Assembly: GCA_015231405.1 (NCBI GenBank)
Contig: JADGBR010000001.1
Location: forward strand, 5,859-69,858
DNA length: 64,000 nt
Source of the DNA: Candidatus Omnitrophota bacterium
GTDB taxonomy: Bacteria > Omnitrophota > Gorgyraeia > Tantalellales > Tantalellaceae
Direction: 5' to 3'
This document shows positions 1-64,000 of the stretch, one piece after another. The notes under the pieces are model-generated. The model saw nothing but the letters and a program-made list of their open reading frames with translations. It was not told the origin of the DNA and ran no database searches. Each line of letters opens with the position of its first letter. Position 1 is the first letter of the stretch. Both the position numbers and the translations under genes were made by a program.

Positions 1-1917
1 AAAACTCAGAGTGCGGTCGAGATATTCTCCGGATATTTAAAAGGCGAAAAGGTTGACATTGAAGCAATGTTACATATTCTCTTGTTTGTCCAGACGCATG
101 AAACCGTCCACGCGCTCGAAAGGACCCAGGATTGGACCCATGACCCTACATTTTTCGAGGAGTGGAAAAAGATGGCTGACTTCCTGATCAGGGATCCGGG
201 TAAGGTTCGGGAGCTTCTTGACAAGGTAAAAGGCAGGTATTCCGGGACTTATATCCCGGCGGCAGATTTCGGTAAATTCCTTAATGAAACAGCTCCGGAT
301 AAGTTGCCGGGGATCGATACCCCTATTTCTGGAACTGATACTGCCACGGTAGATAAAACCATAGGAGAAGGTTTGATAGGTAATGTCGTCGGGGATAAGC
401 CAGGCAGCGTTCATTTTGGCAAACGCCTGACCTCGGGTTTTAGCGTAAAAGTCTCTGGTGATATTGTAGAGTTCCGGCATGAAGGGCTCAGGGCGCCTGT
501 CGAGGTCAGAATTTCAGCCAAAAAAGGCATGGCCGGGAGCGTTGCTAAAGCGATTGAAATGGCTTCCTCCGCCAAATCTACTTTTCTCACCGATAAAGAG
601 AAAGATGTTCTAAAGGGCCTTAAAGGCAGGAAAATAGTTCTCTTGAAAGATGACAGGGAGATAAAAGGAGGATTTGGGCGGCTCGGCGGTGAGGACGCGG
701 TTTTCCTCAGTGAAAGTCTGGCCTCTGAAAGCGAGCATGGTTATCTTGCGTTAATACATGAGTTAGGTGAAGGGGGAGTATTCAGACCTGAGTCCATGAT
801 CGATAATTCTTTCCTCGATATTAAAGGAGCCGATACCGGGATAGAAGAACTTAAAGACGAGACGCGGCCCCTCAGTGATATCATAAAGGATGTTTCTGGG
901 ACCGGGATATTATCCGGTTTCGCGCATACGTTCATGCGCGGTGTTGGGGAAAAAGTACGTGAAGCGTACAGGGAGTTCTCCGTGAAGGTAGGAACAGAAC
1001 AGATATCGTCAATGTCGTGCGTCGAATTTATTAAAGGCCTGGAAGCATCGCTTAAAAGGGTAAACAGTTCGAATAAATTGACCGCCGCCGAAAAGACGCT
1101 TATTTACCTGAATTTCGGTAAGAAGGGTTCATTCGCCGCGCGTGCCGCCGAGACCGGCATGGACTTGAACGCCATGATGCTTGAGGGATTCCAGGGCCGG
1201 CTCGATATGGCGGGTAATCTCGCCTTCACCGCGAAGATAAAGAAGCTGGATGACGAGCTGCGGAAAGGTTGCCAGAATTACCTGCTATTGCCGGGTTATA
1301 ACTTAGAACTTGACCAGGACGCCTCCAGGCTCGGCAGGAAGGTAGCCCGTGAATATACGGAAAAAGGCACGGGCACCACTATCAACTTTTTTGACGGGAC
1401 GAATCTTGAGGAGAGGGTGGCCAATATCGCAAAGAACATAACGAAAGATATGGCCAAAGGCGCTTCGTCGATGGCTTTTATAGTTTGTCTTTCCTCCGAC
1501 GAGAAAAAACGCGTAGCAGGTGAGCTCGAAAGGTACCCGGATATCAAGGGAAGAGTTATTATCGTTAACCATTCCGAGGATGTGCCCGATGCAGATAAAA
1601 GCAACCTCTTAATAGACGTCCCGTCCCTCGAACGGGCCGGGACGCATCTTTTGAATTACAAAAGGTTGACCGAGGATTTTAAGCTCGACCCGGAAAGCGA
1701 CGAGATGCGTGAATACTCGAAGGGAATTCTGAGCTCTTTCGCCCAAAGGGTCATTTCCGGAATAACCGACGATGAGGTATCCCGGATGAAGTCCTCTGAA
1801 CTCGCAAGGTACATGTCGAAACTTCTTGAAGGAGATACGCCTATCAACGCCACCGGCATCTGGCGCGATATAGAATCACATCTCGAATCCATGGAACAGG
1901 TAGCCGTGTCGTTGTGA
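1..1917 (+). CDS. hypothetical protein, 5'-partial (frame open to window start)
   Basis: ORF 67..1917 in track; same frame has no stop codon from position 1 to 67, so the gene probably begins upstream of the window. No catalytic motif recognised. First gene of a tight 3-gene operon. Confidence 0.5.
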   Translation, partial: KTQSAVEIFSGYLKGEKVDIEAMLHILLFVQTHETVHALERTQDWTHDPTFFEEWKKMADFLIRDPGKVRELLDKVKGRYSGTYIPAADFGKFLNETAPDKLPGIDTPISGTDTATVDKTIGEGLIGNVVGDKPGSVHFGKRLTSGFSVKVSGDIVEFRHEGLRAPVEVRISAKKGMAGSVAKAIEMASSAKSTFLTDKEKDVLKGLKGRKIVLLKDDREIKGGFGRLGGEDAVFLSESLASESEHGYLALIHELGEGGVFRPESMIDNSFLDIKGADTGIEELKDETRPLSDIIKDVSGTGILSGFAHTFMRGVGEKVREAYREFSVKVGTEQISSMSCVEFIKGLEASLKRVNSSNKLTAAEKTLIYLNFGKKGSFAARAAETGMDLNAMMLEGFQGRLDMAGNLAFTAKIKKLDDELRKGCQNYLLLPGYNLELDQDASRLGRKVAREYTEKGTGTTINFFDGTNLEERVANIAKNITKDMAKGASSMAFIVCLSSDEKKRVAGELERYPDIKGRVIIVNHSEDVPDADKSNLLIDVPSLERAGTHLLNYKRLTEDFKLDPESDEMREYSKGILSSFAQRVISGITDDEVSRMKSSELARYMSKLLEGDTPINATGIWRDIESHLESMEQVAVSL

Positions 1918-2011
1918 TCTATCCCACTTCGTGCCCGCCATTTTCACCGCAAGTTGTTGTGGCTTTTTCCCCGTGAGGATTATAGAATATCCAGTGGGAG
2001 GGGCGTGTTCG

Positions 2012-2791
2012 ATGATGAGGTATTTCCGTATTATATTTTGCGCGGTATTAATGGCGGGTTTGGTCTCGTTTTACGCGCGTCAGGCTTTTCCCTCAGGGAT
2101 CGTTGCGGGCATGACGAGAGAAGAGCTTCTGGGCGTTTATCCCGAGCCGGATAAGCTGACTTACCGGACAGAACCCAATAAGGAATGGATAACCTTCAAT
2201 AACAAGGAAGATAGCTCACCCGGCGAGATAATAACTTTCCGGCTCGTGGACGGAAAGGTCGAGGGATGGGATCTGGACGACCGTCATGAATTCATCCGCG
2301 AATACGTGGGCGAATTCGCTTCCGGCTATTACCGGAACGCGAATTCACTGACCGGAAAGGCCATCCTTAACGTGCTTACGAGCCTTCCATGGAAAGATGT
2401 ACTGGTACTTACTAACAGGAAACGGCCCGTAGTTTTCGTCGAGAACCATTCAGACGGCCCAGGTCGTATAGCCAATTCTACGGATATGAGATCTTTTAAA
2501 GGCGACCCACCCACATGCACGGAAGGTCTCTGGATAGTGAAGCTCTCGACTGAGCTTGAAGGCGCGGATTCCGTCGATGAGATAGAGAGCATCGTGGCCC
2601 ACGAGATGGCGCATTATCTGCTCGATAACGGCATGAGGGTCTCGGCGGATCCGGCGAGTACCGAAAAATATGAAAGGGAAGCCGCGGACCTGGTCGAAAA
2701 ATGGGGTTTCGCCGATGAGATGAAGAAAGCCAGGGCGCGGTTCGGGGGCTCGAGGCGCGCGGTAGTTTCTACAACCGGAGGTAATCAGTGA
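2012..2791 (+). CDS. putative zinc metallopeptidase-like protein (HEMAH motif) with hydrophobic N-terminus
   Basis: Within ORF 1931..2791; GGGAGGGG RBS 9 nt before ATG 2012. Hydrophobic MMRYFRIIFCAVLMAGLVSF N-terminus; HExxH (VAHEMAHYLL) near C-terminus. Confidence 0.5.
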   Translation: MMRYFRIIFCAVLMAGLVSFYARQAFPSGIVAGMTREELLGVYPEPDKLTYRTEPNKEWITFNNKEDSSPGEIITFRLVDGKVEGWDLDDRHEFIREYVGEFASGYYRNANSLTGKAILNVLTSLPWKDVLVLTNRKRPVVFVENHSDGPGRIANSTDMRSFKGDPPTCTEGLWIVKLSTELEGADSVDEIESIVAHEMAHYLLDNGMRVSADPASTEKYEREAADLVEKWGFADEMKKARARFGGSRRAVVSTTGGNQ

Positions 2792-3117
2792 GGAAGGTCA
2801 ATTTTATTTTATTCTTTTTATTGGCTGTGGCTTTGTCCCGGAGCGCGGACGCCCAGCTCAATCAGACGACGCAGGGCGCTTATAACGGGGTATGGGTAGA
2901 GAATAAACTCAATTCTTCGTCGGGGCATATCGAGATATCGAGTTATGTATGCGGGGTAATAGATTGCGCGATAAAAATGGATCCCGATCTTATGGCGCGT
3001 TATTATTCCAATAGCACGAAGGAAAAGATAACCGGAGCCGTTATCAGCTATTATAAAGAGTACCCGTTCAAGAAATATAAGCCGATCATCGACGTTATAC
3101 TGTCGGGTTTTCAGTGA
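2788..3117 (+). CDS. small secreted protein (signal peptide), GTG start overlapping upstream stop
   Basis: ORF track 2788..3117; N-terminal FILFFLLAVALSRSADA signal-like segment; GTGA overlap with preceding gene suggests translational coupling. Confidence 0.4.
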   Translation: MRKVNFILFFLLAVALSRSADAQLNQTTQGAYNGVWVENKLNSSSGHIEISSYVCGVIDCAIKMDPDLMARYYSNSTKEKITGAVISYYKEYPFKKYKPIIDVILSGFQ

Positions 3118-3159
3118 TTTACCCGATAGCGGATATAGGAACCGTTGATACTTTTACTA

Positions 3160-3187
3160 AACGCTAACCGCTAACCGCTGTCCGCTG
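3160..3187. repeat. degenerate heptamer tandem array (AACGCTA ACCGCTA ACCGCTG TCCGCTG)
   Basis: Four consecutive 7-nt units read directly in the intergenic spacer. Confidence 0.7.
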
Positions 3188-3204
3188 TTATTTTCACGAT
3201 TTAC

Positions 3205-3233
3205 TTGAAACCCCCGGGTTAATCAGGTAGAAT
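3205..3233 (+). promoter_or_regulatory. sigma70-like promoter (TTGAAA, 17-nt spacer, TAGAAT)
   Basis: Hexamers read directly; about 30 nt upstream of the PilZ gene start. Confidence 0.45.
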
Positions 3234-3267
3234 CTACACAATACGTGAACGCTAAGAGGAGATGTTT

Positions 3268-3672
3268 ATGGTAAAGACATTTGTCGAGAGAAGAAAATTC
3301 AAGCGGATAAAAGGTCCGTCTCTTTTGAGCTACAGACTTATCGCGGGTAGGGGTAAGGCTTCGGAATGGAATATGGCTGCGATAGTGGATATGGGGGCTG
3401 GCGGAGCTCTTTTCTACTCAAACACCGATCTCGGAGTGAATACCGAGCTCGAGGTGATGATGGTCATCGGGGAGACAAAAAAAAGAATAATCTCCGGGGC
3501 GAAGGTCCTCAGGATAATGGAAATAAAGAAACCTTCTATGTTCCTCACCGCGGTGCTTTTCCATAGGATCAATGAGAAGAGCCGTAAAGAGATCAACGGC
3601 ATCGTGGAAAAGGAGTCAGGAAAAAGATCAGTGCCGGGCCCTCTTAGGAGTGGAAAAAAACGTAATCCCTGA
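3268..3672 (+). CDS. PilZ domain protein (c-di-GMP binding)
   Basis: RxxxR-like ERRKFKRIK and DxSxGG-like VDMGAGGA motifs; ORF track 3262..3672 (second ATG has better RBS spacing). Confidence 0.55.
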   Translation: MVKTFVERRKFKRIKGPSLLSYRLIAGRGKASEWNMAAIVDMGAGGALFYSNTDLGVNTELEVMMVIGETKKRIISGAKVLRIMEIKKPSMFLTAVLFHRINEKSRKEINGIVEKESGKRSVPGPLRSGKKRNP

Positions 3673-3985
3673 TCAGATCTCTCATATCATCCGACAATAT
3701 CATGAATATCAGCCCGGATTCATAATATCCTTTTCTGTCGGTTGAGGGGCGCGACCATTTAACCTCGGCCATAGTCGTAATACATTTTTTGTAAATGGGT
3801 ACTTCCACGATGATCATTACCTGCGTGCCGGTTATCGGTTCCCTGGAAGTCAGCATCCTGAGACCTGATTCTGAGATGTCAAGGGCTGTCATGGGCACTA
3901 CGATCTCGAGGTTGGGCCCCATGGCGCAACTCATGGTGAATTCCGTATGGACCCGTTTATGTTTTCTTACATGATCATCGTCCAT
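3644..3985 (-). CDS. PilZ domain protein
   Basis: RKHKRVH (RxxxR) and DISESGLRM (DxSxxG) motifs; 113 aa; convergent with the upstream PilZ gene and overlapping its 3' end. Confidence 0.5.
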   Translation of the reverse strand: MDDDHVRKHKRVHTEFTMSCAMGPNLEIVVPMTALDISESGLRMLTSREPITGTQVMIIVEVPIYKKCITTMAEVKWSRPSTDRKGYYESGLIFMILSDDMRDLIRDYVFFHS

Positions 3986-4117
3986 TTGGCCTTTTATGCG
4001 ATCTCGGGGTTAATTTAATTTACAATATCTTTTTTTTTAGTATATCATAGTTTTTCAGCGATGCAAACCGGTTGGCGGTCGATACTGAAGCCTTAAGATG
4101 AGACTGAAAAAAACACA

Positions 4118-5038
4118 ATGAAGAATATCGCTCGGCATTGCGGACTCTGTAACAGGAAATGCGGCGTGGACAGGCTCATTGGAGAGCCCGGTGCGTGCGG
4201 GACGGGGCGTCTCATGGCCGTTCACAGCTACCAGGCGCATCCGGGCGAGGAGCCTCCGATAAGCGGCACCATGGGGTCCGGGACGATATTTTTCTCCCAT
4301 TGCCCGATGGCATGCGTTTATTGCCAGAACTACAGGTTCAGCCAGGAAGGTGAAGGGGCGGAAGTGAGCGTAACTGAACTTTCCGGGATCATGCTGGAGC
4401 TGGAGTCACGGGGCTGCCACAATGTGAATCTGGTCTCACCGACCCATTACGCCCATTTGATCGTCCAGGCTATAGATCTGGCTAGGGAAAACGGATTAAG
4501 CGTCCCTCTTGTGTACAATACCGGCGGGTATGACAGTCTCAGAACGGTGCTTTCGCTGAAAGGGAAGGTCGATATTTATCTCGCCGATATGAAGTATTCT
4601 GGCGAAAGAGAGGCTTATGAATATTCCGGGATAGCATCTTATCCCGAACTCAATCGTAAAGCCGTCAAGGCTATGCATGAACAGGTGGGCGGACTTGTGA
4701 TCGATAACGGAATTGCCACGAGGGGGCTCATCATAAGGATACTGATACTTCCCAATGACATAGCAGGAGTATCCGGGACGCTCGAATTCATAAAAAAAGA
4801 AATTGGGACAGATGTCCATCTGAGCGTAATGAGCCAGTATTATCCGGTTTACAGATCCGGTAAATTCGCCAAAATATCCCGGAGGATAAATGAGCCGGAA
4901 TATCTGGCCGTTAAGCATAAGATCGATGAACTTGGGTTCTTGAACGGCTGGATACAGCCATTCGATCCAGATTTCGATAAGAAACTTTTAGGTGAAACAT
5001 TTGAACCTAATGTTAAAAAAAATAAAAGTAAAATTTGA
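4118..5038 (+). CDS. radical SAM protein, PflX/AmrS-like (COG1313 family)
   Basis: N-terminal CGLCNRKCGVDRLIGEPGACG cysteine cluster followed by GTIFFSHCPMACVYCQN (CxxxCxxC radical SAM motif). Confidence 0.7.
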   Translation: MKNIARHCGLCNRKCGVDRLIGEPGACGTGRLMAVHSYQAHPGEEPPISGTMGSGTIFFSHCPMACVYCQNYRFSQEGEGAEVSVTELSGIMLELESRGCHNVNLVSPTHYAHLIVQAIDLARENGLSVPLVYNTGGYDSLRTVLSLKGKVDIYLADMKYSGEREAYEYSGIASYPELNRKAVKAMHEQVGGLVIDNGIATRGLIIRILILPNDIAGVSGTLEFIKKEIGTDVHLSVMSQYYPVYRSGKFAKISRRINEPEYLAVKHKIDELGFLNGWIQPFDPDFDKKLLGETFEPNVKKNKSKI

Positions 5039-5105
5039 CTTTCCGATGATTGTAGTGTATAATTAAATTAGAATAAGATAAAGCCAGAATATTCGGGAGG
5101 TGTAG

Positions 5106-5798
5106 GTGGGTAGGCTTTTAATCCCCATTGTATTTGTGACATTGCTCATAAACAGTTCGCTTACGCATATATTTGCCGTATCTGACGGAGTTTATGTTAT
5201 TGATTTTAAAGGAGACGTTAAGGTAGTCAGACAAGGCACAAATACCGGGGTGCAGTGTTTCAACAACATGGGGGTAGACCCGGGGGACATCATACATACC
5301 GGTCCCGGGTCCTCGGCAACCATCGGGTATGTTTCAAGATCATCTTTCAACGCCAAGATATCCGAGAATACGCTCGTCCAGATAAGGGATGGGCAGCCTT
5401 TCTGGATGGAACTTTCTACGGGTGGGCTATTGACAAGGCTCGGGAATCTTCAACCCGGCGAACAATTCATGATCAAAACTCCCGTCGGGGCCTGCGGAGC
5501 CAGGGGCACCGGCTGGTATATGACGACGAACGGCCACGAGGACCACATCACCGCTTTTGAGCATAATGTCTATTACCGCCCACTGGACCAGTACGGCGAC
5601 CTTTCCGAAAATGAAATATGGATCAACGAGGGATATGCGCGAAAGGCCGTAAAGTATGAGGAACCCGGACAAATGACAGCCGCAGACCCTGGGTTTTTGG
5701 ACTATCTCTGGAAGGAAGCCCATACAATGGCCGAAATAGGGTCCGCGCATACCGGTATAATAGAAAAAAAGAATATCGGCACAAACGGGACAATTTAG
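5106..5798 (+). CDS. secreted FecR-domain protein
   Basis: Signal-like N-terminus; TGPGSSATIGYVSRSSF ... FMIKTPVGACGARGTGWYM resembles the FecR beta-sandwich pattern (T.G..A.L...... / F.V.TP.a...vrGT.F). Confidence 0.45.
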   Translation: MGRLLIPIVFVTLLINSSLTHIFAVSDGVYVIDFKGDVKVVRQGTNTGVQCFNNMGVDPGDIIHTGPGSSATIGYVSRSSFNAKISENTLVQIRDGQPFWMELSTGGLLTRLGNLQPGEQFMIKTPVGACGARGTGWYMTTNGHEDHITAFEHNVYYRPLDQYGDLSENEIWINEGYARKAVKYEEPGQMTAADPGFLDYLWKEAHTMAEIGSAHTGIIEKKNIGTNGTI

Positions 5799-5842
5799 CA
5801 ACGTCCAGGAGAGGATCATCCGGAATGATAGACATTATTTTT

Positions 5843-5870
5843 TTGCATAAGACCGATATTGAGGTATAAT
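5843..5870 (+). promoter_or_regulatory. sigma70-like promoter (TTGCAT, 16-nt spacer, TATAAT)
   Basis: Read directly upstream of the CBS gene. Confidence 0.4.
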
Positions 5871-5913
5871 CTTTGTAACGATAGTTATTCGTAATTAAAT
5901 ATCGAGGGATCCA

Positions 5914-6318
5914 GTGTTTAAGAAAAAGTATTTGGGTATAATTACCGGAGATGTTGTCACAGCCGACGAGAAAAGTTCAGCGGCGGACATATGCCGGCTC
6001 ATGGGCCAGCATGACATAGGCGTAGTGGTCATAATGAAAGACAGCCTGGTCGTCGGGATAGTCAGCGAGAGGGATATCGCCAGGCGGGTCTGCGCAAATA
6101 ACCTGTCAGCTGAAAATACTATGGCGGATAGCTTCATGACCAGGGAAGTGGTCTCGGTTGAGATCAAAGACGGTCTTAACAACATCTACAAGACGCTGTG
6201 CGAAATGAAGTTCAGGCACCTGGTAATTATGGACAGGAATAAACTGGTGGGCATTACCTCGAGAAGAGATCTCCTGGACGTGCTTGTCGGCAGAAAATCA
6301 AAGGGGATGGCGCTCTGA
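5914..6318 (+). CDS. CBS domain pair protein
   Basis: Two CBS-like segments (VVVIMKDSLVVGIVSERDIARRV and FRHLVIMDRNKLVGITSRRDLLDVL). Confidence 0.65.
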   Translation: MFKKKYLGIITGDVVTADEKSSAADICRLMGQHDIGVVVIMKDSLVVGIVSERDIARRVCANNLSAENTMADSFMTREVVSVEIKDGLNNIYKTLCEMKFRHLVIMDRNKLVGITSRRDLLDVLVGRKSKGMAL

Positions 6319-6319
6319 T

Positions 6320-6634
6320 ATGGACCAAAACAGCGGATGGAACGGGAAGGATAGAAGAAAGCATACTAGGAGAGAGTTACCCTGCAATATAATGGTAGTC
6401 CCTCACGGAGACAAAATAATCTATTCTCATACCGAGGATATTTCAGAGAAAGGCGTAAGAGTGATCATTGACGAGAAACTTGCGGTCGGTTCGAGGATAT
6501 ACCTGGAGATATACTTTGACGAAGAGCCGATATTCTGCAAAGCTCAGGTAGCCTGGGTAGAGGAAACCGACACCCCTGACGGAAATAAAGCATACAATAC
6601 CGGTATTGAGATCAAATCAAGGGAAAATTTCTAG
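6320..6634 (+). CDS. PilZ domain protein
   Basis: KDRRKHTRRE (RxxxR) and HTEDISEKGVRV (DxSxxG) motifs; ATG 6320 lies 1 nt after the CBS stop (ORF track 6284..6634). Confidence 0.5.
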   Translation: MDQNSGWNGKDRRKHTRRELPCNIMVVPHGDKIIYSHTEDISEKGVRVIIDEKLAVGSRIYLEIYFDEEPIFCKAQVAWVEETDTPDGNKAYNTGIEIKSRENF

Positions 6635-6658
6635 TTCTTCGCGTCCATTACCCCGCAT

Positions 6659-7219
6659 ATGCAAATACTCAATCTTGAGAAAATAGGTCCGCTTGTTCTC
6701 GAAAGGAATAAACGGGTGAAACGTATCGTTCTCACCCGGAAAAATCCGGGGGAGACAAGAGTTAAGGTCCCGGCCAGGTTATCGTTCGAGGAGACAAAGA
6801 ACATTCTTTCCAGGAACACTGACTGGATAATGAGATTCCTGTCGAAAGTGGACAGGGCAGAAAAGGCGCATAGCTCCCTTGAACTTCTGGAGATCACGCC
6901 GGTCGAGGCCTCCCGCAGGCTGATATCCAGGTCGGTGGTTCTGGCGGATAAATTCGGTTTTTCATTCCGGAAGATCTATGTCAAAAATCTCAACCGAGCC
7001 TGGGGGACCTGTTCCCCAAGGAATAACATAACCTTGAACAGGACCCTGGCGAGGCTTCCCGATGAGCTTCTGGACTACGTTATCCTCCATGAGCTTATTC
7101 ACACGAGGGTGAAAGACCATTCGGCGGTGTTCTGGGATGAGTTCAAAAAGGTCCTGCCGGACGCGAAAGAGCTGAACAGAAAAATAAAGAAATACCAGCT
7201 ACATCTTATCAGGGTATAG
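6659..7219 (+). CDS. DUF45/YgjP-like metal-dependent hydrolase (HExxH)
   Basis: C-terminal LLDYVILHELIHTRVKDHS motif characteristic of the YgjP/DUF45 (WLM-like) family. Confidence 0.55.
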   Translation: MQILNLEKIGPLVLERNKRVKRIVLTRKNPGETRVKVPARLSFEETKNILSRNTDWIMRFLSKVDRAEKAHSSLELLEITPVEASRRLISRSVVLADKFGFSFRKIYVKNLNRAWGTCSPRNNITLNRTLARLPDELLDYVILHELIHTRVKDHSAVFWDEFKKVLPDAKELNRKIKKYQLHLIRV

Positions 7220-7230
7220 GGGATATTCCT

Positions 7231-8349
7231 ATGGAAAGGGCGGATATAGTAATTATCGGGGCAGGCGTGGTGGGGCTGGCTATCGCCTCCGAAGTGAGCC
7301 GCGCATCAAGGGATGTTCTTATCCTTGAAAAGAACCCGCAATGGGGCATGGAAACTTCGAGCCGCAACAGCGAGGTAGTTCACGGAGGACTTTATTACCG
7401 CCCCGGATCCTTGAAAGCCGAGGCCTCTCGATCCGGAAGGGAAAGAATATACGCCTTGGCAGAGGAGAACGGCATCCCGTTCAAAAAGACCGGCAAGCTC
7501 ATCGTGGCTGTTAACGAAGGCGAGACCGGATACCTCGAGTCGCTCATGAAGAACGCAGCCGATAATAACGTCGTCGCGATAATGCTGGACGAGAAAGAGG
7601 CGAGGCGGATGGAACCCGCCGTGAAATGCCGGGCGGCGCTATTTTCCCCGGAAACGGGTATAATCGATACCCACGAGCTGATGAAATATTTTTTGCGTAA
7701 AGCCCGGAGCTTAGGCGCGGAGCTGGTCACACTGGCGGAAGTGACCGGTATAGAGCGTTCGGCGGGAGGGTATGTTGTCAAAGTCGACAACTCAGGTGAA
7801 GAGGTCGAGATATCGGCGAGGGTCGTTATTAACTCCGCCGGTAATAATGCCGGTAAGATAGCGTCCATGGCAGGCATAGATATCGGCAAGTGCGGGTATG
7901 AGCAGATCTACTCAAAGGGAGAATATTTCAGGGTGTCGGACAAATTCCTGAATAGGACAAAACGGCTTGTGTATCCCGTCCCTCTGGAAAAAAGTCTGGG
8001 CATACATACGGTCCTCGACATAAGAGGCGGCGTGAGGCTGGGGCCGGACGAGACGGTGGTACCAAAGATAGATCATACAGTAGATGCGAATAAGAGAAAG
8101 GCTTTTTACGATTCCGTTAAGAGGTTCATCCCTTCGATCGAGGAAGAGTGGCTGTCGCCCGATATTGCGGGTATACGCCCGCAATTGAAATATCCTAACG
8201 ACGGGAGTTTTAGGGATTTTATTATCTCACACGAGGCTCCGAAAGGTATGGAAGGGTTCATAGATCTCATAGGTATCGAGTCGCCCGGGCTCACCGCTTC
8301 TCCGGTCATCGCCCTTAGGGTCGCGGGGATAGTCGATGGATTATTCTAG
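7231..8349 (+). CDS. FAD-dependent oxidoreductase, L-2-hydroxyglutarate oxidase (LhgO)-like
   Basis: N-terminal Rossmann dinucleotide motif DIVIIGAGVVGLAIA; overall LhgO/GlpA-like layout. Confidence 0.6.
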   Translation: MERADIVIIGAGVVGLAIASEVSRASRDVLILEKNPQWGMETSSRNSEVVHGGLYYRPGSLKAEASRSGRERIYALAEENGIPFKKTGKLIVAVNEGETGYLESLMKNAADNNVVAIMLDEKEARRMEPAVKCRAALFSPETGIIDTHELMKYFLRKARSLGAELVTLAEVTGIERSAGGYVVKVDNSGEEVEISARVVINSAGNNAGKIASMAGIDIGKCGYEQIYSKGEYFRVSDKFLNRTKRLVYPVPLEKSLGIHTVLDIRGGVRLGPDETVVPKIDHTVDANKRKAFYDSVKRFIPSIEEEWLSPDIAGIRPQLKYPNDGSFRDFIISHEAPKGMEGFIDLIGIESPGLTASPVIALRVAGIVDGLF

Positions 8350-8367
8350 TGTCGGGGATGGGAATAC

Positions 8368-8396
8368 TTGATAATTGCGCGTTCTTCATATATATT
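8368..8396 (+). promoter_or_regulatory. sigma70-like promoter (TTGATA, 17-nt spacer, TATATT)
   Basis: Read directly upstream of the MORN gene. Confidence 0.3.
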
Positions 8397-8424
8397 TACA
8401 TGTGGTAGCGAACCACACTAATAC

Positions 8425-9789
8425 ATGGAAAAATCAGTATCGCTCAGGTATGTTTTTTTTATTCTCCCGGTGATCTTATGGTCATTCCAGGGGCCATGCG
8501 TGTACGCGATCGAAGGGACTCCCGGCAAGATCCAGCTTCCGGACGGCTCAGTCTATGAAGGGAACACCAGGGACGGGGTATACGAAGGCAAGGGAAAATA
8601 TTCCTGGCCAGGAGGTGACGTCTACGAAGGCGAATTCAAGGAGGGCGTGGCCCAGGGGCGAGGGACCTATAAATGGAAAAATGGCGGCCTTTATGAGGGA
8701 GAGTTCGCTCTAGACGAGATGGCGGGGAAAGGAAAAGGGGTTTACATTTCTCCTTCAGGTGAAAGATATGAAGGGGATTTCGAAGACGGCGCGCCCGACG
8801 GCAGAGGAGTTCTCGTTAAGGAGAACGGCGACAGGTATGAAGGGGAGTTCCAAAGGGGCTTTATGACCGGCGAGGGTGTCTACACCGATACAGAAGGCAA
8901 CCGCTACGAAGGAAAATTTCTTAGGGGGATCTTCGCAAATAACAGGGGGAAGCTCACGATAAAAAGCGGTGACGTTTACATAGGTGAAATTAAGAATGGG
9001 AAGCCCAACGGGACATGTATCTGGCAGGGGGCTAACGGCGAACGGTATGAGGGAGAATTCAGGGATGGTACGCTCCTGGGGCAAAAGACCCTGTTCCTCA
9101 TGAACGGCGGAAAATTCAAAGGAAGGATCGAGAACGATCTGCCCCAGGGTAAGGGGATCCTCACCAAACAGGATGGGGACAAATACGAGGCTGATTTCGA
9201 TAAGGGCGAGAGAAAAGGCGACGCTAAGTTGACCAGAGGGAACGGGGACGTTTACAAAGGGCCTTTAAAGAACTGGCTCATGAACGGAAAGGGGCGTTTG
9301 GAGCTTCAAGGCGGGGACGTTTACGAGGGTGATTTTGTCGACGGGGTAATAGAGGGCAGGGGTAGATACATTTCAAAGAATGGTAACACGTATGTAGGCG
9401 ATTTCTCCAAGGGGTATCCCAACGGGTCAGGCGAGTTGACCAGTATGAACGGGGACGTTTATAAAGGAATTTTCAAGAACGGAGTTATGTGGGGGAAAGG
9501 TTCGTATACCTGGAAGAATAAGAGCGTTTACGAGGGCGATTTTATTAACGGCCTTCCTCACGGCAGGGGTATCCTCATCTGGGAGAACGGCGACATATAC
9601 GAAGGCCAGTTCAGCGAAGGGAAACAGAACGGCAAGGGTGTTTATATAGGTATAGACGGGACAAGGTACGACGGCGAGTTCAGGGATAACCGTTTCCATG
9701 GCAAGGGCGTTTACTTCGATATTTCCGGCGAGAAATTCGAAGGTGAGTTCAGCTTTGGCGAATACATGGGTAAACAGCAGAAAAATTGA
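8425..9789 (+). CDS. MORN repeat protein, secreted
   Basis: Signal peptide then ~18 tandem ~23-aa YEGEF.DG...G.G units (MORN motif). Confidence 0.8.
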   Translation: MEKSVSLRYVFFILPVILWSFQGPCVYAIEGTPGKIQLPDGSVYEGNTRDGVYEGKGKYSWPGGDVYEGEFKEGVAQGRGTYKWKNGGLYEGEFALDEMAGKGKGVYISPSGERYEGDFEDGAPDGRGVLVKENGDRYEGEFQRGFMTGEGVYTDTEGNRYEGKFLRGIFANNRGKLTIKSGDVYIGEIKNGKPNGTCIWQGANGERYEGEFRDGTLLGQKTLFLMNGGKFKGRIENDLPQGKGILTKQDGDKYEADFDKGERKGDAKLTRGNGDVYKGPLKNWLMNGKGRLELQGGDVYEGDFVDGVIEGRGRYISKNGNTYVGDFSKGYPNGSGELTSMNGDVYKGIFKNGVMWGKGSYTWKNKSVYEGDFINGLPHGRGILIWENGDIYEGQFSEGKQNGKGVYIGIDGTRYDGEFRDNRFHGKGVYFDISGEKFEGEFSFGEYMGKQQKN

Positions 9790-9928
9790 TATCTTCTGGA
9801 ACTTTTTTCATACCATATCTGTTATATTTAATGAAGTGTTTTTTTATTTGAGAAATAATTATTTTTAATGTATCATATAGAACTGATTTCGTATCATAAA
9901 TAACAAGCTAGTCAGGAGGGTGATATCT

Positions 9929-10375
9929 ATGAAATTCGGTCTTATCGTTGTGCTTGTCATGGTCTTGTGTTTACCGTTCGTCGCGGCGACTTCTTCTTTC
10001 GGGGACGCGGCGGATCTTCTGAAGCAGGGACTGCTTGGAGCGGGTACGGGCGCCGCGGCCAGCGCCGTAGGTAAAGGTAATGCAGGGACAGGCGCTCTTG
10101 TCGGAGCCGGCGTCGGAATTCTTGGGAACACTGTTTTAGACAGCATAACCAACAAACCCGCGCCCCAGCCTCAATACCAGCAGGCTCCCGTAGTTTATCA
10201 GCAAGCCCCGGTACAGTACCAGCAGGCGCCGGTACAATACCAGCAGCAGGCCCCGTATCAGCAGTCCAAAGACGCGTATTCGACTGGGTACGAGGATGGG
10301 TACAGCAACGGTTATAAGGCGGGTTATACGGCAGGATATAAAGAAGGCCTTCAGGAAGCTTACAAAAAGGAATGA
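9929..10375 (+). CDS. glycine-zipper (YMGG-like) secreted/lipoprotein-like protein with Q-rich YQQAPV repeats
   Basis: Hydrophobic N-terminus, GAGTGAAASAVGKGNAGTGALVGAGVGILG glycine zipper, then tandem YQQAPVQ repeats encoded by a 21-nt DNA repeat (10180..10265). Confidence 0.5.
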   Translation: MKFGLIVVLVMVLCLPFVAATSSFGDAADLLKQGLLGAGTGAAASAVGKGNAGTGALVGAGVGILGNTVLDSITNKPAPQPQYQQAPVVYQQAPVQYQQAPVQYQQQAPYQQSKDAYSTGYEDGYSNGYKAGYTAGYKEGLQEAYKKE

Positions 10376-10401
10376 TCGCACCGCCCCTTCGTGCAGTGAA
10401 A

Positions 10402-10475
10402 GCGAGCGTAGCACAGTGGTAGTGCAGAAGCCTTCCAAGCTTCCTACGAGGGTTCGATTCCCTTCGCTCGCTCCA
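10402..10475 (+). tRNA. tRNA-Gly (anticodon TCC)
   Basis: Cloverleaf read by hand: acceptor GCGAGCG/CGCTCGC, anticodon loop CTTCCAA, T-arm GAGGGTTCGATTCCCTC, encoded CCA. Confidence 0.85.
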
Positions 10476-10545
10476 GTTTTTAACCCTCAAAAAAATAATT
10501 TTCTATGATCCGCTCTTTCATAAAATATTATTTTCCATTATTTTC

Positions 10546-10573
10546 TTGACAGAAACTTTTTTTTTGATAAAAT
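10546..10573 (+). promoter_or_regulatory. sigma70-like promoter with extended -10 (TTGACA, 16-nt spacer, TGATAAAAT)
   Basis: Read directly upstream of tRNA-Thr and tuf. Confidence 0.45.
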
Positions 10574-10697
10574 CTAAAGCTCAACATATCTATATAAAGG
10601 TTAAATTAAGAAACTCCCAACAATACAAAGCCCGATCGATTCGGGCTATGGGAGAAGTTTAGTTTTAATAAAAGATATTCTTTTTTTAAAACCGCCG

Positions 10698-10773
10698 GCC
10701 CATGTAGCTCAGCTGGTAGAGCACATCCATGGTAAGGATGGGGTCGCCAGTTCGATTCTGGCCGTGGGCTCCA
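10698..10773 (+). tRNA. tRNA-Thr (anticodon GGT)
   Basis: Acceptor GCCCATG/CGTGGGC, anticodon loop ATGGTAA, T-arm GCCAGTTCGATTCTGGC, CCA encoded. Classic tRNA-Thr-tuf arrangement. Confidence 0.85.
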
Positions 10774-10821
10774 TTTAACCTAAAAGTTGTTGGGAGTATT
10801 TTCAGTGGTCGCTATTTTTTA

Positions 10822-12056
10822 GGAGGACAAAGTTATGGCAAAAGCGAAATTTGAAAGAAATAAACCGCATATGAACATAGGGACGATCGGACATGTTGAC
10901 CATGGGAAGACATCGCTGACATCCGTGATAACTATGTATCTCGCCAATAAAGGCATGGCGGAAAGAAGGAACTATGACACGATCGACAAGGCTCCGGAAG
11001 AAAGGGAAAGAGGCATAACGATCGCGGTCGCGCATGTTGAGTATGAGACCGTGAAAAGGCATTATGCGCACATAGATTGTCCGGGTCACGCTGACTACAT
11101 CAAGAACATGATAACGGGCGCGGCGCAGATGGACGGGGCTATACTGGTAGTGTCGGCCGCGGACGGTCCGATGCCGCAGACGAGGGAGCACATACTTCTT
11201 GCCAGGCAGGTCAACGTGCCTGCGATAGTCGTGTGTATGAATAAAGTGGACCAGGTAGACGATCCGGAGCTTTTGGACCTTGTGGAGCTTGAGGTGAGGG
11301 AGCTGTTGAATAAGTACGGTTTCCCCGGCGACACGACTCCGATAATAAAGGGAAGCGCGCTAAAGGCGCTTGAGGTTGAAGGAGCGGTCGACAGCCCGCA
11401 CTGCAAATTCATCCAGGAGCTGATGGACGCGTGCGACGCGTTCATACCGCAGCCGGTCCGTGAAATAGAGAAGCCGTTCCTGATGCCGATAGAGGACATA
11501 TTCAGCATAACGGGAAGAGGCACCGTCGCCACCGGCAGGATCGAGAGGGGCCAGGTTAAGGTCGGCGAGGAAATAGAGATAGTAGGAATAAAGGACACGG
11601 TCAAGTCGGTAGTCACGGGAGTCGAGATGTTCAGGAAGATACTTGACTCGGGTCAGGCCGGAGATAATGTCGGGATACTTTTAAGGGGTATAGATAAGAC
11701 GAACCTGGTAAGAGGGCAGGTATTAGCCGCGCCGGGTTCGATAAAGCCGCACAAGAGGTTCAAGGCGTCGATATACATACTGTCGAAAGAGGAAGGCGGA
11801 AGACATACGCCGTTCTTCGCGGGATACAGGCCGCAGTTCTACATAAGGACGACGGACGTGACGGGTATGACGAAGCTGCCCGCGGGCGTGGAGATGGTAA
11901 TGCCGGGCGACAACATAGCGCTCGAGATAGAGTTGATAACTCCCGTCGCGCTCGAGAAAGAGCTGAGGTTCGCGATAAGGGAAGGCGGTCATACGGTAGG
12001 GGCCGGAGTTATATCGGAGATTTTGGAATAAGCTCTCAGCCATCAGCTGAAAGCTA
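10822..12056. repeat. tuf-containing duplicated segment, copy 1 (~1.2 kb, near-identical to 26131..27365)
   Basis: Identical 398-aa products and identical antisense ORFs; identity runs from the AGGAGGAC RBS through the GCTCTCAGCCATCAGCTGAAAGCT trailer. Confidence 0.85.
10835..12031 (+). CDS. tuf: elongation factor Tu (copy 1)
   Basis: GHVDHGKT P-loop, [12 protein letters not shown] motifs; 398 aa. Confidence 0.97.
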
Positions 12057-12074
12057 AAAAGATACGGAGCAAAC

Positions 12075-12245
12075 ATGGCTAAAAAAAAAGGAGTAATCGA
12101 AAACGTCCAATTGCAGTGCGAATCCTGCAAACAGCGGAATTATTCGATACGCAAGAACAGGAAAAAGAACCCTGACAGGATGGAAGTCAGCAAATACTGC
12201 CCATTTGAACGAGTGCATAAAAAGCACAAGGAGATAAAAAAGTGA
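12075..12245 (+). CDS. rpmG: 50S ribosomal protein L33
   Basis: Unlisted 56-aa ORF MAKKKGVIENVQLQCESCKQRNYSIRKNRKKNPDRMEVSKYCPFERVHKKHKEIKK (zinc-ribbon L33); sits between tuf and tRNA-Trp. Confidence 0.85.
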   Translation: MAKKKGVIENVQLQCESCKQRNYSIRKNRKKNPDRMEVSKYCPFERVHKKHKEIKK

Positions 12246-12246
12246 C

Positions 12247-12323
12247 GCAGGAGAGTAGCTCAATTGGCAGAGCACCGGTCTCCAAAACCGGTTGTTGCAG
12301 GTTCGAAGCCTGTCTCTCCTGCC
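12247..12323 (+). tRNA. tRNA-Trp (anticodon CCA)
   Basis: Acceptor GCAGGAG/CTCCTGC, anticodon loop CTCCAAA, T-arm GCAGGTTCGAAGCCTGT; canonical position upstream of secE-nusG. Confidence 0.85.
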
Positions 12324-12354
12324 AGGTTATTCTCAACTACCGAGAGGGTGGAAA

Positions 12355-12546
12355 ATGAAAAGAGTAAATCAATTTTTAGGGCAGGTAAAGACCGAAATGG
12401 AAAAAGTGGCGTGGCCGTCAAAAGATGAGCTTACCACATCCACGATCGTTGTTATCATCTCAACCATTCTCCTGGGAATCTTTATAGGGATATGTGACGT
12501 AGTCCTGGCCCGGGTCGTAAATTTTTTAATAGGCGGGGTAATTTAA
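12355..12546 (+). CDS. secE: preprotein translocase subunit SecE
   Basis: 63-aa product MKRVNQFLGQVKTEMEKVAWPSKDEL + single TM; the ORF track's upstream extension overlaps the tRNA-Trp sequence. Confidence 0.8.
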   Translation: MKRVNQFLGQVKTEMEKVAWPSKDELTTSTIVVIISTILLGIFIGICDVVLARVVNFLIGGVI

Positions 12547-13079
12547 TGGCTAAGAAATGGTATGTCATCCATACTCAGACGGGCCGGGAGAATTCGGCTA
12601 AAAAAAGTCTGGAAAAAATACTAGAAAGAGAGCCGGAGGGAAAGGAGTTCATATCGAGGGTGTTGATCCCTACCGAAAAAGTGGCCGAGGTCAGATCGGG
12701 AGAAAAGAAAATATCCGAAAGAAAATTCTTCCCGGGGTACCTGTTGGTCGAGATGGAGCTTAATGACAAAAGCTGGTATATAATCAAAAAAACGGCAGGG
12801 GTGGTTGGTTTCGTAGGGTCGAAAACCAAGCCCGTGGCGCTCCGGGAAGACGAGGTAGCTGAGATCCTGGAGCAAACAAAAGAATCGAAGGCGAAACCTG
12901 TGCCGAAGATCCTCTTCAGGACGGGAGAGGTGGTAAGGGTTAAGGAAGGGCCGTTCAAGAATTTTTCAGGGACTATCGAGGAGACGAACCTCGAGAAAGG
13001 CAAAATTAAGGTTATGATATCTATTTTCGGAAGGGCGACGCCCGTTGATCTGGAAACGTGGCAAGTCGAGAAAATGTAA
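12546..13079 (+). CDS. nusG: transcription antitermination factor NusG
   Basis: N-terminal KWYVIHTQTGRE NGN domain and C-terminal KOW motif; TAATG overlap with secE. Confidence 0.93.
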   Translation: MAKKWYVIHTQTGRENSAKKSLEKILEREPEGKEFISRVLIPTEKVAEVRSGEKKISERKFFPGYLLVEMELNDKSWYIIKKTAGVVGFVGSKTKPVALREDEVAEILEQTKESKAKPVPKILFRTGEVVRVKEGPFKNFSGTIEETNLEKGKIKVMISIFGRATPVDLETWQVEKM

Positions 13080-13097
13080 AAGAAAAAAGGAAATAAC

Positions 13098-13523
13098 ATG
13101 GCAAAAAAAGTAAAAACTACCATTAAGTTATATTGCCCGGGCGGACAGGCTAACCCGGCGCCCCCGGTAGGACCGGCTCTCGGCCAGCACGGGTTGCAGA
13201 TCATGGATTTTTGCAAGCAGTTCAACGAAAGAACGAAAGACAGGCCTGGCATGCTGCTTCCCGCTCTCATTACCGTATATGAGGACAGGACTTTCACGTT
13301 CATCATCAAAAGCCCGCCGGCCAGCGTATTGCTGAAGAAGGCCGCAGGTCTCGCAAAGGCAAGCAGTAATCCCAAAGCGGAAAAGTGCGGTAGCGTTACG
13401 ATGCAGCAGGTTAGGGAAATTGCCAAGGACAAAAAGGAAGACCTCAACACCGAGGACATGGAACAAGCCGTCAAGATGATCAAAGGCTCCGCCAGAAGTA
13501 TGGGAATAGAGGTCAAGGAATAA
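13098..13523 (+). CDS. rplK: 50S ribosomal protein L11
   Basis: [34 protein letters not shown] signature. Confidence 0.95.
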
Positions 13524-13562
13524 ATAACTCCGTTAAAAATAATCAATAGAGAGGGAATTAAA

Positions 13563-14252
13563 ATGGTAAAGTTTTCGAAACGTAAGAAGGCGATGAACGC
13601 CCTTGTGGCAGGGAAAAATGATAGCGGCCTGGATGACGCGATCGCGGTACTTAAGAAAGCCCCGGCCGTGAAGTTCGACCAGACCGTCGAGATATCTATG
13701 CACCTTGACCTCGAGCAATCCACCAACCCCATCAGGGGAACTGTCAGCCTGCCGAATGGTACCGGTAAAAAGGTCAGGGTAGCGGTTTTCTGTAAGGGAG
13801 ACCATGAGACCGCGGCGAAAAAAGCCGGTGCGGACCATGTCGGCAGCGACGATCTCATCCTTAAGATACAGGAAGGCTGGCTTGATTTCGACGTGGCTGT
13901 GGCGACTCCGGATATGATGAGGGACATGGCGAAGCTCGGAAAAGTGTTGGGTCCCAGAGGGCTTATGCCTAACCCAAAACTGGGGACGGTCACTACGGAA
14001 TTGGCGAAGATAATAAAGGAGCTCAAGGCCGGAAAGATAGAGTTCAAGATGGATAAGCAGTCCGAAGTTAAAGGGCCCGTAGGGAAGCTGTCTTTTAACT
14101 CACAGTCGCTCGCCGAGAATATACGGATGTTCATTGAGACCGTGATGAACTCAAACCCGAAACTACAGCGTATACAGAACATCAAGTCCATATCGATATC
14201 CTCGACAATGGGCCCTGGAATTATGCTGGACAAGAACCAATTCGTTAAATAA
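13563..14252 (+). CDS. rplA: 50S ribosomal protein L1
   Basis: Conserved L1 sequence; position in L11 operon. Confidence 0.95.
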   Translation: MVKFSKRKKAMNALVAGKNDSGLDDAIAVLKKAPAVKFDQTVEISMHLDLEQSTNPIRGTVSLPNGTGKKVRVAVFCKGDHETAAKKAGADHVGSDDLILKIQEGWLDFDVAVATPDMMRDMAKLGKVLGPRGLMPNPKLGTVTTELAKIIKELKAGKIEFKMDKQSEVKGPVGKLSFNSQSLAENIRMFIETVMNSNPKLQRIQNIKSISISSTMGPGIMLDKNQFVK

Positions 14253-14266
14253 GAGGTGAAAAGATC

Positions 14267-14806
14267 ATGGCTGAAAAATACGGAAAGAAAGTCAGGGCGT
14301 TAATGATCAAGGAGATGGAGACCGCTTTCGGGAAGAAGGGGTTCATCTTTTCAAGCTATTCCGATATCAAAGCTTCGGATATCACAGCTTTCAGGAAGAA
14401 GGTGAGAGCGAAGGGGTCCAAGTACTTTGTGGTGAAAAAGAGGCTCGGAAAAAAAGCCCTGGAGAAAAAAGGAATAAGCGGCCTTGACGAGATGTTCAAG
14501 GATAAGAAGCATGTCGGGATAACGACCATAGAGAACGATCCCGTTGAGATAGCGAAACTGCTCAAGGAATTCGCGAAGCTCAATAAGAATTTCACCGTTT
14601 CAGGCGGTTGTCTTGAGGGTAACGTGCTCGGTCCGGATCGAGTAAAAGATCTTGCCGATCTTCCGAGCAGAGAGGTGCTTATAGCGAAGGTGCTTGGGAC
14701 TATGAACGCGCCGGTCACAAGTTTTGTGGGTGTTTTGTCCTCGTTGCTGAGGAGTGTTTGTTATACGATCAACGCGATCAAGGATAAAAAGGAAAGCGGT
14801 AAATAA
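14267..14806 (+). CDS. rplJ: 50S ribosomal protein L10
   Basis: L10 fold and position upstream of rplL. Confidence 0.9.
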
Positions 14807-14819
14807 GGGAGGAAATAAG

Positions 14820-15284
14820 ATGAGCGAAGAAAAAAAACAGGGTGTGGGTGAAGGGGCTACGGCGACCGAGGATGCGCCAAAAGCGAAGGTCAAGGTTTCC
14901 GATAAGCTGGAGAACATAATTAAGTCCGTCGAACAGATGACGGTCCTCGAGCTTTCAGATCTCGTCAAGGCTCTCGAACAGAGATTTGGCGTTTCGGCGG
15001 CGGCTCCGGTGGCTGTTCAGGCCGCTGGTGTTCCGGGCGCGGCGGCGGGTGCGGCGGCGCAGGAAGAGGAAAAGACCATTTTCACGGTCGTTCTTGCCGA
15101 TGCCGGCGCTCAGAAGATCCAGGTGATCAAAGAGATACGCGCGCTTACAAATCTCGGCCTCAAGGAAGCTAAAGATCTGGTCGAGTCCGCTCCTAAGGAG
15201 ATCAAGACCGATGTCCAGAAGGAAGAGGCTCAGAAGATCAAGAAGCAGCTTGAAGCGGTCGGCGCGAAAGTCGAACTTAAGTAA
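14820..15284 (+). CDS. rplL: 50S ribosomal protein L7/L12 (with ~26-aa N-terminal extension)
   Basis: C-terminal domain ...[27 protein letters not shown]...; A-rich hinge; ATG 14820 after AGGGAGG RBS within ORF 14754..15284. Confidence 0.9.
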
Positions 15285-15349
15285 TTCACTTGTTCGGTGC
15301 GATCGAAGCGTGATATCTCTTTTACGCCAAAACGGAGGGTAAATACCCA

Positions 15350-18300
15350 ATGGTTCTAAAGAATAAGCGGCAAACATACGCTAGGCTTACAAACGTGTTT
15401 GAATTGCCAAATCTTATTAAGATTCAGGTCGATTCATACAAGGATTTTCTCCAGATAGAGGCTTCCAGGACAAAAAGGAAAAAGCAGGGCCTGGAAGGCG
15501 TTCTCTGCGAGGTTTTCCCTATCGATAGTCCTGACGGCCAGTATTCTCTTGAATACCTGTATTACGACATCGGTAAGCCAAAGTACGACATAGATGAATG
15601 CAAGAACAGGTCCATGACGTTCGGGGCTCCTCTTAGGATAAAGCTCAGGCTTAAATCCGTAAAGGAGGTCAAGGAGCAGGAAGTTTATGTCGGGGAAATA
15701 CCGCTCATGTCCAACAAGGGAACCTTCGTCATCAACGGGGATGAAAGGGTGGTAGTGAACCAGCTTCACAGGTCACCCGGTGTTTCTTTCGAGGAGACCG
15801 GAACGCCTACCGGGAAGATATCTTTCGCGGCCAGGCTTATACCGGACAGGGGGGCGTGGATCGAGTTCCTTTACGACAGGAACGACCTCTTGTACGTTTT
15901 TATTGATAGAAAAAGAAAATTCCTTGCCACGACTTTTCTTCGTATTTTCGGTCTGTCCAAGGATGAGGAAATACTCGCAGCGTTCGGAGGGGTCGATCAG
16001 GTGATCCTGACGAGGCAGAAACAGTGCGAAGATCTTGTCGGGAGGGTTCTGGCGGAAGACATAATTGACACGGTCTCAAATTCGATCCTGGCGCAGAAAA
16101 CCGAGAAAATAACACAGTCCGTAGCCGACAGACTGTGGGACGGGAAAATCAGGGAAGTTAAATTACTCAGGAATGTCCCGAAAGAAGTGGTCAACACTCT
16201 TGAACATGACAGCACGAAGACAAGGGAGGAAGCCTATCTCGATATTTATAAAAGGCTCCGCCCCGGCGACCCGCCGACGCTTGAATCCGCCACAGAGCTT
16301 ATCAACCAGATGTTCTTCGACAAGAGAAGATACGATCTTACCCATGTCGGCGTCCGCATGATAAACCGCAAGCTTGGTATGGACAGGTCTCTGGACGTTC
16401 AACTCCTGGACGCCGAAACCCTGGTCAAAGCCGTCAATTATCTTCTCGCCATAAAGACGGGCGAAAAGAGTACCGACGATATAGACCACTTGGGTAACAG
16501 GCGTGTGAGAAGCGTAGGAGAACAGCTCATCAATCAGATACGCATAGGTATGGCCAGGGTTGAGAGGGTCACCCGGGAAAGGATGGGAGTTTATGACATG
16601 GAAGATGTCATGCCCCACAACCTGGTTAATACAAAACTTATAGCTAGCTGTATCCATGACTTTTTCGCGAGGGGGAGATTATCTCAGTTCATGGACCAGA
16701 CAAATCCTCTCGCCGAGCTTACACATTTGAGGAGGCTCAGCGCCCTGGGCCCCGGAGGTTTGAACAGAGAAAGAGCCGGATTTGAAGTAAGGGACGTACA
16801 TTATTCCCATTACGGAAGGCTTTGTCCCATAGAAACCCCGGAAGGGCCTAACATAGGACTTATAAACTCTTTGAGCACTTACGCGGGTGTAGATGAGTTT
16901 GGGTTCCTTGTCACTCCATACAAAAAAGTCGTTGACGGGAAAGTTACCGGAAAGATCGAATATCTTTCCGCAGATATAGAAGATAATTACATCATCGCAC
17001 AGGCTAATTCCCTGGTCGACGAAGAAGGTTCTTTTAAGAGCAGCAAGATATTTTCGCGTTTTAAGGACGATTTCCTTGTTGCCGATAAGAACGACGTCCA
17101 GTACATGGACGTGTCTCCGATACAGCTCGTAAGCGTTTGCGCAGGCCTTATCCCGTTCCTTGAACATGACGACGCCAACAGGGCGCTGATGGGTTCAAAC
17201 ATGCAGAGACAGGCTGTTCCTCTTTTATTTCCCCAAGAGCCGCTGGTCGGTACAGGCATCGAGGGTAGAGTGGCGGTGGATTCGGGCGCGGTAGAAGTTG
17301 CCAGGAAAGAAGGGAAAGTGACTAAGGTTGACGCCCTGGAGATAGTGATCGCCGGGGAGAAATATCCGCTGAAGAAGTTTGACCGGACCAACGCGCGAAC
17401 TTCGATAAACCAGCGCCCGCTTGTTAAGATCGGTGACGAGGTCAAGGAAGGGCAGTCCATAGCGGATGGTATTTCGACGAAGAACGGTGAATTAGCCCTT
17501 GGCCGGAATATCCTGGTGGGATTTATGTCGTGGAGGGGGTATAACTTCGAGGACGCCATTCTCATCAGCGAAAAGGTACTGAAAGAGGACGCGTTCACTT
17601 CCGTGCACGTCTATAAATTTGAACTTGAAGCCAGAGACACAAGGTTGGGCAACGAGGAAGTTACGCGAGATATACCGAATGTTTCCGAGGACGCGCTTAA
17701 GAACCTGGACGAGAACGGCATTATCCGGATCGGCGCCGAAGTCGGTCCGAACAGCATTCTGGTCGGTAAAGTAGCGCCGAAATCCGAGACGGAACTTTCT
17801 CCTGAAGAGAAGCTTTTAAGGGCCATTTTCGGCGAAAAAGCCGGTGACGTGAAAGACGTGTCCCTTCGGGTACCTTCCGGAGTTAAAGGCATTGTAGTAG
17901 GCATAAAAGAGCTTACGAGGAAAACTGGAAAAACCCTTTCTAAAGATCAGAAGAGGCAGGACTCGAAAGAGAAGAAAGCGGTCAAAGAAGGTTATGACAT
18001 GATCCTCGAAAACCTCGAGGGGAAAAAGGCCGAGAGGGTCCATCAGAAACTGATCGGCTCGAAGCTGGTCAACGACCTTTTGGAGATAGAGACCGGCAAG
18101 GTGTTGCTAAAAGGCGGAAAGACGATCGTCGAATCCGACTTGGAGAAATTCAAAAAGGCCGATCTCGAGGAGATCTGCGTCGAGGATGAAAAACTGCAGT
18201 CTAAAATAAACAGCGTTGTAATGACCATCGAGGGGCAGATAGAACAGACCAATGCCGAGCTTGAAAGGGAGATAGACAGGATAGAGCACGGCGACGAACT

Positions 18301-19060
18301 TCCGGCGGGCGTCTTGAGACGTATCACGGTTTTCGTAGCCACTAAGAGGAAGCTCCAGGCCGGTGATAAGATGGCCGGAAGGCACGGGAACAAAGGCGTA
18401 ATAGCCAAAATAGTTCCCGAGCAGGATATGCCTTTCCTTCCTGACGGAACCCCTCTTGACATAGTGCTGAACCCCCTTGGCGTACCGAGCAGGATGAACA
18501 TAGGACAGCTTCTTGAGACACAGCTGGGTTGGGCCGCGAAGGTGCTGGGGAAGAAAGTTACAACGAACGTTTTTGACGGCGCTTCGGAAGATGATATAAG
18601 GAAAGCCATGAAGGAAGCGGGGCTTCCTGAATCAGGCAAAATAAGGCTTCGCGACGGTTTTACCGGGGAGCCTTTCGATCAGGAAGTTACGGTCGGTTTC
18701 ATATATCTTCTTAAGCTTGCCCATCTGGCCGATGATAAGATGCACGCAAGAAGTATTGGGCCTTATTCGCTCGTCACCCAGCAGCCCCTCGGTGGTAAGG
18801 CGCAGTTCGGAGGCCAGAGGTTCGGAGAAATGGAAGTCTGGGCGCTGGAGGCTTACGGCGCGGCTTATACGCTTCAGGAACTCTTGACGGTGAAAAGCGA
18901 CGACGTACAGGGCAGGACCAAGATATATGAGGCTATCGTCAAGGGAGAGAATATGGTGCAAACCAGCACTCCCGAGTCCTTCAACGTCTTGATAAAAGAA
19001 CTCCAGAGCCTGGGCCTTGACGTCCAGCTCCAGCAATTGGAAAAAACAGAGGCGATTTAG
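15350..19060 (+). CDS. rpoB: DNA-directed RNA polymerase subunit beta
   Basis: 1236 aa; conserved beta-subunit blocks (e.g. [13 protein letters not shown], rifampicin-cluster region). Confidence 0.97.
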
Positions 19061-19089
19061 AACAACCTAATCCAATATTGAGGTAAACG

Positions 19090-22000
19090 ATGATAAGAAG
19101 ACCTAATAAGTTCGATCTCGTTAAGATACAGCTGGCCTCACCTGATGTTATCGCCGGATGGGCGACCAGAAGGATAGGTAATAAGAACGTCCTCTTTGAG
19201 GTCAGGAAGCCCGAGACCATTAATTACAGGACCCTGAAGCCGGAAAGGGACGGACTTTTCTGCGAAAGGATATTCGGCCCCACAAAAGATTTTGAGTGTA
19301 ATTGCGGCAAGTACAAGAGGATAAAACATAAGGGGATAGTCTGCGACCGGTGCGGCGTCGAAGTCACGAAATCGAGTGTCAGGCGCGAAAGAATGGGTTG
19401 CATCAAACTTGCGGCCCCGGTCTCTCATGTCTGGTTCTTTAAGGCTATCCCTTCCAGGATGTCGAATCTCCTGGATATGAAAATGCGTGACATGGAGAGG
19501 ATACTCTACTACGAGCAGTATGTCGTCACAGATGCGGGAGAGACCCCTTTTAAGGTTCAGCAGATGCTGACCGAGGAACAGTACGATTCTGCGAGGGAAA
19601 AATACGGCAACAAGTTCAAAGCAGGGATGGGCGCTGAGGCTATCCGCGACATACTTGCCGCCCTTGACCTTGAATCCATATCCGCCGATCTCAAGGAGCA
19701 GATGGAAAAGAAACGGGATATCAACTCCCAGAAACGTATCACAAAAAGGTTGAAGATAGTGGAGAGTTTCAGGAAAAGCGGGAACGATCCAGCGTGGATG
19801 GTACTTGATATAATACCGGTTATACCGCCTGACCTCCGTCCTCTGGTGCCTCTTGACGGAGGAAGGTTCGCGACAAGCGACCTTAACGACCTGTACCGCA
19901 GGGTCATCAACAGGAATAACCGTTTGAAAAAACTGCTGGAGCTGAAAGCCCCGGAGGTCATAGTTCGCAACGAGAAACGGATGCTCCAGGAAGCGGTTGA
20001 CGCCCTTTTTGATAATGGCCGTCACGGGCGCGAGGTGCTCGGGTCCGGAGGAAGGCCGTTAAAATCGCTTGCCGATATGCTTAAGGGAAAACAGGGGCGT
20101 TTCAGGCAGAACCTTCTTGGAAAAAGGGTGGATTATTCGGGAAGAAGCGTTATCGTTATAGGCCCTGAATTGAAACTCCATGAATGCGGACTTCCTAAGG
20201 TCATGGCTCTGGAGCTTTTCCAGCCCTTCATTATCCGTAAACTCCGTGAAAAGGGTTTCGTTCATACCATTAAGAGCGCTAAAAAAATGGTACAACAGGA
20301 AAATCCGGAGGTTTGGGATATCCTTGATGAGGTCATCCAGGACCATCACGTCCTGCTCAACAGGGCGCCAACGCTTCACAGGTTGGGTATCCAGGCATTC
20401 CAGCCGCGGCTTATAGAAGGTAAGGCTATCCGTATACATCCTCTCGTTTGCGCTGCTTTTAACGCGGACTTCGACGGCGACCAGATGGCCGTGCATGTGC
20501 CTTTATCGTTCGAGTCCCAGATGGAAGCTAGACTAATAATGAACGCGGCCAATAATATTTTCAGCGCTTCCAACGGCCGGCCTATCGCGACCCCGTCACA
20601 GGATATAGTGCTCGGGCTTTATTATCTGACGAAAATGAAGATAGGCGCCATGGGAGAAGGTATCATGTTTGCCGACCTTCCGGAAGTTATCATGGCTTTC
20701 CAGGACAAACAGGTAGAGAAACACGCAAAGATCAAAGTAAGGGTTAAAGGCGAGATCATAGAGACTACAGTTGGAAGGGTGATCTTCAATGACATACTTC
20801 CCGAAGGAATGGATTTTTATAACGAGAATATGTCCAAAGGTGCTATAAGCAGGGTCATATCAGACTGTTACAGGCTGAAAGGCCATATGATAACCGTGGA
20901 TCTGCTCGATAAACTGAAATCGCTTGGATTTGAGGAATCTACACTTTCCGGAGCGTCAATGTCCGTAGGCGATGTGTGCGTGCCTGAGGAGAAAAAGGAA
21001 AGGGTCAAGAAGGCCCAGCAGGAAGTTGATAAGATACAGGCACAGTACCAGAGAGGTCTGATAACGGAAGGCGAACGTTACAACAAGATCATAGATATCT
21101 GGACGCATGTTACGGAAGACATTTCTAACCTGGTTTTCAGACATCTTGACGCATTCAACCCGGTATTTATGATGGCGGATTCCGGCGCCAGGGGATCCAG
21201 GCAGCAGATACGTCAGCTTGCCGGCATGAGGGGTCTCATGGCCAAGCCTTCGGGAGCCATTATCGAGACGCCGATCATCGCTAACTTCCGTGAAGGTCTT
21301 ACGGTTCTGGAGTATTTCATATCGTCTCACGGAGCCCGTAAAGGTCTTGCCGATACGGCGCTTAAGACGGCCGATTCAGGTTATCTGACAAGGCGTCTTG
21401 TGGATGTCGCCCAGGAAGTGATAATCAACGAGGATGATTGCGGAACATTGAACGGTATAACCGCCGAAGCCATAGTCGAGGGCGATGAAATGGTAATAAC
21501 CCTCGAGGAGCGCATAGTCGGGAGAGTCGCGCTGGATAACGTGGTCGATATTATTACGGACGAGGTAATTCTCAAAGCCGGTGACGTCATTGACCACATT
21601 ACGGCGAAGAAGGTCATGGCAACCGGACTCGAAAAAATAAGGATAAGAAGCGTACTGACATGCGAGTCCGAGAAGGGAGTTTGCTCGAAATGTTACGGCA
21701 GAAACCTTGCGTCCGGTAAACTTGCCGAGCTCGGTGAGGCCGTCGGGGTCGTGGCGGCGCAGTCCATAGGCGAACCCGGTACTCAGCTTACCATGAGGAC
21801 TTTTCATATAGGTGGTACTGCCTCGAGGATAGTCGAACAGTCCTTCTATAAAACGAAAGAGGACGGGTTCATGAAATTCCATAACCTCAAGACGGTCGAG
21901 GTTGAGCCCGGTAAAATAGTTGTCCTCAACAGGAATGGGCAGATAAGCATCAATGAGGAGGACGGTCGCGAGATCGAAAGACAGGCGATACCCCAGGGTT

Positions 22001-23142
22001 CCACGATTTTCTTCAAGGATGGGGAGATCGTAAAGAAAGGCAATAAATACGCGGAATGGGAACCTTATACCGTACCTATATTGACGGAGCATCCCGGAAA
22101 GGTCCAGTATGAGGACATTAAGGATAACGTGACCGTGAAGATAGAAAGGGATGAGGCTACGGGCCTTTCCAGTTTCGTTGTAGTGAGCACGAAAGAGGAC
22201 CTCCACCCGCAGCTTCTTCTGACTACCCTTGACGGAGATGTAGAGGCGATATATCCTCTTCCCGTCGGAGCGCATATCGTGGTAAAGGACAACCAGACAG
22301 TCAGGGCCGGCGAGATACTTGCGAAGACACCGCGCGTTATGACCAAGACGAAGGATATAACCGGTGGTCTTCCTCGTGTCGCGGAACTCTTCGAAGCAAG
22401 GAAGCCCAAAGACCCGTCTATAATCAGCGAGATCGACGGTCATGTCGAGTTCGGTGAGACCAAGAAAGGCCAGAAACGCATAGTCATTGAGAGCGAGACC
22501 GGGATGAAAAAAGAATACATAATTCCTCACGGAAAACATCTCAACGTCTATAGAGGAGATTCCGTAAAGTCAGGAGAGCAGCTTGTGGACGGTCCGGTTG
22601 TTTTACAGGATATTCTCAGAGTGTCCGGAGAGCAACAACTCCAGAATTATCTCGTTAACGAGGTTCAGCAGGTTTACAGGCTTCAGGGCGTGCATATTAA
22701 TGACAAGCACATAGAGGTAATTGTCCGCCAGATGCTTAAGAACGTGCGCATAACCGTTCCGGGAGATTCGGAATTCCTTCTCGGGGATAAAGTCGATAAA
22801 TGCATTTTTAGAAGGGCCAACAGGGAACTTATAAAGAAAAAGAAAAGGCCCGCTCAGGCCGAACCTATTCTGCAAGGCATAACTAAAGCTTCTTTGACGA
22901 CGGAAAGTTTTATTTCCGCCGCTAGTTTCCAGGAAACGACACGCGTTTTGACGGAAGCGGCTACAATGGGCAAGGTGGATTATCTTGTAGGTCTCAAGGA
23001 AAATATCATAATGGGGCATCTTATCCCGGCAGGTACCGGGTTTGAGTGTCACAGGGATATAAACATCGACAGGGAAATATTGATGGATATCCAGAAAGAA
23101 AAAGAAAAAGAAAAGATCCCCAAAGAAATTGAAACTGAATAA
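19090..23142 (+). CDS. rpoC: DNA-directed RNA polymerase subunit beta' (unsplit)
   Basis: 1350 aa; zinc-binding CxC...C motif at N-terminus, NADFDGD catalytic motif. Confidence 0.97.
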
Positions 23143-23165
23143 GACAAAAAAGGAAGAAGTGAAAT

Positions 23166-23543
23166 ATGCCTACGATCAATCAGCTTATCAGGAAAGGTAG
23201 AAAGCAGGTAAAATGGAAAAGCAAGTCGCCCGCGCTGATGTCCTGCCCCCAGAGAAGGGGTGTTTGTCTCCAGGTCAGGACGAGGACGCCAAAGAAGCCG
23301 AACTCGGCGCTCAGAAAGGTAGCGAGGGTAAGGCTCACCAACAGGATGGAAGTAACGGCATATATACCGGGTGAAGGGCACAACCTGCAGGAACATTCCA
23401 TTGTTACGATAAGAGGCGGAAGGGTCAAGGACCTTCCGGGCGTACGCTATCATATTATCAGGGGAACTCTTGACGCCTCAGGCGTCGAGGCAAGAAGACA
23501 GGGCAGATCCAAATACGGTGCGAAGAGGCCGAAAAAACAATAA
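23166..23543 (+). CDS. rpsL: 30S ribosomal protein S12
   Basis: [11 protein letters not shown]...[11 protein letters not shown] signature. Confidence 0.97.
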
Positions 23544-23562
23544 CGAAAGGTAAGGGAGCATA

Positions 23563-24033
23563 ATGAGAAGACGACAAGCCGAAAAAAGGGAACCATTACC
23601 AGATCCTAAATACAGGAGCAAGCTGCTCGGGAAATTTATTAACATGGTAATGCTCCAGGGGAAAAAATCAACCGCGGAACATATAGTATACGGCGCCCTT
23701 GACGCCATAAAGGAAAAGGTCAAGGACAAGGATCCCCTAGAGGTCCTGACAGCCGCTATTGAGAATGTTCGGCCTCTTGTAGAGGTTAAATCAAGAAGGA
23801 TAGGCGGCGCGACTTATCAGGTTCCAGTGGAAGTTAAACAGGATCGCGGTAGGTTCATAGCCATGAGGTGGATAAGGGATTTTGCGAGGACACAGAAAGG
23901 CAAGGCTATGGGTGAGAAGCTGGCCTTTGAACTTTTGTCCGCCTATAATAAGGAAGGCGCCGCTGTGAAAAAACGTGAAGATACTCACAAAATGGCCGAG
24001 GCTAATAAGGCTTTCGCGCATTACAGGTGGTAA
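23563..24033 (+). CDS. rpsG: 30S ribosomal protein S7
   Basis: Conserved S7; str operon position. Confidence 0.95.
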
Positions 24034-24053
24034 CACCATAGAAAAGAGGAAAA

Positions 24054-26123
24054 ATGGAAGATATTAAAAATCTAAGAAATATTGGGATCATAGCTCACAT
24101 TGACGCCGGTAAAACGACTTGTACGGAAAGGATCCTATTTTATACGGGAAAAACCTACAAGCTTGGCGAGGTGCATGACGGTACGGCTGTCATGGACTGG
24201 ATGGCGCAGGAACAGGAAAGAGGTATTACCATTACAAGCGCGGTTACGACATGTAACTGGAAAGACAAGAAGATCAACATTATAGATACGCCCGGTCATG
24301 TCGATTTTACGATCGAGGTCGAGCGTTCTCTTAAAGTTCTCGACGGTGCCCTGGTCGTCTTCTGCGCGGTAGGCGGTGTTCAGCCGCAGACTGAGACCGT
24401 TTGGCGGCAGGCTGATCATTATGAGGTCCCTAAAATAGCTTTTGTCAATAAAATGGACAGGGTAGGCGCCGATTTCTTCAAAACGCTCATCGATATGCAC
24501 AAAAAACTCGGCGCTAACGCAACTCCTATACAGATCCCTATCGGGAGTGAGGATAAATTTATCGGCGTTATAGATCTCGTTGAATTCAAGGCTTATTTTT
24601 TTGATGAAGACGGGGACCTCGGAAAATTCCTTCCGAAAGAAATTCCCGCTGACATGCTGGAAGTCGCCACTCATTGGAGGCATAACCTGGTCGAAAAGAT
24701 CGCCGATGTTGATCCCGAAGTTGAAGATCTTTATCTTCACGACGCTAAGATCGAGGCCGAAGATCTGAAACGCTATATCCGGAGGGTCACCTGCAAGAAT
24801 CTTTTTGTGCCAGTTTTCTGCGGCGCAGCCCTTAAGAATAAAGGCGTTAAGCCCGCGCTCGACGCCGTGTGCGAATATCTCCCTTCGCCTCTTGACGTCA
24901 AACCTCCGAAAGCGAGGCATCCCGAAACAGAGCAGGAGATCGACATCACTCCTGATCCGAAAAAACCACTTTGCGCGTACGCGTATAAAATAATGACGGA
25001 TCCGTTCGTCGGGACGATAACCTTTACCAGGATATATTCGGGATCCATGAAGTCCGGGACTTATGTTCATAATACGACATCCGACAAAAAGGAAAGGCTG
25101 GCACAGATACTTAGGATGCACGCGGATCAGAAGGAAATAATCAGTGATGCCGAGGCCGGTATGATAGTCGGTTTGGTAGGGCTAAAACATACAACGACAG
25201 GACACACTTTATGCGATCCCGCGCATCCTGTGGCGTTAGACAGAATAAAATATCCAGAACCTGTTATATCGATGTCGATCGAGCCGGAGACAAGGGCGGA
25301 TCAGGACAAAATGGGGATGGGGCTCAGAAAACTCGAGAGTGAAGATCCTACATTTAAGGTCAAGTATGACAATGAAACCGGTGAAAATATTATAAGTGGG
25401 ATGGGCGAACTTCATCTTGAAATAATTTTGGACCGGCTTAAGAGAGAGTTCAATGTTAAGTCAAAAGTAGGAAGCCCTCAGGTCGCTTATCGTGAAACTA
25501 TAACGCAGTCTGTTTCGTCAACCGGGAAATTCATACAACAATCCGGCGGAAGAGGTCAGTATGGGCATGTAGAGCTCAGGCTTGAACCCGGAGAAAAAGG
25601 CCTGGGTATAGTTTTCGAGAACGAGATAAAAGGCGGCGCTATCCCGAGAGAATATTTCAAGCCCATCGAGGCCGGAATAAGACAAGCCGCTGCGACAGGC
25701 GTGGTTGCAGGGTTTCCGGTTACCGATGTCAAAATAACGTTGTATGACGGATCTTTCCATGAAGTTGATTCTTCGGAACTAGCGTTCTCTAACGCGTCAA
25801 GTATAGGATTTAAACAGGGAGTGCAGAAAGCGAAGCCGATACTTCTGGAGCCCATCATGAAACTTGAAGTGACAACCCCGGACGATTATCTTGGGGATGT
25901 CATCGGTGATATGAATTCGAGAAGGATAAAGATCGAAAGCATAGATCAAAAGGGAACGACAAAGATAGTCGTAGGCGCCGCTCCACTCGCGCAGATGTTC
26001 GGGTACGCGACCGCATTAAGGAGCTTGACACAAGGACGCGCAACATATACAATGGAACCTTCTTATTACAAAGAAGTTCCCAGGGATATCATACAGAAGG
26101 TTTTTCCCGATATATATCAGTAA
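24054..26123 (+). CDS. fusA: elongation factor G
   Basis: [10 protein letters not shown]-loop, 689 aa, str operon position. Confidence 0.97.
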
Positions 26124-26130
26124 AAACCCA

Positions 26131-27365
26131 AGGAGGACTTGTTATGGCAAAAGCGAAATTTGAAAGAAATAAACCGCATATGAACATAGGGACGATCGGA
26201 CATGTTGACCATGGGAAGACATCGCTGACATCCGTGATAACTATGTATCTCGCCAATAAAGGCATGGCGGAAAGAAGGAACTATGACACGATCGACAAGG
26301 CTCCGGAAGAAAGGGAAAGAGGCATAACGATCGCGGTCGCGCATGTTGAGTATGAGACCGTGAAAAGGCATTATGCGCACATAGATTGTCCGGGTCACGC
26401 TGACTACATCAAGAACATGATAACGGGCGCGGCGCAGATGGACGGGGCTATACTGGTAGTGTCGGCCGCGGACGGTCCGATGCCGCAGACGAGGGAGCAC
26501 ATACTTCTTGCCAGGCAGGTCAACGTGCCTGCGATAGTCGTGTGTATGAATAAAGTGGACCAGGTAGACGATCCGGAGCTTTTGGACCTTGTGGAGCTTG
26601 AGGTGAGGGAACTGTTGAATAAGTACGGTTTCCCCGGCGACACGACTCCGATAATAAAGGGAAGCGCGCTAAAGGCGCTTGAGGTTGAAGGAGCGGTCGA
26701 CAGCCCGCACTGCAAATTCATCCAGGAGCTGATGGACGCGTGCGACGCGTTCATACCGCAGCCGGTCCGTGAAATAGAGAAGCCGTTCCTGATGCCGATA
26801 GAGGACATATTCAGCATAACGGGAAGAGGCACCGTCGCCACCGGCAGGATCGAGAGGGGCCAGGTTAAGGTCGGCGAGGAAATAGAGATAGTAGGAATAA
26901 AGGACACGGTCAAGTCGGTAGTCACGGGAGTCGAGATGTTCAGGAAGATACTTGACTCGGGTCAGGCCGGAGATAATGTCGGGATACTTTTAAGGGGTAT
27001 AGATAAGACGAACCTGGTAAGAGGGCAGGTATTAGCCGCGCCGGGTTCGATAAAGCCGCACAAGAGGTTCAAGGCGTCGATATACATACTGTCGAAAGAG
27101 GAAGGCGGAAGACATACGCCGTTCTTCGCGGGATACAGGCCGCAGTTCTACATAAGGACGACGGACGTGACGGGTATGACGAAGCTGCCCGCGGGCGTGG
27201 AGATGGTAATGCCGGGCGACAACATAGCGCTCGAGATAGAGTTGATAACTCCCGTCGCGCTCGAGAAAGAGCTGAGGTTCGCGATAAGGGAAGGCGGTCA
27301 TACGGTAGGGGCCGGAGTTATATCGGAGATTTTGGAATAAGCTCTCAGCCATCAGCTGAAAGCTG
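26131..27365. repeat. tuf-containing duplicated segment, copy 2
   Basis: See copy 1; one synonymous difference noticed (GAG at 11300..11302 vs GAA at the corresponding codon). Confidence 0.85.
26144..27340 (+). CDS. tuf: elongation factor Tu (copy 2)
   Basis: Protein identical to copy 1; canonical position after fusA. Confidence 0.97.
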
Positions 27366-27382
27366 TTAGCTGTTAGCTAAAC
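27341..27382. repeat. degenerate heptamer tandem array (GCTCTCA GCCATCA GCTGAAA GCTGTTA GCTGTTA GCTAAAC)
   Basis: Six 7-nt GC....A units immediately after the tuf stop; the shorter homolog after tuf copy 1 is at 12032..12059. Confidence 0.7.
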
Positions 27383-27395
27383 AGGAGTAAAAGTA

Positions 27396-27713
27396 ATGGT
27401 AAAAAAGAAGCAGTCGGAAAAAATAAGATTAAAATTAAAATCGTTCGATCACGAGCTGTTGGATGTTTCAATGGCGGAGATCGTTGACACCGTCAAAAAG
27501 ACCGGCGCGACGATAGTCGGGCCGATACCTTTACCTACTAAGCATGAAATATTTACGGTGTTAAGGTCGCCGCATGTGGATAAAAAATCCAGGGAACAGT
27601 TCGAGCTCAAAACGCACAAAAGAATGTTGGATATACTTGAACCGACCGTTAAAACTATAGACTCCTTACGTAAATTGGATCTTCCGGCCGGCGTTGACGT
27701 GGAAATAAAGTAG
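27396..27713 (+). CDS. rpsJ: 30S ribosomal protein S10
   Basis: [14 protein letters not shown] signature. Confidence 0.95.
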
Positions 27714-27721
27714 AGGATAAA

Positions 27722-28423
27722 ATGATTAAGGGATTGATCGGTAAAAAACTTGGAATGACGCAGATATTCACGGAATCAGGCGATAGTGTACCGGTTACGG
27801 TCATCGAGGTAGGTCCTTGCGTTGTACAAGCCGTCAGAGACAAGGAAAAGAACGGATATCTTGCCGTTCAGCTCGGGTTTATGGATGTCAAAGAGAAAAA
27901 GCTACGGAAGCCTCAAAGGGACGAGATCAAAGCGAAAGGTCTTCCTGCCAAAAGGCATGTCAGGGAAATAAGGTGCGATGTGCTTCCGGATATAAAGATC
28001 GGAGATAAGCTGACCGTTTCGATGTTCCAGGAAGGTGATTATATCGATGTACAGGGCATTTCAAAGGGAAAGGGTTACCAGGGTGGTATGAAACGCTGCG
28101 GATGGCTAGGTGGCTGTGAAACTCACGGTTCGATGTCGCACAGGGCACCGGGTTCGGTGGGCGCGAGTTCTTTCCCTTCGAAAGTTGACAGAGGCCACGG
28201 CGGCGCCGGACATATGGGAAGCGATAAAAAAACAATTCAAAATTTAAAGGTAATTAAAGTTGACACGGATCAGGATACGCTCCTGGTCAAGGGTTCCATT
28301 CCGGGATCTAATGGCACGGTGCTTGTGATCAAGTTCGCTAAAAAGAAAAAGTTAGCGCCGCGCGCGGTAAAAGCGGAAGTTAAGGAAAAAGAAGAAGGGA
28401 ACGACAAAGAAGGAAAAGCGTAA
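27722..28423 (+). CDS. rplC: 50S ribosomal protein L3
   Basis: Conserved L3; S10 operon order. Confidence 0.95.
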   Translation: MIKGLIGKKLGMTQIFTESGDSVPVTVIEVGPCVVQAVRDKEKNGYLAVQLGFMDVKEKKLRKPQRDEIKAKGLPAKRHVREIRCDVLPDIKIGDKLTVSMFQEGDYIDVQGISKGKGYQGGMKRCGWLGGCETHGSMSHRAPGSVGASSFPSKVDRGHGGAGHMGSDKKTIQNLKVIKVDTDQDTLLVKGSIPGSNGTVLVIKFAKKKKLAPRAVKAEVKEKEEGNDKEGKA

Positions 28424-28428
28424 TAATA

Positions 28429-29064
28429 ATGGAAGCGACTAAAACCAGATTATCCGTTTATGACCTTAAAGGTAAAGTAGTTGATTCGATCGAGCTTGAC
28501 GGTACACTCTTTGACGGTACGGTCAACAAGACACTGCTTTACGAGGTCGTTAAGATGTACCAGGCCAATGTCAGGCGTGGAACTCATTCTTCACTCACCA
28601 GGGCCGAGGTTGCCGGAGGCGGAGTAAAGCCGTGGCGGCAGAAAGGCACGGGAAGGGCGAGGGTCGGTTCCACCAGAAACCCGGTATGGCGTCATGGCGG
28701 TATCACTTTTGGACCTAAACCGCGTGATTATGAGTATACGATGCCGAAAAAGGCAATGAGAAAAGCTCTTTTGTCAAGCTTGAACGCGAGGCTTTCGGAA
28801 GAAATGATCATGCCGGTGGTAAAAGTTCAGCTCAAAGAAGCCAAGACCAAAGAAATGAAGCAGGTGCTTAACAATCTTAAGTTGACCGGTAAGACCCTAT
28901 TGGTAGTTGATGTTGTGGATGAGAACGTAAGGCGGGCGGCTCATAACCTTCAGGACCTTACGATGAAGGAAGGGCGTAATATCAACGCGAGGGATGTTCT
29001 TGTGAACGAACATATCCTTATAGAAAAAGAAGCGTTGGAAAAACTTGCGGAAAGGGTAAAATGA
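28429..29064 (+). CDS. rplD: 50S ribosomal protein L4
   Basis: Conserved L4; order. Confidence 0.93.
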   Translation: MEATKTRLSVYDLKGKVVDSIELDGTLFDGTVNKTLLYEVVKMYQANVRRGTHSSLTRAEVAGGGVKPWRQKGTGRARVGSTRNPVWRHGGITFGPKPRDYEYTMPKKAMRKALLSSLNARLSEEMIMPVVKVQLKEAKTKEMKQVLNNLKLTGKTLLVVDVVDENVRRAAHNLQDLTMKEGRNINARDVLVNEHILIEKEALEKLAERVK

Positions 29065-29339
29065 GAACAGCACAAAACATAATAATTAATTTGATCCGCA
29101 CCGAAAAAGGGTCGAACATGCTCGTTTTCAACAAATATTATTTTAAAGTTGATAAACGGTCAAATAAGATAGAGATACGGAACGCGGTCGAAGACCTTTA
29201 CAAGGTAAAGGTAAAGTCTGTCAATGTGATCACAATGAGGGGAAAAAAACGCAGGGTCAGGTTACATCAGGGCATGACTCCCACATGGAAGAAGGCCATT
29301 GTAACACTCTCTCCCGGAAGCAAGATCGAGGTAACTTAA
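29061..29339 (+). CDS. rplW: 50S ribosomal protein L23
   Basis: Conserved L23; order. Confidence 0.9.
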   Translation: MRTAQNIIINLIRTEKGSNMLVFNKYYFKVDKRSNKIEIRNAVEDLYKVKVKSVNVITMRGKKRRVRLHQGMTPTWKKAIVTLSPGSKIEVT

Positions 29340-29340
29340 A

Positions 29341-30165
29341 ATGGGTATTAAAAAATGTAAGCCGTTTACCGATGGTAGTAGATTTCACGAGAAATTGACC
29401 TACGAAGATATAACCAAGACAAAGCCCGAAAAGAGCCTTGTTATGTATATCAAGAAGACCGGAGGTCGTAATTTTTATGGTCGAATTACCTGTAGGGGCA
29501 AGGGCGGCGGGCATAAACGTCTTTACCGCATAATCGATTTTAATTACTCTAAAAAAGGCACTAACGGTCTTGTCGAGGCGATAGAGTACGATCCCAACAG
29601 GTCAGCTAACATAGCCCTTGTAAAGTATGATGACGGAGAGAAAAAATATCTTATTGCTCCGCAGGGAATAAAACCCGGAAGTGTTATTCAAAGTGGACCC
29701 GAAGTTAAGATCGAGATAGGCAATTCCACGGAACTTCGGAATATACCGTTAGGTACTGCGGTTTCATGTATTGAACTCAATCCCGGCAGGGGAGCTCAGA
29801 TAGCGCGTTCAGCCGGGATGGAGGGGATAGTCGCCGCTAAAGACGCGGGGAACGTTCATCTTAGGATGCCCAGCGGTGAAATACGGCTGGTCAAAGATAA
29901 TTGTTATGCGACTATCGGTAAAGTTGGGAATTTGGACCATGAGAAAGTATCCCTTGGAAAAGCGGGAAGATCCAGATATCTCGGCATACGCCCGAAATCA
30001 AGAGCTGTTGCGAAGAACCCGGTAGACCATCCGATGGGCGGAGGCGAAGGGAAGTCTTCCGGAGGAAGGCATCCGACCACTCCATGGGGAAAGATCACCA
30101 AAGGTTTGAAGACCAGAAAACAAAAGAAATCTTCTACTTTCAAAATAATTAAACGGAGGAAGTGA
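29341..30165 (+). CDS. rplB: 50S ribosomal protein L2
   Basis: Conserved L2 (GRNFYGRITCRGKGGGHKR). Confidence 0.96.
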   Translation: MGIKKCKPFTDGSRFHEKLTYEDITKTKPEKSLVMYIKKTGGRNFYGRITCRGKGGGHKRLYRIIDFNYSKKGTNGLVEAIEYDPNRSANIALVKYDDGEKKYLIAPQGIKPGSVIQSGPEVKIEIGNSTELRNIPLGTAVSCIELNPGRGAQIARSAGMEGIVAAKDAGNVHLRMPSGEIRLVKDNCYATIGKVGNLDHEKVSLGKAGRSRYLGIRPKSRAVAKNPVDHPMGGGEGKSSGGRHPTTPWGKITKGLKTRKQKKSSTFKIIKRRK

Positions 30166-30168
30166 TAA

Positions 30169-30453
30169 ATGTCAAGGTCGGTAAAAAAAGGCCCGTTCGT
30201 CGATAAGAACCTTATGGAAAAGATCATGAAGCTTAACGAGAAAGGTTCGAAGAAGCCTATTAAAACTTGGTCTAGAAGGTCAACGGTCCTTCCTGATTTC
30301 GTTGGGTTGACGATTATGATCCACGACGGCAAAAAATTCCATTCCGTTTTTATAACTGAGAATATGGTAGGTCATAAACTCGGCGAATTCGCGCCTACCA
30401 GGGTTTTCAGAGCTCACGGAAACGCGACGAAGATATCACTTGAGAAAACTTAG
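30169..30453 (+). CDS. rpsS: 30S ribosomal protein S19
   Basis: Conserved S19. Confidence 0.95.
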
Positions 30454-30468
30454 TAACTAGGAGAAAAA

Positions 30469-30927
30469 ATGCTCGCTACATCAACAGCAAAAGCGAAATG
30501 GGTCAGGATATCGTGGCGCAAGGTAGGGTTGGTACTTGCGCTTATAAAAGGAAAAACGGTAGATAAAGCTAACGCGATACTTGAAGCTACGAATAAAAGA
30601 GCTACCGTGCCCGTCAGAAAGGTCATCATGTCGGCGTTCGCGAATATCAACCACGACCGGCAGGAAAAGCTTCTGGAAAAAGAGGTTGTTGTCAAAACCA
30701 TTAAGGCAGATGACGGCCCTATGTTAAAAAGGTATAGAGCCGCCACGATGGGAAGAGCAACGCCTATACGGCACAGAACCGCACATATTTCGGTTCAACT
30801 CGAGGCCGTTGAAAAGATCGAAAAAACTGAAAAAAACGAAAAAACTGAAAAAGCCGATAAGGCCGAAAATACCGTGAAAAAACCATTAAAAGCCGTAGGT
30901 ACAACAAAAAAATCGGAGAAAAAATAA
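30469..30927 (+). CDS. rplV: 50S ribosomal protein L22 (with K/E-rich C-terminal extension)
   Basis: L22 core plus EKIEKTEKNEKTEKADKAENTVKK tail encoded by short tandem DNA repeats. Confidence 0.9.
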   Translation: MLATSTAKAKWVRISWRKVGLVLALIKGKTVDKANAILEATNKRATVPVRKVIMSAFANINHDRQEKLLEKEVVVKTIKADDGPMLKRYRAATMGRATPIRHRTAHISVQLEAVEKIEKTEKNEKTEKADKAENTVKKPLKAVGTTKKSEKK

Positions 30928-30928
30928 T

Positions 30929-31612
30929 ATGGGGCAGAAAGTTAATCCTATTAGTTTCAGGTTAGGCGCCACACAGGATTGGAAGTCAAGATGGTACGCG
31001 GATAAGTCAACGTTCGCGAAGAATATTCTTGAAGATTCCCTGATCCGTAAGGTCATTGAAAAAGAAATTACTACCGCTATGGTCTCACAGGTAGAGATCG
31101 AGAGGGCTTCTAAACGGACAAGGGTTGTGATCCACGCGGGAAGGCCCGGAATGATCATCGGCCGAGGAGGAACTCAGATCGAACTTTTGAGGGGGGCTAT
31201 CCAGGATATAATCGGCGATGAGAACAAACTTGTCATTGATATAAAGGAAGTTCCCAATACGGCTATGGATGCAAAATGCGTTGCGGATAATATAGCTCTG
31301 CAGCTCGTAAAAAGGATGCCTTTCAGGCGGGCCATGAAAAGGGCCATACAATCAGTTAAAGACGCGGGCGGTGAAGGGATAAAAATACGATGTGCGGGGC
31401 GCCTTGGAGGCGCGGAAATTGCGCGCGCTGAGAACTACAAGTTCGGAAAAATACCGCTTCAGACCATTAGGGCTGATATTGATTATGGTTTTACCGAAGC
31501 AAAGACCACATTCGGCCTGATCGGCATAAAGGTTTGGATATATAAGGGCGAAAAGTTCAACAGAGGAATCCGTTCTAAAAAAGAAACCGAAGAAAACAAG
31601 GTTAAGGGGTAA
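30929..31612 (+). CDS. rpsC: 30S ribosomal protein S3
   Basis: KH domain and conserved S3 core. Confidence 0.95.
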
Positions 31613-31617
31613 GCGAC

Positions 31618-32031
31618 ATGGCTATGATGCCCAAAAGAGTGAAATACAGAAAGCAGCAGAAAGGCCGGAGGAAAGGGATGAGCCTTGCCGCCAGCACTAT
31701 TAATTTCGGTGAGTTCGCCCTTAAAGCCCTTGAAAGCGCATGGGTTACAGACAGGCAGATCGAGGCCGCGAGGGTCGCGATACAGAGGAAGACAGGAAGG
31801 ATCGGTAATTTATGGATAAGGATCTTCCCTGATAAACCTATAACACAAAGGCCCGCAGAGACCAGGATGGGAAAAGGGAAGGGTGCGCCGTCAGGCTGGG
31901 TGGCAAACGTACGGAAAGGAAGGATACTTTTCGAGCTTGAGGGAGTTCCTCTCAACATGGCAAGGGAAGCTTTTAGACTATCATCTCATAAACTTCCCAT
32001 ACAGACAAAATTTATAGTCAGGGGGGCATAA
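31618..32031 (+). CDS. rplP: 50S ribosomal protein L16
   Basis: [14 protein letters not shown] signature. Confidence 0.95.
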
Positions 32032-32033
32032 AA

Positions 32034-32228
32034 GTGAAGGCCATAGAATTAAGGAATATGACGGAAGCCGAGATCGAACATACGGCTAGAACTTTGAGGG
32101 AAAAATACTTCGAGCTTCGGGCAGAGTTCGCTACCGGCAGGATCGAAAGGCCCCACAGACTTGGACAAATGAAAAAAGATCTGGCCAGGTGCTATACAAT
32201 ATTAAAGGAGAAGAAAAGTGGCAAATAA
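32034..32228 (+). CDS. rpmC: 50S ribosomal protein L29
   Basis: 64 aa, L29-like; GTG start; order. Confidence 0.85.
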   Translation: MKAIELRNMTEAEIEHTARTLREKYFELRAEFATGRIERPHRLGQMKKDLARCYTILKEKKSGK

Positions 32229-32481
32229 GATCAAGGCAAAAACGATGGTCGGTACCGTCACCAGCGATAAGATGGACAAGGCTATAGTCATACAGGTTGA
32301 AGAGCATAAAAGGCATAGCAAATACCAGAAATTTGTAAAAGGATATAAGAAAATTAAGGCCAGGGACGAAAAAGAGGAAGCCGGCATAGGCGATACAGTT
32401 AAGATCGCGGAAACAAGGCCGCTTTCCAGGGAAATATGCTGGAAATTAGTTGAAATAATCGTTAAGGCCGAAAGGGGATAG
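32218..32481 (+). CDS. rpsQ: 30S ribosomal protein S17
   Basis: S17 OB fold; overlaps rpmC 3' end. Confidence 0.9.
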
Positions 32482-32486
32482 TCGCC

Positions 32487-32855
32487 ATGTTGATGATGAA
32501 TTCGAAAATGGATGTAGCTGATAACACCGGGGCAAAAAAAGCCTCTATGATAGGCGTTATAAAAAAATCCGGTACGCTGGTAGCCGAGGTAGGCGATGTA
32601 ATAACTTGTAACATCAAGGAAGCGGCGCCCGACGGGGAAGTTAAGAAAGGTGAAGTTGTTCAGGCCGTGATAGTCAGGACCGCGAACCCGATCAGGCGTG
32701 ACGACGGAACAGTGCTTCGTTTTGACAGGAATGCCGTTGTGATCATCGATAAAGACGGCAATCCGAGGGGAAGCAGGGTCTTCGGTCCGGTGGCACGCGA
32801 GCTAAGAAAAAAGAATTTTATGAAGATCATTTCGCTTGCTCCCGAAGTTGTATAA
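32487..32855 (+). CDS. rplN: 50S ribosomal protein L14
   Basis: VADNTGAKK signature. Confidence 0.95.
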
Positions 32856-32890
32856 CAATAGGCTATGAACGGCAGAGCCGGAGGTTTTTA

Positions 32891-33202
32891 ATGCTGAAAA
32901 TAAAGAAGAACGATATAGTTAAGGTGCTAGCGGGGAAAGACAAGGGCAAAAGCGGTAAGGTAATTACCGTGATGCACTCTGAGAGGAGGGCTCTAGTCCA
33001 GGGAGTGAACTTTGCCAAGAAGCACGTGAGAAAAAAACAGAAGGAACAGCAGGGCGGAATAGTTCTTAAAGAAGCGCCTGTAGCGATATCCAACCTCGCA
33101 CTCATTTGCAAAAGGTGCAACAAGGCTACGCGGATCGGCATGGATATTCTGGCTGACGGGAGCAAAGCAAGGTTCTGTAAAAAGTGCCAGGAGGTACTGT
33201 AA
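32891..33202 (+). CDS. rplX: 50S ribosomal protein L24
   Basis: KOW motif KIKKNDIVKVLAGKDKGKSGKV. Confidence 0.93.
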   Translation: MLKIKKNDIVKVLAGKDKGKSGKVITVMHSERRALVQGVNFAKKHVRKKQKEQQGGIVLKEAPVAISNLALICKRCNKATRIGMDILADGSKARFCKKCQEVL

Positions 33203-33745
33203 ATGGCGAGTCTTATAGATGTATATAAAGATGCGGCGGTAAAAAATCTGATGCAGAAGTTCAAATACAAGAACGTTATGCAAGTCCCTCGTATTAAGAA
33301 GATAGTCGTTAACGTCGGTATGGGAGCTATGGCCCATGAAAAGGAGCTTGTCGAACTTGTGAGAGAAGAGTTATCGATAATAACCGGACAGAAGCCGATG
33401 CTGGCGAGATCAAAAAAAGCGATTTCAAATTTCAAGATCCGCGAGGGAGTTCCCGTAGGATATAAGGTAACGCTCAGAGGAAAACGGATGTACGAGTTCC
33501 TCTATAAGCTGATAAACTTCTGCATTCCCAGGATCAGGGACTTCAGGGGAGTTTCAAGGACGGCATTCGACGGTGACGGCAACTACACACTGGGGGTAAA
33601 GGAACAGTCTATATTCCCGGAATTGGACGTCAACAAGGTAGCCAAATCGCATGGTATGGATATTTGTATAGTCACCTCGGCGGGGACAAAGGAAGAGTCA
33701 TTCGCGCTCCTCGAGGAATTGGGAATGCCGTTCTCCAAGAAATGA
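33203..33745 (+). CDS. rplE: 50S ribosomal protein L5
   Basis: Conserved L5. Confidence 0.95.
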
Positions 33746-33761
33746 TCGAAAGGGAATAACT

Positions 33762-33947
33762 ATGGCGAAAAAAAGTTTGATAGTGAAATCACAAAGAAAA
33801 CCGAAATTCAGCACAAGGACCATAACCCGGTGCCAGATCTGCGGCAGAAAAAAAGGTTATATGAGGCGTTTTAAATTGTGCCGTATATGTTTTAGGGAAT
33901 TGGCCTCTAAGGGAGTTATTCCCGGGGTGAGGAAAGCGAGCTGGTAA
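33762..33947 (+). CDS. rpsN: 30S ribosomal protein S14 type Z (zinc-binding)
   Basis: 61 aa with CxxC...CxxC (CQICGRK...CRICFRE). Confidence 0.93.
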
Positions 33948-33986
33948 CAAAAGGCCCTCGGGCCGAGAAATTAAAGAGGAGAACAA

Positions 33987-34385
33987 ATGAGCGTTACGGA
34001 TTTTATAGCTGATCAGCTTACTGTAATCAGGAATGGTATAATGTCAGGCAAAAAAACCGTTATTTTGAAGCGGTCGGGCATGCTTGTCGGGATACTGGAT
34101 ATTATCAAAAAGGAAGGGTTCATTGAGGACTATCAGGTGATCGCCGATAAAATGCAGGGGAAGATAAAGGTGTACCTCAAATTTCTTGAGGATGGAACAT
34201 CTGTTCTCGAGGGCCTGGTAAAATCATCGACCCCGGGGCGTCGCAATTATGTCGTTAAGAAAAAGGTCACGAATGTCATGGGAGGTTCGGGGATAGCGAT
34301 CATTTCGACGAGCAAAGGTCTCATGACGGACAAAGAAGCCGTCGCACAGGGTATCGGCGGCGAGATGATCTGTAAAGTCTGGTAA
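33987..34385 (+). CDS. rpsH: 30S ribosomal protein S8
   Basis: Conserved S8. Confidence 0.95.
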   Translation: MSVTDFIADQLTVIRNGIMSGKKTVILKRSGMLVGILDIIKKEGFIEDYQVIADKMQGKIKVYLKFLEDGTSVLEGLVKSSTPGRRNYVVKKKVTNVMGGSGIAIISTSKGLMTDKEAVAQGIGGEMICKVW

Positions 34386-34411
34386 TCTGTAATCACCAAA
34401 AAGAGGGAAAA

Positions 34412-34948
34412 ATGTCAAGAGTAGGGAAAAAAGTCATAGAAGTTCCGGCCGCCGTTAAGGTCGAGATAATAGGAAGGCAGGTCAAGATCGAATCAAAAGG
34501 AAAAAAGATCGAACACCTGATCCCTGAGGGTTTTAAAGCTGAGCTTAAGGATAAAAGCCTTTGCATCATAAGGCCGGCTGATGACCGGGAATCAAGGTCA
34601 CTTCATGGGACCACCAGGAGCCTTTTAAACAACATCTTTATCGGTCTTAAGGACGGGTTCCAGAAAAAACTGGAATTACATGGAGTAGGATACCGTGTCC
34701 AGATGAAGGGGAAGAACCTTTCTCTTGAGATCGGGAAAACTCATCCCGTTATTTACAATACGCCGGAAGGGATAACCATTGAAACACCGACGCAGACCGA
34801 GATAGTAATAAAAGGGATCGATAAACAGCTGGTAGGTCATGTGGCCGCCGAAATAAGGGGTATTTACCCGCCGGAACCATATAAGGGCAAAGGCATTAAA
34901 TATTCGGGCGAAGTCATAAGAAGGAAGCAGGGTAAGAGTATTGCGTAA
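34412..34948 (+). CDS. rplF: 50S ribosomal protein L6
   Basis: Conserved L6. Confidence 0.95.
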   Translation: MSRVGKKVIEVPAAVKVEIIGRQVKIESKGKKIEHLIPEGFKAELKDKSLCIIRPADDRESRSLHGTTRSLLNNIFIGLKDGFQKKLELHGVGYRVQMKGKNLSLEIGKTHPVIYNTPEGITIETPTQTEIVIKGIDKQLVGHVAAEIRGIYPPEPYKGKGIKYSGEVIRRKQGKSIA

Positions 34949-34998
34949 AGATTTTGGCCGACAGGTCTGGAAAAAAATAAGGTAAAAAGGGAATTCAG

Positions 34999-35361
34999 AT
35001 GGACAAATATCAAAGGTTAGCGAGACGTAAAATGACAATCAGGAAAAAGGTGCATGGGACGGTAGAGCGTCCGAGAATGCTTCTTACCAAAAGCCTTAAG
35101 AACATGACAACGCAGATCATAGACGATAACGAAGGGAAGACGATCTTCGGGCTCAGCACACTATCTAAGGATATTTCCTTGAAGCTGAAAAAAGCCAATA
35201 AAAGCAACGTCGCTTCGGCGATGCTTTTGGGAGAAGAGGTGGCGAAAGGCGCGTTGAAAAAAGGGATTAAAAAAGTTGTATTTGACAGGGCCGGAAATAA
35301 ATATCATGGCGTGGTGAAGGCGTTTGCGGATTCAGCCAGGAAAAGCGGTTTGGAATTTTAG
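34999..35361 (+). CDS. rplR: 50S ribosomal protein L18
   Basis: Conserved L18. Confidence 0.93.
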
Positions 35362-35371
35362 GGAGGTAGTA

Positions 35372-35989
35372 ATGGCATTTGGCGATAAAAGAGCGGATAA
35401 ACCCGCCGGGAAACAGAGTAAAGACGAGCCGGCACCCGTCCCCGGGGCGGAGCAACCCAAGACAGAAGAGGTAACTTCAGTAACGCCCGTCGAGGAAGAA
35501 CCAAGACCGATATCTGATATTGTAAGGGGCAAGAAGGAACAGGTAACGGACACGATCGAGCAGGTCGTAAAGATCAAAAGGGTATCTAAGGTCGTAAAAG
35601 GCGGAAAGAATTTTTCTTTTAACGCGCTTGTGATAGCCGGAGACGGAAAGGGAAGAGTAGGTATTGGTTTCGGTAAATCCAATGAAGTGGTGGGCGCCAT
35701 AATGAAGGGGACTAACGACGCTAAGGCAAACTATGTCAAGATACAGACCAAAGGAGATACAATACCCCATGAGATCACGGGTAAATTCAAATCGGCCAGG
35801 GTCATTCTTAAACCTGCCGGCCCTGGAACGGGAGTTATAGCCGGTGGTCCGGTCAGGGCGATGTGCGACGCGGCCGGCATCAAGAACATTCTGTCAAAAA
35901 GTCTTGGCTCCAGGAACGCCTGTAACGTTGTCAAGGCGACCATGGACGGTTTCATGAAACTGAGGCTTCAAAGAAAAGGTTCAGCATAA
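35372..35989 (+). CDS. rpsE: 30S ribosomal protein S5 (with ~50-aa acidic/Pro-rich N-terminal extension)
   Basis: S5 core [14 protein letters not shown]...; GGGAGG RBS before ATG 35372 inside ORF 35324..35989. No rpmD follows. Confidence 0.9.
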
Positions 35990-36001
35990 AGAGGTATAGA
36001 C

Positions 36002-36475
36002 ATGACGCTCAAGTTAGAAAATATCGGAAGGCCTAGTGGATACAAAAAACCCGGTAAGCGAAAAGGCAGGGGGACGGGTTCGGGAAAGGGCAAAACTGCA
36101 GGCAAAGGGCATAAAGGTGCTTTAGCAAGGTCAGGCGGAGGCACATATAACCCCGGATTCGAAGGCGGACAGATGCCCCTCATCAGAAGGATCCCGAAAA
36201 GAGGTTTTACGAACATATTCAAGACCAAATGGAACCTTATAAATTTGGGCGTTCTTGAATCTTCTCCGCTCGTGGAAAGCGGGGCTGTTATTGATAAAGG
36301 TTTTCTTTTAAGGAACAGGATGCTTAAAAAGAAAGAGCTTCCGTTAAAAGTTCTCGCAAAAGGAAAATTGTCAAAAACGCTTATTGTTAAAGCCGATAAA
36401 TTCGCCGTTTCAGCGAGGGAAGCGATAGAGGCGGCAGGCGGTAAAGCGGAGATAGTTGCCGGCGTAAAACTTTAA
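36002..36475 (+). CDS. rplO: 50S ribosomal protein L15
   Basis: G/K-rich L15 N-terminus; order before secY. Confidence 0.93.
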   Translation: MTLKLENIGRPSGYKKPGKRKGRGTGSGKGKTAGKGHKGALARSGGGTYNPGFEGGQMPLIRRIPKRGFTNIFKTKWNLINLGVLESSPLVESGAVIDKGFLLRNRMLKKKELPLKVLAKGKLSKTLIVKADKFAVSAREAIEAAGGKAEIVAGVKL

Positions 36476-36487
36476 AAGGAGTTTTAA

Positions 36488-37837
36488 GTGCTCGAATCAT
36501 ACGTCAATATTTTCAAGATCCCTGATCTCAGGAAAAAAGTCCTATTCACCCTTGGGATTATACTTGTATACAGGGTAGGATCCTTTATTCCCACTCCGGG
36601 CATAGACGGAGCGAAACTGGCCATGTTCTTTGATAACATGGCGAAAACACAGGGAGGGACCCTCTTCAGCATAATGAATATGTTCTCCGGCGGAGCCATG
36701 GAGAGGCTTACAATATTCGCGTTGGGGATCATGCCGTACATTTCTTCGTCTATCATAATGCAACTTTTAACGACAGTTATCCCGGCGCTCGAGAGGTTGG
36801 CTAAGCAGGGTGATGAAGGTCGAAAGCAGATAACTCAGTTGACCCGTTACGGGACGATCGTGCTGGCTATCATACAATCGTATTTTATCGCATTGTGGCT
36901 GGAGAATCCGGCTCGATTCCAGGGCATGGAAATAGTGCCAAGCCCCGGAGCGGGGTTCAGGGTGCTGACGGTACTCACACTTACGACCGGAACAGCTTTC
37001 ATTATGTGGCTCGGTGAGCAGATCCAGGAAAAAGGGATCGGGAACGGTATGTCCATTATAATCACCGCGGGTATCGTATCCAGAATGCCCTCAGCAATTT
37101 TCCAGATGGCCAGCCTCATCGCTCCGGGTACATCGGGTGAATCCCAGATATCGCCGTTTAAGGCAGTTTTTCTTGTTTTTATGTTCGTCGCGGTAGTTCT
37201 TGCCGTTATCCTAATATCCCAGGGACAAAGGAAGATCCCGGTACAGTATGCCAAGAGGGTGGTGGGGAGGAAGATATACGGAGGTCAAAGCACCTTCATT
37301 CCTTTGAGGGTTAACCAGGGCGGTGTTATCCCAATTATTTTCGCTCAGTCGATACTGATGTTCCCGGCGACGATAGCCGGGATAGTCCCGAATAAAGCAG
37401 TTCTCGGGATAGGTAACGCGCTCATGATGGGCCAACCCTTGCATTATTTCCTTTATACCCTTTTAATCCTTTTCTTCTGCTATTTTTATGCTGCCATAAC
37501 ATTTAATCCGATCGATATGGCGAACAATATGAAAAGATTCGGTGGGTTCGTTCCGGGAATAAGGCCGGGCAAACAGACGGCGGAATATTTTGATTTCATA
37601 ATGACAAGGATAACACTGCCGGGCGCGGTTTTTCTGGCGATAATAGCGATATTGCCCGAAATTATTAATACCAAGATCGGAATACCATACCTGGTAGCCA
37701 GCTTTTTCGGAGGTACGGGATTGTTGATCATTGTCGGTGTAATGCTCGATACTATGCGCCAGATAGAGTCGCATTTATTGATGCGTCATTATGAGGGTTT
37801 TATGAAAAAGGGCAGGATCAGGGGGCGTCTCACGTGA
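36488..37837 (+). CDS. secY: preprotein translocase subunit SecY
   Basis: 10-TM SecY; 449 aa; order. Confidence 0.96.
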   Translation: MLESYVNIFKIPDLRKKVLFTLGIILVYRVGSFIPTPGIDGAKLAMFFDNMAKTQGGTLFSIMNMFSGGAMERLTIFALGIMPYISSSIIMQLLTTVIPALERLAKQGDEGRKQITQLTRYGTIVLAIIQSYFIALWLENPARFQGMEIVPSPGAGFRVLTVLTLTTGTAFIMWLGEQIQEKGIGNGMSIIITAGIVSRMPSAIFQMASLIAPGTSGESQISPFKAVFLVFMFVAVVLAVILISQGQRKIPVQYAKRVVGRKIYGGQSTFIPLRVNQGGVIPIIFAQSILMFPATIAGIVPNKAVLGIGNALMMGQPLHYFLYTLLILFFCYFYAAITFNPIDMANNMKRFGGFVPGIRPGKQTAEYFDFIMTRITLPGAVFLAIIAILPEIINTKIGIPYLVASFFGGTGLLIIVGVMLDTMRQIESHLLMRHYEGFMKKGRIRGRLT

Positions 37838-38508
37838 CAGTCACTAAACAGCTCAACATGATATTACTGGGAGCGCCTGGAGCCGGTAAAGGCACACAGG
37901 CGGAGATACTTGTAAAAAATTACGGACTTCTACATATCTCCACGGGGAATATGCTGAGGGAAGCGGTAAAGGAAGGAAGCCCGATAGGGAAGCAGCTTTC
38001 CGAATTTATGTCGAAAGGAGCGCTCGTTCCCGATGAGATCGTTACTAAGGTTGTTATAGACCGGATGGCTAAGCCTGACGCGCAAAAAGGGGTGATACTC
38101 GATGGGTATCCCAGAACCAAGGTTCAGGCAAAGTCCCTGGACGAATCACTCAATGCTTCGAAGAAAAATCTTCAGGCAGTTCTTTACCTGAAAGTATCGG
38201 AAGCTGTTGTTATCGAAAGGTTATGCGGACGAAGAGGGTGTAAAGATTGCGGTAAGATATTTCATGTGAAAAATATGCCTCCCAAGAAAGAAGGGATCTG
38301 TGATGTTTGCGGCGGAGCACTTTTTCAGCGGGAAGATGATAAGCCCGAGACAATAAAGACCCGTCTCAAAGTTTATGAGGAAAGCACGAAGGACCTTATT
38401 GAGTATTATAAAGCGAAGGGACTTTTAAGGGAAATGGACGCCGGTAGCGACCCCGACGCCTTGTTCAAGGAAATTAACGTTCTTTTTCAGAAAGAGGGTC
38501 TCTTATAA
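37834..38508 (+). CDS. adk: adenylate kinase (zinc-lid type)
   Basis: GAPGAGKGTQ P-loop; lid CGRRGCKDCG...CDVCGG. Confidence 0.95.
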   Translation: MTVTKQLNMILLGAPGAGKGTQAEILVKNYGLLHISTGNMLREAVKEGSPIGKQLSEFMSKGALVPDEIVTKVVIDRMAKPDAQKGVILDGYPRTKVQAKSLDESLNASKKNLQAVLYLKVSEAVVIERLCGRRGCKDCGKIFHVKNMPPKKEGICDVCGGALFQREDDKPETIKTRLKVYEESTKDLIEYYKAKGLLREMDAGSDPDALFKEINVLFQKEGLL

Positions 38509-39252
38509 ATGACCTTTGTGATCCGGGAACCTGAACTTAGCCAGATAAGGGATTCTGGAAAAGTTCTAAAGAAAGTTTTTGAGTGGGTCGGGAAGAATAT
38601 CCTGGAAGGCGTTTCTACTCTCGAGTTGGACGCCAGGATAGAGAAGATCATACTCGAAAACCAGGCGAAGCCGGCCTTTAAGGGGTATAAAGGTTATCCG
38701 GCTTCCATCTGCGCGTCCGTTAACTCAGTTGTTGTTCACGGGATACCTAGCAAAAAAGAGGTATTGAGGAACGGTGATATCGTGAGCATTGACGTTGGCG
38801 TTTATAAGAACGGTTTTTTTACGGATGCGGCAAGGACATATCCGGTCGGTAGGATATCCTCCGAGGCGGAAGATCTGATAGAGGCGGCTAGAGTTAGCCT
38901 TAAAGAAGGATCTGAAAAGGCTGTAGCCGGAAATAGGTTGGGGGATATATCGAACGCGGTTCAAACGGTCATAAAAAAATACGGCTATAAAGAAGTAAGG
39001 TCGTTCGTAGGTCACGGGATAGGCAAGGAGTTGCACGAGGAACCTGAAGTTCCGAACTGGGGGGAAAAAGGGAAAGGAATACTCCTGGAAGAGGGGCTGG
39101 TCATAGCGATAGAGCCTATGGTTAATATGGGAACGCGTGAGGTTGAAATACTTAGCGATGGTTGGACAGTCGCGACAAAAGACCGAAAAATATCCGCTCA
39201 TTTCGAGAATACGGTAATAGTGGGACGATCAAAAGCGGAGGAGATAACTTGA
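38509..39252 (+). CDS. map: type I methionine aminopeptidase
   Basis: Conserved metal-ligand residues and pita-bread fold signature; order. Confidence 0.93.
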
Positions 39253-39470
39253 GCCCGAAAGAAGAAGCGATAGTAGTAGAAGGAGAGGTGACCGAGGTTC
39301 TGCCCAATGCCATGTTTAGGGTTAAGTTGACGAACGGGCACGGGGTTTTGGCGCATGTTTCCGGAAAAATGAGGATGTATTTCATCAGGATAATACCGGG
39401 CGATAAAGTCACAGTGGAATTGTCGCCATATGACCTAACCAGAGGAAGAATAGTCAGGAGAGATAAATGA
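39249..39470 (+). CDS. infA: translation initiation factor IF-1 (TTG start overlapping map stop)
   Basis: [21 protein letters not shown]...[19 protein letters not shown] matches IF-1; first in-frame start is TTG 39249. Confidence 0.85.
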
Positions 39471-39580
39471 AAGTCCGATCAAGCGTAAGGAAAATTTGCC
39501 CTAAATGCAAGATAGTCAAAAGGGATAATGTCGTAAGGGTTATCTGCAGCGAGCCAAAGCACAAGCAGAGACAGGGATAA
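39467..39580 (+). CDS. rpmJ: 50S ribosomal protein L36
   Basis: Unlisted 37-aa [40 protein letters not shown]; ATGA overlap with infA stop. Confidence 0.88.
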
Positions 39581-39611
39581 TTATCGCACTGAAGCGATCA
39601 AAGGAGCCGAG

Positions 39612-40013
39612 ATGCCAAGGATAGTCGGAGTTGATATTCCACAGGAAAAAAGGTTGGAAATAGCCCTACAGTATATTTTCGGGATAGGGAAGACAATATC
39701 CCACAGGATACTCCAGGAAACAGGGGTATCTCCCGATAAAAAAGCCAAGGATCTTACAGATGCCGAGATAACTTCCATTACAAAGGTCATCCAGGAAAGG
39801 TTCCCTGTTGAGGGAGATCTCAGAAGGATAGTTACGGGCAACATTAAAAGGCTGATGTCGATCGGTACATTCCGGGGATCCAGGCATAAGAAGAACCTCC
39901 CTGTGAGAGGCCAGAGGACGAAGACCAACGCGAGGACCAGGAAAGGTCCCAGAAGGACTATAGGGGCTTTTAAGGACAAGGCCGTTAAGAAAGCCGCATC
40001 TCCGGCCGCGTAA
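39612..40013 (+). CDS. rpsM: 30S ribosomal protein S13
   Basis: Conserved S13. Confidence 0.95.
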   Translation: MPRIVGVDIPQEKRLEIALQYIFGIGKTISHRILQETGVSPDKKAKDLTDAEITSITKVIQERFPVEGDLRRIVTGNIKRLMSIGTFRGSRHKKNLPVRGQRTKTNARTRKGPRRTIGAFKDKAVKKAASPAA

Positions 40014-40064
40014 TTTATTTGCGCTATTCGTACGGCTAAGATAAAACCAATAGAGGAGTGAAAA

Positions 40065-40454
40065 GTGACAGTAAAAAAGAAAGTAAAGAAAAAGAGGGTG
40101 CAGCAAAGGATCACCAGCGGTATAATTAACGTCCACTCAACCTTCAACAACACTATTGTGACTGTTGCCGATAACAACGGGAAGGTAATTTGCTGGGCAT
40201 CCGCGGGTACTTCAGGCTTTAAAGGGTCCAGGAAATCGACACCCTTCGCGGCAAGTATAGCCGCGAAAGAGGCGGCTAAAAAAGCCAAAGCTATAGGCAT
40301 TCAGGACGTTAAGATACTGCTTAAAGGTCCCGGATCGGGAAAAGAGAGCGCCGTAAGAAGCCTCCGGACCGAAGGCCTTCAGGTAAAAAGTATAATCGAT
40401 ATAACGCCGACGCCGCATAACGGGTGCAGGCCTAGAAAGAGGAGAAGAGTATAA
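40065..40454 (+). CDS. rpsK: 30S ribosomal protein S11
   Basis: Conserved S11. Confidence 0.95.
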
Positions 40455-41086
40455 TGGGCAGGAATATTGGTTCATCATGCAGACTGTGCCGTCGGGAAGG
40501 GGAAAAGCTTTTTCTTAAGGGGCGCAGGTGTTCAACGGAAAAATGCGGTATAGCGAAAAGGGAATTTTCGCCCGGGCAGCACGGACTGGCCGGACAGCGT
40601 AAAAAGAACTCTAACTACGCCACTCAGCTGAGGATGAAGCAGAAGGTGAAGAGAATATACGGTGTCCTGGAAAAACAGTTCCGGAATTATTTCGATATGG
40701 CCGACCGTTCAAAAGGCGTCACCGGCGAGGTCCTCCTGCAACTCCTGGAACGGCGTCTTGATAATGTCGTTTACAGGTCCGGTTTTTCCGAATCCAGGAA
40801 TCGAGCCAGGCAGGTAGTAAGGCACAGGTTCGTTAGGGTCAACGGACGTAAAGTCGATATACCTTCTTATCATGTCGAAGCCGGGGATATCATTGAGATC
40901 ACCGGGGACGATACCCAGAGGAAGGAATTCAGGGAAGTATCTAAACTGTTCGAGGACAGAGCTATTCCGGAGTGGATGGAAGTCGCGGCGGAGAACCTGA
41001 CGATCAAAGTCGTAAAATTGCCTGCGAGAGCGGATATAGGAATGAACATCCAGGAAAGCCTTATAGTTGAATTGTATTCAAAATAG
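40454..41086 (+). CDS. rpsD: 30S ribosomal protein S4
   Basis: Conserved S4 with N-terminal zinc-ribbon-like CRLCRREG...C. Confidence 0.95.
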   Translation: MGRNIGSSCRLCRREGEKLFLKGRRCSTEKCGIAKREFSPGQHGLAGQRKKNSNYATQLRMKQKVKRIYGVLEKQFRNYFDMADRSKGVTGEVLLQLLERRLDNVVYRSGFSESRNRARQVVRHRFVRVNGRKVDIPSYHVEAGDIIEITGDDTQRKEFREVSKLFEDRAIPEWMEVAAENLTIKVVKLPARADIGMNIQESLIVELYSK

Positions 41087-41138
41087 TCCAGAATCCGGGG
41101 CATAATTAACGTTCTCGATTAATGGGAGGGTTTGAAAA

Positions 41139-42116
41139 ATGGGGATGAAATTGAGGAATTTTGAGCTGCCGAAAAGGATCGTATTTGATGAAGAAACTTA
41201 CACCCCGAATTACGGCCGAATAGTGGCTGAACCTTTTGAGAAGGGATACGGTATAACCATAGGCAATTCGCTGAGGAGAATACTTCTGTCCTCAATAGAA
41301 GGTACGGCCGTTACCGCCGTAAAGTTCGATAAGGCGCTCCATGAGTTTACGGCTATACCCGGAGTTCTGGAAGATATACCGGAAATAGTCCTTAATATCA
41401 AAGGGTTGGTATTCAGGTCTCATTTTAAGATCCCGAAGACGCTTTACATATCGGCGAAGAAAAAAGGTGTAGTTAAAGCCGGAGACATAAAGGCTGACGA
41501 GACGGTAGAAATAATAAACAAGGATCATCACATCGCCACTTTGACAGATGACGTAGATCTTGACATAGAGCTTACTGTGGAAAGGGGCCGCGGCTATCTT
41601 CCCGCTGAAATGGGAAAGAAAGCGGATGAAGCGATAGGGATTATCCCGGTGGACGCCATGTTCTCTCCCGTAAAAAGGGTGAATTTGAACGTTATGGAGA
41701 CCAGGGTAGGGCATATAACAGATTATGACAAACTTGAGCTTGAGCTGTTCACGAATGGGAGCATGGAACCGAAGGAAGTCCTTCTTTACGCGGCCAACAT
41801 TCTTCAACGCCACCTTGACATATTCCTGACGGTCGGGACACTGCCGGAAGAGTTCGAAGAGGAGGAAGAGGTCGAAAAGGACAAAGAAGAGATGAGGAAC
41901 AAGCTTAAGAAACCGATATCTGAGCTTGAACTTTCCGTTAGAAGTTCGAATTGTCTGGCGGAGGCTAACATACGCACTATTGGGGATCTTGTCCGCAAAA
42001 AAGAAACGGAAATGCTGAAATATAAGAATTTCGGAAAAAAATCCCTTACGGAGATAAATAATATACTGCAGTCGATGGGGCTCCACCTTGGGATGGAGAT
42101 GGATGAGGAATCGTAG
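41139..42116 (+). CDS. rpoA: DNA-directed RNA polymerase subunit alpha
   Basis: NTD dimerisation and CTD motifs; order. Confidence 0.96.
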   Translation: MGMKLRNFELPKRIVFDEETYTPNYGRIVAEPFEKGYGITIGNSLRRILLSSIEGTAVTAVKFDKALHEFTAIPGVLEDIPEIVLNIKGLVFRSHFKIPKTLYISAKKKGVVKAGDIKADETVEIINKDHHIATLTDDVDLDIELTVERGRGYLPAEMGKKADEAIGIIPVDAMFSPVKRVNLNVMETRVGHITDYDKLELELFTNGSMEPKEVLLYAANILQRHLDIFLTVGTLPEEFEEEEEVEKDKEEMRNKLKKPISELELSVRSSNCLAEANIRTIGDLVRKKETEMLKYKNFGKKSLTEINNILQSMGLHLGMEMDEES

Positions 42117-42152
42117 GTCATACACGGGCATACACGGGAGAAATGAGAGATT

Positions 42153-42827
42153 ATGAGACATTTAAATCAAACCGGGAAATTATCCAGAAGGCAGAGCCAC
42201 AGGAAAGCGCTCATGAAGAATATGGCGGTCGCGCTCCTAAGGTATCAGAGGATCAAGACCACTTATCAGAAAGCTGAAGCACTGCAGTCGTACATCGAAC
42301 CGTTGATAACATTGGCTAAGAACAATCTTTCCTCCGTAGCGGCTAGGAGGCAGATATTCAGGAGACTTTGCGATAAGGACATCGTTAAATTGCTTTTTGA
42401 CGAATTAGCCCCGCTTTTTAAAGATGTCCCGGGCGGTTACACGCGCAAACTGAATATTGCCCGCAGGACCGGAGACGGTGCGGAGATGGTACTTCTTGAA
42501 CTTACAAAAAGGACTATTTCAGACAACGATATTATAGGTGAACCTAAGGCGCCAAAAGAGGAAAAAGCGAAGAAGAAGAAAGCCAAGGGGGAGGTTCCGA
42601 AAGAGAAGGAACAAAAGAAAAAGCCCGGGAAAACCCAGGACAAAGAAGCATCCTCGGAAACAAAAGCGTCAGATAAACATGCCGGCGTGCACGATGTCGT
42701 TGAAGAAAAGAAAGAAGAACATTTCGCCGAAGATGTCAAAAAAGACAAGGCTAAGAAAGAACAGTCCAAGGTAATTAAAAAAGGCCGTGATATTTTTAGG
42801 CGATTCAGAAGAAAGACGATAGATTAA
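42153..42827 (+). CDS. rplQ: 50S ribosomal protein L17 with ~100-aa lysine/glutamate-rich C-terminal extension
   Basis: L17 core to about residue 120, then KAPKEEKAKKKKAKGEVPKEKEQKKK... tail. Confidence 0.9.
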   Translation: MRHLNQTGKLSRRQSHRKALMKNMAVALLRYQRIKTTYQKAEALQSYIEPLITLAKNNLSSVAARRQIFRRLCDKDIVKLLFDELAPLFKDVPGGYTRKLNIARRTGDGAEMVLLELTKRTISDNDIIGEPKAPKEEKAKKKKAKGEVPKEKEQKKKPGKTQDKEASSETKASDKHAGVHDVVEEKKEEHFAEDVKKDKAKKEQSKVIKKGRDIFRRFRRKTID

Positions 42828-42851
42828 TTTCTCTCAAATCGAGTTATTGAA

Positions 42852-42888
42852 AAGGACGTTTGTTAATAGCAAACGTCCTTTTTATTTG
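42852..42888 (+). terminator. rho-independent terminator of the ribosomal super-operon
   Basis: AAGGACGTTTG / CAAACGTCCTT 11-bp stem, 7-nt loop, followed by TTTTATTTG. Confidence 0.8.
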
Positions 42889-43009
42889 TGCGCCCGGCAG
42901 GGCGCACTTGATGCCGTAGAACGTTTGTGGCACTACATGCCACAAGACAGACGATGTTTTTGGGCCTTCGGATTGAATGTGCCGGGCATTTACGTTATAA
43001 TAACAAATT

Positions 43010-45625
43010 ATGACGATGGATAGCATAACTCCGATGATGCAGCAGTATCTGGAGATCAAGAAACTGCACTCTGATTCCGTCCTTTTCTTTAGGTTAGGGG
43101 ATTTTTACGAAATGTTCTTTGACGACGCAGTCCAGGCCAGCCGTATCCTGAATATCACGCTTACTTCCAGGGGCGTATCCGAAGGGAAGAAAGTTCCCAT
43201 GTGCGGCATCCCTTTTCACGCGGCGGATAATTACATCTCGCGTCTTATCAGGAACGGCGAGAAAGTCGCCATTTGCGAGCAGGTCGAAGAGCCGTCTAAA
43301 GGAAAGAAAATAGTCAAACGAGAAGTCATCAGGATAATCACTCCCGGGACTTTTATGGCCGACGGCGCCGTTCTTGATTCCCGGAATAATTATGTTCTGG
43401 CGTTATGCTCCCAGGATAACAGATTCGGGTTCGCGTATGCCGATATCTCAACAGGGGAATTTCGGGTTACTGAGATAGAGAAGCGGGAGGACCTTTTTTC
43501 GGAACTGTATAAGATATCGCCGTCTGAATATCTTGTGCCGGAAAGCTTTTCTAAGGATAAGATATTCGCGGAGATAAAAGGCGCCTGCTCCGTACCCGCT
43601 ACCGTGTTTGAGGACTGGATGTTCAGTTTTGACCTCGCCTATAAGGAAATAACCGGCCATTTTAAAGTAAAGGACCTCTCCGGATACGGCTGCTCCGGCC
43701 TTAAACTCGCCACGAGCGCTGCGGGAGCCCTCCTAAAATACCTCAAGAACACACAGAAGAGCGATCTAGGCAATCTTGACGTAATATCATCTTACAGCGT
43801 AAGCCAGTATATGACCATGGACTGGAACTCCCATAGGAACCTTGAACTGATCGTCAGTATGGAGGACATGAGCGAAAGGGGGACCCTCATCGAGGTCTTT
43901 TCCGGCACAAAAACCCCTATGGGGAAGAGGATGCTGAAAAAATGGATACTTAACCCTCTTCTATCTCTCGAAGATATCCTCACCCGGCAGGGATCGGTTA
44001 AATGTCTGTATAACGAAAGGGAAAAAAGGGGCCGTATCGGGGAGCTTTTAGAAGGAATACACGACATAGACAGGCTATCCAATAAGGTAAGCCTGGAGTC
44101 GGCGAACGGGAGGGACCTTGTCGCTCTTTCGGCGTCGTTGAAACACGTTCTTTCACTGAAAAAACTCGCCTGGAAGGGATTGGGGGATAAACTGGAAGAA
44201 CTCTTTACAGGGCTTGACGACCCTACAGATATTATATCACTGATAGACTCGGCCATAGAAGATGAGCCTCCGGTATCGGTCAGGGAGGGCGGGCTCATAA
44301 AAAAGGGATATAACGTCGAAGTTGATGAGCTTCGTGAGATAGTTAAGGGTGGAAAAGACTGGCTGACAAGACTTCAAAAAAAGGAGATAGAAAAGACGGG
44401 CATTAACTCGCTTAAAGTCGCGTACAACCAAGTCTTCGGGTATTACATTGAGATCACTAACGCGCACAAAGGTTCGGTACCACACGACTATGTGCGCAAA
44501 CAGACGCTTGTGAACGCTGAGCGGTATATTACGGAAGAGTTAAAGGAATACGAATCGAAGATACTCGGCGCGGAGGATAAGATAAAGGCGCTGGAATATG
44601 AGGTATTTCTCGGGGTTAGGGGTAAGATAGGGATACACATTGAGAGCCTTAAAATGACGTCGTATATAGTCGCAGAGATAGATGTCCTCGCGAATTTCGC
44701 CGAGGTCGCCCAAAATAATAATTACGTGCCGCCGACCGTTACCTCAGGCGCAGGACTTAACATCAGGGAGGGGAGACATCCCGTAATAGAAAGGTTGTTG
44801 AAAGGCAAGGATTTCGTCCCTAACGACATAAGGATGGGAGGAGAGGACGGTAATATTTTCATAATAACGGGATCGAACATGGCCGGTAAATCCACGTATA
44901 TCAGGCAGGTCGCTCTTCTAGCCATCATGGCGCAGATGGGCAGTTTTGTTCCTGCCAAAGAGGCCGAGATCGGTATAGTCGACAGGGTATTCACGAGAGT
45001 CGGGGCATCGGACCGACTTTACAGAGGAATGAGCACTTTTATGGTCGAGATGCTTGAGACGGCCAATATCCTAAATAACGCGACTTCCCGGAGCCTCATA
45101 ATCCTTGACGAGATAGGGAGGGGGACGTCGACATATGACGGTGTTTCTATAGCCTGGGCTGTGGTCGAGTACCTGTACAGCAGGCTTAAAGGTTCGAAAA
45201 CGCTGTTTGCCACCCATTTTCATGAGCTCACGGAACTGTCGCATATGATGCCCGGGATAAGGAATTATCATCTTGCCATAAAAGAGTGGAAGGACGAGGT
45301 AATATTCCTTTACAAGGTTACCGAAGGCAGCTGCGACGAAAGTTTCGGCATCCATGTAGCTAAATTGGCAGGAATGCCTTCGGGTGTTGTGTCACGGGCC
45401 AGGGAGATACTGGGGAATCTTCAGAAAGACTCCCTTTCGGGGAACATGCTTCATAGATTCTCTCATGATGATATACGCAAAGAGAAGCAGCTAGACCTAT
45501 TTGAGGCCATTCCGGCTGTTAGCGCGGTCGAAATGAAAATAAAAAAGCTTGATATAGATAACCTTACTCCGGTCGAGGCGCTGCGTAAGCTGGCGGAATT
45601 GAAAGAGGAATTGGAGGGGGGGTAG
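43010..45625 (+). CDS. mutS: DNA mismatch repair protein MutS
   Basis: 871 aa; Walker A GSNMAGKST; mismatch-binding N-terminus. Confidence 0.95.
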   Translation: MTMDSITPMMQQYLEIKKLHSDSVLFFRLGDFYEMFFDDAVQASRILNITLTSRGVSEGKKVPMCGIPFHAADNYISRLIRNGEKVAICEQVEEPSKGKKIVKREVIRIITPGTFMADGAVLDSRNNYVLALCSQDNRFGFAYADISTGEFRVTEIEKREDLFSELYKISPSEYLVPESFSKDKIFAEIKGACSVPATVFEDWMFSFDLAYKEITGHFKVKDLSGYGCSGLKLATSAAGALLKYLKNTQKSDLGNLDVISSYSVSQYMTMDWNSHRNLELIVSMEDMSERGTLIEVFSGTKTPMGKRMLKKWILNPLLSLEDILTRQGSVKCLYNEREKRGRIGELLEGIHDIDRLSNKVSLESANGRDLVALSASLKHVLSLKKLAWKGLGDKLEELFTGLDDPTDIISLIDSAIEDEPPVSVREGGLIKKGYNVEVDELREIVKGGKDWLTRLQKKEIEKTGINSLKVAYNQVFGYYIEITNAHKGSVPHDYVRKQTLVNAERYITEELKEYESKILGAEDKIKALEYEVFLGVRGKIGIHIESLKMTSYIVAEIDVLANFAEVAQNNNYVPPTVTSGAGLNIREGRHPVIERLLKGKDFVPNDIRMGGEDGNIFIITGSNMAGKSTYIRQVALLAIMAQMGSFVPAKEAEIGIVDRVFTRVGASDRLYRGMSTFMVEMLETANILNNATSRSLIILDEIGRGTSTYDGVSIAWAVVEYLYSRLKGSKTLFATHFHELTELSHMMPGIRNYHLAIKEWKDEVIFLYKVTEGSCDESFGIHVAKLAGMPSGVVSRAREILGNLQKDSLSGNMLHRFSHDDIRKEKQLDLFEAIPAVSAVEMKIKKLDIDNLTPVEALRKLAELKEELEGG

Positions 45626-45642
45626 TTGTGGGGAAGACGTGT

Positions 45643-45670
45643 GTGGTTCGTTGATCGTGGTTCGTGGTTC
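45643..45670. repeat. degenerate heptamer tandem array (GTGGTTC GTTGATC GTGGTTC GTGGTTC)
   Basis: Read directly; inverted partner CGAACCACG at ~45705. Confidence 0.7.
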
Positions 45671-45750
45671 GGGAAGAAAATTGATCATACGTTATATTTG
45701 TTCAAACGAACCACGCATCACGATCCACGAATGTGACTAAGGAGTTGTCA

Positions 45751-47487
45751 ATGATTCGCAAGATACAAGTGCTGGCGGACGACGTTATAGCGAAGATCGC
45801 GGCGGGTGAGGTGGTGGAGAGGCCGGCTTCCGTGGTGAAGGAGCTCATCGAGAATTCACTGGATGCCGGCTCTGACAGCGTCGAAATAGATCTTAAGGAT
45901 GCCGGGTTCGCGCTTATAAGGGTCGCGGATAACGGGTCCGGTATGACGAGCGAAGAGGTGAAACTCGCGGTTAAGCGTCACGCGACAAGTAAGTTGAGCG
46001 CCATCCATGACCTGGAAACACTTTTAACATTCGGTTTTAGAGGAGAGGCTCTGTCGAGCATCTCCTCGGTTTCCAGATTCGAAATAACTACACGTAACGC
46101 CGATGGCGAGGCTGTTTACATGTATCTGGAGAATGGCCAGGTAAAGGAAGCTAGGCCCGCGGCGCGGGTTCCCGGAACGACAATTGAAGTCAAGGACCTT
46201 TTCTATAATGTCCCGGCGCGCAAAAAATTCATGAAAAAAGATTCGACCGAACTCGCGGCCGTTATCGATACCGTGGGGCGTTTCATTGTGGCGAATGACG
46301 GCGTGGAGATACGACTCAGGAACAACGGGCGGGAGATCTTCCACGCGCATAAGAACATGGGCATAAAGGCAAGGATATCTCTCGTCCTGGGAAGGGATGT
46401 CGCGGACGGGATGATAGAACTATTTTCCCTGACAGGGAAATACAGGGTGACTGGGTTCGTGAGCCGGCCATCCAGCACAAGGAAAGATAAACGGATGCAG
46501 ATGTTCTTTGTGAATAAACGTTATATAAGGAGCACTTTTATCAGCAATCTCCTTGATGAAGCGAACAGAAGTATGCTTGAAAGAGGCAGGTTCCCGGCGG
46601 GAGTGCTTTTTATCGAAGTCGATCCCTCAATGGTGGATGTCAATGTCCATCCTGCAAAGCTTCTTGTGAAATTCGAGGATGAGGATGAACTTAAGCGTTC
46701 GGTGATGTCTTCCGTAAGGTCAGCGTTCGACGAGGTCAAAAACAGAGAGAGAGGTTCTCACGGCCAGACATTATCCGAAGCCCTCGGATCGGCAGTACAA
46801 GCCCCAGGAGAGGAAAAACATGGGATATTCGCCGAAGGGATCGCTACACAGAGAGAGTTCGAATATGGCGCGGCCGATGAGATGATATCCGATAAAAAGC
46901 CTTTGGCGGATATCCCCCGTAAAACGTCCGATATCTATCAGATAGGTAAATGCTATATAGTGAGGGTTAAAGGGGACTCCGTTACCGTCACGGACCAGCA
47001 TGCGGCGCATGAGCGCGTTCTTTATGAGTATTTCAATAATAAAAAGAGGGAGACAGCCGGGGAGACTCAGAACCTTTTATTCCCTGTTAGTCTCGGGCTG
47101 TCTCCGTCCGAATCCATTTTAATGGGTAAAATGAAAGGAGCTTATAAGACCCTGGGGTTCGAGATAGATGAATTCGGGAGGAATTCGTTCGTGATAAGAA
47201 CCGCTCCTCAGGTCATTAAAGACCGGGACATAGAAAAAGTGGTCAGGGACATACTCTCGGATATTTCGGGGAATATTAAACCGGGGATGGACCCTGTCGA
47301 AGAAATGGTCAAATACGCGGCCTGCCGCGGCGCTATAAAGGAAGGCGACGCGCTTGACGAACACGAAATGGCTGATCTTTTGAGGCAGCTTTCGGAATGC
47401 GAACTCCCGTTCACATGCCCTCATGGGAGGCCGACTACGTTAGAGATAACGGTTGATGAGTTGGAGAAGCGGTTTAGACGGAAGTGA
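45751..47487 (+). CDS. mutL: DNA mismatch repair protein MutL
   Basis: GHKL ATPase N-terminus (IAAGEVVERPASVVKELIENSLDAG); AAGGAG RBS before ATG 45751 within ORF 45733..47487. Confidence 0.93.
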   Translation: MIRKIQVLADDVIAKIAAGEVVERPASVVKELIENSLDAGSDSVEIDLKDAGFALIRVADNGSGMTSEEVKLAVKRHATSKLSAIHDLETLLTFGFRGEALSSISSVSRFEITTRNADGEAVYMYLENGQVKEARPAARVPGTTIEVKDLFYNVPARKKFMKKDSTELAAVIDTVGRFIVANDGVEIRLRNNGREIFHAHKNMGIKARISLVLGRDVADGMIELFSLTGKYRVTGFVSRPSSTRKDKRMQMFFVNKRYIRSTFISNLLDEANRSMLERGRFPAGVLFIEVDPSMVDVNVHPAKLLVKFEDEDELKRSVMSSVRSAFDEVKNRERGSHGQTLSEALGSAVQAPGEEKHGIFAEGIATQREFEYGAADEMISDKKPLADIPRKTSDIYQIGKCYIVRVKGDSVTVTDQHAAHERVLYEYFNNKKRETAGETQNLLFPVSLGLSPSESILMGKMKGAYKTLGFEIDEFGRNSFVIRTAPQVIKDRDIEKVVRDILSDISGNIKPGMDPVEEMVKYAACRGAIKEGDALDEHEMADLLRQLSECELPFTCPHGRPTTLEITVDELEKRFRRK

Positions 47488-47490
47488 CTT

Positions 47491-47546
47491 GTGTGGTTCC
47501 CGCCTTCGCCAGGGCTTCGGCGGGCAGGCGTGATTCGTGTTTCGTC
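47491..47546. repeat. dispersed ~50-nt structured element, copy A (GTGGTTCCCGCCTTCGCCAGGGCTTCGGCGGGCAGGCG...)
   Basis: About 85 percent identical to 49144..49200; contains CCTGCC...GGCAGG inverted repeat. Confidence 0.7.
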
Positions 47547-47606
47547 TGGAAAGGTTGGATACGGTGCCGAATCACGAACCACGAACGGGTAATTGTTAAT
47601 GGTGTT

Positions 47607-48251
47607 ATGAGGATGGATAAAAAGAAAACGCAAAAGATATATAAGGTTTTAACGGAGAACTACTTCCATGAGGAGGCGTTCCTTGTGAATTCTAATCCTT
47701 TCCAGCTGCTTGTCGCTACGATACTTTCGGCGCAGTGTACGGATAAGAGGGTAAATATGGTGACTCGGGACCTGTTTAAGAAATACAGGACCGTCAAGGA
47801 TTACGCCTCGGCTGACCAAACAGCTTTTGAGAAAGATATAAGGTCTACGGGATTTTACAGGAATAAAGCTAAGAACATAATATCCGCGGCAAATATAATA
47901 ATAAAGCAATACGGCGGAAAGGTGCCGAATACGATGGATGAGTTGGTGACTTTGCCTGGAGTGGCCAGGAAAACGGCTAATATCGTGCTTTTTCACGGTT
48001 ACGGGAAGCGCGAAGGTATTGCCGTAGACACCCATGTCAAGAGAGTCTCTTACCGTCTTGGGATGACAGGCGAGACCGATCCTGTAAAGATAGAAAGGGA
48101 CCTTATGGCGCTGTTCAGCGAGGATAAATGGGGACGTTTGAACAATCTAATTATAGAGCACGGCCGTAAGATCTGCGACGCGCGTAAGCCATTGTGCACG
48201 GAGTGTGTTCTTGAGAAGTTATGCCCGAAGGCCGGAGTTGATGAAAAATAG
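47607..48251 (+). CDS. nth: endonuclease III
   Basis: HhH-GPD fold and C-terminal [4Fe-4S] cluster CDARKPLCTECVLEKLCP. The ORF-track N-terminus (47484..) is encoded by the repeat element, so the start is placed at MRMDKKK. Confidence 0.85.
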   Translation: MRMDKKKTQKIYKVLTENYFHEEAFLVNSNPFQLLVATILSAQCTDKRVNMVTRDLFKKYRTVKDYASADQTAFEKDIRSTGFYRNKAKNIISAANIIIKQYGGKVPNTMDELVTLPGVARKTANIVLFHGYGKREGIAVDTHVKRVSYRLGMTGETDPVKIERDLMALFSEDKWGRLNNLIIEHGRKICDARKPLCTECVLEKLCPKAGVDEK

Positions 48252-48285
48252 GTTAGGCGTGAGGGGAGAATTTGTTTAGGATACA

Positions 48286-48327
48286 GAATATTGAATTCAG
48301 AATCCAGGATCCAGAATACCGAATGAG
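48286..48327. repeat. degenerate heptamer tandem array (GAATATT GAATTCA GAATCCA GGATCCA GAATACC GAATGAG)
   Basis: Six 7-nt units immediately upstream of the SIMPL gene RBS. Confidence 0.7.
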
Positions 48328-48336
48328 GAGGGGGAG

Positions 48337-49131
48337 ATGAAGAAGTTACTTGCTTTGGTTTTTATTACGGGTGTTATCATTTGCTATCCGGGTCCTGCGT
48401 TTTCAGAGGGGGATGTTGACCCTCTCGCCAGGAACCTTGTTTTTGTGGAAGGGGAAGCTGAGGTGCTAGTGCCTGTAGATGGATTCAGCCTCACCATGGG
48501 TTTTGACGTCGATAGGGCCAGTTTCGGTGACGCAGGCGGTGCGTCGGATGAGATCGTTTTTCGGATGGAAAGAGAGATAAAAAGCCTCGGGCTCGAGAAC
48601 GTTGAGGTCATAAAGGGATGGGATATCGTAAGACAAAAAATGATAGCGTTCGGCGAAAAAGGCCGGAAAGTCTCAAATAAACTGGTTATAAGGGTTTATG
48701 ACTGCCCGCTGGAAAAACTTCACAGGATGATAGCTGACGCCATGGATAAATGCCTGGCGGTAGATAAATCAGTGATGATCGAGGAGATCAGCGTAATATT
48801 GAAAGATGAACTCGAGAACGAAAAAAAACAGGAAGCTTCCATAAAAGCCGTAGCCGCTATGGATAAAAATGCTTTACGAATAGCAGAGACCCTGGGAAAA
48901 AAGATCTCCGCCCCGAAAAGGATATTTTTCTCGAACGATAAACACGCGCTTCAAAGCAGGAACGATTTCATGGGGTATGGGGAAGACTACAAAGCAAGAC
49001 AGAATTATGAGGTAGAGGCGGAGCTATCAAGAAGCGTTGTCTCGATCCAGAAGAGTTTCAAAGTGAGGTCAGAGGTGGTAGACCATATTAAGATAAAGTC
49101 CAGGGTATCTGGGATATACGAGATCGAATAA
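48337..49131 (+). CDS. secreted SIMPL-domain (DUF541)-like protein
   Basis: Signal peptide; LVFVEGEAEVLVPVDGFSLTMGFDV resembles the SIMPL N-terminal pattern. Confidence 0.4.
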   Translation: MKKLLALVFITGVIICYPGPAFSEGDVDPLARNLVFVEGEAEVLVPVDGFSLTMGFDVDRASFGDAGGASDEIVFRMEREIKSLGLENVEVIKGWDIVRQKMIAFGEKGRKVSNKLVIRVYDCPLEKLHRMIADAMDKCLAVDKSVMIEEISVILKDELENEKKQEASIKAVAAMDKNALRIAETLGKKISAPKRIFFSNDKHALQSRNDFMGYGEDYKARQNYEVEAELSRSVVSIQKSFKVRSEVVDHIKIKSRVSGIYEIE

Positions 49132-49142
49132 GGAGGGTTTTC

Positions 49143-49976
49143 GTGGTTCGTGATCCGTGGTCCCTGCCTTCGCCAAGGCTACGGCGGGCAGGCGGGGTTC
49201 GTTATTTTCTGGTTGTTTGTCTGGCAGCTCTAGCGGGGCTGTGTTCCGGTTGCGCGAAAGAGGCGTCCAGCGAGAACAATGTCTATCTGGTCAGGTCGGT
49301 CGCGGACGGCGATACGATAGAGCTACAGGACGGCAGGAGAGTCCGGTATATAGGGATCGATACTCCTGAAACGAGGAATAAGGTCGGAGGGCAATGGGTA
49401 TACGATCCCGAAGAATACGCTGAAGACGCTAAAAAATTCAACGAGTCCCTTGTCGGCGGGAACAAGGTCAGGCTTGAATTTGATGCGGAGCGAAAAGATA
49501 AATACGGCCGGGATCTCGCGTTCGTTTACACCGACAACGGCCTTATGGCCAACGAGGAGCTGGTCAGGGAAGGATATTCGCTTGTGTATTATCTTTTGCC
49601 TAACAGAAAACATCTTGAAGGGTTCATGGAAGCCCAGAGGACTGCCATGGAAAATAAGGCCGGTTTGTGGAAAGGGATAAAAGTCATAACTCCGGACGAA
49701 GCGGGGAAATTATCCTGGGGATATTGCGTGGTCAGGGGCAGGGTGAATTACAGCGGAAGGGAAGGTAGAGGTTCTTTCACCATAGGGTTTGATGGAGAAA
49801 AAGAGAATTCATTAAAATGCATTATTCCCGCGAGGAATCTTCCATTGTTTAAAGAATTCGGAGTGGATCCCGCCATAGATTACACCGGAAAAAATGTCGA
49901 AATAACGGGAAAGGTAAAGAAAGGCGGAAGTCCTGTTTTAATGATCGTGCATCCTTATCAAATTAGGGTCCTCTGA
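49143..49976 (+). CDS. thermonuclease (SNase-like), exported
   Basis: SNase core RSVADGDTIEL...RYIGIDTPE...GRDLAFVY; hydrophobic N-terminus; the 5' end overlaps repeat element copy B so the true start is uncertain. Confidence 0.65.
   Translation: MVRDPWSLPSPRLRRAGGVRYFLVVCLAALAGLCSGCAKEASSENNVYLVRSVADGDTIELQDGRRVRYIGIDTPETRNKVGGQWVYDPEEYAEDAKKFNESLVGGNKVRLEFDAERKDKYGRDLAFVYTDNGLMANEELVREGYSLVYYLLPNRKHLEGFMEAQRTAMENKAGLWKGIKVITPDEAGKLSWGYCVVRGRVNYSGREGRGSFTIGFDGEKENSLKCIIPARNLPLFKEFGVDPAIDYTGKNVEITGKVKKGGSPVLMIVHPYQIRVL
49144..49200. repeat. dispersed ~50-nt structured element, copy B
   Basis: CGTGGTTCGTGATCCGTGGTCCCTGCCTTCGCCAAGGCTACGGCGGGCAGGCGGGGTTCG. Confidence 0.7.
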
Positions 49977-50191
49977 CTTATGGGGCTTTTCGCGGTTTGT
50001 CGCTGCCGGGTCCGTCCATTCCTTAAATACGCTTATAAAACCCGTTTTTGGTCCTGTTTTTCATGCTTGTAAATTAATAATTATTGTGATATTTTAGGTC
50101 TGTTTCATCATGGTGGCGGCCGCGTATATGTGACTTTATATTCCTATTATTAAATTGAAAACAAGCGTTCCCAAAGATCAAGGAAGGACTA

Positions 50192-51454
50192 ATGAGGCAG
50201 ACAATAGTAGAGAAAATTTTCTCCCAGCATTCGGGTAAAAGGGCGAAGGTCGGGGATATTATCATAGCGGATGTTGATTTCTGTTTCGGTCAGGATGGGA
50301 CCAGCGCTCTCATTATCGACAGCTTCCGGAAAATGGGCGTTGAAGCCGTCCACGACAGGAATAAATTCTGCATGGTCATAGATCATTCCTCGCCAAGCCC
50401 TAATATAGGTGTTTCCACTATACATTCCAAGATGAGGACTTTCGCGAGGGAGTTCGGGCTCAAGGTGTATGACGTGGGCTCGGGGGTATGCCATCAGATA
50501 GTCCCGGAGAACGGTTATGTCACTGCGGGAGATCTTATTATTGGAGCCGATTCCCATACGTGCACATACGGGGCCGTCAATGCTTTTTCGGCAGGTGTGG
50601 GGTCCACGGACCTGGCCATATCACTCGCCACTGGAAAGAACTGGTTCAAGGTGCCTGAGACCATTAAGGTCGTACTTAAAGGAAAACTTGGAAAAGGTGT
50701 TTACGCTAAGGACATAATACTCCACATCATAGGCGATATGACGGCCGGCGGTGCTAATTACAGGGCCATCGAATTCAGCGGTGAGGTCATCGACGAGCTC
50801 AGCGTAGAGTCGCGTTTTACGATCGCGAACATGGCCGTCGAGATGGGCGCTAAGTGCGGCATTATGGAAGCCGACCGGAAGACCATAGCCTGGGTAAAAA
50901 AACACTCAAGCCGCGACCCGAAACCCGTAGAGCCCGACGAGGACGCGAAATATATCGAGATAAGGGAATATGAACTTTCGATGCTCGCCCCGCAGGTCGC
51001 GAAACCTCATTCCGTGGATAATGTATCCAACATTGAAGACATTGGGAATACTCCGATAGACCAGGTTTACATAGGCACGTGCACGAACGGCAGGCTTGAA
51101 GACCTTGAGATAGCCGCTAAGATACTTAAGGGCAATAAGGTGGCTCCTTACCTGAGACTTATAGTGACTCCGGCTTCGAAATGGATATATCTGGACGCCA
51201 TGAAGAAAGGATATATTGACATATTCGTGGACGCTGGTGCGATAGTGAATAATCCGGGCTGCGGCCCTTGCGTGGGCACTCACCAGGGCGTACTCGCTGA
51301 CGGGGAGAACGCGTTATCCACGGCGAACAGGAATTTTAAGGGTCGCATGGGGAACCCGAACGCGAATATATACCTTGGAAGCCCGGCCGTCGCGGCCGCT
51401 ACAGCTATCGCCGGAAGAATAGCTGATCCGAGAGAATATAAACGGAAATTATAA
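50192..51454 (+). CDS. leuC: 3-isopropylmalate/(homo)aconitate dehydratase large subunit, short archaeal-type
   Basis: 420 aa, aconitase family with Fe-S cysteines (CTNGR, GCGPCVG). Confidence 0.85.
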   Translation: MRQTIVEKIFSQHSGKRAKVGDIIIADVDFCFGQDGTSALIIDSFRKMGVEAVHDRNKFCMVIDHSSPSPNIGVSTIHSKMRTFAREFGLKVYDVGSGVCHQIVPENGYVTAGDLIIGADSHTCTYGAVNAFSAGVGSTDLAISLATGKNWFKVPETIKVVLKGKLGKGVYAKDIILHIIGDMTAGGANYRAIEFSGEVIDELSVESRFTIANMAVEMGAKCGIMEADRKTIAWVKKHSSRDPKPVEPDEDAKYIEIREYELSMLAPQVAKPHSVDNVSNIEDIGNTPIDQVYIGTCTNGRLEDLEIAAKILKGNKVAPYLRLIVTPASKWIYLDAMKKGYIDIFVDAGAIVNNPGCGPCVGTHQGVLADGENALSTANRNFKGRMGNPNANIYLGSPAVAAATAIAGRIADPREYKRKL

Positions 51455-51458
51455 GTTT

Positions 51459-51535
51459 AGCTATCAGCTTTCAGCCTTCAGCTGTCAGCTTTAAGAAGAA
51501 ACATTAATGCTGAAAGCTGATAGCTGAAAGCTAAC
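51459..51535. repeat. eleven-unit heptamer array forming a 17-bp perfect inverted repeat (AGCTATCAGCTTTCAGC ... GCTGAAAGCTGATAGCT)
   Basis: AGCTATC AGCTTTC AGCCTTC AGCTGTC AGCTTTA AGAAGAA ACATTAA TGCTGAA AGCTGAT AGCTGAA AGCTAAC; lies between leuC and leuD. Confidence 0.75.
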
Positions 51536-51547
51536 AGGGAGGATAAA

Positions 51548-52051
51548 GTGGGCAATCACGTTCATAGGCTGAAAATACAGAATGACATTAATACCGACTA
51601 TGTCATTTCCGGAAGATATAAGTTCAAGATACAGGACGAAAAAGAACTGGCAAAATATATTTTCGAGGATCTTGATCCTGGTTTTGCCAAAAAGATAAAG
51701 GCCGGGGATTTTCTCGTCTCCGGTGATAATTTCGGCTGCGGTTCTTCCCGCGAACAGGCTCCCGTAGCCCTTAAAGCCAGCGGGATACAGGCTGTTCTAG
51801 CCAAGAGCTTCTCCAGGATATTCTACCGCAACGCATTTAACGTAGGACTCTGCCTTATCGAATGTGAAACAAGGTTCATAGACGACATGGACGAGATCGA
51901 GATCGACCTCAAAAGGAACGTCGTTAAGAACATAACCAAAGGGCTTAATATCGAGATCAAACCCGTACCGAAAATAATGATGGATTTTTTGTCCGTAGGC
52001 GGGGCCATCGAGTATTTCAAAAAAGAAAAAGGATTCGGTAAGTTCAATTGA
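51548..52051 (+). CDS. leuD: 3-isopropylmalate dehydratase small subunit
   Basis: GDNFGCGSSREQAP...NAFNVGL swivel-domain signature; GTG start. Confidence 0.85.
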   Translation: MGNHVHRLKIQNDINTDYVISGRYKFKIQDEKELAKYIFEDLDPGFAKKIKAGDFLVSGDNFGCGSSREQAPVALKASGIQAVLAKSFSRIFYRNAFNVGLCLIECETRFIDDMDEIEIDLKRNVVKNITKGLNIEIKPVPKIMMDFLSVGGAIEYFKKEKGFGKFN

Positions 52052-52719
52052 GCATAGAAATATTGGATCTCGGGTTAGTTGGATATGAGGAATTCCTTGT
52101 TTTCCAGAATGAACTTCTCGGGAAAAGGGCCAGAGGCGAGGCGGGCGATACTCTCATCATTGCCGAACATTTTCCGGTGGTAACGCTCGGCAGGTTATCC
52201 GCCGGTGAGTGGTGCCGCGATATAGGATATTTCAAGACGAAAAACATCGACATAATACAGACAAGCCGCGGGGGGAAGAACACATGTCACAGTCCAGGTC
52301 AACTGTTGATATACCCCGTGATCGACCTTTCAAAGAAGCTGAAGGATATCGGCCATTATTTAAATTTTCTTGAAAATTCGCTTATCGGTGCTCTCCGTGA
52401 GCTCGGGATAGACGCCAGGATTAACGGGACAAGGCGCGGCGTCTGGGTGGGTCCGAAGAAGATCGCTTTCATAGGCGTAGCCGTAAAGAGCTGGATCACT
52501 TTTCACGGCGCGAGCGTGAACATCAATAATGATCTTGAGCCTTTTTCGCTCATGGATCCCTGCGGCGAGCAAGATATCAAAGTCACCTCGGCGAGGGAAA
52601 TCCTTGGGAAAGAGCTTGATATGCCGATGGTAAAAAAACTTTTCGCCCGGAGGTTCATAGTTGATATACAGCAATACATTGGAAATATGGGAACACCATT
52701 GGGGGCGGTTCATGTATAA
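52048..52719 (+). CDS. lipB: octanoyltransferase (lipoyl(octanoyl) transferase)
   Basis: LipB signature GGKNTCHSPGQLLIYPVIDL and PCG near the C-terminus. Confidence 0.8.
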   Translation: MSIEILDLGLVGYEEFLVFQNELLGKRARGEAGDTLIIAEHFPVVTLGRLSAGEWCRDIGYFKTKNIDIIQTSRGGKNTCHSPGQLLIYPVIDLSKKLKDIGHYLNFLENSLIGALRELGIDARINGTRRGVWVGPKKIAFIGVAVKSWITFHGASVNINNDLEPFSLMDPCGEQDIKVTSAREILGKELDMPMVKKLFARRFIVDIQQYIGNMGTPLGAVHV

Positions 52720-52951
52720 GGTCATTATGCCTGAAATTTCCGACGGTGATGACGATATTACCCTTGTCGGATGGCTCGTGTCGGAATCGGATATCGTAAA
52801 AGAGGGCGACGACATGGCCGAGCTTGTTACCGATAAAGCTTCTTTTGACCTCCCCTCGCCGAAAAGCGGGAAAGTAGTGACCCTAGTGAAAAAGCCGGGG
52901 GATAAGGTCATGGCCGGCGATATTATGGCGGAAATGATCCTGGGAGAATGA
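52712..52951 (+). CDS. stand-alone lipoyl-domain protein (79 aa)
   Basis: VIMPEISDGDDDITLVGWLV...AELVTDKASFDLPSP...GKVVTLVKKPGDKV fits the lipoyl-domain pattern with the TDKA lipoyl-lysine; ATG overlaps the lipB stop. Confidence 0.6.
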   Translation: MYKVIMPEISDGDDDITLVGWLVSESDIVKEGDDMAELVTDKASFDLPSPKSGKVVTLVKKPGDKVMAGDIMAEMILGE

Positions 52952-52973
52952 ACGCCCGACTGGAGTAAATGCG

Positions 52974-54110
52974 ATGAGCGAACTTGGCGGCATGAAAAGG
53001 GTCCTTATCTTTTACGTATCCAGGAATTCCGGGCATTATAACGCGGCAAAGTCGATCGAGAAAGCTATTCTGGGTTTCGGGAAAGGCATTGAGATAAGGA
53101 CGGTAAACGCCCTTGATTACGCTAATCCGATACTCGGGAAAATTCTCGCGAAAGCTTACGCGGAAATATTGAAAAAAAGGCCCCAGTTTTGGGGGAATAT
53201 TTACGATAATCCCGTCGTTCTTGAGAAGACGCGTAAGACAAGGGAGCGGTTCGCGAAACGTGGATTCCCGAAAATTCAGAAACTGGTAGGGTCTTTCAAA
53301 CCTGGTGCAGTGGTATGTACTCAGGCTTATCCCTCAGGTTTGATGGCTTATTATAAAAGGAGATCTGGCGATAAGATACCTCTTATCGCTGTTCTCACTG
53401 ACCATGCGCCGCATTCGTACTGGATCTTCCCCGAGACGGATATTTATGTCGTCCCTTCGGATGACACCGCCGCGATGATGGTGAAAAAAGGCGTGCCGAG
53501 GGAAAAAATACGGGTGTTGGGGATACCTGTAGACAACAAGTTCCAGAACAGTCATGACAGATCCCTTTTGCGTGACAGGTTCGCGCTTTATCCCGGGAAA
53601 AGGACTGTGCTCATAATGGGCGGCAACCAGGGGCTGGGCGCACTCGAGGAAATTGTGGACGCCTTTCAGGGACGCGGAGGCCTAAATTATCAGCTCATGG
53701 TCGTAGCGGGAAGGAACAAGAGACTTTACAGGCGTATAAAGAACAGGTATATGAAGGGGAACGGCGGGAATATAAAACTATATCCCTACTCAGAGAACAT
53801 CGACGAGATGATGGAAGCGTCCGACGCGATAATAACAAAGGCCGGCGGGATAACTACCGCCGAAGCTTTGGCTAAAGGGGTACCCATATTTATTGTCGAC
53901 CCTATCCCGGGACAGGAGCGGATGAACACCGACTTTCTTGTGAAAGAGGGGGCGGCGGTCGAAATAAAGAATAAAGAAGCTCTTATAGAAGCCGTGAACT
54001 CGCTTTTTGACACAAAAGGGGCGCTTGAAAAAATGGCCGCGAATTCAAAAAGAATATCGAAGGCAGACAGTTCTACTCGAGTCGCGGAACTGGTAATAAG
54101 GGGTTGTTGA
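52974..54110 (+). CDS. GT28-family diacylglycerol glycosyltransferase (MGDG synthase/UgtP-like)
   Basis: N-terminal VLIFYVSRNSGHYNAAKSIEKA and C-terminal GT-B fold layout typical of the MGDG synthase family. Confidence 0.6.
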   Translation: MSELGGMKRVLIFYVSRNSGHYNAAKSIEKAILGFGKGIEIRTVNALDYANPILGKILAKAYAEILKKRPQFWGNIYDNPVVLEKTRKTRERFAKRGFPKIQKLVGSFKPGAVVCTQAYPSGLMAYYKRRSGDKIPLIAVLTDHAPHSYWIFPETDIYVVPSDDTAAMMVKKGVPREKIRVLGIPVDNKFQNSHDRSLLRDRFALYPGKRTVLIMGGNQGLGALEEIVDAFQGRGGLNYQLMVVAGRNKRLYRRIKNRYMKGNGGNIKLYPYSENIDEMMEASDAIITKAGGITTAEALAKGVPIFIVDPIPGQERMNTDFLVKEGAAVEIKNKEALIEAVNSLFDTKGALEKMAANSKRISKADSSTRVAELVIRGC

Positions 54111-54967
54111 TGCTGTATCCGATCTATCGTTGCGGTTATGCTCTGGCAAAAAATCTGCCGCTCCGTGTTTCCTATCGTATAGCCGAGATTGTCGCCTTGG
54201 TGTACTTCCACTTTTCCCGGAAGGACAGGAAGATCCTCAGCGATAATCTGAAAGGGATACTCGGTGTGAACGCCGGAAAAAAAGAGATCGACGCGCATAC
54301 TCTGGGCATACTCAAGAATTTCGCGAAATATCTGGTTGATTTCTTCAGGTCCGCCGGTCTTTCAAAGGAAGATATACTGAAACCAGTGACCGTGAAGAAC
54401 AGGCAATATCTTGACGAGGCGCTTTCTCTCGGGAAAGGTGTCATAGTGTTGACCGCCCATCTGGGCAATTGGGAACTGGGCGCCGCGGCCGTAGCGGCGA
54501 TGGGGTATCCGATAAGCGCCATAGTGCTTAATCACTCGGACCAGAGAATAAATACTTTATTTTCCGGCAACCGTGCAATTAACGACGTGAAGAATATACC
54601 GATAGGCGTAGCTGTGAGGGGCTGCTACAGGGTCCTCCGGCAGAATGAGGTGCTGGCTATCGCGGGCGACAGAGATTATACCGGGGGCGGCATGGAGATC
54701 GAATTCTTCGGGAAGAAGACCCTGATGCCTAAAGGCGCCGCTCAGCTTGCTTTGAGGACAGGAGCCTCGATAGTCGGCGGGTTCCTCATACGCCAGCCCG
54801 GAGACACTTTTGTGCTTGAGTTCCTTGAGCCGATAAGTTTTGAGGGTACTGACGATATGGATAAAGACCTGGACGATCTTATGAAAAAGTGCGTGTCGGT
54901 CCTCGAGGATTATGTGAAGAAATACGTCGACCAGTGGTATGTGTTTGACAGGATCTGGGCGGAGTGA
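54104..54967 (+). CDS. lysophospholipid/lipid A-type acyltransferase (LpxL/HtrB family)
   Basis: N-terminal TM, LTAHLGNWELG (Hx4E/D acyltransferase motif); overlaps upstream gene by 7 nt. Confidence 0.6.
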   Translation: MLMLYPIYRCGYALAKNLPLRVSYRIAEIVALVYFHFSRKDRKILSDNLKGILGVNAGKKEIDAHTLGILKNFAKYLVDFFRSAGLSKEDILKPVTVKNRQYLDEALSLGKGVIVLTAHLGNWELGAAAVAAMGYPISAIVLNHSDQRINTLFSGNRAINDVKNIPIGVAVRGCYRVLRQNEVLAIAGDRDYTGGGMEIEFFGKKTLMPKGAAQLALRTGASIVGGFLIRQPGDTFVLEFLEPISFEGTDDMDKDLDDLMKKCVSVLEDYVKKYVDQWYVFDRIWAE

Positions 54968-54988
54968 GGTGCGTAAAGATATATATGT

Positions 54989-55044
54989 GCTTCGTGGTTC
55001 GGGATTCGTGGTTCGCGAGGAAAAAGCTGATAGCTGAAAGGTGA
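54989..55044. repeat. degenerate heptamer array (GCTTCGT GGTTCGG GATTCGT GGTTCGC GAGGAAA AAGCTGA TAGCTGA AAGGTGA)
   Basis: Contains both the GTGGTTCG and AGCTGATAGCTGAAAG words seen elsewhere. Confidence 0.7.
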
Positions 55045-55047
55045 GAT

Positions 55048-55740
55048 ATGAAAGATACTTTAAAAAAAACGATCGCGCTGATACCGTCTTATAACGAGGC
55101 CAGGGCTATTGGGGATGTTGTCAGAGAACTCGTCAATATGGGCGTTACCGCGCTTGTAATAGACGACGGGTCACAGGACGACACGGAAAAGATAGCGCGC
55201 GATAACGGCGCTATCGTCCTTAAGAATAAGCAGAATATGGGGAAAGGGAGATCTGTCCGCGAAGGATTGAACTACGCCATAGCGAGACCGGAGCATGAAT
55301 GGGCGGTATTGATGGACGGCGACGGCCAGCATCATCCCGGCGATATCCCGGGTCTTATCGAGGCCGCTGTCAGGGAGAACGCCGATATGGTCCTCGGTAA
55401 CCGTATGGCCCAAACAAATAATATGCCGATCGTAAGGCTCCTGACCAACAAGTTCACATCATTCGTCGTATCATCACTCGCCGGGCATAAGATACACGAT
55501 TCACAGTGCGGTTTCAGGCTCATAAGGGTCAGCGCTTTTAAGTATGTCGAGCTTATCGCGGATAAATACGACATTGAGTCCGAGATGATAATAGAAGCGG
55601 CCAGAAAGAAAATGAAGATAGTATCAGCTCCCGTAAGGACCATATACGGCGACGAAGTTTCAAAGATACATCCGTTCAAGGATACGATCAGGTTCATCAA
55701 GCTTGTACAGAGGTATAGGCGGGCGAAGAAGGGTAGATAG
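55048..55740 (+). CDS. family 2 glycosyltransferase (polyprenyl-phosphate sugar transferase-like)
   Basis: IPSYNE...DDGSQDDT...DGD motifs of GT2 (DPM1/ArnC-like). Confidence 0.75.
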   Translation: MKDTLKKTIALIPSYNEARAIGDVVRELVNMGVTALVIDDGSQDDTEKIARDNGAIVLKNKQNMGKGRSVREGLNYAIARPEHEWAVLMDGDGQHHPGDIPGLIEAAVRENADMVLGNRMAQTNNMPIVRLLTNKFTSFVVSSLAGHKIHDSQCGFRLIRVSAFKYVELIADKYDIESEMIIEAARKKMKIVSAPVRTIYGDEVSKIHPFKDTIRFIKLVQRYRRAKKGR

Positions 55741-55923
55741 GGGATCCACATGGAGTCATCCCGGACGCGAGCCTCGCGAGCGAGCCGGGATCACATGAAA
55801 ATAATATTTTTATTTGATCCCCGCTTTCGCGGGGATGACAGTTTATACTTTGATGTTTAAATAGTTGTTAACAAAACCGGTAGATTGTACTATAATCGAA
55901 CAAACGAATAACAGGAGGACGAT

Positions 55924-56427
55924 ATGATAGCCTATTTGTTGATAATGCTCGGACTTGTTATGAGAGTGATGCCGCACGCGCCGAATTTCACTCCGGTCGT
56001 GGCCATAGCGCTTTTCGCCGGGGTCTACCTCAACAAGAAAGTAGTCCCGTGGGTGCCGTTAGCCATAATGGCAGTGAGCGACCTTATTATCGGCATGCAT
56101 GATGTAGTTCTTTTTACATGGGGGGCCTTCCTTCTTATAGGTTTTCTCGGGATGTGGCTTAGTAAGCATAAGAGCCCTTCCAGTGTACTCATCTCCGGCA
56201 TAATGTCAGCCGTGATCTTCTTTATCATATCGAATTTCGGCGTATGGCTCGTATGGTATCCTCTTAGTATCGAGGGATTTGTGACATGTTACGTTAAAGC
56301 TATACCTTTTATGAGGGACACACTTACGAGCACCCTGGTATATTCCGCGGTATTATTCGGCTTATACGAGGCGGCGAGGAAGTTCGTCGGGAAAACGAGA
56401 TATAGTTCCGTTCTTTTAGCGAATTAA
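55924..56427 (+). CDS. small integral membrane protein (5 predicted TM), possibly ECF-type S component-like
   Basis: Hydrophobicity pattern only; family assignment tentative. Confidence 0.35.
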   Translation: MIAYLLIMLGLVMRVMPHAPNFTPVVAIALFAGVYLNKKVVPWVPLAIMAVSDLIIGMHDVVLFTWGAFLLIGFLGMWLSKHKSPSSVLISGIMSAVIFFIISNFGVWLVWYPLSIEGFVTCYVKAIPFMRDTLTSTLVYSAVLFGLYEAARKFVGKTRYSSVLLAN

Positions 56428-56439
56428 GCAGATAGCTAG

Positions 56440-56640
56440 TACACACAGGCGATCGAAAGATCTTAATAGGGAAGTCCGTTAGATCCGGACACGGTCCCGC
56501 CGCTGTTACCGGGGACGAAAGCCCGCTAGTCGATTTATGACTAAAGAGGCCACTATCCGAAAGGATGGGAAGGCCGGGGCAAGTAGAATGATCCGGAAGT
56601 CAGAAGACCTGCCTGGTGTGACAATAGATGTACGGGTCGT
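56440..56640 (+). promoter_or_regulatory. cobalamin (B12) riboswitch aptamer
   Basis: AATAGGGAAGTCCG...GATCCGG...GGTCCCGCCGCTGTTACCGGGGA...GCCACT... and B12 box AGTCAGAAGACCTGCC at 56598..56613, matching the RF00174 consensus. Confidence 0.8.
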
Positions 56641-56688
56641 GTGAAACCCGTATCTATCGAGTTAGTGAGGGTAATAAAAACGGATTAT

Positions 56689-56727
56689 CCCCTGGTATCT
56701 TAAATTGGTGCCAGGGGATTTTTTTTA
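56689..56727 (+). terminator. riboswitch expression-platform terminator
   Basis: CCCCTGG / CCAGGGG stem followed by ATTTTTTTT; sits between aptamer and receptor start. Confidence 0.7.
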
Positions 56728-56761
56728 CCCGGCTTATGCGGACAAAATTAAAGGAGAAGAG

Positions 56762-58921
56762 ATGAAAAAGACGTCGTTATTTTTGATCGGGATGCTAACC
56801 TTTTCGGCCACAGCTTTCGCGGGGACAGACTCAGCGAACAAGTTCCGGGTAACGGATATACTCAAAACCCCGGCCAAAGCTATCTTAGCTCCGGTTAACG
56901 GCGGCGGCCTCGTCGATCTTGTCCTAAAACCCACGGACCTCCTCTTCGCCCCGGTGATCGACTTAGGCGAAGTAGTTGTGACCCCGTCCCGGACGCCCGA
57001 GTATACGTATAATGTTAACAAAAATGTTACGGTAATTAATAACGACGACATCCGTAACGCTAAACCAAGATATTTGCAGGATGTGCTTGCCAGGGAAAAT
57101 AATGTCGTAATGAATGGGCTTCTTAATAACGCCAAGGATAATAAGCTGGACCTCAGGGGGTTTGGGGACTCGGCTAATATGAATTATCTTGTGCTCGTGG
57201 ACGGAAGGAGAACTAATCAGATAGATCTTTCCGGGCCGGATCTCGCGCAGGTGGACGTGAATTCCATCGACAGGATCGAGATAACGCGTGGTCCCGGCAC
57301 TGTCCTTTACGGGGATAACGCGACCGGCGGGGTTATCAACATAATCACTAAAAAACACGTTGACGGGCATCATATTGAATATTCTCAGGAGATAGGGAGT
57401 TACAAATATTTCAAGGAGTACGTCTCGGCCAGCGGCCGTGAAGAGTTCATGGATTACTATGTCAGTTATTCGCCTCAAAGCTCACGGGGTTACAGACTTA
57501 ACAGTTCCTATAAAGCTGACGATATATGTTCGAATATGACAATTAGACCCGCGGAGTATTTTAATATGGGCCTTTCTTCGGGTTTCCACAGGGACTGGTA
57601 CGGTCAGCCAGGGGCTCTTTACGATGGCAATATCCAGAGCGACGGCAGGGACGGGACGCGTTTTCCCGATTCCAAGGCCAAAGCTGAAGATCAGTATTTT
57701 ACGGTTGATCCTCAATTGATGGGGGAGATAAACGAACATGAGATCGTGCTGTCTTCGCTTATGTCATACAGGTTGCGGCGCGCCTCGTCACGTGATGTGA
57801 GCTTCAACGTTTATGAGACGGGGCATAATATCAGCTCTTACGATCTAAAGCCGAAGTGCGAGATCAATTCGAGCTTTCTGGATGATAGTGTCGAGAATAA
57901 GCTTGTGGCCGGCACTGATTATTTTTACGCAGGGGATCTGGCATCTTCCGGCGACGTAGCGTTCACCAAATCCGAACTCAAAGCGGAAAAGAGGACTTTC
58001 GGTGTATATGCCTCTGATAATGTAATGATCAATAGAAGGTTGATCCTTAACGGCGGGGCCCGCGTCGAATGGGCCGGTTATTCATTTGACCAGTCAAAGC
58101 CCGCTCCCGGGCTTAACGAGCGCAAACTCCAGGATGCTGCTTTCGAGGCCGGGATCGGGTATAAATATAACGAAAAGTCCCAGATATACTTTGACTCATC
58201 GAGGTCATACAGGTTTCCTGGTACTGACGAGTATTTCCAGTCGGCCTACGAGTCTTTCGACTGGTGGACGTTCACGACAAGGGTGTTCCCCTCAACGTTG
58301 AACACCGATCTCGAACAACAGACCGGCAATAATTACGAGTTGGGGATAAAGGACCATTCGTTCGAGTTTTTCAGGTTGAACGCGGATTATTATCTGATGA
58401 ATATCAGAAATGAAATACTGCTCGATCCGTATACTCCCGAAAATCCCGTTAACGATAAGAACGTTAATTATCCTCGCACTACTCACCATGGCCTGGAATT
58501 TGACGCAAAGATAGATATTTTCGATAAGGCAACCCCCTTTGTGAAGTACACCTACGAGAAAGCGTTCTTTGTCGGCGGTAAATACGCATCAAAGACAATC
58601 CCGCTGGTTCCGGAGAACAAGATAGTAACGGGAGTGGATATTGCACCCGTTGACGGTTTGGACCTGTCATATACGGTCAACTTTCTCGGATCACGTTATG
58701 CCGCGAATGATATGACAAATACGGCGTCCAGGATAAAATCCCATGTGACAAGCGACATATCGGCTTCATATGAGTATTCCAACGTCAGGATCTTCGGCGC
58801 GATCAGGAATATCTTGAACCAAAAATATCTGACCAACGCTACAAAGAACTTCGCCGGCAATATAGCGTTCTATCCCGCTCCCGGGATCAATTTCGAATGC
58901 GGTATAAGTGTAGTATTTTGA
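56762..58921 (+). CDS. TonB-dependent outer-membrane receptor (BtuB-like)
   Basis: AAAGGAGAAGAG RBS before ATG 56762, signal peptide, plug motif IDRIEITRGPGTVLYGDNATGGVINIITK, C-terminal aromatic residue (F). Confidence 0.85.
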   Translation: MKKTSLFLIGMLTFSATAFAGTDSANKFRVTDILKTPAKAILAPVNGGGLVDLVLKPTDLLFAPVIDLGEVVVTPSRTPEYTYNVNKNVTVINNDDIRNAKPRYLQDVLARENNVVMNGLLNNAKDNKLDLRGFGDSANMNYLVLVDGRRTNQIDLSGPDLAQVDVNSIDRIEITRGPGTVLYGDNATGGVINIITKKHVDGHHIEYSQEIGSYKYFKEYVSASGREEFMDYYVSYSPQSSRGYRLNSSYKADDICSNMTIRPAEYFNMGLSSGFHRDWYGQPGALYDGNIQSDGRDGTRFPDSKAKAEDQYFTVDPQLMGEINEHEIVLSSLMSYRLRRASSRDVSFNVYETGHNISSYDLKPKCEINSSFLDDSVENKLVAGTDYFYAGDLASSGDVAFTKSELKAEKRTFGVYASDNVMINRRLILNGGARVEWAGYSFDQSKPAPGLNERKLQDAAFEAGIGYKYNEKSQIYFDSSRSYRFPGTDEYFQSAYESFDWWTFTTRVFPSTLNTDLEQQTGNNYELGIKDHSFEFFRLNADYYLMNIRNEILLDPYTPENPVNDKNVNYPRTTHHGLEFDAKIDIFDKATPFVKYTYEKAFFVGGKYASKTIPLVPENKIVTGVDIAPVDGLDLSYTVNFLGSRYAANDMTNTASRIKSHVTSDISASYEYSNVRIFGAIRNILNQKYLTNATKNFAGNIAFYPAPGINFECGISVVF

Positions 58922-59256
58922 TGAAATAACTGGTTCATTGGGTCGCTTCAAAAAGTATGATCGAATTAAATTGACCACTGTTGTTAATGAAAAGCAAGGT
59001 CAAAGTTCGTCCGAAAAAATCCACACCATCGGTAAAAATTCCATTCTTTTCCTATCGCCTATCTCTGATTGTCATGCTGTGTCACGGTTTAGGATACATG
59101 GCACTTTAGAATGCATAACTCATGTATTTACCGATAATTACGAGCTATTACCCCCTGAGAATGTGTCTTATCGGCGCATTGGCACGTTATGTGCTTAATT
59201 AGATAAGTGTAAGCGCCGGAGTTATTTTGGATCGTTAATAATGGAGGAGGCACAAT

Positions 59257-60183
59257 ATGAAGAATAGATTTTTCAGGATTGGGATGTTGGTTATGCTATT
59301 TGGCTTTATAGTATCTTGCAGCCAGCAGGCATACGCTATCGTGGTTGACGGCGACTTAAGCGACTGGGGAGTTACTGCTTTTACGGATTGGACGCCGGAC
59401 CTCCCCGGCACATCATATTCGGTGGAAGACAATACATACCGTCCATGGACGGATTTTGACTGGGAGCCGCTTGATATTGAAGCAATGTACATCAATGATT
59501 GTAAAACATATATTAATTTTGCCGTTGTATCGTCGAACCCTTATAGCGGATTGGTCACGCTTCACCCAACCCCGGGTAGTACGGGGACCTTTTATGATTA
59601 CGCGGAAGAGAGCCTGTTCCTTGATTTTAGCGGCCGAACAGTAGATCAACTGCTGATGGCGGGCGACTACAAATACGCCGCTGACGTAGCTATCCTTCCC
59701 CTTGATCAGCTTTCAATAAAGGGCGTTTATAAGGTCAATCAAGACCATATATACAAGCTGCCGAATGAAAATGGAGCGCCTTATACCTTTCCTGTCAGTG
59801 TCGCCATAGAGGTCGCCCCAGGAGGTAATGTAGAGTATGGTCCGTTCTACAACGCACTGGGATATCAAGAATATCTCGGTTCATTTGAGGTATACAACAA
59901 ATATCTCGGAAATATTGAGGCCGCCGCGCCGTCGTTTTGGCCAAACACATATGTATTGGAAGGCAGAATAGATAAGTCGATTTTTGTCGATGAAAATTTC
60001 GAATGCGGATCACAGGTAGAGGCATATTTTAGCAGGGTACAATGTCTCTCTGACTGGATCACGGTAAGAGACTCTATGGAAAGCCCCTGCTTAACCCAGG
60101 TTCCCGAACCGGTTACAATGTCGTTATTTGGGCTGGGTTTAGCAGGATTTGCCTGGATCAGAAAAAGAAAAATGGCAGCATAG
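59257..60183 (+). CDS. PEP-CTERM sorting-domain protein
   Basis: Signal peptide; C-terminus VPEPVTMSLFGLGLAGFAWIRKRK (PEP, TM helix, basic cluster). Confidence 0.75.
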   Translation: MKNRFFRIGMLVMLFGFIVSCSQQAYAIVVDGDLSDWGVTAFTDWTPDLPGTSYSVEDNTYRPWTDFDWEPLDIEAMYINDCKTYINFAVVSSNPYSGLVTLHPTPGSTGTFYDYAEESLFLDFSGRTVDQLLMAGDYKYAADVAILPLDQLSIKGVYKVNQDHIYKLPNENGAPYTFPVSVAIEVAPGGNVEYGPFYNALGYQEYLGSFEVYNKYLGNIEAAAPSFWPNTYVLEGRIDKSIFVDENFECGSQVEAYFSRVQCLSDWITVRDSMESPCLTQVPEPVTMSLFGLGLAGFAWIRKRKMAA

Positions 60184-60441
60184 ACGAAAGACCAAAAACA
60201 ATAGAACTATGTTGTTGCTAAGGGTAATATTTTGTTTTCAAAGAAAACAAATCGATTAGTAACCCTGTTCATCATAAAACAGACTGAATTTGTTTAATGT
60301 AAAGATGCGGTCTGGCCGTAATACCTTTCCTGTCCTATCATAAAGATCAAATGTCTTTAAAAAAAATAACTGACTCGTAATGTTCTGGACATCGTGTTCT
60401 CCGTTCAGTAGAATTAACCTTCATAGGCGGCACCAGTACTC

Positions 60442-61965
60442 TTGATCATGCGAAGACGGCAAAAATATTCTTTTAGCGCTAATGCGGGTGGAGGACCGGG
60501 CGTTCGGTTCGCGGCGGTGGCGTTTATCTTAATTGTTATTGCCGCGCTTCAGCCCTCCCAGTCGTTCGCCGAGGCGAAGCAGGAAAAAAAGAAGGTCGAA
60601 AGGTCGGCGTTAACGGCGGAGCTTTCCAAGAACCCTTTCGCGTTGACGATCGCGGACAATATCCCGGTAAAGAAAACACGTGAAGAGTTCGGGTTCGACG
60701 ATCGGAAGATCATATGGTCCGCATCCATCCGGAACGGGCTTGGCGCTTACAACAGGAAAGATTACCTGGTGTGCTGGTATGGGCCTGACGGAATGATATT
60801 TTCCAAACAGGAACCGAAATTCTTTTATTTTGACTGTAGCGGATTAAGATCCGAACTCCTTGTAGATAAACTATCCATGGGGGATAAATGCGGAGTTTGG
60901 AAAATGGAGGTGATCTTTAATAATCAGATCATCGATGAAAAATATTTTTATCTCGGGGAATCCCGGGGAGCGGGAGTCTCTGATGAAGAGAAGAAAAATA
61001 TAGATTCGATCCTTTCCCGGGACGTTCAAGCTTCCATGGACATCGAAGAAGCCAAGAACTTTTCTCGGAAAGAGCTGGCGAGCTGTATATTTAAGGATAA
61101 CATCGATCCGAACCTTTCCGCCGGGGTCCGTGAAATTTACCTTACCGCCGATAAGAACGATCGGCCAGCGATAAATTTTAACGGGAAAGTGTATATCCCA
61201 AGAGACTTTAAAGAGCTGGTATGGGTGGGCATTTTTAAGACTTTCTGGGGAGTCGGTAAGAATAATTTAGAGGTTTATTGGCTTGACCCTGACAAGAAGA
61301 TAGTTCAGCAGAATAATGCACAGATGATCGTGTGTGATAGGGCGGATTTTCGGCTCAAACGGGAAACTCTCGACGGAGTTCCAGATGGGGAATGGGCCGT
61401 GATATGTTACGCAGAAAATAAAAAGATCTCACAGAATAATTTTATTATAGCCGGTGACGAGGAATACTCAAGGATACTGGCTGATGAAGAGAAGCGGGTG
61501 TCGATCAAACGGTTGGAAAATGGATCAGAAAAGAATAAAAAGAGGCCGGCGGTTGAACCACTTAAGGGTGGGAAGCCAAAACCAAAGATATACTGGGATG
61601 TGAAAAAGGGGGCCGATAAGGCCGAAATTTCCGAAAAATGGGCCGATCCTGACAGAGTTATCGTGATAGATCCGGAGCATGAAGTCTGGGTTTACTGGAC
61701 TGTTCTATCCCATGACGCTTATTCGTCAAGCCGGGCGGGTGGGATTGCCTCCGGCGGGAACATTTTAGGCGCATTGTTGTATTCAGCTATATCCGCGTCG
61801 GTCGATACCGCCTTTCAGAGCGGGAGTATCCTTGTCCTGTATTATGAGCAGGGGAAAGTCAGGGATGTCGCGGTGAAACAATCAGTTTACCTCGAAGAAG
61901 TCGATAAAATTACTCTCAATGAACTAAAAACCCTGATAAAAGATATCCCGGTCAAACAGGGATAA
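60442..61965 (+). CDS. exported hypothetical protein with internal ~100-aa duplication
   Basis: Signal-like N-terminus; segments IIWSASIRNG...YLVCWYGPDGMIFSKQ and LVWVGIFKTFWG...LEVYWLDPDKKIVQQ look paralogous. Confidence 0.4.
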   Translation: MIMRRRQKYSFSANAGGGPGVRFAAVAFILIVIAALQPSQSFAEAKQEKKKVERSALTAELSKNPFALTIADNIPVKKTREEFGFDDRKIIWSASIRNGLGAYNRKDYLVCWYGPDGMIFSKQEPKFFYFDCSGLRSELLVDKLSMGDKCGVWKMEVIFNNQIIDEKYFYLGESRGAGVSDEEKKNIDSILSRDVQASMDIEEAKNFSRKELASCIFKDNIDPNLSAGVREIYLTADKNDRPAINFNGKVYIPRDFKELVWVGIFKTFWGVGKNNLEVYWLDPDKKIVQQNNAQMIVCDRADFRLKRETLDGVPDGEWAVICYAENKKISQNNFIIAGDEEYSRILADEEKRVSIKRLENGSEKNKKRPAVEPLKGGKPKPKIYWDVKKGADKAEISEKWADPDRVIVIDPEHEVWVYWTVLSHDAYSSSRAGGIASGGNILGALLYSAISASVDTAFQSGSILVLYYEQGKVRDVAVKQSVYLEEVDKITLNELKTLIKDIPVKQG

Positions 61966-62059
61966 GTAATTCAATCGATCCTTATTTCCGTCCCTGCCAG
62001 AAAATTGCTAATTTGGTATTAGTGTTGTCTTTTGACGGGTGATATGTAAAATATACGGG

Positions 62060-62776
62060 ATGAATAGAGACAATACGCTCAAGTACGCCATTGTAATATC
62101 CTTGGTTCTTCACTTGGGGGTGGTATTCCCGTGGATGTTTTTGCGTTCCAAGGCGCAGGATGAGGTAGGCGGGAGGATACCTGAAGGTGTTTATACCGTT
62201 GTGGATATGGGTCAGGTGGTCATTGAAAAGGGTGTGACGCCTGTTAGTGAAAATGCCGCCCTGGATGAGACTTCCGCCGTTAACGATATCAAGATGCCTC
62301 CGCTAGGCGAGTCGCGGATAAACGAGACTATAGCGCCGCCTGCGAATGTGATCCCGCCAAAAGAGGCCCCGTTGCCTTCCAAGGTTCCCGTAGGGCCTGC
62401 AAAAAGTTCATTGCCTGTCCAGGAGACGACTAAAAGTTCGGATGAGTCGAACGGGAAGTCTCTGGAAGGAACTTATACGGACGAGGAGAAGAAAGCGGCG
62501 TATGCGGATTATTTCGACTCGATCCGGGATAAAATAAAGAGATCGGCCGCCAGCATTGTGAGGACAGATTATACCGGTGAGGTAGAAGCTGTTTTTACCC
62601 TTGCTCCGAATGGTGAGCTTCTAAGGATAGACGATGTCATTTCTCCTCTAGTACCTACATTGGCTTCTAAGACCATTAAAAGCATACGCAAAGCCTCTCC
62701 GTTCCAGCCTTTTCCCGCCGAAATAGGCGACTCGCCGATCACTTTTTCGTTGAAGATCAAGTTCACGGCGAAGTGA
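62060..62776 (+). CDS. TonB-like energy transducer
   Basis: N-terminal TM anchor, Pro-rich spacer (PPANVIPPKEAPLPSKVPVGP), C-terminal TonB-CTD-like YADYFDSIRDKIKR...TFSLKIKF. Confidence 0.6.
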   Translation: MNRDNTLKYAIVISLVLHLGVVFPWMFLRSKAQDEVGGRIPEGVYTVVDMGQVVIEKGVTPVSENAALDETSAVNDIKMPPLGESRINETIAPPANVIPPKEAPLPSKVPVGPAKSSLPVQETTKSSDESNGKSLEGTYTDEEKKAAYADYFDSIRDKIKRSAASIVRTDYTGEVEAVFTLAPNGELLRIDDVISPLVPTLASKTIKSIRKASPFQPFPAEIGDSPITFSLKIKFTAK

Positions 62777-62779
62777 TTT

Positions 62780-62814
62780 AGTTGTCAGTTGTCAGTTGTC
62801 GGTTACTGGTTGGT
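62780..62814. repeat. degenerate heptamer array (AGTTGTC x3, GGTTACT, GGTTGGT)
   Basis: Read directly after the TonB-like gene stop. Confidence 0.7.
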
Positions 62815-62934
62815 TTATAAGCTATCATATTGACAAAACATTTTTATTAAATTAACATAATGGTTGCAGGATATAGCCGATTAAGCCCTTATTTTAGGGG
62901 CGTGACAATAACCTGGAGGATGTATTAATCGTAT

Positions 62935-64000
62935 TTGGGTGTTTTGCTTTCTTATACTTTTTTCTGTTCTTATCTTTCCATTCACAGCGTTCCCAGAGCA
63001 CGGATCCGATGTTTATAGCAAGGTGTTGGATAACGGGGCGGTTTTCCTGTATAAGCAGGTTCCCGGGTCGGAGATAAGCATAGTCCAGATCAGGGTGCTT
63101 TCCGGGTTATCTAACGAAGGCGAATACGCCGGTTCCGGAATATCCCATTTCCTCGAACATCTTCTTTTTAAGTCTACGCATGATAAGGATTCGAAAGAGG
63201 TTTTCGCCGAGATCCGCGGTATGGGAGGGATCATTAACGGGTTTACGGGCATGGATTCCGCCGCTTACCACATTACTGTCCCTAACGAGAATCTGGAACA
63301 AGCCGTAAATTTACTGTCAGACCTGGTTATGGACCTTGTTTTTACGGACGAGGAGATGGAAAAGGAACGGGGAGTGATACTCCGCGAGATCGGGATGTAC
63401 GATGACGACCCAGGGGATAAAAGGCTAAAACAGCTTTTTTTTGGCGCTTACACCACGAACGTTTACAGGTACCCGATCATAGGGTATAAGGATAGGTTTG
63501 AGAAGATAAAGAGAGATGATATTTTAAAGTATCATTCGATCGCATATTCGCCTGACAGGATGGTCGTAGGGGTAGCCGGAGGGGTATCCCGCGAGGACGC
63601 TTTGCGATACGTCGTAAACAAGTTCAGCGGCTATAAAAGGGGGCTTGCCGGCATGGCGGCTCCCGTGCCCCTAGAACCCGGGCAATTGGATGAGCGGACC
63701 GTAAAGTCCGAAATGGACATAAATCTCGGATATTTAGCCATAGGCTTCCATACCACAGACCTGTATTCTAAAGATATTTACCCGATGGATACCCTTGCGG
63801 CGATCCTGGGGGAAGGACGGGACTCCAGGTTATACCAGAGGCTCGTCCGCGATAAAGAGCTTTTGTATTCCATTTCCGCCGAGAACATGACCCCGAGATA
63901 CCCGGGGCTTATGGTAATTACCGGTGAAGGCGATCCCGGGAAGCTGGCCGAAGCCCGCGAGGAGATATCCAAGGTAATTGACGAGCTCAAAACCGTCCCG
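62935..64000 (+). CDS. M16 (pitrilysin/insulinase) family zinc peptidase, 3'-truncated by window end
   Basis: Not in the ORF track because it has no stop in the window. Frame from TTG 62935 encodes hydrophobic leader then ...GSGISHFLEHLLFKS (HxxEH inverted zinc motif) and stays open to 64000. Confidence 0.75.

Follow-up and report, generated by a model that had tools for sequence, protein, structure and literature searches.

The two repeats found upstream of nth and at the beginning of a nuclease gene in the analysed stretch of Omnitrophota DNA (64,000 nt, hereafter the window) are probably copies of a mobile or insertional, non-autonomous passenger module of 30 nt that occurs in many bacterial phyla. 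Comparing the window with itself, we found that positions 47493-47538 and 49157-49202 are 87 % identical over 46 nt in direct orientation, in good agreement with the two copies of about 85 % identity reported in the first-pass annotation. A degenerate search with the core pattern, allowing at most three mismatches, returned two matches in the window against 0.00 expected from 100 dinucleotide-preserving shuffles. The boundaries of the unit were set by comparing the window copies with about 140 copies from other genomes. In this alignment, conservation begins abruptly at CCCG and ends at CAGG(C), and the positions outside are random. This sharply delimits the conserved unit, CCCGCCTTCGCCAAGGCTWCGGCGGGCAGG, to 30 nt, at 47499-47528 and 49163-49192, and the two window copies differ from each other at 3 of its 30 positions. 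The repeat, originally described as an element of about 50 nt, is real, but only 30 nt of it are the conserved unit and the remainder is heptamer array. The evidence from the host genome consists of these two copies in the 64-kb window. Another GC-rich block of 30 nt, at 55760-55789, had no further copy among the collected loci or in IMG/VR.

Both copies are embedded in arrays of GTGGTTC heptamers. Words resembling GTGGTTCGTG occur 11 times in the window versus 1.9 expected, a number reached in none of 100 shuffles, and they cluster in four spacers (45643-45731, 47530-47587, 49143-49152 and 54987-55017). The earlier observation that heptamer words flank both copies was correct. The window contains ten period-7 arrays, which lie in short spacers directly upstream of start codons. 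The mutL-nth spacer contains a heptamer hairpin whose 5′ arm holds the 30 nt of copy 1 as an insert (CCCGCCTTCGCCAGGGCTTCGGCGGGCAGG, + strand, 47499-47528); the boundary of this copy is ambiguous by 1 nt and 47500-47529 is equally valid. The copy is directly preceded by the heptamer word GTGTGGTT(C) at 47491-47498 and directly followed by the heptamers (C)GTGATTC GTGTTTC GT at 47529-47546, which are in phase with the 5′ heptamer once the 30 nt are removed. An inverted heptamer arm, CGAATCACGAACCACGAAC at 47568-47586, pairs with 47493-47499 and 47530-47537 across the unit. Copy 2 (CCTGCCTTCGCCAAGGCTACGGCGGGCAGG, + strand, 49163-49192) is located in the nuclease gene, between the array GTGGTTC GTGATCC GTGGTC at 49140-49162, which includes the nuclease start GTG 49143, and the heptamers (C)GGGGTTC GTTATTT at 49193-49207. 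All these flanking elements are on the + strand.

Exact removal of the 30 nt leaves an unbroken heptamer phase at both sites, reading GTGGTTC GTGATTC GTGTTTC at copy 1 and GTGGTTC GTGATCC GTGGTCC GGGGTTC GTTATTT at copy 2. The mutL-nth spacer lacking the unit forms a continuous stem of approximately 17 bp with the arm at 47568-47586 (-32.8 kcal/mol). This is the design of the hairpin with GTGGTTC-heptamer arms in the mutS-mutL spacer (45643-45731, + strand; RNA fold -41.6 kcal/mol, z = -4.0), which carries no unit and provides an 'empty site' for comparison. As excision restores a stem of this design, the heptamer hairpin is older than copy 1, which was inserted in its 5′ arm. A second unit-free array of GTGGTTC heptamers is present at 54987-55015 on the + strand. 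With the unit in place, the + strand folds of the window spacers were not better than those of shuffled sequences (z = -0.27 and -0.48).

The first-pass annotation had called the element dispersed, and further copies do extend far beyond the window. An exact scan of GTDB, with one genome per species, recovered the unit in at least 119 genomic stretches from about 14 phyla; the pattern specified 23 exact bases and the copy counts elsewhere are lower bounds. In addition, 13 viral contigs of IMG/VR carry the unit. Among the matches listed, it is kept almost letter for letter, and the flanks are unrelated between genomes. The GC content of the host loci ranges from 28 % to 72 %. According to the record titles, the hosts belong to Verrucomicrobiota (including Opitutae, Udaeobacter and Kiritimatiellae), Lentisphaerota, Planctomycetota, Acidobacteriota, CPR/Patescibacteria (Saccharibacteria, Peribacteria, Parcubacteria, Doudnabacteria and WWE3), Alpha- and Gammaproteobacteria, Myxococcota, Desulfobacterota, Bacteroidota, Chloroflexota, Actinomycetota, one cyanobacterium and Saganbacteria; Bdellovibrionota are represented by the isolate Bdellovibrio sp. 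HCB288, and the window copies add Omnitrophota to the list. The unit was not found in PLSDB plasmids, GenBank phages or 5,426 E. coli genomes, in searches whose DUST filter does not mask the query. A metagenome scan for copies of the window lineage, using a pattern with the prefix GTGRTYCC, gave four matches, all from unrelated high-GC organisms.

It is hardly conceivable that the window repeat reflects a local duplication, a gene conversion, a chance similarity between spacers or an artefact of assembly or sequencing. The copies are just two in 64 kb and lie 1.66 kb apart, as such an origin would have it, but no chance match is expected, the identical unit recurs at over 130 unrelated loci, among them chromosomes of long-read MAGs and the genome of the Bdellovibrio isolate, and the same site in katG is occupied in assemblies from independent projects. 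We also considered misassembled or contaminant contigs as a source of the cross-phylum matches; the independent katG orthologues, the long-read MAGs and the Bdellovibrio isolate genome oppose this.

We searched the 300-nt flanks for a longer parent element and recovered only further copies of the unit and true orthologues. To look for a linked mobilising gene, we compared all 3,676 ORFs of 132 loci, each about 8 kb long, with one another; no gene family was present in more than five loci. Rfam 15 gave no match on the unit, neither for the whole window at the gathering threshold nor for 45500-49400 at E ≤ 10, and scans for tRNA and tmRNA detected nothing on it. Full-text literature searches with the core DNA and with the six-frame peptides of the unit returned nothing relevant. 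The unit apparently defines an undescribed, cross-phylum family of 30-nt hairpin inserts.

The structure was analysed on 26 distinct copies, comprising the two window copies and 24 variant sequences retrieved by nhmmer from the collected loci. In the unit, a GC stem of 6 bp encloses a conserved loop of 14 nt (TTCGCCRAGGCTNC) and is followed by CAGG as a 3′ tail. The stem CCYGCC/GGCGGG (columns 1-6 with 21-26) is paired in 92.3 % of cells and shows double changes in 14 cells, with a covariation score of 0.291 versus 0.157; none of 500 shuffles came up to this pairing and covariation, and every slid control was worse. The compensatory changes concern the outer pair, where C-G is replaced by T-A, and the fourth pair, where G-C is replaced by A-T, T-A or C-G. 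The alternation of C-G and T-A largely separates two subfamilies (...GGCGGGCAGG and ...GGCGGACAAG), and the independent events are fewer than the cells. These changes substantiate the claim that the element is structured. The inverted repeat CCTGCC...GGCAGG, which had been assigned to both copies, is present in copy 2 only, as copy 1 reads CCCGCC; considered as the stem of the family, CCTGCC/GGCAGG is paired in 62.8 % of cells, which is below the shuffles. Neither an MFE-type fold of the unit nor a GCCTT/AAGGC mini-hairpin rose above shuffled sequences. Conservation is higher in the loop and the CAGG tail than in the stem, a difference that suggests recognition of a specific sequence.

Regarding the junctions, in 78 % of copies against 29 % of controls the unit is followed directly by a repeat of its own first 1-6 nt (C, CC, CCC and so on), and a junction repeat of at least 3 nt is present in 15 % versus 1.7 %. 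No repeat signal was detected at the other junction. This pattern fits either an insertion preference beside C or template switching guided by microhomology. A fixed 7-bp target-site duplication was rejected as a general rule, since it would apply to only 6.5 % of copies and is excluded by the in-frame inserts of 30 nt. No conserved position, including any U-tract, was found beyond +26. The scan for promoters and terminators did not exceed shuffled sequence; the terminator scan flagged one different, weak stem at 49183-49203, and copy 1 has no T-run.

In other genomes the unit likewise sits in tandem heptamers (occasionally 8- or 9-mers), with an array sequence specific to each genome. Strictly periodic flanks of period 7 surround 12 of 123 copies compared to 1 of 613 controls, and exact heptamer direct repeats abut the unit in 9 of 139 copies compared to 0.4 % of controls. 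The enrichment of direct repeats at the junctions is strongest for k = 7, weaker for k = 8-9 and absent for k = 6. Some copies (14/123, versus 4/613 controls) occupy the tip of GC-rich inverted repeats, which are again specific to the genome. Period-30 tandem arrays and partial internal duplications of the unit were observed at loci L081, L027, L008 and L039, and inverted pairs of units in some genomes (L077, L103).

Many copies are located within genes. At low-GC loci (below 55 % GC), 18 of the 34 copies lie deep inside long open frames of unrelated housekeeping genes, 12 of them in sense orientation (nine in the frame reading LRQG[YF]GGQ) and six in antisense. All six frames of the unit are open if its W is T, and there is one stop codon if W is A. 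The proteins hosting it in frame include KatG, CopA, CysS, ValRS, ThrRS, MurC, PurH, Fmt, TsaD and a P-type ATPase, and in one genome of 28 % GC both FtsW and a Mur ligase carry it. No functional theme was found among the host genes. The insert of KatG corresponds to an exact gap of 10 residues relative to the structure 5l05 (about 85 % identical), and that of CopA to a 10-residue gap relative to the structure 3rfu. Intergenic copies are oriented in both ways with respect to the neighbouring genes, about 13 in sense and about 19 in antisense according to a crude gene map.

The katG copies provide information on age and gain. Six orthologues from independent assemblies, with about 85 % nucleotide identity, have the insert at the same site, so the insertion is old and vertically inherited in that clade. 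Within these inserts, differences are restricted to positions that vary throughout the family (3 of about 31 columns). We noticed that the unit has not decayed in this clade, an observation that sits uneasily with a mere passenger. Additional constraint at the nucleotide level was not significant at the four-fold sites of the insert (3/9 variable versus 163/294, p = 0.31). Some 200 nt further upstream, the katG of locus L136 carries another copy, in antisense orientation (PPAHGSLGEGG), whose stem is an A-T compensatory variant. It is present in one of the six orthologues and missing from the nearest ones, L134 and L135 (about 91 % identical); on this comparison, the second copy is a gain.

In the window, the copies belong to a run of genes that are all on the + strand: mutS (43010-45625), mutL (45733-47487), nth, a SIMPL/DUF541 gene (48337-49131) and a gene of the staphylococcal nuclease family. 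Both copies are situated just downstream of a stop codon, within the operon. The open frame assigned to nth begins at 47484, but residue 1 of E. coli Nth (2abk) aligns to its residue 44, and Nth homologues begin at residues 42-44. The start of nth (endonuclease III) should accordingly be ATG 47607 or 47613, with 47607-48251 on the + strand as the likely gene and 47484-47606 as non-coding spacer, which makes copy 1 intergenic. Judged by these alignments, the peptide VVPAFARASAGRR at nth is an artefact of ORF calling.

The situation of the second copy is different. The thermonuclease-family lipoprotein gene (49143-49976, + strand) has a Shine-Dalgarno sequence, GGAGGG, at 49132-49137, 5 nt upstream of GTG 49143, which is the sole in-frame start before the lipoprotein-type signal YFLVVCLAALAGLCSGC. 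An NCBI entry from a Candidatus Omnitrophica MAG matches the protein at 100 % identity and uses the same start, which looks genuine. The suspicion that both start codons were unreliable thus holds for nth and not for the nuclease. The N-terminal 17 codons of the nuclease are three heptamers followed by the unit, which in the phase 49164-49193, equivalent to the one given above, makes up exactly codons 8-17 and is read as LPSPRLRRAG. The 17 homologues of the nuclease (38-47 % identity) have short N-termini of MK or MR type that lack these 10 residues. Considering the features of GTG 49143 together with these homologues, the unit is probably translated in the nuclease, as an extension of the n-region of the signal peptide.

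The near-identical peptides VVPAFARASAGRR and VVPAFAKATAGRR, which had been regarded as artefactual N-termini of both proteins, arise in one frame only, namely in the extension of nth (the 47484 frame) and in a separate ORF of 70 aa at 49157-49369. The artefact is evident for nth, but the nuclease frame gives LPSPRLRRAG, and VVPAFAKATAGRR comes from the separate ORF; VPAFAKATAGRR also belongs to this ORF, in a frame other than that of the nuclease. We find it very improbable that the repeat encodes a genuine N-terminal peptide common to Nth and the nuclease. The frames opened by GTG 47484 and GTG 49157 do yield the two similar peptides, but Nth homology starts only at residues 42-44, the 49157 ORF is out of the nuclease frame and has no Pfam content, and elsewhere the unit is found in all frames and on both strands.

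Several properties of the unit could also be expected from a structured RNA or DNA motif under selection, such as a binding site, a hairpin that stabilises or processes mRNA, or a terminator/attenuator, spread by recruitment rather than by parasitism. The stem covaries, the loop and tail are conserved above it, the sequence hardly varies between phyla or among the members of the katG clade, and both window copies follow a stop codon in an operon. Moreover, the 5′ 12 nt of the unit, CCGCCTTCGCCA, are the exact reverse complement of the 16S rRNA segment TGGCGAAGGCGG (checked in the E. coli 16S), although this complementarity was noticed post hoc and has a naive chance probability of about 0.004-0.01. 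The segment is conserved among bacteria. An antisense RNA role acting through 16S is unsupported, as the intergenic copies occur in both orientations. We nevertheless consider a selected motif of this kind unlikely. It is opposed by the lack of any Rfam match even at E ≤ 10, the mixed orientation of the intergenic copies, the roughly half of low-GC copies buried in long housekeeping ORFs, the lack of a conserved U-tract or flank, the lack of a functional theme among host genes and the unremarkable + strand folds of the window spacers. The earlier suggestion of a regulatory element received no support on the same grounds of orientation, intragenic location, Rfam and U-tract. An intrinsic terminator was rejected because there is no conserved U-tract, copy 1 has no T-run and copies occur in both orientations.

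The other half of the earlier suggestion, a REP- or MITE-like mobile element, survived in part. The unit is small, dispersed, hairpin-forming and apparently mobile, but it lacks the features that define REPs and MITEs. MITEs typically measure 50-500 bp and have terminal inverted repeats and a target-site duplication of fixed length. We rejected a MITE because the unit is 30 nt long and has no fixed target-site duplication, the junction repeat being a variable C-run of 0-6 nt and heptamer repeats being present at 6.5 % of copies. An ordinary REP/REPIN family mobilised by the RAYT (REP-associated tyrosine transposase) of the host would be consistent with a short GC-rich hairpin that ends on one side in four unpaired tag nucleotides (CCTG when read on the reverse strand) and with the inverted pairs in some genomes, and intragenic REPs are known (PMC3733652). 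Such a family is, in our view, quite improbable. The tag is neither GTAG nor CGTC, and most loops of REPs are very short (PMC3733652), unlike the conserved 14-nt loop of the unit. The same sequence is shared by about 14 phyla, including CPR bacteria with tiny genomes, many copies are intragenic, and neither a Y1 transposase nor another recurrent gene was found beside any of the 132 loci of about 8 kb each.

As for the mechanism behind the mobile passenger module that we favour, the unit would move as DNA and, having no linked gene in the loci compared, in trans. Its insertion targets would be single-strand- or slippage-prone DNA (tandem heptamers, palindromes), beside C and with no fixed target duplication. 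One conceivable route is a hairpin-recognising, single-strand enzyme of HUH/Y1 type encoded elsewhere, as in REP/RAYT systems. Of the features that define those systems, neither the tag (GTAG or CGTC) nor the short loop is seen here, and no RAYT was found to recur in the loci of about 8 kb. Another route is template switching during host replication through C, CC or CCC microhomology at the junction, which would need no dedicated enzyme, would explain why minimal CPR genomes have the unit, and would account for the partial duplications as well as for the microhomology. Taken singly, each route, HUH/Y1 enzyme or template switching, is doubtful at best.

In the window, copy 1 has divided the mutL-nth heptamer hairpin within its 5′ arm, and copy 2 has added 10 codons to the n-region of the nuclease signal peptide. 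Most likely, the unit is locally a passenger with side effects only. These may be an extra GC-rich hairpin branch in the mutL-nth spacer transcript and, in the nuclease, 10 extra basic residues in the signal peptide and a stable hairpin about 20 nt past the start codon. Near-identity across phyla is atypical of REP-like parasites, which hints at constraint or function.

A broader reading, which we put forward tentatively and with considerable doubt, takes into account that the unit is nearly constant in about 14 phyla, from CPR-like genomes of 28 % GC to Acidobacteria of 72 % GC. According to it, the unit might spread without any enzyme encoded by or linked to the element, through universal host machinery, such as template switching in replication at C-runs of slipped or hairpin DNA, or through a broadly conserved factor, and its sequence, with a 5′ half exactly complementary to the conserved 16S segment TGGCGAAGGCGG, would be held by that interaction. 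The unit would then supply essential proteins of bacteria at large with insertions of 10 residues and act as a partner or even a seed of intergenic heptamer arrays.

If the mobility proposed here is true, the unit would be among the smallest mobile DNAs known and, as far as our literature search shows, the most widely shared. The invariance of a parasite-like 30-mer across phyla would call for a universal partner or for very active horizontal spread among uncultured bacteria. With the unit, the phenomenon of very small mobile repeats would no longer be limited to a single family of cyanobacteria but would cover much of the domain Bacteria, and the unit would offer a handle on Elhai's "very small mobile repeats" and on the long-unexplained origin of tandem heptamer arrays. 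It would also have practical consequences. In annotation, it spawns spurious ORFs and false N-termini, as for nth, and makes real 10-residue insertions, as in the nuclease and, elsewhere, in KatG, CopA, aminoacyl-tRNA synthetases and FtsW. In assembly and binning, a 30-mer common to unrelated genomes can cause chimeric joins.

Short GC-rich hairpins that behave as mobile inserts are known from AT-rich genomes, where the GC clusters of yeast mitochondria and the translational-bypass 'byp' elements are found also in coding regions. Both are organellar and eukaryotic, and the byps interrupt the reading frame and are bypassed by the ribosome. The unit, in contrast, keeps the frame, has no stops and is presumably translated. 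The Rickettsia palindromic elements (RPEs), of about 105-146 bp, occur in no genus but Rickettsia and are inserted in frame in its genes (Ogata et al. 2000, as listed in PMC3184786). Like RPEs, the unit is a palindromic selfish repeat lying in frame in coding genes and tolerated as an extra peptide; it differs in size (30 nt, or 10 codons) and in its pan-bacterial hosts. REPs and REPINs are palindromes tagged by GTAG and CGTC and accompanied by RAYT transposases (PMC3733652, PMC3116915). The unit resembles REPs as a GC-rich stem-loop of 20-40 nt with an unpaired 4-nt end tag, dispersed in many copies and sometimes intragenic, and mobilisation in trans, in the form of single-stranded DNA, is assumed for both. 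It departs from REPs by its CAGG/CCTG tag, its conserved 14-nt loop (2-5 nt in REPs) and the lack of a linked RAYT in the loci compared, and it crosses phyla whereas REP families are confined to species or genera.

Tandem heptamers themselves are not new, and the STRR of cyanobacteria are intergenic repeats of this type. Intergenic TAACTGA heptamers occur in tandem in Beggiatoaceae, cyanobacteria and Bacteroidetes (PMC4679880), and heptanucleotide elements were described in Geobacter metallireducens (PMC2700814). Both papers describe arrays and no GC-rich insert. The arrays of the window, which form the host context of both copies, are similar to the TAACTGA repeats in their period of 7 and in their position in short spacers just upstream of start codons. 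The heptamers differ from genome to genome, whereas the unit is constant.

Together with REPs, the closest analogues of the unit are the small dispersed repeats (SDRs) of Nostocaceae. SDR1-8, attributed to Elhai et al. 2008, are reportedly 21-27 nt long, form hairpins with compensatory changes, appear mobile by presence and absence and encode no protein. They are also said to lie frequently within tandem heptamers or inside other hairpins. The work of Elhai et al. is cited in PMC5861425 and PMC3116915, and no SDRs are reported outside Nostocaceae (PMC5861425). Compared by the descriptions of the SDRs and not by their sequences, the unit is set apart by its length of 30 nt, its richness in GC, its hosts, which are not Nostocaceae, its occurrence in about 14 phyla and its frequent location in frame within genes. 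It is like them in being a very small dispersed repeat that encodes no protein, shows mobility by presence and absence, forms a hairpin with compensatory changes and resides in a context of heptamers and hairpins.

A second copy of the 30-nt GC-rich hairpin unit was found within the katG gene of one fetched locus (L136, ~1995-2025), where it is inserted in the antisense orientation and encodes the peptide PPAHGSLGEGG. It lies ~200 nt upstream of the older sense copy common to the katG orthologues, and in the comparison with the orthologues of L134, L135, L133, L137 and L010 it was present in L136 only. The antisense copy is an independent gain of the unit within the same gene. The exact unit was also recovered from 13 IMG/VR viral contigs (L120-L132), several of which are interrelated, with ORFs common to L120, L123, L126 and L129.

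The unit also occurs in head-to-tail arrays with a period of 30 and in unit-heptamer-unit alternation (AATTTCC-unit-AATTTCC-unit), and such arrays were located in three fetched loci (L081 5616-5700, L027 1075-1140 and L019 3690-3760). In a Saccharibacteria MAG, some of the unit arrays are translated as part of a MurC gene. Read-through of the heptamer arrays themselves occurs within essential genes of CPR genomes (ValRS in L051, 5602-7875, and MurC in L019), where it produces peptide segments of low complexity, for example FQFSNKFQIPNSKFQK.

Post hoc, we observed that unit positions 2-13 are complementary to 16S rRNA. The 16S rRNA segment TGGCGAAGGCGG, confirmed in E. coli 16S, is the exact reverse complement of CCGCCTTCGCCA in copy 1 (47500-47511), and copy 2 reads CTGCCTTCGCCA at these positions (49164-49175), with one mismatch to the 16S rRNA complement.

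Regarding other structured elements in the window, an AT-rich spacer carries a 30-nt GC-rich palindromic block, CCCGGACGCGAGCCTCGCGAGCGAGCCGGG (55760-55789), which differs from the unit, and a hairpin, CCCCGCTTTCGCGGGG (55819-55834). Together they may represent a second mini-insert family; additional copies were found neither in the fetched unit-carrying loci nor in IMG/VR. Upstream of a 738-aa ORF (56705-58921) lies a cobalamin riboswitch at 56430-56630 (Rfam RF00174; 90.3 bits).

The window contains two 398-aa ORFs (10835-12031 and 26144-27340), apparent tuf (EF-Tu) duplicates, each separated from the next gene by the same kind of GCTCTCAGCCATCAGCTGAAAGCT heptamer spacer (12032-12055 and 27341-27385). 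We identified ten period-7 tandem arrays (3157-3179, 27361-27378, 45643-45671, 47568-47586, 48293-48317, 49140-49161, 51459-51492, 51509-51532, 54987-55015 and 62780-62804) with at least five distinct heptamer sequences, among them CTAACCG, AGCTGTT/AGCTTTC, GTGGTTC, GAATCCA and AGTTGTC. All ten are housed in short spacers separating co-directional genes, most are directly followed by a ribosome-binding site, and some are paired in inverted orientation and form hairpins. These arrays are similar to the TAACTGA repeats reported from Beggiatoaceae (PMC4679880).

Follow-up and report, generated by a model that had tools for sequence, protein, structure and literature searches.

Heptanucleotide repeat arrays and heptamer hairpins at gene junctions of a Candidatus Omnitrophota contig

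The spacer between leuC and leuD in a 64,000-nt stretch of contig JADGBR010000001.1 (the window; coordinates count from its first letter) is built from seven-nucleotide units, as are other spacers of the same stretch, and this raises the question of what kind of element occupies these gene junctions and whether it has a function there. Heptanucleotide repeats have been known in cyanobacteria since 1990, and the preliminary description of this DNA had likened its arrays to cyanobacterial STRR repeats while arguing against a cyanobacterial host. The host argument stands, since rpoC is unsplit (1350 aa) and LeuC best matches together with 12-gene synteny identified Candidatus Omnitrophota MAGs as nearest to the window host, an Omnitrophota relative (PVC group). 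LeuC identity reached 72–73% in the best matches from genome and metagenome collections; neither a strain-level relative nor the exact LeuC protein was found in these collections.

Period-7 arrays in the window

Approximately 9 of the 42 non-coding spacers of the window were occupied by period-7 arrays. TRF returned 12 period-7 rows, located at 8 of the ten sites listed in the preliminary description, and sites 12032 and 27341 fitted the pattern AGCTNNNAGCTNNNAGC with at most one mismatch allowed, such that all ten listed spacers do contain period-7 arrays (Table 1). The AGCTNNNAGCTNNNAGC pattern had 26 matches in the window compared to 0.69 expected, confined to four spacers, and GTGGTTCG occurred 9 times at 6 loci compared to 1.4 expected. 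Exact copies of AGCTGATAGCTGAAAG, said earlier to recur at three sites, numbered two, with four further matches at 2 mismatches. The intergenic period-7 signal that had been anticipated was borne out at window scale, as autocorrelation of intergenic DNA peaked at lag 7 (z 5.3) and lag 21 (z 4.0) and coding DNA showed period 3 only. With a strong array defined as ≥80% identity across three periods, five strong period-7 arrays were present in the 4.8 kb of window spacer DNA, compared to none in 200 dinucleotide shuffles, none at any other period from 5 to 12 in these spacers and none in the 57.7 kb of window CDS.

Table 1. Heptamer arrays, hairpin arms and palindromes of the window
Feature	Position	Strand	Units and TRF result	Context
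Array	3157..3187	+	AACGCTA ACCGCTA ACCGCTG TCCGCTG; TRF 93%	spacer of 144 nt
tuf copy 1 array	12032..12059	+	GCTCTCA GCCATCA GCTGAAA GCTAAAA	directly after tuf copy 1 stop codon, upstream of rpmG; small AGCU-paired hairpin, dG -11.5, z -2.5
tuf copy 2 array	27341..27382	+	first 24 nt as at 12032, then GCTGTTA GCTGTTA GCTAAAC	followed by SD site of rpsJ
mutS-mutL hairpin 5' arm	45643..45671	+	GTGGTTC GTTGATC GTGGTTC GTGGTTC G; TRF 4.1 copies	
mutS-mutL hairpin 3' arm	45707..45732	+	CGAACCA CGCATCA CGATCCA CGAAT	runs up to mutL GTG start
GC-rich palindrome, copy 1 of 2	47502..47530	+	29 nt, GCCTTCGCCAGGGCTTCGGCGGGCAGGCG	REP-like, GTGG just before; nested amid GTGGTTC-type heptamers
mutL-nth spacer hairpin	47530..47588	+	GTGATTC GTGTTTC GT, loop, CGAATCA CGAACCA CGAACGG	
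Degenerate direct array	48286..48327	+	GAATATT GAATTCA GAATCCA GGATCCA GAATACC GAATGAG; TRF 3.6 copies, 83%	runs into SIMPL gene SD site; no hairpin
Three-unit array	49140..49163	+	TTC GTGGTTC GTGATCC GTGGTCC; TRF 3.1 copies	overlaps SD-proximal GTG start of SNase lipoprotein ORF
GC-rich palindrome, copy 2	49166..49194	+		within N-terminal 22 codons of SNase ORF
leuC-leuD hairpin 5' arm	51459..51492	+	AGCTATC AGCTTTC AGCCTTC AGCTGTC AGCTTT; TRF period 7, 4.9 copies	begins 4 nt past leuC stop codon
leuC-leuD hairpin loop	51493..51508	+	16 nt, purine-rich, AAGAAGAAACATTAAT; not repeat units	
leuC-leuD hairpin 3' arm	51509..51535	+	GCTGAAA GCTGATA GCTGAAA GCTAAC; TRF 3.4 copies	abuts leuD SD site (AGGGAGG); leuD GTG start 51548
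Direct GTGGTTC-family array	54989..55016	+	GCTTCGT GGTTCGG GATTCGT GGTTCGC; TRF 4.1 copies	acyltransferase-GT2 spacer; no inverted partner
Forward AGCTGAW array	55025..55045	+	AGCTGAT AGCTGAA AGGTGAG	last unit supplies SD site (AGGTGA) for ATG at 55048
Array	62780..62814	+	AGTTGTC x3 + GGTTACT GGTTGGT; TRF 94% matches	starts 3 nt past TonB-like stop codon
TRF period-7 row starts	3157, 27361, 45643, 47568, 48293, 49140, 51459, 51509, 54987, 62780			
Additional TRF period-7 row	53963		2.3 copies	

The arrays typically follow the stop codon of one gene and precede the Shine-Dalgarno (SD) site of a co-directional next gene, they consistently comprise about four units (copy number 3–6), and their units are degenerate (77–94% matches). 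At least five word families were present at the 10 window loci. The earlier statement that arrays follow stops or precede ribosome-binding sites is general in the window, with the exception of the three-unit array at 49140–49163, which overlaps an ORF at its first codons. This site had been listed as one array at 49143..49177; its three units are genuine and the remainder is a GC-rich palindrome. As the SNase ORF appears to start at a GTG inside this array, heptamer spacers can mislead gene callers. The period-7 stretch listed as a single array at 54989..55044 is made up of two different arrays, four TTCGTGG units followed by three of AGCTGAW.

Every window gene preceded by an array has a canonical SD site, including those behind the four forward AGCTGAW arrays that lie directly upstream of start sites (12046, 27354, 51509 and 55025). 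AGCTGAW arrays place TGA every 7 nt and so contain stops in three frames; a three-frame stop cassette was rejected as a general explanation since GTGGTTC and GAATCCA arrays do not fit it. A search against Rfam at gathering thresholds placed no family on any array and matched only a cobalamin riboswitch and tRNAs.

Inverted pairing and the terminator question

The leuC-leuD element had been described as eleven AGCTNTC units but is composed of five units, a 16-nt loop and four inverted units, the 3' arm being the inverted complement of the 5' arm. Both arms share one 7-nt register (56 nt apart) despite the non-repeat loop. The predicted fold has a dG of -37.2 kcal/mol (z -4.9) and none of 200 shuffles was equally stable; the flanking genes carry the Pfam domains Aconitase and Aconitase_C. 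A comparable hairpin (dG -39.5, z -4.1) is present between genes with Pfam MutS and MutL domains, where the array listed at 45643..45670 was correctly recognized but its inverted partner at 45707–45732 was missed, and where a GATC-variant unit is mirrored across the arms (45650, 45722). Similarly, the array listed at 47568..47588 is the 3' arm of a mutL-nth hairpin with its 5' arm at 47530–47545, a stem of 9 or more pairs that is weaker than the leuC-leuD and mutS-mutL folds (z -0.2 for the whole 81 nt). In the program-made ORF list, the upstream portion of the nth ORF includes the mutL-nth hairpin, another case in which such a spacer can mislead gene calling.

Inverted pairing of this kind, overlooked in the preliminary description, gives long hairpins from about one third of arrays. 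An inverted partner within 90 nt was found for 26 of 74 period-7 arrays from related loci, compared to none among 41 period-6 arrays and 7 among 400 random segments, and the folds of heptamer hairpins from relatives were much more stable than shuffles (z -2.8 to -8.5). The hairpins measure 60–90 nt with periodic arms and loops of 16–35 nt. The arrays at 3157, 48286, 54989 and 62780 had no inverted partner and folded no more stably than shuffles, and therefore a hairpin role cannot explain all arrays.

Stable stem-loops just past stop codons are what would be expected of terminators or attenuators, and termination signals were among the functions suggested earlier. A terminator scan of the window called no heptamer hairpin and no T-run follows any of them, while canonical terminators were evident elsewhere in the window (spacers 42828–43009 and 55741–55923; also 56687). 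The tails of heptamer hairpins are instead SD sites or start codons. Lacking a U-tract, with 16–35-nt loops and with an SD site or start codon directly after, they are not intrinsic terminators, and they separate genes needing co-expression (leuC/leuD, mutS/mutL). The related proposal, in which the arrays act as hypermutable contingency loci (VNTRs) and switch the genes behind them, draws on short-unit SSRs that drive phase variation in pathogens (PMC4692102), but the genes flanking the window arrays are housekeeping rather than surface or virulence genes. Unit counts were also equal in seven near-identical pairs of phage contigs carrying such arrays, although with 0–1 SNP and no indels these pairs were uninformative on VNTR behaviour. 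A role as terminators, attenuators or contingency loci is accordingly considered very improbable.

Turnover of arrays among relatives

Period 7 was the most frequent tandem period in 2.1 Mb of related loci, with 74 arrays, of which only 15 were located in open frames compared to 762 of 1000 random segments. Loci labelled Omnitrophota held 24 period-7 arrays in 501 kb compared to 1 in 207 kb of Actinomycetota. Genomes were either "infested" or "clean", and each genome reuses a few "house" words at several junctions, as word pairs at distance ≤1 made up 11 of 59 within-genome pairs but only 104 of 2557 between-genome pairs. A universal core word was sought and rejected (CTGA in 9 of 73 arrays; 4-nt palindromic cores in 22 of 73, about chance). 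The property common to the arrays is the period and not the word.

Five syntenic relative loci (L001, L002, L003, L004 and L081) were compared with the window, in which the mutS-mutL, mutL-nth, leuC-leuD and acyltransferase-GT2 junctions are all filled. L001 likewise has the first three filled and L003 has leuC-leuD filled, with heptamer hairpins that use other words than the window at the shared junctions, while the corresponding junctions of L081, L002 and L004 are near-empty (0–20 nt) and the acyltransferase-GT2 junction is just 0–17 nt in five relatives. L001 is 70–72% identical to the empty genomes and only 61% to the window. Since the same junctions are filled or near-empty across syntenic relatives, the elements are lineage-specific gains, and this sequence comparison indicates that gain and loss take place over the time in which genera or families diverge, with insertion into junctions that are otherwise 0–20 nt. 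Three near-identical copies of a ~60-nt element within 5 kb of L001, with a 22-nt arm identical at 21 of 22 positions, mean that elements also spread within a genome; unit variants are mirrored between the arms of the L001 element (ATTTC/GAAAT).

The arrays can be interpreted as a purely mutational by-product, in which slippage and quasi-palindrome templating leave arrays that persist where frameshifts are harmless and are functionless at the DNA, RNA and protein level. Presence varies at the same junctions in close relatives, even where the junction separates the subunit genes of a single enzyme, words differ among genomes with no universal core, ORFs exclude arrays, and a polymerase-footprint bias for 7-nt units has been proposed (PMC4679880, PMC4692102). 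Indeed, for gain and loss at the junction of an essential pair such as leuC/leuD, neutrality or selfishness fits equally well. What a by-product does not account for is that specific words recur at several loci of one genome, that AGCTGAW hairpins are shared with unrelated phage contigs, and that size (about four units) and placement between stop codon and SD site are steady. Slippage is moreover only a putative origin, the units being degenerate rather than freshly slipped and near-identical phage contigs having the same copy number. Within-genome word reuse and AGCTGAW in unrelated phage contigs are unpredicted by slippage alone, and a sequence-specific partner could be involved. We regard the by-product explanation as possible but doubtful.

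Kinship with known repeats and a proposed role

Mazel et al. reportedly defined in 1990 the words STRR1 (CCCCAGT), STRR2 (TTGGTCA) and STRR3 (CAACAGT), and three tandem units of these consensus words had no match in the window with up to 3 mismatches. The suggested STRR likeness does extend to unit length, copy number (3–6), intergenic location and the presence of several word families, as the STRRs (short tandemly repeated repetitive sequences) of heterocystous cyanobacteria (Calothrix, Nostoc/Anabaena) are likewise few-copy tandem 7-nt units of several families dispersed between genes; it does not extend to the published words, to the host or to the inverted pairing of about one third of arrays. 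Identity with published words in general was rejected, as the window arrays lack STRR1-3, GGGAATC, GGACCGG and the P6b classes.

Several other systems share some of these features. The G-rich GGGNATC heptamers of Xanthomonas and Nostoc fold into G-quadruplexes (Rehm et al. 2015, PMC4692102); these and other 5–11-nt SSRs resemble the window arrays in their intergenic period-7 excess, about four units, occasional inverted pairs, a position between aligned ORFs no more than 50 bp from a stop or start, and a turnover of both length and sequence at shared junctions of related species, but no G-tract sequences occur among the window words. In Geobacter metallireducens, GGACCGG x4 (49 copies) and MTYCTGA x5 (15 sites) have been suggested to bind a regulator or to act as RNA elements (PMC2700814). 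They are similarly dispersed sets of 4–5 tandem heptamers, with a CTGA core in one family and one palindromic (strand-switching) class, although their words differ and some copies are intragenic. The P6b stem of the Nostoc tRNA-Leu(UAA) intron (TDNGATT or NNTGAGT) is also a hairpin with degenerate heptamer arms, with 7-nt indels on both sides and motif classes replaced between lineages (PMC4476775), but it occurs at one locus only, within a group I intron, and is not dispersed between cistrons.

The closest words are the TAACTGA direct repeats of marine Beggiatoaceae, some Cyanobacteria and Bacteroidetes (MacGregor 2015, PMC4679880), which are one mismatch from WAGCTGA and CAACTGA, the latter being the reverse complement of the AGTTGTC units at 62780 (one mismatch per unit from TAACTGA). 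As in the window, TAACTGA repeats have 2–6 copies with stops in three frames and lie forward and directly upstream of starts, including those of ribosomal-protein genes. Beggiatoa, however, has essentially one word, one inverted pair in 170 sets and repeat leaders usually without SD (PMC4679880), unlike the SD sites, several coexisting words and common hairpins of the window. Identical AGCTGAW arrays and hairpins were carried by high-GC phage contigs, in over 15 contexts at 4–12 nt before an ATG, and SD-less placement, frequent there, was confined to them. Contigs rich in AGCTGAW include IMGVR_UViG_3300046697_000185 and 3300044798_000503. The 15-mer GTGGTTCGTGGTTCG in viral contigs was dismissed as noise, its matches being mostly single and about as many as the estimated chance number.

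Post-transcriptional or translational regulation was proposed for TAACTGA, and the arrays could similarly be mRNA-leader binding sites for a single-strand binder of the S1, cold-shock or CsrA type. The one-mismatch kinship, the identical placement given in PMC4679880, the forward AGCTGAW arrays before four window starts, the phage contexts described above and the effect of Nostoc heptamers on expression (bioRxiv 10.1101/2022.06.06.494920) all agree with such a regulator. One sequence-specific protein cannot, however, read at least five unrelated families in 64 kb and dozens in relatives; moreover, a canonical SD is available at every array-preceded window gene and many arrays are sequestered in hairpins, which makes this explanation unlikely.

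REP, BIME and REPIN elements (PMC3733652, PMC3116915) are comparable as dispersed imperfect palindromes between unidirectional ORFs, with genome-specific families and variable presence, and are transcribed as RNA hairpins. REPs are 20–40 bp with 6–13-bp stems, carry a GTAG or CGTC tag and are RAYT-associated (PMC3733652, PMC3116915), unlike the 60–90-nt, periodic-armed and untagged heptamer hairpins. REP-like dispersal was observed at window scale, with several copies per 20–64 kb between co-directional ORFs. The arrays are not degenerate fragments of one IS/REP consensus, an outcome raised in the preliminary description, as they comprise at least five word families; the heptamer elements nevertheless behave like dispersed REP-type palindromes, and GTGGTTC words flank the separate GC palindrome, which, preceded by GTGG, may qualify as a REP. 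The elements could be REP/REPIN- or MITE-like miniature mobile elements, with a RAYT or other Y1/HUH enzyme as their dedicated transposase and the periodicity reflecting arm recognition. The three L001 copies, the infested or clean genomes, the REP-like palindromic placement (PMC3733652) and the two-copy GTGG-headed palindrome nested in GTGGTTC arrays are consistent with mobility, and GTGG tags are known in Opitutus, a PVC bacterium (PMC3733652). Pfam scanning of window ORFs outside the ribosomal-protein and rpoBC block revealed no transposase or RAYT, the hairpin ends bear no GTAG or CGTC tag, no target-site duplication was seen between filled and empty leuC-leuD junctions, and arm length and unit number vary. 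Mobility by such an enzyme is thus improbable.

We give about an even chance to the explanation that these are STRR-like heptanucleotide repeats, largely organized as palindromic REP-like intercistronic elements that make stem-loops in mRNA. Each element would comprise 3–5 degenerate 7-nt units, a 16–35-nt loop and a mirror-image run. Replication slippage would create and homogenize the units, favouring 7 nt and escaping mismatch repair, while selection against frameshifts would exclude them from genes; inverted arms may arise or persist through hairpin-templated copying, with whole elements copied to new junctions. Spacers within apparent operons would be transcribed, and a paired element would form an imperfect stem-loop of 20–35 bp in the polycistronic mRNA which, having no U-tract, would not terminate transcription. 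Most plausibly it would act as a barrier to 3'-exonucleases or a processing site for a double-strand RNase, and, like REP/BIME stem-loops, could uncouple adjacent cistrons in their stability or translation. Forward arrays that stand alone beside an SD site may be mere tolerated leader sequence.

Alternatively, and only as a speculative and rather remote proposal, heptamer-array hairpins would constitute a distinct self-propagating intergenic class common to PVC bacteria (Omnitrophota) and phages, with the 7-nt unit imposed by a dedicated protein and CTGA-type words as one horizontally spread family. The protein may be a single-strand DNA/RNA binder, a hairpin-specific nuclease or a non-RAYT transposase, and the family may include WAGCTGA, CAACTGA, TAACTGA and MTYCTGA. 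If so, this family would adjust translation or the processing of mRNA at junctions between genes in different phyla.

In summary, the window arrays are a further case of a known but poorly understood heptanucleotide-repeat phenomenon and not a new kind of element. Since 2007 heptamers have been recognized as the dominant class of long SSR in scattered bacteria, and long SSRs of 5–11 nt go back to Mrazek 2007 (cited in PMC4679880 and PMC4692102); the window arrays share the excess over chance and the non-multiple-of-3 units in non-coding DNA of such LSSRs. Over-representation of heptamer SSRs in intergenic DNA, with about four units favoured between aligned ORFs, is likewise described in PMC4692102, PMC4679880 (citing Mrazek 2007) and PMC2700814. 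Our literature search found no description of Omnitrophota heptamer repeats or of the AGCTGAW array. The analysis adds the uncultured phylum Omnitrophota to the hosts of heptamer repeats and shows that arrays are often true palindromes filling otherwise tight operon junctions. Syntenic filled and empty junctions, together with phage contigs that carry the same words, provide a natural experiment, and the comparison of filled and empty junctions makes the gain, loss, spread and expression effect of these elements testable by comparative genomics and metatranscriptomics.

Spacer arrays of period 7

The preliminary description had proposed at least ten gene-boundary spacers built from tandem 7-nt words, and a window-wide check demonstrated that this feature is real and statistically strong; it had been spotted correctly but described partly wrongly. 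Non-coding spacers (4,974 nt in total) had a lag-7 match frequency of 0.297 (z 5.3 vs shuffles), with further signal at lag 21 (z 4.0) and lag 14 (z 2.2), whereas coding sequence showed a period-3 signal only and no period 7. Five strong period-7 arrays (at least 80% identity across three periods) were found in 4.8 kb of spacer. The 200 dinucleotide shuffles yielded none, nor did the 57.7 kb of coding sequence, and spacers had no strong arrays at periods 5, 6 or 8–12 by the same criterion. Tandem Repeats Finder (TRF) reported twelve period-7 rows in the window, covering eight of the ten sites first listed, while the remaining two, 3' of both tuf copies, fit AGCTNNNAGCTNNNAGC when one mismatch is allowed. 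At this tolerance AGCTNNNAGCTNNNAGC had 26 matches against 0.69 expected (overlapping matches, both strands, whole window), all confined to four spacers, and GTGGTTCG had nine occurrences, spread over six loci, where 1.4 were expected. AGCTGATAGCTGAAAG, originally placed at three sites, was exact at two only, with four further matches at two mismatches.

All window genes lie on the + strand, and this strand has a purine and G skew. The arrays punctuate two stretches: the tuf/ribosomal-protein cluster and a co-directional series comprising mutS, mutL, nth, SIMPL, SNase, leuC, leuD, lipB, MGDG synthase, lipid-A acyltransferase and GT2 genes. With the single exception of 49140, arrays are non-coding and located between a stop codon and a Shine-Dalgarno (SD) site, and every gene preceded by an array has retained a canonical SD. 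Two in-frame coding repeats, one in a Gly-zipper-like small protein (period 21, 3.6 copies) and one of GAAAAAAC type apparently within a ribosomal-protein gene (period 9/18), have periods that are multiples of 3, unlike the intergenic heptamers.

Palindromic array pairs and a second element

The leuC–leuD site, when read directly, consisted of a first block (AGCTATC AGCTTTC AGCCTTC AGCTGTC AGCTTT), a 16-nt loop AAGAAGAAACATTAAT and a second block (GCTGAAA GCTGATA GCTGAAA GCTAAC) reverse-complementary to that first one; it is therefore an inverted array pair and not the eleven direct AGCTNTC units initially reported. This hairpin begins 4 nt past the stop codon and runs up to an AGGGAGG SD, and none of 200 dinucleotide shuffles (−21.7 ± 3.1 kcal/mol) folded as stably as the spacer RNA. 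Paired arms mirror each other's unit variants, as at mutS–mutL, where the GATC-bearing GTTGATC at 45650 lies opposite CGATCCA at 45721; the pairs are thus true palindromes rather than two unrelated arrays. Solitary arrays at 3157, 48286, 54989 and 62780 folded no more stably than shuffles. A mini-hairpin, GTGGTAGCGAACCAC, in the spacer 5' of a MORN-repeat protein gene comprises one GTGGT/ACCAC unit pair of the GTGGTTC family.

An intrinsic-terminator reading of the heptamer hairpins was rejected, as they have no T-run, their loops measure 16–35 nt and none was called by the terminator scan of the window. Conventional hairpin-plus-T terminators do exist at other operon ends of the window: two were read directly from the spacers after rplQ and at 55741-55923, and one was called by the scan at 56687. 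The TonB-dependent receptor gene is preceded by a cobalamin riboswitch (90 bits), an arrangement kept in the related locus L003 and in other relatives.

A second element, the 29-nt GC-rich palindrome GCCTTCGCCARGGCTWCGGCGGGCAGGCG, is present in two copies, and no match of this type was obtained in shuffles. Both copies are flanked by GTGGTTC-type heptamers, with GTGG on the 5' side. REP elements bear a GTAG tag, which in Opitutus terrae, a member of the PVC group, reads GTGG (PMC3733652), and because it is preceded by this tag form GCCTTCGCCARGGCTWCGGCGGGCAGGCG is a candidate REP that may, by analogy, be of the conventional GTAG/GTGG-tagged kind. The GTGGTTC heptamers may in turn be related to the head of the palindrome, which we offer as a lead only. 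The SNase lipoprotein ORF, which carries the lipobox LCSGC and starts at a GTG with an SD 5 nt ahead of it, contains the second copy and its heptamers in its first 22 codons. The mechanically listed nth (HhH-GPD) ORF begins at a GTG within the last codons of mutL and engulfs the entire hairpin spacer; its true start is likely the ATG at ~47599–47614, and heptamer GTG units can make false start codons.

Features of the window (+ strand for genes), of relatives' loci and of viral contigs
Feature	Location	Strand	Detail
Mini-hairpin GTGGTAGCGAACCAC	8402-8416
MORN-repeat protein gene	8425-9789	+
Coding repeat, period 21	10172-10246
tuf copies 1; 2	10835-12031; 26144-27340	+	398 aa each
Coding repeat, period 9/18	30810-30852
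rpoA–rplQ duplication	42119-42138
Spacer after rplQ	42828-43009		terminator
mutS–mutL hairpin	45643-45671 with 45707-45732		−39.5 kcal/mol, z −4.1
nth ORF start region	47484-47613	+	GTG at 47484
GCCTTCGCCARGGCTWCGGCGGGCAGGCG copies	47502-47530; 49166-49194
mutL–nth hairpin	47530-47545 with 47568-47588		weaker fold
Aconitase-family large subunit, leuC-like	50192-51454	+	5' of hairpin
leuC–leuD paired-array hairpin	51459-51535		−37.2 kcal/mol, z −4.9
Aconitase-family small subunit, leuD-like	51548-52051	+	3' of hairpin
Second terminator spacer	55741-55923
Cobalamin riboswitch	56430-56630
Terminator scan call	56687
TonB-dependent receptor	56705-58921	+
L001 GTCGTTC hairpins	6950-7030; 11265-11330; 11861-11920
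L057 AAGTCWA arrays	1626-1700; 2652-2686; 6856-6939
Viral-contig arrays	L329 972-5331; L316 1686; L323 994; L293 2283

Distribution, words and turnover

Best matches to the window LeuC were 70–73% identical and came from MAGs labelled Candidatus Omnitrophota or auto-labelled 'uncultured Planctomycetia' bins, with a maximum of 72% against metagenome contigs. The gene order rpoA, rplQ, mutS, mutL, leuC, leuD, lipB to TonB receptor is common to the window and the relatives' loci L001, L004 and L081, and a reduced order (rpoA-leuC-leuD-lipB) to ~30 Omnitrophota loci, among them that of Ca. Velamenicoccus archaeovorus, whose genome is complete. The LeuC matches and this synteny uphold the original view that the host is not a cyanobacterium.

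In 2.14 Mb made up of the window and 160 related loci, 7 was the commonest tandem period among arrays of 2.8 copies or more, with 74 arrays vs 41, 35 and 20 at periods 6, 9 and 8. Open frames contained 15 of these 74, in comparison to 36/41 period-6 arrays and 762/1000 random segments, and an inverted partner lay within 90 nt of 26/74, in comparison to 0/41 and 7/400, respectively; the relatives' heptamer hairpins had fold z values of −2.8 to −8.5. By label, arrays were concentrated in Omnitrophota, with 24 in 501 kb, as compared to 7 in 374 kb of Bacillota and 1 in 207 kb of Actinomycetota. Period-7 arrays also occurred in one WOR-1, one Elusimicrobia and one Peptococcaceae (Bacillota) MAG, the last (L057) with four AAGTCWA arrays in 21 kb including two inverted pairs, so the hairpin-of-heptamers plan extends beyond Omnitrophota.

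No universal core word was found, CTGA being present in 9/73 arrays and 4-nt palindromic cores at chance level. The published words STRR1-3, GGGAATC, GGACCGG and the P6b classes are all absent from the window. In two window families each unit has one mismatch to TAACTGA, a repeat known from Beggiatoaceae, cyanobacteria and Bacteroidetes (PMC4679880): forward-oriented TAGCTGA/AAGCTGA precedes rpmG, rpsJ, leuD and the GT2 gene, and AGTTGTC, the reverse complement of CAACTGA, lies just 3' of a stop codon. By analogy with the TAACTGA proposal, the arrays could be rows of sites bound by a factor for translation or stability, which we consider unlikely. The window 17-mer AGCTGATAGCTGAAAGC was found exactly in 54 stretches of IMG/VR contigs (57–72% GC), in most of them inside a (GCTGAWA)n array ending 4–12 nt 5' of an ATG, and in ~15 preceded by an inverted (TCAGCYN)n array as in the leuC–leuD hairpin. 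In one 10-kb Mu/B3-like contig, a 5-kb stretch held nine or more heptamer arrays plus octamer arrays AGGGACCA. These exact matches indicate that at least the AGCTGAW family crosses very distant lineages.

Orthologous junctions in the window and syntenic relatives (upstream of leuC, L003 is not syntenic and the L002 locus ends short of mutS, mutL and nth)
Junction	Window	L001	L003	L004	L081	L002
mutS–mutL	GTGGTTC hairpin	CAAATNN-type hairpin		no spacer	no spacer
mutL–nth	GTGRTTC hairpin	GTCGTTC hairpin		~60 nt, no array	~10 nt
leuC–leuD	AGCTNTC hairpin	GTCGTTC hairpin	TCAGARR hairpin	~70 nt, no array	15 nt	15 nt
acyltransferase–GT2	two arrays, 80 nt	17 nt	11 nt	0 nt	0 nt	2 nt

The window is the outgroup when concatenated proteins are compared (57–61% identity to all other loci), while array-rich L001 is 70–72% identical to array-free L081 and L002 and thus closer to these than to the window, indicating that elements were gained and lost within lineages. 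The elements are insertions between stop codon and SD at junctions that were tight in the ancestor. L001, a related Omnitrophota MAG, has three near-identical ~60-nt GTCGTTC hairpins at three consecutive junctions inside 5 kb, whose left arm GTCGTTCGTCGAT(A/C)GTCGTTCG is identical at 21/22 positions and whose house word is one base from the window GTGGTTC. Leaving out partners of one hairpin, words differed by at most one base in 11/59 within-genome pairs vs 104/2557 between-genome pairs, and this recurrence points to a dispersed repeat family and not to independent slippage site by site. Mobilisation by a transposase, as for REP/MITE-like elements, is an improbable account of the arrays, given zero matches to transposase families among the scanned window ORFs.

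The 24 nt directly past the stop codon, GCTCTCAGCCATCAGCTGAAAGCT, are identical 3' of both tuf copies and the arrays diverge beyond, with two extra GCTGTTA units after copy 2, which suggests that gene conversion between the copies may have reached into the array. The rpoA–rplQ spacer holds a perfect period-10 duplication (CATACACGGG twice) and no heptamers; the orthologous L001 spacer holds a 5.7-copy AAATATC heptamer array.

Class assignment and proposed mechanism

According to Mrazek 2007, as relayed in PMC4679880 and PMC4692102, heptanucleotides form the largest class of long SSRs in many bacteria, intergenic and phylogenetically patchy, and the DNA-polymerase footprint was proposed to cause the 7-nt slippage bias. 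GGGNATC repeats of Xanthomonas and Nostoc prefer four units and lie between aligned ORFs, <50 bp from a stop or a start; most are transcribed, inverted pairs occur at times, and the repeats at a given junction vary from species to species (PMC4692102). In Geobacter metallireducens, runs of four or five heptamers make up dispersed elements, one of which has the consensus MTYCTGA (PMC2700814), the P6b stem of the Nostoc trnL intron is composed of heptamer motifs with 7-nt indels in both arms and swapped motif classes (PMC4476775), and Nostoc recF and recO heptamers alter reporter expression (bioRxiv 10.1101/2022.06.06.494920). The window arrays agree with this class on every structural point but differ in host phylum, words and their high share of palindromic pairs, so that the suggested resemblance to cyanobacterial STRR heptamers holds for structure and fails for words and phylum. 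We therefore firmly assign them to the intergenic heptanucleotide repeats (STRR/long SSR), here mostly palindromic intercistronic elements of an Omnitrophota genome; our literature search turned up no description of such repeats from this phylum.

We propose that units would be generated by slippage, that selection against frameshifts would restrict arrays to spacers, that hairpin-templated copying would maintain arm complementarity and that whole elements may be copied from junction to junction. The organism has intact mutS and mutL, and seven-base loops are generally held to exceed what MutS-type repair recognises. As the arrays lie within co-directional gene strings, their spacers are probably transcribed, and the transcripts would form 20–35-bp stems acting, on the model of REP/BIME stem-loops, as exonuclease barriers or double-strand RNase sites. 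We consider this package as a whole evenly balanced between right and wrong, its identity part being firm and RNA-level function its weakest step; completely neutral arrays are a possible but distinctly less probable reading.

The heptanucleotide-repeat class is old, and the filled versus empty syntenic junctions, together with AGCTGAW arrays shared with phage contigs, provide unusually clean test material for its origin and function.
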